Shown in pieces: positions 1 through 64,000 of a stretch of DNA of 64,000 bases. Origin of the DNA: Eledone cirrhosa (taxonomy: Eukaryota). Each line of letters begins with the position of its first letter. Positions within the stretch are counted from its first letter, which is position 1. The notes beneath the pieces were generated by a model, which worked only from the letters and a program-made list of their open reading frames with translations, was not told where the DNA came from and did not search any database. The stretch is from contig OZ024740.1 of NCBI GenBank assembly GCA_964016885.1, forward strand, positions 231,136,001 through 231,200,000, written 5' to 3'. Position numbers and translations under genes: made by a program.

Positions 1-3000
1 GAGATGTCTCTAGGGCTACTATTACAAACCTACTATAATGGAGGATGTCTCTAGGACTACTATTACAACCCTACTATAATAGGGGATGTCTCTAGGACTA
101 CTATTACAACCCTACTATAATGGGGGATGTCTCTAGAACTACTATTACAACCCTACTATAATGGGGTATGTCTCTAGGACTACTATTACAACACTACTAT
201 AATGGGGGATGTCTCTAGGACTACTATTACAACCCTACTATAATAGGAGATGTCTCTAGGACTACTATTACAACCCTACTATAATGGGGTATGTCTCTAG
301 GGCTACTATTATAACCCTACTATAATGAGGTATGTCTCTAGGGCTACTATTACAGCCCTACTATAAAGGGGTATGTCTCTAGGACTACTATTACAACCCT
401 ACTATAATAGGGGATGTCTCTAGGACTATTATTACTACCCTACTATAATGGGGGATGTCTCTAGGACTACTATTACAACCCTACTATAATGGGAGATGTC
501 TCTAGGACTACTATTACAACCCTACTATAATAGGGGATGTCTCTAGGACTATTATTACAACCCTACTATAATGGGGTATGTCTCTAGGGTTACTATTACA
601 ACCCTACTATAATGGGGTACGTTTCTAGGGCTACTATTACAGCCCTACTATAATGGGGTATGTCTCTAGGACTACTATTACAACCCTACTATAATGGGGT
701 AAGTCTCTAGGACTACTATGACAACCCTACTATAATGGGCGATGTCTCTAGGACTATTATTACAACCCTACTATAATGGGGGATGTCTCTAGGACTACTA
801 TTACAACCCTACTATAATGGGGGATATCTCTAGGACTACTATTACAACCCTACTATAATATGGGATGTCTCTAGGACTACTATTACAACCCTACTATAAT
901 GGGAAATGTCTCTAGGACTACTATTACAACCCTACTATAATGGGGGATATCTCTAGGACTACTATTACAACCCTACTATAATAGGGGATGTCTCTAGGAC
1001 TACTATTACAACCCTACTATAATGGAGGATGTCTCTAGGACTACTATTACAACCCTACTATAATGGAGGATGTCTCTAGGATTACTATACAACCCTACTA
1101 TAATGGGGTATGTCTCTAGGGCTACTATTACAACCCTACTATAATGGGAGATGTCTCTAAGACTACTATTACAACCCTACTATAATGGGAGATGTCTCTA
1201 GGACTACTATTACAACCCTACTATAATGGGAGATGTCTCTAGGACTACTATTACAACCCTACTATAATAGGGGATGTCTCTAGGACTACTATTACAACCC
1301 TACTATAATGGGGTATGTCTCTAGGACTACTATTACAACCCTACTATAATGGGGGATGTCTCTAGGACTACTATTACAACCCTACTATAATGGGAGATGT
1401 CTCTAGGGCTACTATTACAAACCTACTATAATGGAGGATGTCTCTAGGACTACTATTACAACCCTACTATAATAGGGGATGTCTCTAGGACTACTATTAC
1501 AACCCTACTATAATGGGGGATGTCTCTAGAACTACTATTACAACCCTACTATAATGGGGTATGTCTCTAGGACTACTATTACAACACTACTATAATGGGG
1601 GATGTCTCTAGGACTACTATTACAACCCTACTATAATAGGAGATGTCTCTAGGACTACTATTACAACCCTACTATAATGGGGTATGTCTCTAGGGCTACT
1701 ATTATAACCCTACTATAATGAGGTATGTCTCTAGGGCTACTATTACAGCCCTACTATAATGGGGTATGTCTCTAGGACTACTATTACAACCCTACTATAA
1801 TAGGGGATGTCTCTAGGACTATTATTACTACCCTACTATAATGGGGGATGTCTCTAGGACTACTATTACAACCCTACTATAATGGGAGATGTCTCTAGGA
1901 CTACTATTACAACCCTACTATAATAGGGGATGTCTCTAGGACTATTATTACAACCCTACTATAATGGGGTATGTCTCTAGGGTTACTATTACAACCCTAC
2001 TATAATGGGGTACGTTTCTAGGGCTACTATTACAGCCCTACTATAATGGGGTATGTCTCTAGGACTACTATTACAACCCTACTATAATGGGGTAAGTCTT
2101 TAGGACTACTATGACAACCCTACTATAATGGGCGATGTCTCTAGGACTATTATTACAACCCTACTATAATGGGTGATGTCTCAAGGACTACTATTACAAC
2201 CCTACTATAATGGGGGATGTCTCTAGGGCTACTATTACAACCCTACTATAATAGGGGATGTCTCTAGGACTACTATTACAACCCTACTATAATGGGGGAT
2301 GTCTCTAGGACTACTATTACAACCCTACTATAATGGGGGATATCTCTAGGACTACTATTACAACACTACTATAATAGGGGATGTCTCTAGGACTACTATT
2401 ACAACACTACTATAATGGGGGATGTCTCTAGGACTACTATTACAACCCTACTATAATAGGGGATGTCTCTAGGACTACTATTACAACACTACTATAATGG
2501 GAGATGTCTCTAGGACTACTATTACAACCCTACTATAATAGGGGATGTCTCTAGAACTACTATTACAACCCTACTATAATGGGAGATGTCTCTAGGACTA
2601 CTATTACAACCCTACTATAATGGAGGATGTCTCTAGGACTACTATTACAACCCTACTATAATGGGGTATGTCTCTAGGGCTACTATTACAACCCTACTAT
2701 AATGGGAGATGTCTCTAGGACTACTATTACAACCCTACTATAATGGGGATATCTCTAGGACTACTATTACAACCCTACTATAATAGGGGATGTCTCTAGG
2801 ACTACTATTACAACCCTACTATAATGGGAGATGTCTCTAGGACTACTATTACAACCCTACTATAATGGAGGATGTCTCTAGGACTACTATTACAACCCTA
2901 CTATAATGGGGTATGTCTCTAGGGCTACTATTACAACCCTACTATAATGGGAGATGTCTCTAAGACTACTATTACAACCCTACTATAATGGGAGATGTCC

Positions 3001-6000
3001 CTAGGACTACTATTACAACCCTACTATAATGGGGTATGTCTCTAGGACTACTATTACAACCGTACTATAATGGAGGATATCTCTAGGAATACTGTTACAA
3101 CCCTACTATAATAGGGGATGTCTCTAGGACTACTATTACAACCCTACTATAATGGGAGATGTCTCTAGGACTACTATTACAACAATTCTATAATAGGGGA
3201 TGTCTCTAGGACTACTATTACAACCCTACTATAATGGAGGATATATCTAGGACTACTGTTACAACCCTACTATAATAGGGGATGTCTCTAGGACTACTAT
3301 TACAACCCTACTATAATGGGAAATGTCTCTAGGACTACTATTACAACACTACTATAATAGGGGATGTCTCTAGGACTACTATTACAACCCTACTATAATG
3401 GGAGATGTCTCTAGGACTACTATTACAACCCTACTATAATGGGGTATGTCTCTAGGACTACTATTACAACCCTACTATAATGGGAGATGTCTCTAGGACT
3501 ACTATTACAACCCTACTGTAGTAGGGGATGTCTCTAGGACTACTATTACAACCTTACTATAATGGGAGATGTCTCTAGCACTACTATTACAACCCTACTA
3601 TAATGGGAGATGTCTCTAGGACTACTATTAGAACCCTACTATAATAGGGGATGTCTCTAGGACTACTATTACAACCCTACTATAATAGGGGATGTCTCTA
3701 GGACTACTATTACAACCCTACTATAATGGGAGATGTCTCTAGGACTACTATTACAACCCTACTATAATAGGGGATGACTCTAGGACTACTATTACAACCC
3801 TACTATAATAGGGGATGTCTCTAGGACTACTATTACAACCCTACTATAATGGGAGCTGTCTCTAGGACTACTATTACAACCCTACTATAATGGGAGATGT
3901 CTCTAGGACTACTATTACAACCCTACTATAATAGGAGATGTCTCTAGGACTACTATTACAACCCTACTATAATGGAAGATGTCTCTAGGACTACTATTAC
4001 AACACTACTATAATGGGAGATGTCTCTAGGACTACTATTACAACCCTACTATAATAGAGGATGTCTCTAGGACTACTATTACAACCCTACTATAATAGGG
4101 GATGTCTCTAGGACTACTATTACAACCCTACTATAATGGGAGATGTCTCTAGGACTACTATTACAACCCTACTATAATAGGGGATGTCTCTAGGGCTACT
4201 ATTACAACCCTACTATAATGGGGGATATCTCTAGGACTACTGTTACAACCCTACTATAATAGGGGATGTCTCTAGGACTACTATTACAACCCTACTATAA
4301 TAGGGGATATCTCTAGGACTACTATTACAACACTACTATAATAGGAGATGTCTCTAGGACTACTATTACAACCCTACTATAATGGGAGATGTCTCTAGGA
4401 CTACTATTACAACCCTACTATAATGGAGGATGTCTCTAGGACTACTATTACAACCCTACTATAATAGGGGATGTCTCTAGGACTACTATTACAACCCTAC
4501 TATAATGGGAGATGTCGCTAGGACTACTATTACAACCCTACTATAATGGGAGATGTCTCTAGGACTACTATTACAACCCTACTATAATAGGGGATGTCTC
4601 TAGGACTACTATTACAACCCTACTATAATAGGGGATGTCTCTAGGACTACTATTACAACCCTACTATAATGGGAGATCTCTCTAGGACTACTATTACAAC
4701 ACTACTATAATGGGAGATGTCTCTAGGACTACTATTACAACCCTACTATAATAGGGGATGTCTCTAGGACTACTATTACAACCCTACTATAATAGGGGAT
4801 GTCTCTAGGACTACTATTACAACCCTACTATAATGGAGGATGTCTCTAGGACTACTATTACAACCCTACTATAATGGAGGATGTCTCTAGGACTACTATT
4901 ACAACCCTACTATAATGGAGTATGTCTCTAGGGCTACTATTACAACCCTACTATAATGGGGGATGTCTCTAGGACTACTATTACAACCCTACTATAATGG
5001 GGGATATCTCTTGGACTACTATTACAACCCTACTATAATAGGGTATGTCTCTAGGACTACTATTACAACCCTACTATAATGGGAGATGTCTCTAGGACTA
5101 CTATTACAACCCTACTATAATGGGGTATGTCTCTAGGGCTACTATTACAACCCTACTATAATAGGGGATGTCTCTAGGACTACTATTACAACCCTACTAT
5201 AATAGGGGATGTCTCTAAGACTACCATTACAACACTACTATAATAGGGGATTCTCTAGGACTACTATTACAACCCTACTATAATAGGGGATGTCTCTAAG
5301 ACTACTATTACAACACTACTATAATAGGGGATGTCTCTAGGACTACTATTACAACCCTACTATAATGGAGTATGTCTCTAGGACTACTATTACAACCTTA
5401 CTATAATGGGAGATGTCTCTAGGACTACTATTACAACCCTACTATAATGGAGGATGTCTCTAGGACTACTATTACAACCCTACTATAATGGGTATGTCTC
5501 TAGGACTACTATTACAACCCTACTATAATGGGGGATGTCTCTAGGACTACTATTACATCTCTACTATAATGGGGGATGTCTCTAGGGCTACTATTACAAC
5601 CCTACTATAATAGGGGATGTCTCTAGGACTACTATTACAACCCTACTATAATAGGAGATGTCTCTAGGATTACTGTTACAACCCTACTATAATGGAGTAT
5701 GTCTCTAGGACTACTATTACAACCCTACTATAATGGGTATGTCTCTAGGACTACTATTACAACCCTACTATAATGGGTATGTCTCTAGGACTACTATTAC
5801 AACCCTACTATAATGGGGGATGTCTCTAGGATTACTATTACAACTCTACTATAATGGGGGATGTCTCTAGGACTACTATTATAATGGGAGATGTCTCTAA
5901 GACTACTATTACAACTCTACTATAATGGAGGATGTCTCTAGGACTACTATTACAACCCTACTATAATAGGGTATGTCTCTAGGACTACTATTACAACCCT

Positions 6001-6389
6001 ACTATAATAGGGGATATCTCTAGGATTACTATTACAACCCTACTATAATGGGGGATGTCTCTAGGACTACTATTACAACCCTACTATAATGGGGGATGTC
6101 TCTAGGATTACTATTACAACCCTACTATAATGGGGATGTCTCTAGGACTACTATTACAACCCTACTATAATGGGGGATGTCTCTAGGACTACTATTACAA
6201 CTCTACTATAATGGGGGATGTCTCTAGGGCTACTATTATAATGGGAGATGTCTCTAAGACTACTATTACAACTCTACTATAATGGAGGATGTCTCTAGGA
6301 CTACTATTACAACCCTACTATAATGGGAGATGTCTCTAGGACTACTATTACAACTCTACTATAATGGAGGATGTCTCTAGGACTATTAT
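1..6389. repeat. 41-bp tandem satellite/minisatellite, about 155 copies, open at window start
   Basis: Consensus GATGTCTCTAGGACTACTATTACAACCCTACTATAATGGGG recurs at 3, 44, 85 (period 41). Variation is concentrated in the G-rich block. No ORF is reported inside the array. Confidence 0.98.
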
Positions 6390-6414
6390 CAAAACCAGTT
6401 GTTCTATGAATATA

Positions 6415-6805
6415 ATTGTTTTACTTTTGGCACAAGGTCAGCAATTATCCCAGTGCATTACTGGTAATTTATTTTATCGACCCCGTAAGGATGAAAGTCA
6501 AAGTTATTCTCGGCGGGATTTGAACTCAGACCACAAAGGGCCACAACTTTATTCTGTAAAGCATGGCTTTCAGCTGTCTACCGATACTGCCAATCCACTA
6601 CCTGCTATGAATATAGTTGTTTTTACTTTTTGACACAAGGCCAGCAATTACCCAGTGCATTACTGGTACTTTATTTTATCGACCCCGTAAGGATGAAAGG
6701 CAAAGTCAACCTCGGCGGGATTTGAACTCAGATCGTAAAGGGATGTAACTATGCTGGAAAGCATGGCGTCCGACCCTTTACCGATACTGCCAATCCACTG
6801 CCCTG
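6415..6805 (-). mobile_element. Two head-to-tail tRNA-derived SINEs (family S1)
   Basis: Reverse complement has box B GAGTTCAAATCC and body CTTTGCCTTTCATCCTTACGGGGTCGATAAAATAAAGTACCAGT. The same family recurs many times in the window. Confidence 0.88.
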
Positions 6806-7229
6806 CTATGAATATAAAGATAATTGATTGGGTTTATTAGTAAATAATTATTATTCAAATTCCTTGCATCACCATTAATAACATGGTTATTTTACCATAT
6901 TATTACTACTCTACCCATCTCATGCTGTACAGTGGGACACCCATCAATAGGTTGTACAATAGGACACAAAAAGAATTTTAATAACCGTATTATTAATGGT
7001 GATGCTAGGAATTTTAATAGTAATTATTATACTAATACTCACCATCAATTATCATTACATCCACAGCACAACTGGTTTTGGTAATAGTCCCAGAAACATC
7101 GCCCTTAACAGTAGGGTTGTAATAACAACGATATTGTTAATCCTTCCTTTCATAGCAGCAATGATGTTGATAATAGTCCCACAAACATAGCCAATAACAG
7201 TAGGGTTGTAATAACAACCATATTAACTA

Positions 7230-7790
7230 TGAGAAAACTTACTGTCTGTATAATATTTGGGAAGGTTAGCTTTTTAAACATTATCTAATGTGGATGTAAT
7301 CCATCTTTATCCTAGAAATGTAGCCAAGTTCCTTGGCCTGTCTGGATAATTTATACTTCTATTTGTATTATCTATCATATTTACTGATGGGCGGTGACAA
7401 TACGTCTGACATGGTCTTATAAATCAAGGATATGAAAAGATGATGTGGGAGGGGGGGGGGCACTAGATAAGGGACAATGTGCTAGCTAATAAAATAATAA
7501 ATAGTCCTAAAGTTATAAAAAATATAATTAACTTTGTTACATGTTTATGGGAAAATGTCTTCCTTACAATGAACCCTAACTGGCAAATCGAATACAGATC
7601 TAGAACTGCTAAATAAATGGACTTCTTACTTAATTGACTTCTGCCTTATCAGACAGGATGACACCCTCACATATAAACCCCCACTACCTGTTTATACTGA
7701 AATTATTCCATGGTCTCCTTGAAAGCGCCAAAATACACAAGATTTTATGCATAGAAACAATTGTAAAGGATTCCAATAAATTTCTGTTTA
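7230..7790 (+). pseudogene. Possible highly decayed C-terminus of a non-LTR retrotransposon (RLE-type)
   Basis: Frameshifted remnants resemble a C-x2-C...GC knuckle and an R(P)DMVL..K motif; AATAAA near 7776. Very degenerate. Confidence 0.25.
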
Positions 7791-7918
7791 TAAACTTTAT
7801 GTTTTGTTCTACATATATATATATAATGTATAAGGGAGGCACTGGTAACTAAATTGGTTGATTACCGATTAATTGGCTGCTGATTATTTATAATTTAATT
7901 ACATATTACAATTATGTC

Positions 7919-7998
7919 AGGTCACTCTTGAGTGCTACTGGTAACATGTAACCCAGTACAACCTGTCGCATGGTCAGGTCGTCAGCGACTAAACCGGC
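7919..7998 (+). ncRNA. Degenerate HDV-like ribozyme candidate, possibly the 5' end of an RTE/RTEX element (UTR-like sequence to about 8370)
   Basis: Ordered elements: P1 (A)GGTCAC/ATGGTC(A), P2 CCAGT/ACCGG, L3 ACCTGT, GG for P1.1, P4 TCG-TCAG-CGA, J4/2 CTAA. P1, P2 and P3 each carry mismatches. Confidence 0.45.
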
Positions 7999-8560
7999 AA
8001 ACCCACCAAGTTTACTTGGTGAGAAGGGTGATTTTGGACAAAAAACAAAACCTGATAAAGGGTAGAAGAACTCATAAGAGTCAATGGCCATCTAAAAAAA
8101 TCCTGCCAAATCAATGGGTGGCAGTAGTTCCAGTTGCACGCATCTAAAGACTGTCGTAGTGGTTCTGAGAAGAATGCGGCTTTGCAGATGATCAATGCAA
8201 ACTGACAATGGAAATGTGCTCCCGCTCGAGTTAGAAGAGAACTATTGACCTTCAGGAGAAGCAGCGACCCTTGATTGTATTCAGCGACCCTTGATTGTAT
8301 TCAGCAACCGAAACAAATATGAAGTACATCAAATCCAATGCTCCTAGGGGCAACACTGGTTCTTCTTATTTGTGAGTGTAAACTCGGCCAGATTAGATAG
8401 ATTATAATTATTTGTAAATAATGTATTATAATATTAATCATAATAATTAATCACAAATATGGAGCAACTATTTGAGAGTATAAGCCCTCATTTTTTTGAC
8501 ATAACTGAAATATTTATAATTTTTAAATTAATTCTTTTTTGAAAGAACATCATCATCTGA

Positions 8561-8595
<35 letters not shown>

Positions 8596-8705
8596 CTTTT
8601 CCTGGGTCCTGTATTTTCGTTGCTCTAGTGATGCGGCTGGACTGCCGACTTCTATATCTGATTTGCTAAGCTGTCTGAACGTAATGTTATTACTCTGGGG
8701 TCTTT

Positions 8706-8769
8706 CTAGCGTATATGCATAATCGGTCTGTAGCTTGGAAGCTACAGACCGATTATGCATATACGCTAG
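8706..8769. repeat. Perfect 31-bp-arm palindrome with 2-nt loop
   Basis: CTAGCGTATATGCATAATCGGTCTGTAGCTT-GG-AAGCTACAGACCGATTATGCATATACGCTAG. Confidence 0.97.
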
Positions 8770-8828
8770 CTTGGCCATATTCTAAAGCTTCGTCAATGCT
8801 GTACTAAAATTTATATATATATATATTC

Positions 8829-11800
8829 AGAGGTAGATCTGCTGAAATAGCGGAGATGCTGGAGAGAAGGCAGGTGGATGTGTGCTGCGTGCAAGAGGTG
8901 AGATGGAGAGGTGTCTCTGCGAGACTAGTCGTAGGCAAACGTCTTAGCTATAAGCTATTCTGGGTAGGTAAGGATGATGGGTTAGGGGGAGTAGGCATTT
9001 TCCTGGCTGAGAAATGGATCAATAAGACAATAGAAGTAGTTCGAGTTAGTAATCGAATAATTAAGCTTAGATTAGTTGTAGGCAGGAGACTACTGACAAT
9101 CATCTCGGCCTATGCTCCCCAAGCAGGCCTAGGCAAAGACTGCTTTTATGAGCAACTTTTACAAACAACCGCAATCACAGAGGACGGAGACATCGTTATG
9201 CTAGCAGGAGACTTCAATGGTCATGTTGGAAGCTCCAGGATGGTTACACTGGGGTACATGGTGGGCATGGTTATGGCTCAAGAAATGAAGAAGGAGTGAG
9301 ACTTCTTGAATTTTGTGATGCAGGTACATTGACTATTTGCAACACAAACTTCCAGAAACCTGCCAATCACCTAATAACCTACAAATCTGGTGAGCACATA
9401 AGCCAGATTGACTTCTTACTAGTTAGGCAGCGGGACAGGCAGATAGTGTCTAATACCAAGGCATACCCTGGGGAAGAATGTACCCCACAGCATAGGTTAG
9501 TTGTTAGTGATATCTCAGTAAGCAAGAGATGGAATGAGACATATAGGAAGGTGTGGAGAAGAAAGGTCTGGAAGCTAAAAGACATTTCACTAAAATACAA
9601 ATTTAGGAAAGCCCTTCAAGATGTATATGACGAAAAAGAAGACGATTTAGAGACGTATGACATAGATAATAACTGGAATTTCTTACGTGACAACTTGCTG
9701 CAGGCTAATGATGAAACTTGTGGCTAGAGCAGAGCTCCAACCAGACAGAGAGTGACCTGGTGGTGGAACAGCACAGTAGATAAGGCCATTAGAGACAAAA
9801 GACTAGCATGGAAGGCTTGGAAAAAGGGTGGGAGTAGGGAAGAATATACAGCCACTAAGAGAGAAGCTAGACGTCAGGTGTACTTAGCATGCAGGGAGGC
9901 GGAGAGTAGGAGGTTTGCCAATGTTCTGAGACGGGAAGATCAGAGGCGTGCGGTGTTCCACATTGCAAGGCAGTGTGTCAATGCAAATCAGGATGTTGTT
10001 GGAGATAAATGTGTCCGGGATGATGCTGGTGTACTTAGTGTCATGAATGATCAGAAAAAGGAGGCCTGGAAATGTCATTATGAGAGACTGATGAATGTGG
10101 AGAACGAATGGGAGAGAGAGAAATTACCCTTAGTAGATCCGACAGAGGGACCAGCTATTGAGATTGACGAATATAGGGTCCAAGAGGCGATTAGGGAAAT
10201 GAAAAATGGTAAGGCTGCTGGACTATCGGGAATAGTTGCTGAGATGCTGAAGGCATCAGGGGGCGTAGGCACTAAACTGGTTTCACGCATCATCAATCAG
10301 GCTATATATGGTGGTGTCATACCCAAAGACTGGTGCAGCAGTATTCTCATAAATTGCTTCAAAGGTAAAGGGGATGCTCTGGAGAGGAGCAATTATAGGG
10401 GTATAAAACTGATAGATCAGGTTATGAAAGTGGCAGAAAGGATATTAGCACAACTAATTAGAGAAAGGGTCAAACTAGATGAGATGCAGTTTGGTTTTGT
10501 GCCTGGGAAGAGTACAACAGATGCCCTCTTCTTGGTGAGACAATTGCAAGAGAGGTTCTTAGAGAAAAATAAGCCACTATACTTAGCCTTTGTTGACCTA
10601 GAGAAGGCCTTTGATAGGGTACCCCGATCTGTCATCTGGTGGTCCCTAAGGAAGCTAGGTGTTGAGGAATGGCTTGTGAGGACAGTGGAAACTTTGTACA
10701 GAGGTACTCTCAGTAAAGTCAGAGTAGGAATGGAATTTAGTGAGGAATTCCAGATACAAGTAGGAGTACATAAGGGTTCGTTCCTCAGCCCACTCTTGTT
10801 CATTATAGTCCTCCAAGCCATAACAGAGGAGTTTAAGACTGGCTGTCCATGGGAACTTCTCTCTGCTGACGATCTGGTTCTTATAGCAGAATCAGTAGAG
10901 GAGCTAGAGAATAAATTCTGGCTATGGAAACAGCAGTTGGAAGCAAGAGGACTGAGAGTGAACCTAGCTAAGACAAAAGTGTTGATGAATAGAAAAGAGG
11001 ACAAAACCCTGATTCTGTCAGGGAAATGGCCATGTTCGATATGCAGAAAAGGAACTGGCATAAATTCTATAAAATGCACATAATGCAGATCCTTAGTACA
11101 CAAGAGATTTAGCTTAGTTAGCAGGCAAACTAACAGTTAGGGAGAAATATGTATGCAGTAGATGTACAGGGAAATTAGACAGTAGAAGTTGCATTGATAG
11201 ACATATTTTTCAAATGCAGGAGGGCGCTATAGAAGTGGTGGATAGCTTCCGGTACCTAGGAGATCAGATTAGCATGGAAGGAGGGTGTTCCGAGGCCATG
11301 GTATCTAGAATAAGGATGGGTTGGAAGAAGTTTAGGGAGCTGCTTCCTCTGTTGACGAAGAAGGGTTTCTCCCTGCGTACGAAAGGCCGGTTGTATGATG
11401 CCTGTGTGAGGAGCGCGATGCTGCATGGTAGTGAGACATGGGCAGCAACTGCAAACGATATGCGATGACTGGAGAGAAATGAGGCAAGCATGCTCCGTTG
11501 GATATGCGGTGTAAATGTGCATGAACGACCCAGCATAAATGTGTTGAGAGGGAAACTGTCTGAGAGGGATAGAATGTAGTGTACGGGAGAGGAGACTGAG
11601 GTGGTATGGACATGTGATGCGCATGGAGGATGACCGATGAGTGAAGAAGTGCCAGGAAATGCCAGTTGAAGGAAGACGTGGTCGAGGTAGACCACGAAAA
11701 ACATGGGCGGAGGTGGTGAGAACAGACCTCAGATCATTGAAGCTCACGGTGGAGATGACGAAGGACCGTGTCGAGTGGAGAGATGCTGTGCTGAATAAGA

Positions 11801-11856
11801 CCCGTCCCACCCTTGCAAGCAGGGAAAAGCGGACGTAAAATGATGATGATGATGAT
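8829..11856 (+). mobile_element. RTE-clade LINE (family A), near-complete but inactivated ORF2: APE endonuclease + RT + PHD-like finger, (GAT)n tail
   Basis: ORF pieces 8856-9299, 9296-9727, 9752-11083, 11214-11468, 11641-11838 carry VQEVRW, SAYAPQ, GDFNGH, SQIDF, NYRGIKL, QFGF, DLEKAFD, SADD (for YADD), FRYLG, RGRPRKTW. Broken by stops and frameshifts. Confidence 0.96.
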
Positions 11857-11914
11857 ACACACACATATATATATATACATATATATACACATATATATAT
11901 ACATATATATATTT

Positions 11915-12330
11915 TCATCATCATCATTATCATACATCTGTTTTTCCCTGCTAGTAAAACTCAGAAAAGTCATCACAAGACTGTGTTGATACTCAACCAA
12001 TGTTACTGACCTCTCAGATGGGCTAAGGACCTGAATCTTGCATACACACGATCCTGAACTCTACCAAGTGCATTTTATCATGTCACCAGCATTAGGGAAG
12101 CCCTCATTTCTTTGACATAACTGAAGGGTACCCCAAATGCTTTGTTTGGCAAGCTGTTTACTGTTTATACCTGGATGGCCTTCTCATCATCAGCACTAGA
12201 GAAGTTGTCATGCCAATGACCTAACTGAAGGGTCCTCTTGACCCTTTTTGGCATGATTTCTATAGTTCTTCTTTTTACCAACAACCTTACAGGTTGTACT
12301 GGGTGTATTTTCGAGGTGTGTCCAAGATGA
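11915..12330 (-). mobile_element. Old degenerate RTE 3'-end/module fragments
   Basis: (CAT)n plus degenerate terminal sequence at 11915; reverse complement of 12250-12320 resembles the CACCCAG..CTGTAAA..GGTTGG..TAGAAA module. Confidence 0.45.
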
Positions 12331-12642
12331 TAGTGGACTACTTGTCTTGTCTGATGATGAAAATGAAAAGCATGGATGACTTACTACAAGAGACTGCTTA
12401 ACAAAGAGACTACATATATGTAATAACATTAATAAAAATGCTGATATTACATAAATCGTTTATTCATTATAATTATTTCAACAGTTCTCCCATGCAATCA
12501 AGATGTAATTCATGCATTTATTGTTGTTATGAGAACAGTATCCTCAGATAAAATTCGATGATATGCCACTGGCAGAAATAACACGTCCTTCTGCCTGGCA
12601 GACATATGAGTTCCTATATATAATAATAATAATAATGATAAT

Positions 12643-12895
12643 AATATGGGAGTTAAAAAGGATTTGGGACTGCCATGAAATCAAGGTCATCCTGATTGTC
12701 ATAGGAGCACTAGGTACTATCTCAAAGAGTTTTCAAGGATGGTTAAAGAATCCAGCCCCTTTTTTGGAACATTTCAAAAGGCATGGTTGCTGGGAACGAT
12801 ACGTCCTGAATATCTGAGGCTGTGGGTAGCGACTTGATGTTCATTTGAACAAACTTTCCAGTTAAATAACATCAATGACTTAGACTCCAAGAATA
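12643..12895 (+). mobile_element. Dong/R4-like (RLE) non-LTR retrotransposon 3' fragment next to (TAA)n
   Basis: Translates WELKRIW..IKVILIVIGALGTISK..., then after a frameshift QKAWLLGT..YVLNI*, typical of R4/Dong C-termini. Preceded by (TAA)n, the known Dong target. Confidence 0.72.
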
Positions 12896-13077
12896 ATTGT
12901 TTCTACATTTGGCACAAGGCCAGCAATTATCCCAGTGCATTACTGGTACTTCATCTTATCGACCCCGTAAGGATGAAGGGTAAAGTTAACCTCGGCGGGA
13001 TTTGAACTCAGACTGGAAAGGGACATAACTCTTTGCTGGAAAGCATGGTGTCTGACACTCTACCAATACTGCCAATG
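12896..13077 (-). mobile_element. tRNA-SINE family S1
   Basis: Same box B and body as 6415-6805. Confidence 0.88.
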
Positions 13078-13504
13078 AAGTATCAATATGACATCAATAT
13101 ATTCATTCACATGTGATATGTGTTTCGCAATCAATTAGCTCAAGGTATGATCGGTAATGATTGGAATCAATAACTCATCAGACTTATGGATTTGAGAATA
13201 TATGTTCATTGGACTTTCACAAACATGGAAGCATTTGCTTGTGACATATCAACTCATTCACATAATTGTGTTAACATCTGATGATGTCACACCAGTGCCA
13301 GTTGCTTTAGTAATGATTACATAACTCCACATTAGTGTCACTGAAATATGTATAATCCAATAAATATGAATATATAACATCTGTTTTGATGTTTATTTCA
13401 TATGTCATAACTCCGTTACATTTGGTCGGTTGTTACCTTTATGCTGGAGAGATACAATTGACATGGAGAGCTCTTACCTGTTTACACCTTTTTATCAACT
13501 ATAT

Positions 13505-13854
13505 GGAGGCACATGGCTTAGTGGTTAGAGCATTGGCCTTGCAATCGAAAGGTTGTGAGTTCAATTCTCAGACCGGGTGATGTGTTGTTTCCTTGAGCAA
13601 GACGCTTTATTTCACATTGCTCCAGTCTACTCAGCTGTAGAAATGAGATAATAGGGACTGGGGTCCCTATCATTCCACTGCAAAGTGGTCGTGGAAGTGC
13701 CACGGCATAAAAGCACACAGCACTCACTGTAAATGAGGTTGGTGTTAGGAAGGGCATCCAGCTGTAGAAATCAAGCCAGAATCAGTTTCCGTCCCACCCT
13801 TGCAAGCAGGGAAAAGCGGACGTAAAATGAAATGATGAAATGATGATGATGATG
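13505..13854 (+). mobile_element. Full-length tRNA/CORE-like SINE (family S2) with RTE-derived tail
   Basis: Box A TGGCTTAGTGG, box B GTTCAATTC, CORE-like CCTTGAGCAAGAC..CCAGT.TACTCAGCTGTAGAAATG, tail ending GGACGTAAAATGA..(GAT)n. Confidence 0.9.
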
Positions 13855-13944
13855 TCACAACATAACTCTTATGGATAAACAACCCAGTAATTAGCAACTC
13901 TCTCTCTCTCTCGATATATATATATATATATATGTGCACTCACA

Positions 13945-14715
13945 CTTAGGCTGCCCTTCCCATCACCCTCTCCTCACTAATTATTTCCCTCATTTTGTCT
14001 CCCCACCTGCACACTTAATCTTCCCCTTCCCCACAATTTAGTCTCCTTTCCATTCACAGCCCTGACTCTTATCCAAAGGCAGATGCACCCTCACTCCACT
14101 GCCAAACACTGCTTGCTCACTCCTCTCTGTCATTCTCTCTAAGACCACCCTACATCCCAACACTTACTCTCTCCTTCCCCGACTCCCCTACAACTCACAT
14201 TGTCAAATTTATCCCCCAAATTCAACCCCTCATAGCCCAACCATGCCTCCTGGCCCACAACACAATTCCACCAGATGTTACTCACCCTAAGGCCACCCCT
14301 CCCTCCATGGCTTAGTAACAGGCTACCCCCCCCCACACCCTATCACTGCCATTCCAACCTGGCCAAGGATACAAATACCCTAGTGTTGAAATGTGATTGT
14401 AATGAATCCACAATAAAATGCATTCAGCCCACACTGGAATGTGGAAGTACTGGTGTCATGATAAAGTGGTAGCGCTTGTGACACAAAAAAAAAGCACCCC
14501 GTCTACCTTGTCTGGTGGTAATGGCGGTACCATAATAAAACAGACTTTGCACACACAGTGAAGTGGCTCGTTTTAGGAAGGACATCCTGCCATAAAGACC
14601 TTGTCAAAATGGAACATATGGGCAAGACACACTCATCTGTTCCGCCTGTCTAATCTCAGAACGTGACAACCAATCTAACCCATGCAAGCTTGGAAAAAAG
14701 ATGTGAAACAATGAT

Positions 14716-14716
<1 letters not shown>
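13945..14716 (+). mobile_element. Old RTE 3'UTR (C-rich) with degenerate AGGAAGGGCATCC module and terminal tail
   Basis: TTAGGAAGGACATCC near 14575 and TCTAACCCATGCAAGC..ATGATGA at 14675-14716. Confidence 0.55.
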
Positions 14717-14757
<41 letters not shown>

Positions 14758-14787
14758 CATTTATATCTGTATCTGGTTGATGGCTAA

Positions 14788-14907
14788 GAGAAAAGAGAAC
14801 TGAATACTGAAAAAGAGTTTTAATATTCATTATATTACGACTAAATACTGAGTTGATGTCCCAGTGATAAACAGGTGAAACTCCAGAGTGACAAGACTCA
14901 CTTAGCC
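14788..14907 (+). mobile_element. Penelope-like terminal fragment: inverted tail fused to a degenerate hammerhead
   Basis: TGATGT-CCCAGTGATAAACAGGT-GAAA-CTCCAGAG-TG-ACAAGACTCA. 14788-14853 matches 27937-28004 in the same orientation, while 14868-14901 matches 27999-28033 inverted. Confidence 0.5.
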
Positions 14908-14964
14908 TTAATCTCTCTCTCTCTCTCGATATATATATATATATATTTGAAACTATATACATAT

Positions 14965-15375
14965 CATCATCGTTTTTATATTCACTTTTTTATGTTTGCT
15001 TGGGTTGGATGTGTCCTTCTCAGCTTGGCATCTTTCCACATGTCTCAATTTTGACATCGCCTCTGTTTGTCGCACAACCTTGCCCAGTTCTTTCTTGGTT
15101 TACCTCTACCACGACTTCCTTCCACTGGCATTTCCTGGCACTTCTTCACCCAATGACCATTGTCTATGCGCATTACATGTCCAGCTCAATGCAACCTTCT
15201 CTCCTGCACACCATCTTGAATTCCTCTTAAACCCAGCTTCTCCTTTGACTCGACCAAGTTCTGCCCCTCTCTCACACTTACATTGCACATTCAATGGAAC
15301 ATGGTTGCTTCTCCCCAGTCTACGTATGTCCTTCGCTGTCACAGCTTATGTTTCACTATCATGCAGCATTGCTTT
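14965..15375 (-). mobile_element. Degenerate RTE LINE 3' fragment
   Basis: Reverse strand encodes remnants of MLHxSET, DIRRL and GRSRGKPRK; (CAT)n tail at 14965. Confidence 0.75.
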
Positions 15376-15504
15376 CGCACACGTACGCACGCACATACAT
15401 GGCCGACTGAATACGCACGTGTACGCCCCCCCCCCCAATTTATCATTTTCCTCATTCTTTCCACTCATCACTCTTTACTTTCTATTTCTCTTTTATTTCT
15501 AACT

Positions 15505-15542
15505 ATTTTCTGATGAAAGACTAGTGTCTGAAACGTTAAGAC
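15505..15542 (+). ncRNA. Minimal type I hammerhead-like motif (Penelope type)
   Basis: CTGATGA-A-AGAC-TAGT-GTCT-GAAA-CG-TT with palindromic stem III (ACGT); stem I weak. Confidence 0.6.
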
Positions 15543-16472
15543 TTTCTGTTATTTCAAGCGTTAAACTAATATATTTCTTCCATGTACTATGCCGTTTGTT
15601 TTGTTATTACTTTTACCTATATATATATACACACACTCACATTTCTATATAACAATGTATCTATCTTTATATTAATATATGGGTGTAATTTTTCTTTAGT
15701 ATTGCTGACACTTCAAACATTCTTGATGGTAAATACAGCTTGTCTAATGGGTCATCTTCCTGAAGGACTTAGATGCGAAGAAAACAAGCAAAACCAGGCC
15801 AATAATAATAACAGCCACTCACACCACCGCCACGAATATCAACAGCCGTTCACACACCGCCACCAACAACTTCACGCACCGCCACCAACAAACTACTAAT
15901 ACATTATCCCCACCACGACTATCATCAATCAACAGCTATAACACAATCAACAACAACGAACGAACAAACGAAGTTAACTGTAAAAGTGTGTACATACATA
16001 CACAGAAGAAAAGGCAATCTATGGAAGGGAACAAATCAGCAAATCACATTCCGTTAGCCGAAATGCTAATGTGACAAGTGACAAAAGCATTTTGTAAGGC
16101 ATACTAAAGGATTCATTAAGAAGAACATTGAAAAAGGGACTATTATGTTGCTAATCTGCGGCTGTTAATTGACAACAGCTCAGTATTGTCGACACATCGA
16201 CTGCTTAGACACAAATGGTGTTTTGTTGTAGACACAGAGGTAAGAAGTTACATTTGTATAACTCATTTGTGTGTATGTATGTATTTATTTATTTAGTTAG
16301 TGTTTTAAATAAATATATACTTATATATATATATAAGAATATATTTTCAGCTATTAGTATCGTGTCTAGATGTACATTCTTATATTTTTAAAACAAATTG
16401 TCCCGTTCTGGTCGTTCTTTTATGTTGAACATTAACCCTGTAACTTATATGTTTATACATACATACAATCAT

Positions 16473-16517
<45 letters not shown>

Positions 16518-16575
16518 CACGGATATATATATACACGCACACACCTATATATTGAAAGTAACTCCAAGTTACACT

Positions 16576-16619
<44 letters not shown>

Positions 16620-16638
16620 ATATCTATATCTATCTATC

Positions 16639-16768
16639 TGAGCAGATGTGTATATATAAACAGAACATATGACTGCATGTGTGTGCTGTATAATGAATAT
16701 ATATATATATATATTATACAACACACACATGCAGTCATATGTTCTGTTTATATATACACATCCGCTCA
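16639..16768. repeat. Fold-back inverted repeat, 56-bp arms around a TA tract
   Basis: 16639-16694 is the reverse complement of 16713-16768 with two mismatches. Confidence 0.93.
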
Positions 16769-16948
16769 TATATATATATATACAGGCATATTTATTTGAA
16801 TGCATATTTTTTATAATTTACAAGCAGACGCTAATTACCTCTCGGTCATTATTTTATCTATTTTTAGTACGTCTGTTGTTCTTCTAATTTTCATTTCCAC
16901 ATTTTCTATTAAATGCGTGATTTTTGTTTAAACCTCATTATTATTATT

Positions 16949-17229
16949 GCTAGAATCGTTAGAGTATTGGACTAAATGTTTTGAGATATTTAATCCGGCT
17001 CGTTAGGCCCTATGTTCAAATTCAACCGAGGTCAACTTAGCCTTGCACCATTCCGAGGTCGATAAAATAAAGTATTAGTCAAGTACAGAGGTCGATTTAA
17101 TCATCTTCCCCTACCCTTATATTTCTGGGTCGATAAAATAAAGTACCAGTAACACAATGGGATTGATTTAATCGACTTGCCCCTTCCCCAAAACTGTTGG
17201 CCTTGCACCTAAATCAGAAACCATTATTA
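16949..17229 (+). mobile_element. tRNA-SINE family S1 with duplicated 3' half
   Basis: GTTCAAATTC box B and two copies of GGTCGATAAAATAAAGTA..GATTTAATC. Confidence 0.8.
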
Positions 17230-17446
17230 TATGTTTATTTATATAAACCTATTGCTCTTGTTATCCCATCCCCTTTATTTTCCTGGGAAATTATCCACCT
17301 CCCATCATCATGTTATGTGTATATCAATAAAGATCTGTTTGTTTCAGTGCTGGAGTGGTTTGGCTTCTTATCTCGTATTCCAGTTTATTTTGCCACATCC
17401 TACATCCACGTTTAACAGTTTTCATTTTGCACGTGTGCAGTACATG

Positions 17447-17539
<93 letters not shown>

Positions 17540-17540
17540 T

Positions 17541-17649
17541 GTACGAGCAAGACAAGGTCAGCCGACCGGATACTGCCCACAACAGGACAACCCGTCTAAC
17601 CCATGCTAGCGTGGAAGGGCGGACGTAAAATGGTGATGATGATGATGAT
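17541..17649 (+). mobile_element. RTE family C 3'-terminal fragment
   Basis: Matches 28930-29031 and 63445-63544; (GAT)n tail. Confidence 0.85.
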
Positions 17650-17682
17650 ACACATATACATACGTGTGCAGTACATGTTTAT

Positions 17683-17714
<32 letters not shown>

Positions 17715-17790
17715 TCTGGCGTGCTTACACGCCTTTACACGTTGGTGCAGTCTCGGTTACACACTGTATTTATACAGACATAACTTTTAT

Positions 17791-17826
<36 letters not shown>

Positions 17827-17896
17827 AGTTCTAGAAATCTATTATAGCTCGTGTCTATCTATCCGTCCATCTACTCAGACACATATCTATCTATCT

Positions 17897-18228
17897 TTGG
17901 AAGAAGAATCAGGATGGAGAGAGAGGTGCTGTACCCCAGTAAGTTTTATGAAAGTGGCGTGAATGGGCCTTCTCTCTATATCAGCCTGTAGGTTGAGGAA
18001 AAGGAGGTGGAGAGGAAAGGAGTACAAACTCTTCGTACTCCTGGAGATGAGGGTTGCACATTTTTTCGGGGGTATGTGTTACCCATACAAACTGTCTTTC
18101 CCTATTGGGGAAAATCGACTAACTTTTTAAATTGCATTTGTGATAACATTTTACACGTTTTTTATTGTATGTAAACTTCCCCCTTTGTATTTGTCCCCTT
18201 TATTTGTGCCCCTGTGGCTAATAAAGAA
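17897..18228 (+). mobile_element. Tx1/L1-like LINE 3' end with 16-bp target-site duplication
   Basis: Encodes RRIRMEREVLYPSKFYE..L*, then 3'UTR ending AATAAAGAA; flanked by ACATATCTATCTATCT at 17881-17896 and 18229-18244. Confidence 0.62.
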
Positions 18229-19084
18229 ACATATCTATCTATCTATCCACTCAAATATAGATATATATTCACTCATATATCTATCTATCTACCCATACAC
18301 CTATCCGAGGATGAAACCTGTCTGTTTACTTCGTTCGTTCGTTCGTTTTATTCCTTCGTTTGTTCCGTCCATTGCTGCAACCAGTTTCATTTGACGATAT
18401 GTTACTGCAGTAGAGAAAGAGAGAGAGAGAGAGAGATTGGCAACGAGTTCACTTACTATATCTTTTCATATGGTCGTTCATTGATGAAATTTTACTGGGT
18501 CGTAGTGAGGATAGATAAAAAGAAGAAAGTACGATAATGAAGAGAGACACGTCGACAGTGGAAGATGGTGTAGAAGAAAGGAAGTTATCAATGTCGCGTC
18601 AACATACAGAATGTGTGTGTGTGTGTGTATGTATGCGTGTGTGTATGTATGCATTTAGTGTGTGTGTGTGAATGTATGTCTGTCTGTATGTATGTATGCA
18701 GTGTGTGTGTGAATGTGTATGAAATGTATGAATGAAATGCGAGCGTGTATGTATATTTGTGTGTGTATGTACGTACTTACTTACGTATGTATGCGTGCGT
18801 ATATATTTCTGTGTGCGTGTATTTGTGGGTGTGGGTCTCTCTCTCCTCTTCTCTCTCTCTGTATTTGTGTGTTTTAGCAGACAACTAATCAATTATTTTG
18901 GTATTTTTCTATTGTTATTAAATATTACTCTGCAACAGAAAGAACGAACCAATCAATGTTAGGTATCTCTGAAAGGATAAAAAATAAAAATAAGACAAAC
19001 AAAATAAAATATCTAAATAATTAAATAAATAAATATAACGTGAAAACAAATAAAAGAAAAATCAGGCTTATTGATCTACTTGAA

Positions 19085-19585
19085 ATTGTTGCCGGCCACA
19101 AAGTGTGTTGGGGCGGTGTTAAATGGGCGGGGGTAGTCGTTTTTAGGTGATAGGTGAATGCACGGGAGAGAGAGAGAGAGAGGTAGGAGGGAAGCAGGTA
19201 TGATGGAGTAATAGACGTTGATGTGATAAATAGCTTAAGGCAGTAGAGAACGTCAACAGAAAATTGAGTTGTTACCATTCAATTGTATCCATGTGTTATG
19301 CTTAAGAACTGTCGTTTATTAGGACATTGTTGCAAAGTTCCTTCGGTGCAGCAGCAGCTGTCATAATAGTAGCGGTTGGTTGGATTAGCACAAAACAGAG
19401 AAGACAGTCTGCTCTGCTTTGTAGAATGAAAAGCTGCAGTTGATATTTTGTTGTTGCACATGGGACTTACTATGATGTTTGTCACTCTTACTTCAAATTC
19501 GCCCTGTATTTTTAGGATAGAAATGAAGACTTACCGTCTTATATGTGCAAATTCTGAGGATAGAAATATATTATATTAGGTAAGT
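19085..19585 (+). promoter_or_regulatory. Candidate promoter / non-coding first exon ending at a splice donor
   Basis: Non-repetitive, CpG-retaining; GC boxes GGGGCGG and GGGCGGGG near 19110-19133; consensus donor AG|GTAAGT at 19579/19580. No open coding frame through 19516-19579. Confidence 0.3.
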
Positions 19586-19800
19586 AAATCACTTGCTTTT
19601 AACTATTGAAATATTTTCTTTTAATCTTTGAGAAAATAACTTCAAAACCTTAAAGGTAAATAATTATATATATATGATAACAAATATTCTAAGATGAATA
19701 TTTTGATGATGTTTTAATTGTGGATAATTTATTATGAATATAGCAACTTAAACATCAAAGGACAAACATCCTTAAAGAAATCATTATTATTATTATTATT

Positions 19801-21165
19801 TGAAACTTCCTTTGAATTCTGCTTCTTTCCAAAACATGCCGAGTGTCAACCTGACACCTGAGGCAAAATTTGATAATACACATATTTTATAATCAATTGT
19901 CATACATATGATGCCAGAAGGATACAAATATCAGTATATGTCTTCGCAAGGTTTTTAAATTGATAATACCCTTCTCAGGACATGGACAGTACCAGTCAGC
20001 ACTATTTTCTGTATCTCTTGCCGAGATGGCTTTCCAAGTATCTGGTCCAAATATTTTTCAGTTCCCTTTTTTATCATTCCAAGTGCGTCAACTATTATTA
20101 TCGTTTCCATTTTTTTGTTAAAGCTTTTGTTTTTATTTCCTTTTTTTTTTTTTTTTACATGCAGAAACCCATATTTTGTACTGACCTGTGTTGTCCTTAA
20201 TGCATTTTTTGTAAACCCTTTGTGGTTAATAAAGAAATCATTATATTACTATTAATCCCGCCGAGGTTAACTTTGCCTTTCATCCTTACGGGGTCGATAA
20301 AATAAAGTACCAGTAATACACTGGGATAATTGCTGGCCTTGTGCCAAAAGTAGAAACAATTATATTACTATTAATCCTGCTGAGGTTGACTTTACCTTTC
20401 ATCCTTACGGGGTCGATAAAATAAAGTACCAGTAACACACTAGGGGTTGATTTAATTGACTTTCCCCTTCCCTTCAAATTGCTGGTCTTGTGCCTAAAGT
20501 AGAAACCATTATTATTATTATCATTATGGATAGGGCGGTGGATTGGCAGTATTGGTAGAGAGTCGGACACCATGCTTTGACGCATAGTTATGGCCCTTTC
20601 CATTCTGAGTTCAAATCCCGCCGAGGTCAACTTTGCCTTTCATCCTTACGGGGTCGATAAAATAAAGTACCAGTAATGTACTGGGTAATTGCTGGCCTTG
20701 TGCCAAAATTAGAAACAATTATTATCATTATGGTTCATTTTTGTAAATCTTAGACACTTAGATGTTAAATGATCTGGATATTTCAGTTAGGGAGCAGTCA
20801 ACAACAAGTTGACAAAGGGCCCTCACTGCACTCTCTCCTGTGTTTTACATAGATAAGACTTTCCTTAAACCAAGAAGTATTGTCTGATTTTATTTACACA
20901 GTCCTCAAAACTGTCTGATATGCATCCCAATGCTCCAATAACCCTCGAATGTCTCCTCCTTATTGAGGAAACCCCTTTGTTTTAATTTTGTTATTTTTTC
21001 TTTTTAACATAATTAAAATTTGTTTATATGCAAAATCCACATACCTAAACCCTTCCACACACACATGCACACACACTAAGTTTTTGTCCTGTACTGACAT
21101 AATGTTTTTCTTGATGTAAACCCTTTATGGTTAATAAAGAAATTATTATTATTATTATTATTATT
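19801..21165 (+). mobile_element. Two related LINE-like 3'UTR ends (to about 20245 and 21165) bracketing an S1 SINE cluster
   Basis: Both end TGTACTGAC...TGTAAACCCTTT(G/A)TGGTTAATAAAGAAAT(ATT)n, similar to the 18150-18228 end. Confidence 0.45.
20253..20728 (+). mobile_element. Tandem cluster of three S1 SINEs (two 5'-truncated, one full) separated by (ATT)n
   Basis: Three repeats of CCTTTCATCCTTACGGGGTCGATAAAATAAAGTACCAG; tRNA head at 20532-20620. Confidence 0.88.
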
Positions 21166-21380
21166 TAATAGTAGCACAAAACCCGAGTAGATTTTTTTGT
21201 TTGTATGAAATGTGATTTCTGAAACTTCTTAAAAGCTCATCTCATTGTTAGATCTAATCTTACCCTTTAAATCTGACTTGTAAAGCTCAGAAAATGATGA
21301 CATTATATATTATTTTAAAGACAAATGCTGCAGGCTGTAGGAGCTTATCAAATAAAGTAAATGAACAATTGAAACATTTC

Positions 21381-21590
21381 TACGGGGGTCAGCTAAAAAG
21401 TTCATAGGCTGAATATGAAGGAGTGATGCTAGAGCTGTGAAATATTGCATGCATGAATTTCAACATTTTTTTTTTTCTTTTCATTAATAATTGCATTGTT
21501 TCTTTCCAGGGACTGTTGAAAAATAAACCTCATTTTCTCATTCCATGAGAGTATCTTGGTCAGGCTATGAACTTTTCAGCCAACCCTTGT
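21381..21590. mobile_element. Mariner-type MITE (about 200 bp)
   Basis: TIRs TACGGGGGTCAGCTAAAAAGTTCATAGGCTGA / TCAGGCTATGAACTTTTCAGCCAACCCTTGT; second copy at 22406-22607. Confidence 0.8.
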
Positions 21591-21597
21591 GTGTGTG

Positions 21598-21634
<37 letters not shown>

Positions 21635-21637
<3 letters not shown>

Positions 21638-21955
21638 GGTACATAGCTTAGTGGTTAGAGCATTAGGCTTGCAATCATGAGGTGAGGTTTGATTCTCAGA
21701 CTGGGTGTGTCCTTGAGCAAGACACTTTATATTTCGTTGCTCCAGCTTACTCAGCTGTAGAAATTAGTTGCAATGTAGTGCCAAACTGTATGGGCTTTTG
21801 CCTTTCCCATGGCATGGAGAGGGGAGACTGGTATGCATGGAGGACTATTGATCTTCCACAAACAATCTTGCCCAGACTTGTACCTTGTGGGTGGGGGAAC
21901 TTTCTAGGCACAAATCCCATAGTCATTCATGACCAAAGGGGGGGGGGGTCTTTAC
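21635..21955 (+). mobile_element. tRNA/CORE-like SINE with alternative 3' half (S2b)
   Basis: Same head and CORE as 13505; different tail, which is shared with 29136-29340. Confidence 0.8.
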
Positions 21956-21965
21956 TGTGTATATA

Positions 21966-22388
21966 TCATCATCATCATCATCATCATCGTTTAACGTCTA
22001 TCTTCCACGCTAGCATGGGTTTAGACGGGAATTGTCCCACTTGAGGCAAGATTGGTTGTCTCGCTCGTATAGGACTGTCTGGCAGGTTTTCTACGGCTGG
22101 ATGCCCTTCCTAACACCAACCACGTTTACAGTGTGGACTGGGAGGTTTTTACTGTGTTACCTACACGGCCACATTACAGCGTGGACTGAGTGTTTTTTTG
22201 TCGTGACACCTACACGACCTCATTTATTTAGGACTTGATGTTGTGGTACCAACATAACTTTACAGAGAAAGGGGTAGGGGTAGTGGGAGTGTATTTTGGT
22301 TAAGAGGTGCCTACTGACTGTAGGTTTAACTTTGTACATAGGCAAGGCGGGTCTTCTGTATTACTGCATAGCGCCAAAGATCTCGGTC
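21966..22388 (-). mobile_element. RTE family B-related 3' fragment
   Basis: (CAT)n, GGATGCCCTTCCTAACACC module and ORF end; similar to 40575-41108. Confidence 0.9.
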
Positions 22389-22405
22389 TTATATATATAT
22401 ATATA

Positions 22406-22607
22406 TATGAGGGTAGACTGAAAAGTTCATACGATGACTATGAAGGAGTGATGCTAGAGTTGTGAAATCTTGCATGCATTAATTTCAACTCTTTTTATTA
22501 ATAACAGCATTGTTTCTTTCCAGGGACTATGTTGAAAAATAAACCTCATTTGGTCATTCCATAAGAGTTTCTTGGTCAGCCTATGAACTTTTCACCAGAA
22601 CCCCATA
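22406..22607. mobile_element. Mariner-type MITE, second copy, in TA context
   Basis: Aligns end to end with 21381-21590. Confidence 0.8.
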
Positions 22608-22724
22608 TATATGAATAGTATTTCTATGTGAATCATGAACAGGGAATGGAGGGAAGAGTTTGATTTTGTATAGTACAACTTCATTTTTTATTTTATGTTA
22701 AAAAGTTAATGTCTTTCTTGAACC

Positions 22725-22942
22725 TCGAGGCTTATCAGGCTGGAGTTTATCTCAGTTTCATGTGGTGTTAAGTGACTAGGAGTTCAAGACTGCCCTTTGG
22801 ACTGGATGCCAGTCTATCATAAGCTTAACTTCCTTGTTTCTGCTGAGTGGTTTCCAAAGGCACAATATACCACCAGGTTTGGAAATTGAACCTATCACCT
22901 TATGATTTTAAGTTCAACAATCTAACCACTAGGACACATGTC
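22725..22942 (-). mobile_element. Old tRNA-SINE fragment
   Basis: Reverse complement has CTAGTGGTTAG..GGTTCAATTTC head and a GATAGACTGGCATCCAGTCCAAAGGG body. Confidence 0.5.
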
Positions 22943-23654
22943 TTAACACGACCTTACATCCTTACATCCATAATTTTGAATATTACTTCTAAAATTAATC
23001 ATTCACAGGCTGCACAAATAATCACAGAAGCCCTCATTTTACAGATAAGTTTGTATAATCATGATCATCGATTAATATCTATTTTCTAAACTAACATGAG
23101 TTAGATGGGTTGTCCCATTTAAGTTAAGTCAGGTCAGGTGACCATATTTTGCTCATTTGAAAACAAAAAGGTCTTACCCCAAACACCAGAATCCCTCCTC
23201 AAAACATCTCCACTTCACTTATTATATAAATTTGTCTCCCTCCCAATCATCACTAGTTTCCTCAAACTCAATTTTTCCTTTGTCAGATGCCCTTTATCAG
23301 CAGTCCTTAAACAGCGGTCCACAAACCACTAGTTGGTCTACAGGTAGTACTGGGTGTTCGTCAGGCCTTTCAAAAATCTGGGGTCTATGGGAAAATTTAT
23401 TTAAATAAACAGAGTCATTAGTAGTGAAATGGTTGGCAGCTTCTGCTCTTCAGATCGTATTTTGTAAATTATTATTAGAGAGATTTGGCTGCTATTTCTA
23501 GCATGTTAAGCGACCATGTAGGGGCACCCTTGTTAGCTTGAGATTCATTAATAAAAGTTGTGTGTAAAAGATACTTTAAAAAAATTGATGGAAATGAAGC
23601 AAGATGCTTAATTAGAATTAATACTGATGTATTTGTTCAGGAAATTAGAATCAT

Positions 23655-26030
23655 TATCACCAGCATCACTATTTTATGTTTGCTTTCCTTGCTGGCATGG
23701 GCTGGATCTGTCGTTTATGGTCTGAGTCAGTTCTTATTTGGAATTACTATCAGCCTAGCTGGGTTGCAAGACCACATCTCACATGTATGTTCTAATTTGT
23801 AGCAAGGAATTTTACAGCTGGATACTCTTCCCAATGTCAACCATATTACGGAGTGTACTGTAATCAGGCATCATGTCTAAATAGCATGGAAGGGATTGTG
23901 AAGTAGGTAGACACTCCAGTGTATCCAGTGTAAACTGGGGGTGCATAAGAGGCATAGTGGAATCACTGGCAGGCTAACAGAAAAAAGAAACTTTATTTGT
24001 GGCTGTTACTACATAGGGGTATGTATGTATATATATGGTATAGTTCTGTAAGTCCTGAAGGAGTCATAGCTGCTGAGCTATGTTATAAAGTCCACTGTGT
24101 TTAGCCCACAAATACTCCCAAACAGCTGGGTAAAGTGCTGCTGCAAACAGCCTACATCTAATCTGTGAACTAGTTTCTTATTGTTTCTTTTTTGCTCCAC
24201 CCTATCAGTTCTAATCTAATAGCTTATTTCTCAGAGACTCACCATGATCACACCCATCAATTTTTGATCAACTAGTTCACTAATTTGGTCGCTGTAGGCT
24301 TTCCATGATCGGAACAATGCATTCAGCTTTCAGTAACTAAACTTCCATTTTAATGTTCTATCACAAAGACGCAGATCACAAAATTGTGATTTTGTTGCTG
24401 ATATTGTGGACCCTATATAGGGCGGATAGAGAGTGAGAGAATGAAAGTGAGAAAGGGATATAGTGGAAGAATCGACCCCAGTACTGGACTGGTATTTTCT
24501 TTATCAGCCTCAAATCGATGAAAGGCAAAGTTGAACACGGCAGGATTTGAACTGAGAGAGCAGAGATTCAACACAAATACCACAAAGCATTCTATCTGAT
24601 GTTCTAACGACTCTGACAATTTGCTGCTTTTTTTAATATATAGGGATAGTTAGTAGTAAAGAGCACCAGTGGGATAAACACTTTCCAATATCAGGAAGAC
24701 TCCATAGTAGTTGTTGATAGCTTCTGTTACCTAGGTAAGCAACATCGCAGTGGAGAAAGATGCTCCAAAAACATTGTATCCAGAGTAAGGACAGGGTGGA
24801 AAATGGTTAGGTGGCTACTATCTCTGCTAGCAATAAAAAAAATTCTCTGCCTGAAGGAAGGGTAGATTGTATGATGTCTGCATACAAAGTGCAATGTTGC
24901 ATGGTAGTCAGACTTGGGAATTGAATGCAGATAGTGTGTAATGGGTAGAAAAAATGAGGCAGGCATGATCCGGTAAATGTGTAATGTTAGTTTGCATTGG
25001 TTAGATTAATTGTAATGTTATGAGACATGTTAGGTCAGGTGACCATGTCTTGCTTATGTATATCTGTATTTTGGCTTGGTTTCTATAGCTGGATACTCTT
25101 CCTAACACCAACCACGTTACAGTGTGGATTGGATGTTTTTTATTGTGGCACCAAAATGACCATCTAACAAGGTGGACTGGGTGCTTTTTCATTATGCCAC
25201 CTTACAGGGTGGACTGTGTTTTTTGTTGTCACCAGCATGACCACCTTACAGGGTGCTTTTTCATCATGTCACTAACACAACCACCTTACAAGGCGGACTG
25301 GATGCTTTTTTTCTCATGTCACCAGCACAACCACCTTACAGGGTGCTTTTATAGTTATTTCACTGCTGTGACAGTAACATAGTGGAAGAGCAGATATAGA
25401 GTGTGCCCAGCTTTCCATGCTTCTATGCATGGTTTTATCAAGAGGGTTGGAGGGGGGGGGGGGGACTGGTATGCAATTTGGACATGAACCAGGTATATGT
25501 AGTTGGTGGGGTGGGTGTTAAGAATGCAGTGGGTAAATGGGGAAGGAGTAAGGAAAGGATTGGTGCAGACAAGTGTCTTCTACATGTTTTATCCTGAGTC
25601 CATGGGAAGACAGGTCATCTGCAGTACAGCATAACACCAGAGATCACGATCCTGTGTCACCTTTGAGAGGTTTCATTCTGCAAGGTCTGCTTTTATCACT
25701 TCATCCTAAGCTTTCCTAGGTCTTTCTTTTCCATAGTTTCTACCAACTTTGAGCACCCTGTACCTTTTTATATAGCTGCCATTTTCGATATGGGTCACAT
25801 GCTAATGCCACCACAGTCTCCTCTCTTGCACATTGACCCCTCTTATGCCCAGTTTCTCTCAGTTCATTGAAGCTTCACCATTCATGCACACCACTATTAC
25901 ACGTCTATTGAAGCATGCAAGCTTCATTTCTTTCCGATCTTTGTAGGTCCTCTGCATATATTGCCCTGGTCTCACTTCCATGCTGCATTGCAGTTTGTAC
26001 ACAAGCCTCATACAATCTGCTTTTCATTTT
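23655..26030. mobile_element. Patchwork of old RTE fragments on both strands plus an old S1 SINE (24420-24630, minus)
   Basis: Remnants of GVGRHS..C..CKL.VHKR (23895-24010), VVDSFCYLG (24705-24990), and minus-strand MQHGSET..ERNEACML (25600-26030) with an internally repeated 3' module (25080-25350). Confidence 0.7.
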
Positions 26031-26034
26031 GAGA

Positions 26035-26067
<33 letters not shown>

Positions 26068-26133
26068 AATATATATATCATCATCATAGATGTGTATATG
26101 TATGTGTGCGTGTGTAGATGTGTGTTTGTATGA

Positions 26134-26198
<65 letters not shown>

Positions 26199-26338
26199 CA
26201 AGTACTACAATGTCTGAAACAGCGTGATAACTTTTGAAAATCAAAATATGGATTATTTTCTTTTCTTGTTTATTTTATGTCAATATATTACAAATGGAGG
26301 AAATCTGTGTTGTTATTTCATTCCAGAGGATATACTCT

Positions 26339-26678
26339 TCATCATCATCATTTCATTTTACGTCCGCTTTTCCCTGCTTGCAAGGGTGGGACGGGAACTG
26401 ATTCTGGCTTGATTTCTACAACTGGATGCCCTTCCTAACACCAACCTCATTTACAGTGAGTGCTGGGTGCTTTTTTGCTGTGGCACCTCCACGACCACTT
26501 TACAGTGGAATGATATGGACCCCAGTCCCTATCATCTCATTTCTACAGCTGAGTAAACTGGAGCAATGTGAAATAAAGTGTCTTGCTCAAGGAAACAACA
26601 CATCACCCGGTCTGAGAATTGAACTCACAACCTTTCGATTGCAAGGCCAATGCTCTAACCACTAAGCCATGTGCCTCC
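26339..26678 (-). mobile_element. Full-length S2 CORE-like SINE
   Basis: Near-identical reverse complement of 13505-13854 and 45581-45927. Confidence 0.92.
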
Positions 26679-26699
26679 ATTTTTGTTTTTATTATTACT

Positions 26700-27505
26700 A
26701 TCACTGGGTAATTGCTGGCCTTGTGCCTAAAGTAGAAACAATTATTACTATCATTATTATTAAGGTTGACTTTGCCTTTCATCCTTACGGGGTCGATAAA
26801 ATAAAGTACCAGTAATGCACTGGGTAATTTGCTGGCCTTGTGCCTAAAGTAGAAACAATTATTATTATATTATTAAGGGTGGTGAATTGGCAGTATCGGT
26901 AGAGGGTTGGACGCCATGCTTTCTAACATAGTTACGTCCCTTTACAGTCTGAGTTCAAATCCCGCCAAGGTTAACTTTGCCTTTCATCCTTACGGGGTCG
27001 ATAAAATAAAGTACCAGTAATGTACTGGGTAATTGCTGGCCTTGTGCCTAAAGTAGAAACAATTATTATTATATTATTATTAGGGTGGTTGATTGGAGTA
27101 TTGGTAGAGTTTAGAACGCCATGCTTCGTGGCATAGAGTTACGACTATTTACCTTCGGAATTCAAACCCCCTCCGAAGTTAGCTTTGTCCCTTTTATCCT
27201 TACGGAGTAGATAAAATAAAGTACCAGTAATGCTCTGGGGTCGATTTAATCGACTTTCCCCTCCCCCAAAAAATTGTTGGCCTTGTGCCTAAAGTAGAAA
27301 CCATTATTATTAGGGCCGTTGAATGGCAGTATTGGTAGAGCGTTGAACACCATGCTTCCTGGCATAGTGTTATGGCCCTTTACGTTCTGAGTTCAAATTC
27401 CACCGAGGTTAGCTTTGCCTTTATCTTTAGATAGTCGATAAAATAAAGTACCAGTAATGTACTGGGGTAGATTTAATCGAATTTCCCTTCCTCCAAAATT
27501 ATTAT
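26700..27505 (+). mobile_element. Head-to-tail array of about five S1 SINEs separated by (ATT)n
   Basis: Repeated GGCCTTGTGCCTAAAGTAGAAAC(ATT)n ends; tRNA heads near 26877, 27082 and 27312. Confidence 0.88.
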
Positions 27506-27924
27506 ACCTTTCATAATTGATAATGCTATTTAATAATACTTATGCAATAAATTCTTCTAGATATTTTCTGTCCCTTCTCTGCCCCCACCCCCCACCCCCA
27601 CACACACTTTCTAAGTAAATTTAGAAAAGATTTCTTCAGGTCCCTTTTTAAAATAATTTTCTTTTTATGAGTTTCATTCTTTGATTGTAAGAACAAATTT
27701 ATGTTGTTGATACTAAAATAGAACATTCTTGAAATAGCTTAGTCGCATATTTGAATCTTATTGTTTTCCACTAGAATAGTCAATATGAATACTTTAGATT
27801 TATTTACCCTATACCAGTTTACTTGTGTTTATTCTAATTTTTATTGAATTTTATATTTTACATTTATAAATTTCATTTATTGATCCAGTGCATCTTATTA
27901 ATAGTATATATATCTATCTGTATG

Positions 27925-28033
27925 TGGTTGACGGCAGAGAGAAAGGAGTACTCAGTACTGAAGTAGAGTTTTAATATTCATTTTATTAATGCTAAATAGT
28001 GAGTCTTGTTTCTCTGGAGTTTCGCCTGTTTAT
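27925..28033 (-). mobile_element. Penelope-like terminal fragment (3' half of hammerhead + tail), same family as 14788-14907
   Basis: Reverse complement ATAAACAGGC-GAAA-CTCCAGAG..ACAAGACTCAC followed by an AT-rich tail with AATAAA. Confidence 0.5.
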
Positions 28034-28038
28034 ATATA

Positions 28039-28661
28039 CAGTAATCCCCTGTTTATTGCATGGAATACGTTCCAGAACCAACCGCGATAAATGAAAATCC
28101 GCGATATAGAGAGACCATAAAAACAACCATTGTTTTCATAGTTAATGTCTTAAAATACCTCTCCTACACGTTTTAAGTACATATAAACTCGTTAAAACAC
28201 ACTTTTCTATTTAAACACCAAAAACAGCCAGTAACGATCGTATAGAAACTACCACCAACGATCGTACCACTAGTTACCAATGACGACCATTACCAGCCAC
28301 GTTAGCCTCTTGGTAATACTTGGCACATCTCCCGTCAATCTATGAAGGGTTTGTAATAGGTTAGAGAAAAACACAATCAGTAAAACAGTAATGCAATGAA
28401 AAATAGAAACATTTTTATAGTTAAAGCCTTAAGATGCCCCTTCCTTGCGCTATACACTTCAATTAAATTGAAACTTATTTAATAAGTTTAAATTTTAAAC
28501 ACTTTTTATTCAGACGTACCGCGATAAGAAAATAGATATGTTCTAACAAAAATTCCCCGATATAGCGAGGATTATCGCAATAGGAAATTAGATATGTTCC
28601 AAAGAAAAATCCGCGATGTAGCGGGACCATGAAAAGTAAACCGTGATATAGCAGAAGATTA

Positions 28662-28664
<3 letters not shown>
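28039..28664. mobile_element. Pogo/Tigger-type MITE
   Basis: TA|CAGTAATCCC ... GATTACTG|TA termini and subterminal CCGCGAT repeats at both ends. Confidence 0.78.
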
Positions 28665-28693
<29 letters not shown>

Positions 28694-28699
<6 letters not shown>

Positions 28700-29031
28700 T
28701 ACCCGACCTCCCATGGGTACAAGCCGAAGCTGAAGCATATAGACAATATGCCCCCAGACCCTTCCACTGCAAAGTGGTCGTGGAGGTGCCACGGCAAAAA
28801 AGCACCCAGCCCACACTGTAAAGTGGACATGTTGGTGCCACGGAAAAAAAGCACCCAGCACTCACTGTAAATGAGGTTGGTGTTAGGAAGGGCATCCAGC
28901 TGTAGAAATCAAGCCAGAATCAGTTTCTGTATGAGCAAGACAAGGTCAGCCGACCAGACACTGCCCACAACAGGACAACCTGTCTAACCCATGCTAGCGT
29001 GGAAGAATGGATGTAAAACGGTGATGATGAT
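28694..29031 (+). mobile_element. RTE family C 3' fragment (ORF end + 3'UTR)
   Basis: Matches 63220-63544. Confidence 0.9.
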
Positions 29032-29102
29032 ATATATATATATATCATCATCATCATCATCATTTTAACGTCCACTTTACCTGGTTGCAAGGGTTGGATG
29101 GG

Positions 29103-29133
<31 letters not shown>

Positions 29134-29380
29134 TCTACTCATCTGTAGAAATGAGTTGTGTAAAAGCTGTATCGGCCATAGCCTTTCCCATGGACATCAT
29201 CGGTGTCGTGGAGAGGGGATGCTGATGTGCATGGGCGACTGCTGGTCTTCCTCAAACAACCTTACCCGGACTTGTGCCCCGGAGGGAAACTTTCTAGGTG
29301 CAAATCACATGGTTATTCATGACTTATGGGGTCTTCGATATATATTATATATGTATGTATGTATATATATATATATATAT

Positions 29381-30308
29381 ATATTTATTAAAATAACAGA
29401 TTAAAGTTTAAGCAAAGAATCGCTGCTTTCACCCTTAACGGGATCTTCTGAGACTAACAAAGTCAATCTGTGAACACAGAAGTAAATATTTAAAAAAACG
29501 TTGCAACTGGAGGAAGACAGGAAGACGATACTTTGGTTCGTGGAAACCTTCCCTGGCAAAGAACGGGAAAAAACGAATATAATACGACATTAATAGGAGT
29601 GGTGAAAAACAATTACACGCAAAGACAGAACCACGTTTATGGTATAAAAGAAGTCGTAGACTAATATTGCCTTAGGTGGTTCATAGAGACGTTCTCTGGC
29701 AATGAATGGAAAAAAATGAAGATAATACGTCATATGTGGAGCATGGAGAACAATTGCACGCAAAGACAAAACCACGTAAATGGTATAACTGAAATCGTAG
29801 ACTAAAATACTAACTAGGAAACCGAATGATTCTCGGCTTCAGAGTTAAGAATAAAGTAAATAAAATACAGAGGTAATTGAAATTAAATAAATACATACAT
29901 GCATCCATATACGTACATATACAAATACACACACAAACACAAAAAAAAAACCAAAACAAAAGAAAACCCGCACACACATACAGAACCCACGCAACGCCTG
30001 TACCTGCTCCAAATAATGACGTATTATATTCGTTTTTTCCCGTTCTTTGCCAAGGAACGTTTCCACGAACCAAAGTATCGTCTTCCTGTCTTCCTCCGGC
30101 TGCAACATTTTTTGAAATATTTACTTCTGCGTTCACAGATTGACTTTGTTAGTTTCAGAAGATCCCGTTAAGGGTAAAAGCAGCGATTCTTTGCTTAAAC
30201 TTTAATCTGTTATTTTAATAAATATTTGCTCTATGGTTCTTATATATTTAATATATATTTATCCTTATCGAGCCCTCTTTGGATTTTAGTCTTCAAATTT
30301 ATTATTAT

Positions 30309-30310
<2 letters not shown>
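29381..30310. mobile_element. Penelope-like element with inverted ~220-bp arms, each carrying a variant hammerhead
   Basis: 29381-29599 is the reverse complement of 30007-30225. Hammerhead-like folds at 29397-29470 (-) and 30136-30209 (+). Internal ~143-bp tandem repeat at 29535-29820. Confidence 0.72.
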
Positions 30311-30340
<30 letters not shown>

Positions 30341-30343
<3 letters not shown>

Positions 30344-30720
30344 CGCCTTGCCAGTAGGCATCTCTAACAAAATACACTCCGTCCCGCCACCACCCCCACC
30401 CCATCCACACCACCCCGTTCTATGTAAAGTTATGTTGGTGCCGCGCCATCCAGGCCGAAACAAATGAGATCGTGTAGGTGTCACGACAAAAAAACACACA
30501 GTCCACGCTGTAATGTGGCCGTGTAGGCAACACGGTAAAAACCTCCCAGACCCACACTGTAAATGTGGTTGGTGTTAGGAAGGGCATCCAACTGTAGAAA
30601 ACCTGCCAGACAGTCCTATGCGAGCAAGACAATCACTCTTGCCTCAAGTGGGACTACCCCCGTCCAAACCCATGCAAGCGTGGAACACGGACGTTAAACG
30701 TTGATGATGATGATGATGAT
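30341..30720 (+). mobile_element. RTE family B 3'UTR copy 1
   Basis: Near-identical to 32031-32440 and 33060-33467; (GAT)n tail. Confidence 0.93.
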
Positions 30721-30791
30721 ATATATGTTTATATATATATATATATGTTTATATATATATATATATGTTTATATATATATATATATATGTT

Positions 30792-30826
<35 letters not shown>

Positions 30827-31863
30827 ATATGTTTATATATATATATATATGTTTATATATTTATGTTTATATATATATGTTTATATATATATATATATGT
30901 TTATATATATATATATGTTTATATATATATATGTTTATATATATATATATATGTTTATATATATAAGTTTATATAGATATGTTTATATATATATATATGT
31001 TTATATATATATATGTTTATATATATATATATATGTTTATATATATATATATATGTTTATATATATATATATGTTTATATATATATATGATATATATATA
31101 TAAACATATATATATATATAATCATATATATATATAAACATATATATATATATATAATGTTTATATATAAACATATATATATATATATATATATGTTTAT
31201 ATATAAACATATATATATATATATATATGTTTATATATATATATATGTTTATATATATATATATGTTTATATATATATATATATGTTTATATATATATGT
31301 TTATATATATATATATGTTTATATATAAACATATATATATATATATATATGTTTATATATATATATATGTTTATATATATATATATATATGTTTATATAT
31401 ATGTTTATATATAAACATATATATATATGTTTATATATATATATATATATGTTTATATATATGTTTATATATAAACATATATATATATATGTTTATATAT
31501 ATATGTTTATATATATGTTTATATATAAACATATATATATATATGTTTATATATATATATATGTTTATATATAAACATATATATATATATATATATATAT
31601 GTTTATATATATATATGTTTATATATAAACATATATATATATATATATATATGTTTATATATATATATGTTTATATATATATATGTTTATATATATATAT
31701 ATATGTTTATATATATATATATGTTTATATATATATATATGTTTATATATATATATATGTTTATATATATATATATGTTTATATATATATATATGTTTAT
31801 ATATATATATGTTTATATATATATATATGTTTATATATATATATATATGTTTATATATATATA

Positions 31864-32440
31864 TATAGCTGTATAACAAAGTGCAGGGCAATAAAGATAG
31901 ACGGTAGTCACGGAATAGGCAGACCTAGAAAAACCTGGGACGAGCTGATAAACTCCGACATCACACACTTACACCTCTCCAAGACAATGTCACTGGACCG
32001 AGACCTTTGGCGGTACTCAGTAACAGAGAAGACCCGCCTTACTTAAATATATAGTAAAACCTACTCCAGCCAGTAGGCATCTCTAACAAAATACACCCCG
32101 TCCCACCACCACCACCCCCACTCCATCCACACCACCCCGTTCTATGTAAAGTTATGTTGGTGCCGCGCCTTCGAGGCCGAAACAAATGAGATCGTGTAGG
32201 TGTCACGACAAAAAAACACAGTCCACGCTGTAATGTGGCCGTGTAGGCAACACGGTAAAAACCTCCCAGACCCACACTGTAAATGTGGTTGGTGTTAGGA
32301 AGGGCATCCAACTGTAGAAAACCTGCCAGACAGTCCTATGCGAGCAAGACAATCACTCTTGCCTCAAGTGGGACTACCCCCGTCCAAACCCATGCAAGCG
32401 TGGAACACGGACGTTAAACGTTGATGATGATGATGATGAT
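31864..32440 (+). mobile_element. RTE family B 5'-truncated copy 2
   Basis: [30 protein letters not shown] plus 3'UTR. Confidence 0.93.
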
Positions 32441-32489
32441 ATATATGTTTATATATATATATATATGTTTATATATATATATATATGTT

Positions 32490-32542
<53 letters not shown>

Positions 32543-32806
32543 ATATGTTTATATATATATATATATGTTTATATATTTATGTTTATATATATATATATGT
32601 TTATATATATATATATATGTTTATATATATATATATGTTTATATATATATGTTTATATATATATGTTTATATATATATATATGTTTATATATATATATAT
32701 GTTTATATATATATATATGTTTATATATATGTTTATATATATATATATATGTTTATATATATATATATGTTTATATATATATATATATGTTTATATATAT
32801 ATATAT

Positions 32807-33467
32807 TAAAAAATTAGAGATAAGAGGGATCAGATGTTGTTTACTCGAGAGAAGGCTACGTTGGTATGGACACGTGATGCGCATGAAAGTCGATAGCTGT
32901 ATAACAAAGTGCAGGGCAATAAAGATAGACGGTAGTCACGGAATAGGCAGACCTAGAAAAACCTGGGACGAGCTGATAAACTCCGACATCACACACTTAC
33001 ACCTCTCCAAGACAATGTCACTGGACCGAGACCTTTGGCGGTACTCAGTAACAGAGAAGACCCGCCTTACCTAAATATATAGTAAAACCTACTCCAGCCA
33101 GTAGGCATCTCTAACAAAATACACCCCGTCCCACCACCCCCACCCCCACCCCGATCCACACCACCCCGTTCTATGTAAAGTTATGTTGGTGCCGCGCCTT
33201 CGAGGCCGAAACAAATGAGATCGTGTAGGTGTCACGACAAAAAAACACACAGTCCACGCTGTAATGTGGCCGTGTAGGCAACACGGTAAAAACCTCCCAG
33301 ACCCACACTGTAAATGTGGTTGGTGTTAGGAAGGGCATCCAACTGTAGAAAACCTGCCAGACAGTCCTATGCGAGCAAGACAATCACTCTTGCCTCAAGT
33401 GGGACTACCCCCGTCCAAACCCATGCAAGCGTGGAACACGGACGTTAAACGTTGATGATGATGATGA
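32807..33467 (+). mobile_element. RTE family B 5'-truncated copy 3
   Basis: [31 protein letters not shown] plus 3'UTR. Confidence 0.93.
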
Positions 33468-33545
33468 TATATATATATATATGTTTATATATATATATAT
33501 ATGTTTATATATATGTTTATATATATATGTTTATATATATATATG

Positions 33546-33576
<31 letters not shown>

Positions 33577-34807
33577 GTTTATATATATGTATATGTTTAT
33601 ATATATATGTTTATATATATATATGTTTATATATGTATGTTAAATATATATGTTTATATATGTATATGTTTATATATATATACATGTATATGTTTATATA
33701 TGTATATGTTTATATATGTATATGTTTATATATATGTTTATATATGTATATGTTTATATATATATACATGTATATGTTTATATATATATATGTTTATATT
33801 ATACATATGTATATGTTTTATATATATATGTTTATATATACATATGTATATGTTTATATATGTATATGTTTATATATATATATGTTTATGTATATGTTTA
33901 GATATATATATGTTTATATATATATAGGTATATGTTTATATATATATATTATATTGTATATGTTTATATATATGTATATGTTTATATATATATATATATA
34001 TATGTATATGTTTATATATATGTATATGTTTATATATATATATATATATATGTATATGTTTATATATATGTATATGTTTATATATATATATATGTTTATA
34101 TATATATATATGTTTATATATATGTATATGTTTATATATATGTTTATATATATGTTTATATATATGTATATGTTTATATTATTATATATATGTTTATATA
34201 TATATGTATATGTTTATATATATATATGTATATGTTTATATATGTATATGTTTATATATGTATATGGTTTATATATGTATATGTTTATATATGTATATGG
34301 TTTATATATGTATATGTTTCTATATATATATATATATGTATATGTTTCTCTATATATATATATGTATATGTTTCTATATATATATATATGTATATGTTTC
34401 TATATATATATATATGTATATGTTTCTATATATATATATATATGTATATGTTTCTATATATATATATATATGTATATGTTTCTATATATATATATATATG
34501 TATATGTTTCTATATATATATATATATGTATATGTTTGTATATGTTTATATATGTATATGTTTATATATATGTATATGTTTATATATATGTATATGTTGA
34601 TATAGATATATATGTTTATATATATATGTAAATGTTTATATGTATATGTTTATATATATGGATATGTTTATATATATATATGGATATGTTTATATATATA
34701 TGCATATGTTTATATATGTATATCTTTATGTATATGTTTATATATGTATATATTTATATATATATGTATATGCTGATATATATGTATATGTTGATATATA
34801 TGTATAT

Positions 34808-35095
34808 GAGCTGTATGGGAGCATCCCAAAAGTCAGCTCAAAAGTGACACAGAGGAGACTGAGGTTGGCTGGACATGCTCACCGACATCCAGAGTTGACA
34901 TTGCACTCAGTGCTCCTTTGGGAGCCCCTACATGGACACACTAGAAGAGGAAGACCAAAGTTAACATATGTTGATGCCCTAAGGACAGACACTGGTCTGT
35001 TGGAGATGCAGGATATGGCAGTGATAATGAGGGACAGAGACCTCTGGAGAGAACTCGTCCATGGATCTCGGGAATTTTACCCACCTTAGATAGAT
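34808..35095 (+). mobile_element. RTE/RTEX-like LINE (family D) 3' fragment with (TAGA)n tail
   Basis: ELYGSIP..RRLRLAGHAHRHPE..LLWEP..RGRPKLTYVD..DRDLWR; stop runs directly into TAGATAGAT. Confidence 0.85.
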
Positions 35096-35306
35096 GTATA
35101 TGTTTATATATATGTATATGTTTATATGTATATGTTTATATATATATGTATATGTTTATATATATATGTATATGTTTATATATATGTATCTGTTTATATA
35201 TATGTATATGTTTATATATATATGTATATGTTTATATATATGTATATGTTTATATATATATATTTGTATACGTTTCTGTATATGTTCAATATATATATAT
35301 GTATAT

Positions 35307-37031
35307 TCGGGTTTGTGTCAGGCAAAAGTACCACAGACGCTCTTTTCATTGTACGACAACTACAGGAGAAGTACCTAGCTAAAAGCAAACCCCTATACTT
35401 AGCCTTCGACAGAGTCCCCCGTTCCATTATCTGGTGGGCTCTTAGAAAACTAGGTGTTGACAAATGGCTTGTGAGAGCTATACAAGCTATGTATAAAGAA
35501 ACAGTGAGCAAGGTTAGAATTAACAACGAATATAGTGAAGAGTTTAGCGTAAAAGTTGGTGTCCATTAGGGCTCTGTTCTTAGCCCCCTACTATTTATCA
35601 TTGCTCTTCAGGCTATAACAGAGGAGTTCAAGACCGGCTGCCCATGGGAACTCCTATACGCAGATGACCTAACGCTCATAGCTGAATCAATGGCCGAGCT
35701 AGAGAAGAAATTCAAAACATGGAAGCACGGCCTAGAATCAAAAGGCCTTAAAATTAACCTCGCTAAGACTAAAGTTCTAGTTTGTAGGAAAGAAAATAAG
35801 GCGCCGGTCCCTTCCGGGAAATGGCCATGCTCAGTGTGTAGGAAAGGTGTAGGTAGAAACTCCATTTTATGTCCCAAATGCAAAGTATGGGTGCATAAAA
35901 GATGTAGTGGGATCACAGGTAAGCTAACTAAGAACACAGATTTTACATGTGGCCGGTGCTCTGGTGCAATAAGTAGCAGCAAGTGCCCACAAAATACTAG
36001 CTCTTTCAACTGCGCAGAGGGTTCTATAGAAATAGTGGACAGCTTCCGTTACCTGGGTGACAAAATCAGCAGTGGGGGAGGGTGCTCTGAAAGTACAGTA
36101 GCTAGAGTCAGAACTGGATGGAAAAAGTTCAGAGAGCTTATACCACTATTAGCCGCTAAAGGGTTCTCCCTAAAAATGAAAGGCAGGTTGTATGATGCCT
36201 GCATACGAACAGCAATATTGCATGGCAGTGAGACCTGGGCATTGTGTGCAGAGGATATATGCAGACTAGAGAGGAACGAAGCTTGCATGCTCCGCTGGAT
36301 GTGTAATAGTAATATACGCGAACGGCAAAGCATAAACGAACTAAGGAAAAAATTAGAAATAAGAGGCATCAGATGTTGTTTACTCGAGAGAAAGCTACGT
36401 TGGTATGGTCACGTGATGCGCATGAAAGACGACAGCTGTATAGCAAAGTGCAGGGCAATAAAGATAGACGGTAGCCACGGAGTAGGCAGACCCAGAAAAA
36501 CCTGGGACGAGCTGATAAATTCCGACCTCGCACACTTACACCTCTCCAAGACAATGTCACTGGACCGAGACCTTTGGCGGTACTCAGTAATAGAGAAGAC
36601 CCGCCTTACCTAAATACAAAATACACTCCCGTCCCACCACCCCCACCCCATCCACACCGCCCCTTTCAATGTAAAGTTATGTTGGTACCACAAAATCCAG
36701 GCCGAAACAAACGAGATCGTGTAGGTGTCACAACAAAAAAAAACACACAGTCCACGCTGTAAATGTGGTTGGTGTCAGGAAGGGCATCCAGCTGTAGAAA
36801 ACCCGCCAGACAGTCCACGCTGTAATGTGGCCGTGTAGGCAACATGGTAAAAACCTCCCAGCCCCACACTGTAAATGTGGTTGGTGTTAGGAAGGGCATC
36901 CAACTGTAGAAAACCCGCCAGACAGTCCTATGCGAGCAAGACAACCACTCTAGCCTCAAGTGGGAAAACTCCCGTCCAAACCCATGCAAGCGTGGAACAT
37001 GGACGTTAAACGATGATGATGATGATGATGA
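35307..37031 (+). mobile_element. RTE family B 5'-truncated copy 4 (RT C-half, PHD-like finger, 3'UTR)
   Basis: FGFVSGKSTTDA, YADD, ORF 35690-36613. In-frame deletion of VDLEKAF and a premature TAG at 35567. Confidence 0.95.
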
Positions 37032-38736
37032 TATGTTTATATGTATATGTTTATATATATATATGTATATGTTTATGTATATGTTTATATATATATATGT
37101 ATATGTTTATATATATATGTATATATATTTCACTTCATTTTTTCCATTTATATATGTATATATATATATATATATATGTATATGTTTATATTTATATATA
37201 TATGTATATGTTTATATATATATATATATATGTATATGTTTTTATATATATATATATATGTGTAAATATATATATGTATGTTTTTATATATATATATATG
37301 TATATGTTTATATATGTATATGTTTATATATATATATATGTATATGTTTATATATATATATATGTATATGTTTATATATATATATATGTATGTTTATATA
37401 TATATATATGTATATGTTTATATATATATATATGTATGTTTATATATGTATATGTTTATATATGTATATGTTTATATATATATGTATATGTTTATATATA
37501 TATATATGTATATGTTTATATATGCATATGTTTCTATATATATATATATGTATATGTTTATATATATATATATATGTATATGTTTCTATATATATGTATA
37601 TGTTTATATGTATATGTTTATATATATATGTATATGTTTATATGTATATATGTTTATATGTATATATGTTTATATATGTATATGTTTATATATGTATATG
37701 TTTATATATGTATATGTTTGTATATGTTTATATATGTATATGTTTATATATGTATATGTTTATATATGTATATGTTTATATGTATATGTTTATACGTATA
37801 TGTTTATATATGTATATGTTTATATAGATATATATGTTTATATGTATATGTTTATATGTTTATATATATATATGTATATGTTTATATATATGCATATGTT
37901 TATATATATATGCATATGTTTATATATATATATGTATATGTTTATATGTATATGTTTATATGTTTATATGTATATGTTTATATATATATGTATATATTTA
38001 TTTATATATATATGTATATATTTATATATATATGTATATATTTATATATATATGTATATGTTGATATATATGTATATGTTGATATATATGTATATGTTGA
38101 TATATATGTATATGTTGATATATATGTATATGTTGATATATATGTATATGTTGATATATATGTATATGTTGATATATATGTATATGTTGATATGTATATG
38201 TTGATATATATGTATATGTTTATATATATATGTATATGTTTATATATATATGTATATGTTTATATATATATGTATACATTTATATATATATATATATGTA
38301 TATGTTTATATGTATATGTTTATATATATGTATATGTTTATATATATGTATATGTTTATATATATATGTATATGTTTATATATATATGTATATGTTTATG
38401 TATATGTTTATATATATATGTATGTTTATATATATGTATCTGTTTATATATATGTATCTGTTTATATCTATGTATATGTTTATATATATATGTATATGTT
38501 TATATATATATATTTGTATACGTTTATATATATGTATATGTTCAATATATATATGTATATGTTTATATATATGTATATATATTTCACTTCATTTTTTCCA
38601 TTTATATATATATATGTATATAAATATATATATATATATATATATGTATATGTTTATATATGTATGTTTATATATATATATATATGTATATGTTTTTATA
38701 TATATATATATATGTATATCTTTATATATGTATATG

Positions 38737-38772
<36 letters not shown>

Positions 38773-38791
38773 AATATATATGTATATGTTT

Positions 38792-38822
<31 letters not shown>

Positions 38823-38896
38823 TATATATATGTATATGTTTATATATATGTATATGTTTATATGTATATGTTTATATATATATGTATATGTTTATA

Positions 38897-38946
<50 letters not shown>

Positions 38947-40329
38947 TATGTTTTTAGATATATATGTATATGTTTATATATATATGTATATGTTTATAAA
39001 TGTATATATGTATATGTTTATATATGTATATGTTTATATATGTATGTTTATATATATATATGTATATTTTTATATATATATAGGTGTATATGTTTATATA
39101 TATATATATATATATATGTTTATGTATATGTTTATATATATATATGTTTATATATATGTATATGTTTATATATATGTTTATATATATGTATATGTTTATA
39201 TATGTATATGTTTATATATATATGTACATGTTTATATATATGTACATGTTTATATATATGTATATGTTTATATATATATATATGTGTATGTTTATATATA
39301 TATGTATATGTTTATATATATATATATATATATATGTATATGTTTATATATATATATATGTTTATATATATGTTTATATATATATGTATATGTTTATTTA
39401 TATATGTATATGTTTATATATGTATATGTTTATACATATATATATATGTATATGTTTATACATATATATATATATATGTTTATACATATATATATATGTG
39501 TATGTTTATATATATATGTATATGTTTATCCATATATATATATATATGTTTATACATATATATATATGTGTATGTTTATATGTATATGTTTATATATATA
39601 TGTATATGTTTATATATATATGTATATGTTTATATGTATGTTTATATATATATGTATATGTTTATATATATATGTATATGTTTATATATATGTATATGTT
39701 TATATATATATATATGTTTATATATATATGTATATGTTTATATATATATGTATATGTTTATATGTATGTTTTTTTTTTTTTTTTTTTTTATGTTTATATA
39801 TATGTATATGTTTATATATATATATATGTTTATATATATATGTATATGTTTATATATATATGTATATGTTTATATATATATGTATATGTTTATATATATA
39901 TGTATATGTTTATATATATATGTATATATATATGTATATGTTTATATATATATATATGTTTATATATATATATATGTTTATATATATGTATGTTTATATA
40001 TGTATATGTAAACAGTCATTATTATTATTAATATTATTATTATTATTCTCTACATTCCTTACATCAAACTAAAATATGTTGACAATCTTTTAATAATGTC
40101 TTCCTTGTGAAGTTAGTGGCCTTGTTTTGCTTAACTAATGAATATATATATATGTATATTTTATATATGTTATATATATATATATGTATATCTTCATATA
40201 TGTATATGTTTATATATGTATATTTTATATATGATATATATATATATATGTATATGTTTGTATATGTTTATATATATATATATATGTATATGTTTATATA
40301 TGTATATGTTTATATATATATATATATAG

Positions 40330-40435
40330 TAATAATAATAAATTTGAAGACTGACTTTGTTAGTTTCAGAAGATCCCGTTAAGGGTGAAAGCAGCGATTC
40401 TTTGCTTAAACTTTAATCTGTTATTTTAATAAATA
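40330..40435 (+). ncRNA. Variant hammerhead (CAGAAGA core), third copy, fused to an inverted tail
   Basis: AGTTT-CAGAAGA-TCCCGTTAAGGGT-GAAA-GCA..TGC-TT-AAACT; 40330-40352 is the reverse complement of 30288-30310. Confidence 0.6.
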
Positions 40436-40537
40436 CATATATATATATATGTATGTTTATATATATATGTGTATGTTTATATGTATATGTTTATATATAT
40501 ATATATGCATATGTTTATATATTTCATTTCATTTTTT

Positions 40538-40574
<37 letters not shown>

Positions 40575-40577
<3 letters not shown>

Positions 40578-41108
40578 TCATCATCATCATCATCATCACC
40601 ACCTTCGTTTAACGTCCATTTTCACGCTAGCATGGGTTAGACGGGAGTTGTCCCACTTGAGACAACGTTGGTCGGGTGACCATGTCTCGCCCATATAGGA
40701 CTATCTGGCAGGTTTTCTACGGCTGGATGCCCTTCCTAATACCAACCACATTTACAGTGTGGAACTGGGAACCTTTTACAGTATGGAACTGGGAACTTTT
40801 TACCATGTTACCTACATTGGCCACATTACAGCGTGGACTGTCTGTTTTTTCTCGTGACAGCTACACGATCTCGATCTAATTATCTCATTTATTTGGACTG
40901 GATGTTGTGGTACCAACTTTACAGAGAGAGGGTGGTGTTGGTGGGAGTGGGAGGATAGGGTAGGGGTAGTGGATTGGGGTGTATATTTGGTTAAGAGGTG
41001 CCTACTGACTATAGGTTTGGCTTTGTACATGGGCAAGGCGGGTCTTCTGTATTACTGCATAGTGCCAAAGATCTCGGTCCAGTGACATTGTCTTAGAGAG
41101 GTGCAAGT
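40575..41108 (-). mobile_element. RTE family B-related 3' fragment; a short plus-strand tail of the same type lies at 41219-41274
   Basis: (CAT)n tail, module and ORF end on the minus strand. Confidence 0.9.
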
Positions 41109-41422
41109 GATATATATATATATATGTATATGTATATGTTTATATATACATATGTATATGTTTATATATACATATGTATATGTTTATATATACATATGTA
41201 TATGTTTATGTATATATAACCCATGCTAGCATGGAAAATGGACGTTAAACGAAGATGATGATGATGATGATGATATATGTATATGTTTATATATACATAT
41301 GTATATGTTTATCTATATATATATATATATATGTTTATGTATATATATATATATATGTATATGTTTATATATACATATGTATATGTTTATGTATATATAT
41401 ATATACATATGTATATGTTTAT

Positions 41423-41454
<32 letters not shown>

Positions 41455-41579
41455 GTTTATATATACATATGTATATGTTTATGTATATATATATATATAT
41501 ATATGTATATGTTTATATATATATATGTATATGTTTATATATATATATGTATATGTTTATATATACATATGTATATGTT

Positions 41580-41616
<37 letters not shown>

Positions 41617-42138
41617 GTTTATATATACATATATATATGTATATGTTTATATATACATATGTATATGTATATGTTTATATATACATATGTATATGTTTAT
41701 ATATACATATATATATGTATATGTTAATATATATATATATATATATAAAAACATATACATATATATATACATATACATATATGTATATATAAACATATAT
41801 ATATATATATTATATGTATATGTTTATATATACATATATGTATATGTTTATATATACATATATGTATATGTTTATATATACATATATGTATATGTTTATA
41901 TATATATGTTTATATATACATATATGTATATGTTTATATATATATGTTTATATATACATATAAGTAGATGTTTATATATGTAGATGTTTATATATATATA
42001 TGTTTATATATATATATGTTTATATATACATATATATATGTTTATATATACATATATATGTATATGTTTATATATGTATATGTTTATATATATATATATA
42101 TACATATATATATGTTTATATATACATATATATGTATT

Positions 42139-44370
42139 TCATCATCATCATCATCATCAACGTTTAACGTCCGTGTTCCACGCTTGCATGGGTTTGGACG
42201 GGAGTTTTCCCACTTGAGGCAAGAGTGATTATCTTGCTCGCATAGGACTATCTGGCGGGTTTTCTACAGCTGGATGCCCTTCCTAACACCAACCACATTT
42301 ACAGTGTGGGGCTGGGAGGTTTTTACCGTGTTGCCTACACGGCCACATTACAGCGTGGACTCTGTGTTTTTTGTCGTGACACCTACACGATCTCATTTGT
42401 TTCGGCCTGGATGTTGTGGCACCAACATAGCTTTACATTGAAAGGGGCGGTGTGGATGGGGTGGGGGTGGTGGGAGGGGGGCTGTATTTTGTTAGAGATG
42501 CCTACTGACTGTAGTAGGTTTTACTTTGTATTTAGGTAAGGCGGGTCTTCTCTATTACTGAGTACCACCAAAGGTCTCGGTCCAGTGACATTGTCTTGGT
42601 TAGGTGTAAGTGTGTGAGGTCGGAATTTATCAGCTCGTCCCAGGTCTTTCTGGGTCTGCCTATTCCACGGCTACCGTCTATCTTTATTGCCCTGCACTTT
42701 GTTATACAGCTATCGTCTTTCATGCGCATCACGTGACCATACCAACGTAGCCTTCTCTCGAGTAAACAACATCTGATCCCTCTTATTTCTAATTTTTTCC
42801 TTAGTTCGTTCATGCTTTGCCGTTCACGTATATTACTATTACACATCCAGCGGAGCATGCAAACTTCGTTTCTCTCTAGTCTGCGTATATCCTCTGCACA
42901 CAATGCCCAGGTCTCACTGCCAGGCAACATTGCTGTTCGTATGCAGGCATCATACAACCTGCGTTTCATTTTTAGGGAGAACCCTTTAGCAGCTAATAGT
43001 GGTATAAGCTCTTTGAACTTTTTCCATCCAGTTCTGACTCTAGCTACTGTACTTTCAGAGCACCCTCCCCCACTGCTGATTTTGTCACCCAGGTAACGGA
43101 AGCTGTCCACTATTTCTATAGAACCCTCTGCGCAGTTGAAAGAGCTAGTATTTTGTGGGCACTTGCTGCTACTTATTGCACCAGAGCACCGGCCACGTAA
43201 AATCTATGTTCTTAGTTAGCTTACCTGTGATCCCACTACATCTTTTATGCACCCATACTTTGCATTTGGGACACAAAATGGAGTTTCTACCTACGCCTTT
43301 CCTACACACTGAGCATGGCCACTTCCTGGAAGGGACCGCCGCCTTATTTTCTTTCTTACAAACTAGAACTTTAGTCTTAGCCAGGTTAATTTTAAGGCCT
43401 TTTGATTCTAGGCCGTGCTTCCATGTTTTGAATTTCTTCTCTAGCTCGGCCATTGATTCAACTATGAGTGTTAGATCATCTGCGTATAGGAATTCCCATG
43501 GGCAACCGGTCTTGAACTCCTCTGTTATAGCCTGAAGGGCAATAATAAATAATAGGGGGCTGAGAACAGAGCCCTGATGGACGCCAACTTTTACGCTAAA
43601 CTCTTCACTATATTCGTTGTTAATTCTAACCTTGCTGACTGTTTCTTTATACATGGCTTGTATAGCTCTCACAAGCCATTCGTCAACACCTAGTTTTCTA
43701 AGAGCCCACCAGATAATGGAACAGGGGACTCTGTCGAAGGCTTTCTCCAAGTCGACAAAAGCTAAGTATAGGGGTTTAATTTTAGCTAGGTACTTCTCCT
43801 GTAGTTGTCGTACAATGAAAAGAGCGTCTGTGGTACTTTTGCCTGACACAAACCCGAACTGCATTTCATCTAGACCACTTCTCTCTCTCATTAATTGCGC
43901 TATTACTCTTTCCGTGACCTTCATGATGTGGTCGATTAATTTAATGCCTCTATAGTTACTCCTATCTAGGGCATCTCCTTTACCCTTATAACAGTTAACG
44001 ATGATGCTGCTACGCCAGTCCTTCAGAACAACCCCATTCTGTACGACTTGGTTAACTATCCGGGTGACCATGGTGTGTCCCACCGTACCAGATGCCTTCA
44101 GCATCTCGGCAACTATTTCCGAAAACCCAGCCGCCTTACCCGTCTTCATATCTTTGATTGCCTTACTTATTGTACTACCCTCGACTAACACTGCTGGTCC
44201 CTCTATTGGGTCGATGTGGGGGAGACTGTCTTTCTCCCATTTATTCTCCTCATTTAGTAGCCTTTCATAGTGACACTTCCAAGCTACCTTCTTATCAGCG
44301 TCGGTGATGGCAAGTACGCCGTCATCATTAAGTACACACTTCTCCCCGACAATATCACAGTTTTCCTTGT
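42139..44370 (-). mobile_element. RTE family B 5'-truncated copy 5 (full RT domain, frameshifted)
   Basis: ORFs 43169-44191 and 42532-43110 with NYRGIKL, QFGF, DLEKAFD, GVHQGSVLSP, YADD. Confidence 0.96.
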
Positions 44371-44931
44371 TTATATATATGTTTATATATATATATATAT
44401 GTATATATATGTATATGTTTATATATATATATATATATGTTTATATATACATATATATGTTTATATATACATATATATATGTTTATATATACATATATAT
44501 GTTTATATATACATATATATGTATATGTTTATATATATATATGTTTATATATATGTATATGTTTATATATATGTATATGTTTATATATATATATATGTAT
44601 ATGTTTATGTATATGTTTATGTATATGTATATGTTTATATATATGTGTATATGTTTATATATTTATATGTGTATATGTTTATATATTTATATATGTATAT
44701 GTTTATATATTTATATATGTATATGTTTATATATTTATATATGTATATGTTTATATATTTATATATGTATATGTTTATATATTTATATATGTATATGTTT
44801 ATATATTTATATATGTATATGTTTATATATTTATATATGTATATGTTTATATATTTATATATGTATATGTTTATATATTTATATATGTATATGTTTATAT
44901 ATTTATATATGTATATGTTTATGTATATGTT

Positions 44932-44962
<31 letters not shown>

Positions 44963-45099
44963 GTATATGTTTATATATTTATATATGTATATGTTTATAT
45001 GTATATATGTATATGTTTATATATTTATATATGTATATGTGTATATATATATGTATATGTTTATATATATATATATGTATATGTTTATATATATATATA

Positions 45100-45224
45100 T
45101 CATCATCATCATCATCATCATCACCGTTTTACGTCCGTTCTTCCACGCTAGCATGGGTTAGACGGGTTGTCCTGTTGTGGGCAGTGTCTGGTCGGCTGAC
45201 CATGCCTTGCTCATACAGGAACTG
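45100..45224 (-). mobile_element. RTE family C 3'-terminal fragment
   Basis: Reverse complement matches 63435-63544. Confidence 0.88.
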
Positions 45225-45580
45225 ATATGTATATGTATATATATATATATATGTATATGTTTATATATATATATATGTATATGTTTATATATATATATAT
45301 GTATATGTTTATATATGTATATGTTTATATATTTATATATGTATATGTTTATATATGTATATGTTTATATATTTATATATGTATATGTTTATATATGTAT
45401 ATGTTTATATATTTATATATGTATATGTTTATATATTTATATATGTATATGTTTATATATACATATATATATATGTTTATATATACATATATATATATGT
45501 TTATATATACATATATATATATGTTTATATATACATATATATATATGTTTATATATACATATATATATATATATGTTTAT

Positions 45581-45927
45581 GGAGGCACATGGCTTAGTGG
45601 TTAGAGCATTGGCCTTGCAATCAAAAGGTTGTGAGTTCAATTCTCAAACCGGGTGATGTGTTGTTTCCTTGAGCAAGACACTTTATTTCACATTGCTCCA
45701 GTTTACTCAGCTGTAGAAATGAGATGATAGGGACTGAGGTCCCTATCATTCCACTGCAAAGTGGTCGTGGAGGTGCCACGGCAAAAAAGCACCCAGCACT
45801 CACTGAAAATGAGGTTGGTGTTAGGAAGGGCATCCAGCTGTAGAAATCAAGCCAGAATCAGTTCCCGTCCAACCCTTGCAAGCAGGGAAAAAGCGGACGT
45901 AAAATGAAATGATGATGAAATGATGAT
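45581..45927 (+). mobile_element. Full-length S2 CORE-like SINE inserted in the microsatellite
   Basis: Near-identical to 13505-13854. Confidence 0.92.
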
Positions 45928-45942
45928 ACATATATATATGTT

Positions 45943-45978
<36 letters not shown>

Positions 45979-46114
45979 TTTATATATTTATAAGTTTATA
46001 TATATATATGTTTATATATGTATATGTTTATATATATTTATATATATATATGTTTATATATATTTATATATATATATGAAAATAAACCAAAGAAGCCTTC
46101 AATACATCAAAAGT

Positions 46115-46168
46115 CTTTATTAGCCAACAATGTTTCGTCCTATTAAGGACTCATCAGGGCAATTAAAG
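46115..46168 (-). ncRNA. Canonical type I hammerhead ribozyme within an AT-rich Penelope-like fragment (about 46077-46730)
   Basis: Minus strand: CTTTAATTGCC-CTGATGA-GTCCT-TAAT-AGGAC-GAAA-CATTG-TT-GGCTAATAAAG. Intact core, 5-bp stem II, GUU cleavage triplet. Confidence 0.85.
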
Positions 46169-46827
46169 CTATATGAAGCACTATCAGCCAATACAAGCCG
46201 AAAACTCAAAAGAATATGGAGTGTACATAGATTAAATCAAAGGAAAATAATTGGGTAAAAATTATTAAGTAAAAAATTATCAAGTAAAAAATTATCAAGT
46301 AAAAAATTATCAAGTGAAAATTGCTAAGGAAATAAGTAACATTTTGAACCATATTACAAATATAGTCCAATTTAAAAACTAGAGCTAAAACAGAGGTGGT
46401 GATATAGAGCGGGAATTATTGTACTATATATAATATAATATAATACAATATAATATAATATAATTAATAATGATAATAATAATAATGTTAAAAGGCCCAA
46501 TATACATATATATATATATATGTACATATGTACACTTATATACATATATATCAATACACATTTCCATCAGTAGAAGCACAAACTAACCCTTATTAAGAGT
46601 TTAAATAAGAATAATAATAATAAAAATAAAAATAAAAATACAAATGAAAAATACAAATGAAAATAAAATTAAAATATAATACATATAATATTTACAGAAT
46701 AAAATGAAAAATAAATGATTAAAAGATATATATAGATATATGTATATGTTTATATATGTATATGTTTATATGTATATGTATGTGTTTATATATATATGTA
46801 TATGTATATGTTTATATATATATATAC

Positions 46828-46859
<32 letters not shown>

Positions 46860-47004
46860 GTATATGTATATGTTTATATATATATATATATATACGTATA
46901 TCTGTTTATATATATATATATATATATATCTGTTTATATATATATATATATATAAGTATGTATGTATACGTACATACATATATGTATACAGACGTACAGT
47001 AGCA

Positions 47005-47071
<67 letters not shown>

Positions 47072-47074
<3 letters not shown>

Positions 47075-47669
47075 GTAGATAAATCTACCAAGAGTTTACA
47101 GTAGTGTCCAATCCGTATGAAGAACTCAATGTATTCCGGATATCATGGAAAGAAGAGATGTAATGAAAAATCACTTTCGGTGAAAGATAAACGGTATACA
47201 GAGTCAAGATAAAATATTAAACAAATAATGAATAAAACAATGAAACAGTTCCTTATATTAAACAAAAAAAGTTCATTATTTAACGATCGTTTCTAGGATA
47301 TATATGTGTTAGAATTGGCATGCATATTCAACAGATCTATGTACAAAATTATACAAAATTATACAAACTATCAAGATTAAATATACATACCAACACATAT
47401 ATACGCCGTCTTCAGAAATAATGAAATATATTTATTGATAATAACAACAATTCAAAATTTCAGGTCCGTTTGGGAACAAAATTGACCAATGAAAATACAA
47501 AAGGTTTTATGCAATTCGGTGTGTGTATATACATGTAACTACCCCTTACACATATTTATACAAAAATGTATGCTCTAACACATATATATCCTAGAAACGA
47601 TCGTTAAATAATGAACTTTTTTTGTTTAATATAAGGAACTGTTTCATTGTTTTATTCATTATTTGTTTA

Positions 47670-47678
<9 letters not shown>
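47072..47678 (-). mobile_element. Penelope-like fragment with perfect 105-bp inverted repeat, nested in the TA tract of the preceding element
   Basis: 47209-47313 is the exact reverse complement of 47574-47678; (TA)n on both flanks. Confidence 0.78.
47274..47423 (-). ncRNA. Type I hammerhead with very long (about 115-nt) stem-loop II
   Basis: Minus strand: CATTATTT-CTGAAGA-[14-bp helix TATATATGTGTTGG/CTAACACATATATA + loop]-GAAA-CGATCG-TT-AAATAATG. Perfect 8-bp stem I, palindromic stem III. Confidence 0.75.
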
Positions 47679-47713
<35 letters not shown>

Positions 47714-47880
47714 CATATACATATATACATACAGGTACACATACATATATGCACGCATCAGTTTAGCGGACGCTTATTATAACGCCGCTTTGTTCGTTTG
47801 TAAACAAACTGAACAGCCTGAATTTATGCCATACGGTGTTAAGGCAACCACGTCACCTTTTTGTTCAACACTGACACAGG

Positions 47881-47925
47881 AACGATGTACTAGTTTCAAG
47901 CTTGTTAGCTATCATCAGCACCGTT
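47881..47925 (-). ncRNA. Minimal type I hammerhead ribozyme (copy 1)
   Basis: AACGGTG-CTGATGA-T-AGCT-AACA-AGCT-T-GAAA-CTAG-TA-CATCGTT; 7-bp stem I, palindromic ACTAGT stem III, GUA triplet. Confidence 0.87.
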
Positions 47926-48161
47926 TACCCATCTGCCAGATAGTTGAACGTTCGAAAGTATATACTTTCCTTATGAAAATTAACGGCTGAGCAGCCTAAT
48001 TTGCATATTGAGTGAGTTAAATCGGTCAGGCATACCGAAAACGATAAGTTGAAAAGAAAATGAAAACGAAATTTCATTTCTCACTCTTAGTATGGCACTT
48101 ACTTAAATGTAAGTATGTATGTATACGTACATACATATATGTATACAGACGTACAGTAGCA

Positions 48162-48235
<74 letters not shown>

Positions 48236-48402
48236 CATATACATATATACATACAGGTACACATACATATATGCACGCATCAGTTTAGCGGACGCTTATT
48301 ATAACGCCGCTTTGTTCGTTTGTAAACAAACTGAACAGCCTGGATTTATGCCATACGGTGTTAAGGCAACCACGTCACCTTTTTGTTCAACACTGACACA
48401 GG

Positions 48403-48447
48403 AACGATGTACTAGTTTCAAGCTTGTTAGCTATCATCAGCACCGTT
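48403..48447 (-). ncRNA. Minimal type I hammerhead ribozyme (copy 2)
   Basis: Identical to 47881-47925. Confidence 0.87.
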
Positions 48448-48558
48448 TACCGAGGCTTTTCAGTTTGCTTACAAACGAACAAAGCGGCGTTATAATAAGC
48501 GTCCGCTAAACTGATGCGTGCATATATGTATGTGTACCTGTATGTATATATGTATATG

Positions 48559-48598
<40 letters not shown>

Positions 48599-48711
48599 TG
48601 CTACTGTACGTCTGTATACATATATGTATGTACGTATACATACATACTTACATTTAAGTAAGTGCCATACTAAGAGTGAGAAATGAAATTTCGTTTTCAT
48701 TTTCTTTTCAA

Positions 48712-48752
<41 letters not shown>

Positions 48753-49164
48753 CTGTTTATATATATATATATATATGTATCTGTTTATATATATATATAT
48801 ATATATATGTATCTGTTTATATATATATATATGAATATGTATGTATATGTATATATATATACATATGTATATGTTTATATGTATATGTTTATATATATAT
48901 GTATATGTTTATAAATGTATATGTTTATATATATGTATATGTATGTATATATATATATATATATACATATGTATATGTTTATATATATATGTATATGTTT
49001 ATAAATGTATATGTTTATATATATGTACATGTTTATATATATATATATGTATATGTTTATAAATGTATATGTTTATATGTATGTATATATATATATATAT
49101 ATATACATATGTATATGTTTATATGTATATGTTTATAAATGTATATGTTTATGTATATGTACAT

Positions 49165-49202
<38 letters not shown>

Positions 49203-49562
49203 GTATATGTTTATATATATATGTATATGTTTATAAATGTATATGTTTATATATATGTACATGTTTATATATATATATATATATGTATATGCTTATATAT
49301 ATATATGTACATGTTTATATATGTATATAATATATATATATATGTATATGTTTATATATATGTATATGTTTATATATATGTATATGTTTATGTATATGTT
49401 TATATATGTATATGTTTATATATATATATATGTTTATATATATGTATATGTTTATATATATGTTTATATATATGTATATGTTTATATATATCTATGTTTA
49501 TATATATATGTATATATATATATAAATGTATATGTTTATATAAATGTATGTTTATATATATG

Positions 49563-49599
<37 letters not shown>

Positions 49600-49782
49600 G
49601 TATATGTTTATATATATGTATATATGTATATGTTTATATATATGTATATATATATATATGTATATGTTTATATATATGTATATATATATATGTATATGTT
49701 TATATATATGTATATATATATATATATGTATATGTTTATATATATGTATATATATATATATATATGTATGTTTATATATATT

Positions 49783-49814
<32 letters not shown>

Positions 49815-49819
49815 TGTAA

Positions 49820-49970
<151 letters not shown>

Positions 49971-49994
49971 TGTATATGTATATATATGTATATA

Positions 49995-50127
<133 letters not shown>

Positions 50128-50166
50128 GTATATATATGTATATATATATGTATATATGTATATATG

Positions 50167-50201
<35 letters not shown>

Positions 50202-50280
50202 GTATATATATGTATATATATATGTATATATGTATATATATATGTATATATATATGTATATATATGTATATATATATGTA

Positions 50281-50353
<73 letters not shown>

Positions 50354-50726
50354 GCATATATATATATATGTAATATATATATATGTATATATATATATAT
50401 GTATATGTTTATATATATGTATATATATAGATATGTATATGTTTATATATATGTATATATATATGTATATATATATATGTATATGTTTATATATATGCAT
50501 ATGTTTTATATATATGCATATGTTTATATATATGTATATGTTTTATATATATGTATATGTTTATATATGTATATGTTTAAATATATATATGTTTATATAT
50601 ATATGTATATGTTGATATATATATATATCTATATGTTGATATATATATATATGTATATGTTGATATATATATGTATATGTTGATATATATATATGTATAT
50701 GTTGATATATATATATATGTATATTT

Positions 50727-50782
<56 letters not shown>

Positions 50783-51538
50783 GTTTATAAAGATATATAT
50801 ATGTATATGTTTATATATATTTATATATATATGTATATGTTTATATATATGTTTATATATATGTATATGTTTATATATATGTATAAGTTTATATATATGT
50901 ATATATATATATGTTTATAATATATATGTTTATATATGTATATGTTTATATATGTATATGTTTATATATATGTATATGTTTTATATATATGTATATGTTT
51001 TATATATATGTATATGTTTATATATATGTATATGTTTATATATGTGTATGTTTATATATATATATGTTTATATATATGTATATGTTTATATATATATGTA
51101 TATGTTTATATATATTTTATGTATATGTTTATATGTATATGTTATATATATGTATATGTTGATATATATATATGTATGTTTATATATATGTATATGTTGA
51201 TATTATATATATGTATGTTTTATATATATGTATGTTTATATATATTTATGTATATGTTTATATGTATATGTTTATATATATGTATATGTTGATATATATA
51301 TATGTATGTTTATATATATGTATGTTTATATATATATGTATGTTTATATATATATATGTATGTTTATATATATATATGTATATGTTTATGTATATATATG
51401 TCTTTGTTTATGTATATATATGTATATGTTTATATGTATATGTTTATATATATATATATATGGATATATATATATATGGATATATTTATATATATGTATA
51501 TGTATATATATATATGTATATATATGTATATGTATATA

Positions 51539-51639
<101 letters not shown>

Positions 51640-51698
51640 GTATATGTATATATGTATATGTACATATATATGTAGATATATATATATATGTATATATG

Positions 51699-51761
<63 letters not shown>

Positions 51762-51926
51762 GCATATATATATATATATGTATATATATATATGTATATG
51801 TAGATATATATTTATATGTATATATATATGTATATATATATATAAATGTATATATATATGTATATGTATATATATATGTATATGTATATATGTATATATA
51901 TATGTATATGTATATATATATATATG

Positions 51927-51957
<31 letters not shown>

Positions 51958-52086
51958 GTATATATATGTATATATATATATGTATATGTATATGTATATG
52001 TATATATATATGTATATATATATATATATGTATATATATGTATATGTATATGTATATATATATGTATATATATATATATATGTATA

Positions 52087-52127
<41 letters not shown>

Positions 52128-52152
52128 ATATATGTATATATATATATGTATA

Positions 52153-52187
<35 letters not shown>

Positions 52188-52300
52188 ATATATGTATATG
52201 TATATATATATGTATATGTATATATATATGTATATGTATATATATATGTGTATATATATATGTATGTATATGTATATATATATATGTATATAAATATATG

Positions 52301-52403
<103 letters not shown>

Positions 52404-52577
52404 GTATATGTGTATATATGTGTATATATATGTATATGTGTATATATGTGTATATATATGTATATGTATATATATATATGTATATATATATATGTATATA
52501 TATATATGTATATATATATATGTATATATATATATGTATATATGTATATGTATGTATATATATGTATATATGTATAT

Positions 52578-52631
<54 letters not shown>

Positions 52632-52790
52632 ATGTATATATGTATATATATATGTATATATGTATATATATATATGTATATATGTATATGTATATATATA
52701 TGTATATATGTATATATATATATGTATATATGTATATGTATATATATATTGTATATATATATGTATATATATGTATATATATATGTATAT

Positions 52791-52977
52791 ATCTATCTAT
52801 CTATCTAAGGCGGGTAAAATTCCCGAGATCCATGGACGAGTTCTCTCCAGCGGTCTCTGTCCCTCATTATCGCTTGCCATATCCTGCATCTCCAACAGAC
52901 CAGTGTCTGTCCTTAGGGCATCAACATATGTTAACCTTGGTCTTCCTCTTCTAGTGTGTCCATGTAGGGGCTCCCAA
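52791..52977 (-). mobile_element. Family D LINE 3' fragment with (TAGA)n tail
   Basis: Reverse complement of 34918-35095 with few differences. Confidence 0.88.
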
Positions 52978-52993
52978 TATATATATGTATATA

Positions 52994-53038
<45 letters not shown>

Positions 53039-53141
53039 GTATATATATATGTATGTATATATGTATATATATATGTATATGTATATATGTATATATATAT
53101 ATATATGTATATATATATGTATATATATATGTATATATATG

Positions 53142-53190
<49 letters not shown>

Positions 53191-53217
53191 GTATATATGT
53201 ATATATATATGTATATG

Positions 53218-53248
<31 letters not shown>

Positions 53249-53391
53249 GTATATATATATATGTATATATGTATATATATATATGTATATATATATATGT
53301 ATATATATATATGTGTATATATATATATGTGTATATATATATGTATATATATATGTATATATGTATATATATATATGTATATATATATATG

Positions 53392-53438
<47 letters not shown>

Positions 53439-53623
53439 GTATATGTATATATGTATATATATATGTATATATATATGTATATATATTTATATATATATAT
53501 ATGTATATATATATGTATATATATGTATATATATATATATATGTATACATATATGTATATATATATGTATATATATATATGTATATATATGTATATGTAT
53601 ATATATGTATATGTATATATATG

Positions 53624-53670
<47 letters not shown>

Positions 53671-53691
53671 GTATGTATATATATATGTATG

Positions 53692-53760
<69 letters not shown>

Positions 53761-53804
53761 GTATATATATATATGTATATATATATATGTTATATATATA
53801 TATG

Positions 53805-53853
<49 letters not shown>

Positions 53854-53884
53854 GTATATATATATATGTATTTATATATATATG

Positions 53885-53947
<63 letters not shown>

Positions 53948-54353
53948 GTATATATATATATGTATATATATATATATGTTATATATATATATGTATATAT
54001 ATATATGTATATATATGTATATATATATGTATATATATATATGTATATATATGTGTATATATATGTATATATATATATATGTATATATATATGTATATAT
54101 ATATGTATATATATATGTATATATATATATATGTATATATATATATGTATATATATATATGTATATATGTATATATATGTATATATATATATGTATATAT
54201 TTTATATATATGTATATATATATATGTATATATATATGTATATATATATATATGTATATATATATGTTATATGTATATATATGTATATTTATATGTATAT
54301 ATGTATATATATGTATATATTATATATATATGTATATATATATATATGTATAT

Positions 54354-54418
<65 letters not shown>

Positions 54419-54430
54419 TGTATATATATG

Positions 54431-54528
<98 letters not shown>

Positions 54529-54529
54529 C

Positions 54530-54795
<266 letters not shown>

Positions 54796-54872
54796 GTATA
54801 TATGTATATATATATATGTATATATATATATATGTATATATATATATGTATATATATATATGTATATATATG

Positions 54873-54923
<51 letters not shown>

Positions 54924-54998
54924 GTATATATATATATGTATATATATATGTATATATGTATATATATATATGTATATATATATATGTATATATATATG

Positions 54999-55030
<32 letters not shown>

Positions 55031-55042
55031 TGTATATATATG

Positions 55043-55120
<78 letters not shown>

Positions 55121-55128
55121 TATATGTG

Positions 55129-55162
<34 letters not shown>

Positions 55163-55168
55163 TATGTG

Positions 55169-55247
<79 letters not shown>

Positions 55248-55258
55248 GTATATATATG

Positions 55259-55311
<53 letters not shown>

Positions 55312-55367
55312 GTATATATATGTATATATATATATGTATATATATATATGTATATATATATGTATAT

Positions 55368-55421
<54 letters not shown>

Positions 55422-55578
55422 GTATATATGTATATATGTATATATGTATATATATGTATATATATATATGTATATATGTATATATATATATGTATATATA
55501 TATATGTATATATGTATATATATATATATGTATATATGTATATATATATATATATGTATATATGTATATATATATATG

Positions 55579-55627
<49 letters not shown>

Positions 55628-55648
55628 GTATATATGTATATATATATG

Positions 55649-55695
<47 letters not shown>

Positions 55696-55718
55696 GTATA
55701 TATGTATATATATATATG

Positions 55719-55797
<79 letters not shown>

Positions 55798-55820
55798 GTA
55801 TATATGTATATATATATATG

Positions 55821-55903
<83 letters not shown>

Positions 55904-55977
55904 ATATATATATGTATATGTATATATATATATATGTATATATATATATGTATATGTATATATATATATATGTATAT

Positions 55978-56047
<70 letters not shown>

Positions 56048-56069
56048 GTGTATATATGTATATGTATAT

Positions 56070-56116
<47 letters not shown>

Positions 56117-56162
56117 GTATATATATATATGTATATATATATATATGTATAATATATATATG

Positions 56163-56193
<31 letters not shown>

Positions 56194-56254
56194 GTATATA
56201 TATATATGTATATATATATCTGTATATATATATATATATGTATATATATATCTG

Positions 56255-56285
<31 letters not shown>

Positions 56286-56327
56286 GTATATATATATATG
56301 TATATATATATATGTATGTATATATGT

Positions 56328-56400
<73 letters not shown>

Positions 56401-56528
56401 TATGTATATATATATATGTATGTATATATATATATGGTATATATATATATGTATATATATATATGTATATGTATATGTATATATATATATGTATATTATA
56501 TATATGTATATTATATTATATGTATATG

Positions 56529-56561
<33 letters not shown>

Positions 56562-56625
56562 GTATATATGTATATGTATGTATATGTATATATATGTATA
56601 TATATGTATATATATATATATATGT

Positions 56626-56659
<34 letters not shown>

Positions 56660-56758
56660 GTATATATATGTATATATATATATATATGTATATATATGTA
56701 TATATATATGTATGTATATATATATGTATATATATATATGTATATATATGTATATATG

Positions 56759-56791
<33 letters not shown>

Positions 56792-56818
56792 GTATATATA
56801 TGTATATATATATGTATG

Positions 56819-56893
<75 letters not shown>

Positions 56894-56898
56894 GTATG

Positions 56899-56997
<99 letters not shown>

Positions 56998-57028
56998 GTA
57001 TATATATATATATGTATATATATGTATG

Positions 57029-57061
<33 letters not shown>

Positions 57062-57120
57062 GTATATATATATATGTATATATATATATGTATATATATA
57101 TATGTATATGTATATACATG

Positions 57121-57171
<51 letters not shown>

Positions 57172-57552
57172 GTATATATATATATATGTATATATGTATA
57201 TATATGTATATATGTATATATATGTATATATATGTATATATGTATATGTATATATATATATATGTATATATATGTATATATATATATGTATATATAAATA
57301 TATATATGTATATATATATATGTATATATATATATGTATATGTATATATATATATGTATATATATATATGTATATGTATATATATATATGTATATATATA
57401 TGCATATATATATATGTATATATATATGTATATATGTATATATGCATATATGTGTATATATATATATGTGTATATATATATATGTGTATATATATGTATA
57501 TATATATGTATATATGTATATATGTATATATGTGTATATATATATATATGTG

Positions 57553-57583
<31 letters not shown>

Positions 57584-57612
57584 GTATATATATATATGTA
57601 TATATATATATG

Positions 57613-57643
<31 letters not shown>

Positions 57644-57672
57644 GTATATATATATATGTATATATATATATG

Positions 57673-57703
<31 letters not shown>

Positions 57704-57816
57704 GTATATGTATATATGTATATATGTATATATATATATATGTATATATGTATATGTATATATATATATGTATATGTATATATATATGTATATATATGTA
57801 TATATATACATATATG

Positions 57817-57850
<34 letters not shown>

Positions 57851-57862
57851 TGTATATATATG

Positions 57863-57895
<33 letters not shown>

Positions 57896-57896
57896 G

Positions 57897-57943
<47 letters not shown>

Positions 57944-57944
57944 G

Positions 57945-57976
<32 letters not shown>

Positions 57977-58005
57977 TGTATATATATGTATATATATGTA
58001 TATGT

Positions 58006-58039
<34 letters not shown>

Positions 58040-58535
58040 GTATATATATGTATATATATATATATATGTATATATATGTATATATATGTATATATATGTA
58101 TATATATGTATATATATGTATATATATGTATATATATATATATATGTATATGTATATATATATGTATATATATATGTATATATATATATGTATATATATG
58201 TATATATATATATATATGTATATATATATGTATATATATATGTATATATATATATGTATATATATGTATATATATGTATATATATGTATATATATGTGTA
58301 TATATATGTATATATATATATATATGTATATATATATGTATATATATATATATGTATATATATGTATATATATGTATATATATGTGTATATATATGTATA
58401 TGTATATATATGTGTATATATATGTATATATATATATATGTATATATATGTATATATATGTATATATATGTATATATATATATATATGTATATATGTATA
58501 TATATGTATATATATGTATATATATGTATATATAT

Positions 58536-58708
58536 GTTGGTAAACGGAATAGAAAATGCTGACAAATTGTTCACAGTTGAAAAACGGTTTAATTAGGAAT
58601 AAAAGAGTATTAGTGATTGTATGGGTTAGTATTCAGTTGTGGTTTTAAGTTTTTAAATTTTTACCGGTTGCGCATTTCTAAATGCTTTTCAAAAATAATT
58701 TTGAGGTA
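58536..58708 (-). other. Unique island in the microsatellite, possibly a Penelope ORF-end remnant
   Basis: Minus strand reads [11 protein letters not shown], resembling the KP.LN ending of Penelope GIY-YIG domains. Weak. Confidence 0.25.
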
Positions 58709-59080
58709 TATATATGTATATATATGTATATATATATGTATATATTTATATATGTATATATATATGTATATATATATGTATATATATGTATATATTTATA
58801 TATGTATATATTTATATATGTATATATATATGTATATATATATGTATATATATGTATATGTATATATATGTATATATTTATATATGTATATATTTATATA
58901 TGTATATATATATGTATATATATGTATATATTTATATATGTATATATTTATATATGTATATATATATGTATATATATATGTATATATATGTATATGTATA
59001 TATATGTATATATTTATATATGTATATATATATGTATATATATATATATATGTATATATTTATATATGTATATATATATG

Positions 59081-59111
<31 letters not shown>

Positions 59112-59136
59112 GTATATGTATATATATATGTATATA

Positions 59137-59171
<35 letters not shown>

Positions 59172-59208
59172 ATATATGTATTTATATATATATGTATATA
59201 TATATATG

Positions 59209-59287
<79 letters not shown>

Positions 59288-59311
59288 GTATAATATATAT
59301 GTATATATATG

Positions 59312-59342
<31 letters not shown>

Positions 59343-59382
59343 GTATAATATATATGTATATATATATATGTATATATATATG

Positions 59383-59413
<31 letters not shown>

Positions 59414-59474
59414 GTATATGTATATATATGTATATATATATATGTATATATATATATGTATATATATATATATG

Positions 59475-59523
<49 letters not shown>

Positions 59524-59606
59524 GTATATATATATATGTATATATATATATGTATATATATATATGTATATATATATATGTATATATATATGTATATATA
59601 TATATG

Positions 59607-59663
<57 letters not shown>

Positions 59664-59680
59664 GTATATATATTTATATG

Positions 59681-59763
<83 letters not shown>

Positions 59764-59776
59764 GTATATATATATG

Positions 59777-59909
<133 letters not shown>

Positions 59910-59922
59910 GTATATATATATG

Positions 59923-60099
<177 letters not shown>

Positions 60100-60114
60100 G
60101 TATATATATATGTG

Positions 60115-60161
<47 letters not shown>

Positions 60162-60204
60162 GTATATATATATATGTATATATATATGTATATTTATATA
60201 TGTG

Positions 60205-60254
<50 letters not shown>

Positions 60255-60268
60255 TATTTATATATGTG

Positions 60269-60299
<31 letters not shown>

Positions 60300-60302
60300 G
60301 TG

Positions 60303-60425
<123 letters not shown>

Positions 60426-60426
60426 G

Positions 60427-60507
<81 letters not shown>

Positions 60508-60532
60508 GTATATATGTATATTTATATATATG

Positions 60533-60563
<31 letters not shown>

Positions 60564-60616
60564 GTATATATATGTATATATGTATATATATGTATATATA
60601 TGTATATGTATATATG

Positions 60617-60647
<31 letters not shown>

Positions 60648-60658
60648 GTATATACATG

Positions 60659-60721
<63 letters not shown>

Positions 60722-61437
60722 GTATATATGTATATATATATATATGTATATATATATGTATATATATATGTATATATATATGTATATATATATGTATATA
60801 TATATGTATATATATATGTATGTATATATATATGTATGTATATGTATATATATATGTATGTATATATATATGTATGTATATGTATATATATATGTATATG
60901 TATGTATAGTATATGTATGTATATGTATATATATATGTATGTATATATGTATGTATATGTATATATATATGTATATATATATGTATATATATATGTATGT
61001 ATATATATATGTATGTATATATATATGTATGTATGTATGTATATATGTATGTATGTATATATATATGTATGTATATATATATGTATGTATATATGTATGT
61101 ATGTATATATATATGTATGTATGTATATATGTATGTATGTATATATGTATGTATGTATATATATATGTATGTATGTATATATGTATGTATGTATATATAT
61201 ATGTATGTATGTATATATATATGTATGTATATATATATGTATGTATGTATATATATATGTATGTATATATATATGTATGTATATATATATGTATGTATGT
61301 ATATATATATGTATGTATATATATATGTATGTATATATATGTATATATATATGTATGTATATATATATGTATGTATATACATATGTATGTATATACATAT
61401 GTATGTATATATATATGTATGTATATATATATGTATG

Positions 61438-61474
<37 letters not shown>

Positions 61475-62347
61475 TTATCTATATATATATATATATATAT
61501 ATACATATCGAAATGTACTAATAGTTATAGCCATTTAATATTGGAAAACTGATTTTTATCAGATTAATGAAAATTAAGCAAACAGTGTTCAAGATAGATG
61601 GTTTTATCGGAAAAAAATCACTTTAAATGCAGGTTGGAACACACAGATTGGTTGAAATTTGGATTATCAGAGCTATTCCCTTGTGTATTGTAATAAAGGA
61701 CTAATGGAAAAATACAAGCAGATTTGGTACAAAGAATAACATCTGCCCACAGTAACTATCATCATCATTTAATGTGCATATAAAAAAAATTTGCAAGATG
61801 GCCGTGGTATAAAGATTTTTTAATATAAGGACAAGAGACAAGAAGATATAAATATTTGAATTAATCAAAGATGTAAATATTTTGTTTGTAACTATATTAT
61901 TTTTTTTTTCATTTGATGTCAGCATGATTTAATTAATGTATTCCATAGTTGAATGGAAAAGACAGATTTAGTTTAAAACTGAAGATGAATTAAAATTTGC
62001 TAATCTGTACGATATATAACTATAATGTTTAGTTACATCTTACTACTTCTAAATTCACCTTCAATAAAAATTCTATAGGCAAAATCAATCTCAACAGGAT
62101 TTAAAATACCAACATAAAACAATGTAACTAAATACCAGAAGATATTTTGTCTGCAGCCTAGCTGGTTCTGATTGAATATCTATTTAAAAAAATATCATTG
62201 AAAATACTACTAATGATTGTGTCATCATCATAATTTTTACATCTGCTTTTCCATACTGGCATGGGTTGAACGAGACTTCCTGATGTCAAGTATATGGTGT
62301 ACCTATTCTAAAAAACTGGGGTACATACAGTAATGATTATATATATA

Positions 62348-63544
62348 TTCCAAACTTGGAAGCAGGGACTAGAAAGAAAGGGTCTCAAAGTCAACATGAC
62401 AAAGACTAAGGTAAGTAGACGAGAAAACAGAACCCAGATCCCCTCAGGGAAATGGCCTTGCTCAGTATGTAGGAAAGGTGTAGGTAGGAACTCCATTCTC
62501 TGCCCCAAATGCAAACAATGGGTACACAAGAGATGTAGCGGGATCTCAGGAAGCTTAATTAAGAATGTAGGCTTCACATGCAGCAGCTGTGCTGGGACAG
62601 CAAGCAGCAAACAGCCACAGGAAACAAGTACCACCAATCTCTGGGAGGGCTCTGTAGAAACAGTAGACAGCTTCTGCTACCTAGGTGACCGAATTAGCAG
62701 CAGAGGTGGGTGTTCAGAAAGTACAATAACTAGGGTAAGAACAGGATGGAAGAAGTTTAGGGAACTACTACCACTGCTAGTTGCAAAAGGCTTCTCCCTC
62801 AGAATGAAAGGCAGACTGTATGATGCGTGTATCCGAACAGCAATGCTGCATGGTAGTGAGACCTGGGCGCTGAAGGTGGAAGACTTACGTAGATTAGAGA
62901 GAAACGAAGCCTGCATGCTCCGATGGTTGTGTAACAGTAATATACGTGAACGACAAAGTATAAATGAATTGAGAGAGAGACTGAGCATAAGAGGAATCAA
63001 ATGCTGTGTGCAGGAGAGGCAGTTGCGCTGGTATGGACATGTGATGCGTATGAAGGATGACAGCTGCATAAAATGGTGCAGAGCACTAGAAGTCGATGGA
63101 AACCGCGGAGTGGGGAAACCCAAGATGACCTGGGATGAGGTGATAAAAGCCGACCTTACCCAACTACACCTCTCAAAGCCAATGACACACGACCGTGACC
63201 TCTGGCGTCACGCAGTAATACAGAGTACCCGACCTCCCATGGGTACAAGCTGAAGCATATAGACAATATGCCCCCACACCCCCCACCGCAAGGTGGTCGT
63301 GGAGGTGCCACGGCAAAAAAGCACCCAGCCCACACTGTAAAGTGAACGTGTAGGCGCCACGAAAAAGCACCCAGCACTCACTGTAAATGAGGTTGGTGTT
63401 AGGAAGGGCATCCAGCTGTAGAAATCAAGCCAAATCAGTTCCTGTATGAGCAAGGCATGGTCAGTTGACCAGACACTGCCCACAACACGTCTAACCCATG
63501 CTAGCGTGGAAGAACGGACGTAAAACGGTGATGATGATGATGAT
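62348..63544 (+). mobile_element. RTE family C 5'-truncated copy with open ORF2 C-terminus and PHD-like finger
   Basis: ORF 62333-63253: [40 protein letters not shown]; 3'UTR and (GAT)n tail. Confidence 0.95.
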
Positions 63545-63713
63545 ATATATATATAAATAATTATTTCTATATAGGGTTAGTTGACTGGAGTTGTGCAATC
63601 CACACTCCAATCAGTCAACAGTGATGCAAATAAAATCAAGTGCTCAACAACCTGCACTAATACAAGTTCGTTTTGCTGTTCATGCTGGAGCATACAGAAC
63701 AATAAATATAGTT

Positions 63714-63801
63714 ATTACTATCTGATGAACTCGGGATGTTAGATGGGTGAAATATACACCACCTAATTGTCAACCCCAGCAAAATATATATCATAGCTAA
63801 T
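63714..63801 (+). ncRNA. Type I hammerhead candidate with 30-nt loop III
   Basis: ATTACTAT-CTGATGA-ACTCG..TGGGT-GAA-ATATA-[30 nt]-TATAT-C-ATAGCTAAT; AUC triplet. Stems are AT-rich, so chance pairing is possible. Confidence 0.55.
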
Positions 63802-63844
63802 TAAACAAACTTATACACAACTTTGTATTACCATTGCTATATTT

Positions 63845-63847
<3 letters not shown>

Positions 63848-63906
<59 letters not shown>
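63848..63906. repeat. (CT)n microsatellite
   Basis: Direct inspection. Confidence 0.98.
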
Positions 63907-63907
<1 letters not shown>

Positions 63908-64000
63908 GTTTGTCTTGTTTTTGATTTTTTTTCTTTACTCAGACCTGTTTCCTGTTTCTCCTTTGTGATCGTGTCTCTATTTTGTATTCCTGAAGAAGAC

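Follow-up and report, generated by a model that had tools for sequence, protein, structure and literature searches.

Animal non-LTR retrozymes are tandem hammerhead repeats whose mobilisation by Penelope-like elements (PLEs) has so far been argued from shared hammerheads, co-occurrence and trees of pseudo-LTRs (pLTRs) (10.64898/2026.07.22.740005; PMC7229834). In the axolotl, HHR_Amex1 has a one-pair helix III with a palindromic tetraloop and HHR_Amex2 a U·U at the base of helix II. As monomers, motifs with such helices cleaved to 6% and 22%, as dimers to a much greater extent, and circles arise from both repeats (PMC7229834); a dimer mechanism is likewise described in PMC6155905. Among predicted retrozyme dimers from Xenopus, only one of nine cleaved in vitro (10.64898/2026.07.22.740005). 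Internal promoters, moreover, occur in the hammerhead satellites of newts and schistosomes (PMC2220036).

PLE insertions are described as partial tandems, mostly 5'-truncated, which often carry an inverted 5'-truncated copy and a tail of 30-40 bp at one end, and several PLE clades favour (TA)n targets (PMC8557442). The purified PLE protein of Anolis nicks both strands at AT-rich DNA and accepts unprocessed RNA as template, on which reverse transcription begins at two internal sites, one on either side of the tail; the ribozyme of this element (PAc) cut only with the protein present (PMC11167929). In cephalopods, the repeat annotation of Octopus vulgaris reports 31 recently active Penelope-like families, and the available passages of that paper mention neither 'retrozyme' nor 'ribozyme' (PMC13282606). 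Likewise, in the available passages of the retrozyme preprint (10.64898/2026.07.22.740005), 'inverted' occurs solely in a reference title. Our best-ranked literature matches held no cephalopod retrozyme and no retrozyme with inverted-plus-tail insertions; the supplements of PMC7229834 and of the 2026 preprint, which lay outside the search, may list such cases.

In the following, we describe a locus in a 64-kb stretch of Eledone cirrhosa DNA, which was analysed as a whole and is referred to as the window. The locus is probably a single insertion of a large family of non-coding type I hammerhead repeats, i.e. of a non-LTR retrozyme, which was likely copied into (TA)n by an endonuclease and RT that a Penelope-like element supplied in trans. 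It comprises about 1.65 tandem non-coding units and a 5'-truncated inverted copy joined to them head-to-head, with (TA)n on both sides (Table 1). The element lies on the minus strand, and we number its monomer from window position 48409 (position 1, just past the upstream predicted cut) to 47888 (position 522).

Table 1. Features of the element and of the segment nested in it (window coordinates)
Feature	Position	Strand	Basis or spacing
Main copy 3' end, monomer ~246-300; stops at ACTTA, then (TA)n flank	46953..47007	-	Unit alignment
Pure TA tract, 65 nt; one half of the second unit's internal tract	47008..47072		Unit alignment
Segment Z, separate non-coding insert in the element's TA tract; main part 47073-47573 (-), inverted piece of 102 bp 47574-47675 (+)	47073..47675	-	
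Pure TA tract, 32 nt; other half of the second unit's tract	47676..47707		Unit alignment
Second unit, monomer 1-180	47708..47887	-	Unit alignment
Downstream type I hammerhead, extended stem I, loop II AACA, predicted cut 47888/47887	47863..47949	-	Core match, fold
Complete 522-nt monomer, cut site to cut site, 33% GC	47888..48409	-	Unit alignment
16-bp palindrome holding TATATA; candidate TATA box	47954..47969		30-35 nt upstream of copied-strand start
ATGCAAAT, candidate octamer promoter element	47999..48006	-	70-77 nt upstream of copied-strand start
Monomer 301-365, 65 nt between end points; at the inverted end only; putative equivalent of the Penelope 'tail'	48045..48109	-	
Internal pure TA tract, 67 nt; degenerate self-complementary flanks; long hairpin	48165..48231		Fold, alignment
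Upstream hammerhead, identical core, without the outer 5' arm of stem I	48403..48451	-	Core match, unit alignment
Inverted 5'-truncated copy, monomer 69-366, TA tract 33 nt; stops at ACTTA(T), then TA-rich array 48714-61508	48453..48714	+	

The partial tandem repeat and the inverted copy of about 260 bp had both been proposed in the original prediction, and both are borne out: 47676-47929 and 48198-48451 are 99.2% identical, with two mismatches (47708 and 47821), and the inverted copy carries two substitutions and a TA tract that is 34 nt shorter. From its start at 48451 (position 481), the main strand covers 42 nt before the first predicted cut, then a full 522-nt unit up to the second, and continues for 300 nt to 46953. 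Its template thus measured 864 nt, and it crosses the predicted cut site twice without a scar. At 48452, a single extra base forms the head-to-head joint with the plus-strand copy. Both outer ends of the locus are 3' ends, each stopping at ACTTA followed by (TA)n. This motif occurs twice per unit (296-300 and 361-365), giving end points 65 nt apart; the two sites are among 30 TA sites outside the tract, and 5 of the 435 pairs of such sites share the three preceding bases. All four ends in the nest, counting those of segment Z, are TTA, or four of five if the end of a separate hammerhead fragment at 46078 (not TTA) is included. These end-point arguments all rest on one locus, and a target-site duplication (by a criterion of >4 bp) is unreadable in the (TA)n that flanks it on both sides.

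Two properties of the copies bear on what was copied. The inverted copy and the main copy both read from position 300 to 301 unbroken; since the inverted copy leaves this joint unchanged, the joint was present in the template, and the unit is a true permuted repeat rather than a re-initiated pLTR. Likewise, the TA tract is found in all three copies and was therefore part of the template, which agrees with the earlier claim that the element carries a (TA)n tract of its own. The local hairpins named in the original prediction, i.e. the palindrome and a GC hairpin, are also present. A fold z of -11 for the whole monomer was discounted, since the TA tract accounts for it: the remaining parts give -2.1 and -2.4. 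The internal tract and its flanks (48130-48280) fold as a hairpin of about 55 pairs, which is a possible substrate for double-stranded RNA editing or silencing.

In line with the proposed lack of a recognisable coding sequence, no Pfam family was found for the two longest element frames tested (153 and 131 aa), and no frame in 46078-48716 encodes an RT with a GIY-YIG endonuclease. Among the scanned frames of the window, the long ones with an RT belong to RVT_1 and are of the AP-endonuclease LINE type; no autonomous PLE ORF was found among them.

Both type I hammerheads are found on the minus strand as predicted, 522 bp apart, with cores starting at 48440(-) and 47918(-) and identical sequence across 47881-47925 and 48403-48447. 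Their core reads CTGATGA...GAAACTAGTA. Stem I is formed by AACGGUG paired with CAUCGUU; stem II, after the core, has four pairs, an AACA loop and a U·U at its base, and is followed on its 3' side by GAAA, the palindrome ACUAGU, which forms a weak helix III of one pair, and a GUA triplet. The cuts predicted earlier (47888/47887 and 48410/48409) each fall directly after this triplet. The description of the hammerheads as minimal, by contrast, appears inaccurate, given the long and bulged stem I, the one-pair palindromic stem III and the U·U: around the downstream motif, stem I comprises some 24 pairs with bulges, and in the modelled structure the motif takes the full type I form, helix III being weak. 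Set against the minimal PLE-type criterion (no helix III, no peripheral loop contact), it has a helix III of one pair, a long, bulged stem I and a helix II of 4 bp with a loop. In the upstream motif, the outer 5' arm of stem I is missing, as the copied strand starts 42 nt ahead of the predicted cut.

The 93-nt extended hammerhead has a fold z of -3.5, with none of 200 shuffles as stable, and a type I hammerhead descriptor matched the window at the two motif sites only and nowhere in 30 shuffles of 42 kb. No Rfam family matched at the gathering score; the best sub-threshold matches of the two motifs were to HH9, with 22.9 bits (E 0.027) and 18.5 bits (E 0.71). Matches of the miRNA type in Rfam were rejected as TA-repeat noise, and two further motifs, at 15510 and 63722, fail both descriptor and fold and were set aside. 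The core pattern gave no match in the metagenome and viral contigs searched. Pairing probabilities are predicted to be 0.9-1.0 in stem II and 0.4-0.9 in the outer part of the inner stem I, and only 0.18-0.33 for the three core-side pairs of stem I; neither hammerhead is predicted to be sequestered by the inverted arm. Because the motif unites both axolotl handicaps, the one-pair palindromic helix III and the U·U, paired cleavage is predicted, and by analogy with the axolotl precedent the palindromic ACUAGU would make dimer-type cleavage the likely mode. To the stronger prediction, that the ribozymes cut well only as a pair and so release monomers that can be ligated to circles, we give even weight.

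The element belongs to a family that is widely represented in public data: words of 47731-48164 were found in 20 of 24 listed public runs, from 15 studies, with 0.95 of the sampled words in the best run, and no RNA run is among the listed runs that hold them. In this best run (X1), 5,005 contigs map to this stretch, and the share of them running on into unlike sequence is 0, which upholds the original view of a non-autonomous hammerhead-bearing family rather than a lone pLTR. These contigs are short, with none spanning the whole stretch, and the last 68 letters (48097-48164) were skipped as repeat; given this shortness, a minority form of the family that bears an ORF may exist. Of the 29 bins, 25 had depth in run X1, with similar summed values of 0.28-2.0 million; the eight single contigs shown had 13-74, depth not being copy number. 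If run X1 represents genomic DNA, we infer that the family would comprise tens of thousands of copies, of which the 64-kb window holds no other.

At a threshold of at least 5%, 21 sites vary in run X1. Six of them lie in the 87-nt extended hammerhead, four at unpaired positions (loop II, 48%; core position 7, 36%; two in outer stem I, 16% and 22%), one in a wobble (7%) and one in a terminal pair (35%); the last two, at 47921 and 47925, turn pairs into U·U. None falls in the 12 core positions or the 4 further palindrome positions (P ~0.003 for at most one of six among 66 constrained of 87 positions; post hoc). The U·U at the base of stem II is the family state, with 0.1% changed, and no compensatory changes were seen among these ribozyme variants. 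Family variants thus appear to spare the ribozyme core and the inner helices, a pattern that points to constraint on the ribozyme. Elsewhere in the unit, about half of the family depth is changed at 48048 in the second ACTTA, with TTA left intact. Footprints of A-to-I editing are not in excess among the 21 sites (two T>C on the plus strand). Within the unit, variation in run X1 is highest at 48020-48064, with indels and loose ends, which could reflect subfamilies or possibly the scar of a deleted ORF.

The variable sites also link the copies at this locus to each other. Wherever both of its units cover a polymorphic site, 11 sites in all, they carry the same allele (P 0.04 if the sites are independent, which linkage weakens), and the inverted copy agrees at six of six (P 0.09). 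Neither difference between the units is a listed family variant, 47821 being absent from the 21 sites and 47708 lying outside the mapped stretch. Together, this suggests that the copies derive from one template or from one homogeneous source locus.

Runs X4-X20, which carry 14 other organism labels and include one wastewater metagenome, hold 0.36-0.74 of the sampled words. The two of them that were mapped are shallow: X4 has 17 contigs on the stretch (depth 0-190, 15 of 29 bins) and X19 has six (depth up to 30, 19 of 29 bins). Mapping covered four of the 24 listed runs; in the fourth, the raw-read run X24, none of 12.8 million reads matched, which carries no weight as a test. We do not claim horizontal transfer, as carry-over of a very abundant repeat or the presence of related species fits equally well. 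Loose ends at 47928-47929 in these two runs were considered as a shared 5' end and dropped, at least one X4 contig matching the ribozyme core only.

Candidate promoter signals lie upstream of the copied-strand start. The palindrome with its TATATA shows no family variant at or above 5% in run X1, and it is accompanied by ATGCAAAT, which we regard as a candidate octamer promoter element and which occurs in the window at chance frequency (3 seen, 3.6 expected). In Pol II promoters, TATA boxes and octamers are found at spacings like those in Table 1. The 5' end of the copied strand at this one locus may therefore hint at a start set by a promoter or, equally plausibly, at a stop at the edge of a strong helix.

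The surroundings of the element are rich in TA arrays, remnants of AP-endonuclease/RT LINEs and SINE-like repeats. Long degenerate TA-rich arrays of up to 12.8 kb (48714-61508, 37038-40010, 30719-34807) show strong strand skew and have LINE 3' fragments among them. A tandem satellite of 41 bp, with about 157 copies and 92% matches, occupies 3-6396, and broken LINE copies with AP-endonuclease and RT frames lie at 8808-11468, 35307-36762 and 42348-44440, two with a PHD-finger match after the RT. At 46078-46250 (-), a separate, canonical-looking hammerhead (46119-46163; Rfam Hammerhead_1, 29.1 bits, below the cut-off of 34) ends against a TA tract; this fragment, which shows no similarity to the element, is likely a pLTR fragment of another PLE.

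The segment at 47073-47675 (segment Z) is absent from the original prediction. It is a distinct insert of the inverted type, and it repeats the layout of the element: a 501-nt minus-strand part is joined to a 102-bp inverted piece, and the outer ends are TTA followed by (TA)n. The segment is AT-rich, has no hammerhead core and gives a fold z of -3.4. From this layout, we infer that it represents a nested Penelope-type insertion, possibly of another PLE passenger. This raises the more speculative idea of a self-seeding retrozyme: with every copy, a new (TA)n target would become available to the same Penelope machinery, and the family would thereby create landing sites for itself and add to the TA microsatellite load of the genome. 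We put this forward tentatively. If true, segment Z would be this loop caught in the act, and the fixed RT starts (300 and 365) and the internal promoter would be cis signals by which a ribozyme RNA hijacks the RT of a PLE.

The tandem-plus-inverted ends that the original prediction named as typical of Penelope insertion are indeed those of the locus; with the 5' truncation of the inverted copy, the putative tail on one side and the (TA)n target, they suggest a course of events. A tandem source locus would have been transcribed, possibly from the TATA/octamer promoter inside the unit. A PLE protein would then have nicked both strands of a TA tract and primed at two internal RNA sites, 300 and 365. 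One cDNA would have run 864 nt, crossing the cut site twice and ending 42 nt past the second crossing; the other would have stopped after about 300 nt, and the two would have joined head-to-head. Later, a second element would have landed in the copied TA tract. Since the cDNA crosses the predicted cut site twice, its template would have been either circular or a tandem RNA that had not been cleaved. Of the two, the tandem transcript accounts for the insertion no less well, because PLE RT used unprocessed RNA in vitro (PMC11167929) and so few of the Xenopus dimers cleaved. The position of the 5' end behind the candidate promoter signals may also hint at a primary transcript, and a circle would further require 342 nt of strand displacement. 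We favour the uncleaved tandem primary transcript as the somewhat probable template; a circle read by rolling-circle synthesis is a plausible but less probable one, and jumps between cut monomers are unlikely.

Alternatively, the units could be nothing but the pLTRs of an autonomous, ORF-bearing Penelope-like element that was inserted as 5'-truncated tandem and inverted pieces. PLE insertions mostly have this form (PMC8557442), pLTRs carry hammerheads, retrozymes are near them in sequence (10.64898/2026.07.22.740005), and a rare ORF-bearing master could hide behind short contigs. However, the unbroken joint at 300/301 places the 522-nt permutation in the template, the part upstream of the hammerhead is as deep in run X1 as the rest, with no share of contigs running on into unlike sequence, and helices I and II of the motif appear complete, which would set it apart from the minimal PLE type. 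We therefore regard this origin as improbable for the locus; that the unit itself arose from a PLE through an internal deletion would agree with the retrozyme reading.

It is slightly less probable still that the repeat spread at the DNA level, by unequal exchange, slippage or break repair in TA tracts, with the hammerhead as an inert relic. In favour of this, every junction is flanked by TA tracts, which are fragile, two helices of the motif are weak, and eight of nine predicted retrozymes were inactive in vitro (10.64898/2026.07.22.740005). Such processes are nevertheless hard to reconcile with arms that are offset by an unmatched loop of 110 nt, with two outer ends that are both 3' ends at one motif, with a segment Z that repeats the layout of the element, or with common variants that avoid core and helices. 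Finally, the tandem and the inversion could stem from misassembly, through reads that were chimeric or folded back in the midst of long TA arrays, as the locus adjoins a TA-rich array of 12.8 kb and no run X1 contig spans it. This we consider highly unlikely: private substitutions and unequal tract lengths set the three copies apart, the inversion forms no centred palindrome, the ends of the locus lie at one motif, and the unit itself is real in public runs. The retrozyme insertion by a PLE thus remains our preferred reading.

By sequence, non-LTR retrozymes are recognised as at least two tandem units with a complete type I hammerhead each, non-coding, without LTR, below 50% GC and part of a repeated family, all of which is found here; at the level of sequence, the element would accordingly be classed as a non-LTR retrozyme and, having no ORF, not as an autonomous PLE. 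With the animal non-LTR retrozymes described so far (PMC7229834; 10.64898/2026.07.22.740005), it shares tandem non-coding units with one type I hammerhead each, a GC content below 50% and, in all likelihood, a high copy number. Its 522-nt unit is within the published range of 51-972 bp (10.64898/2026.07.22.740005), and the weak helix III and the U·U in helix II recur in the axolotl retrozymes (PMC7229834). Relative to the available descriptions, it differs in its internal (TA)n tract, its inverted 5'-truncated copy and its putative one-sided tail.

With the GIY-YIG PLEs (Neptune, Naiad, Poseidon; PMC8557442, PMC11167929), the element has in common the partial tandem with an inverted copy, the (TA)n target, the two internal end points bounding a putative tail and a hammerhead in the repeat. 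By contrast, it has no ORF, its putative tail measures 65 nt at this one locus compared with 30-40 in print, and Naiads, as described, are without canonical hammerheads. The non-autonomous Chlamys PLEs, such as MRC1, likewise form non-coding head-to-tail multicopy insertions that depend on a PLE, but they are algal, and a hammerhead is not the rule there (PMC8557442). Newt satellite 2 (cited in PMC7229834, PMC6155905 and PMC2220036) shares the tandem unit, the dimer-type hammerhead (here predicted) and an internal promoter, of the snRNA type in the newt and in the form of candidate motifs here; it differs in its unit of 330 bp and its long arrays, and the TATA-plus-octamer layout of our element is a putative one.

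The class itself is known, and what appears to be new relative to these descriptions is the PLE-type footprint on a retrozyme insertion and an internal target tract with a nested insert. Here, the retrozyme insertion itself bears the PLE-type marks, i.e. the inverted copy, the putative tail and the TA target. The locus moreover records a cDNA that crosses the predicted cut site twice, which bears on the choice between circle and tandem transcript as template, a question for both the retrozyme and the PLE literature. In so large a family, the ends of further copies could show RT start sites and the type of template, and by way of the internal target tract a retroelement may be tied to microsatellite growth in a manner that can be tested.
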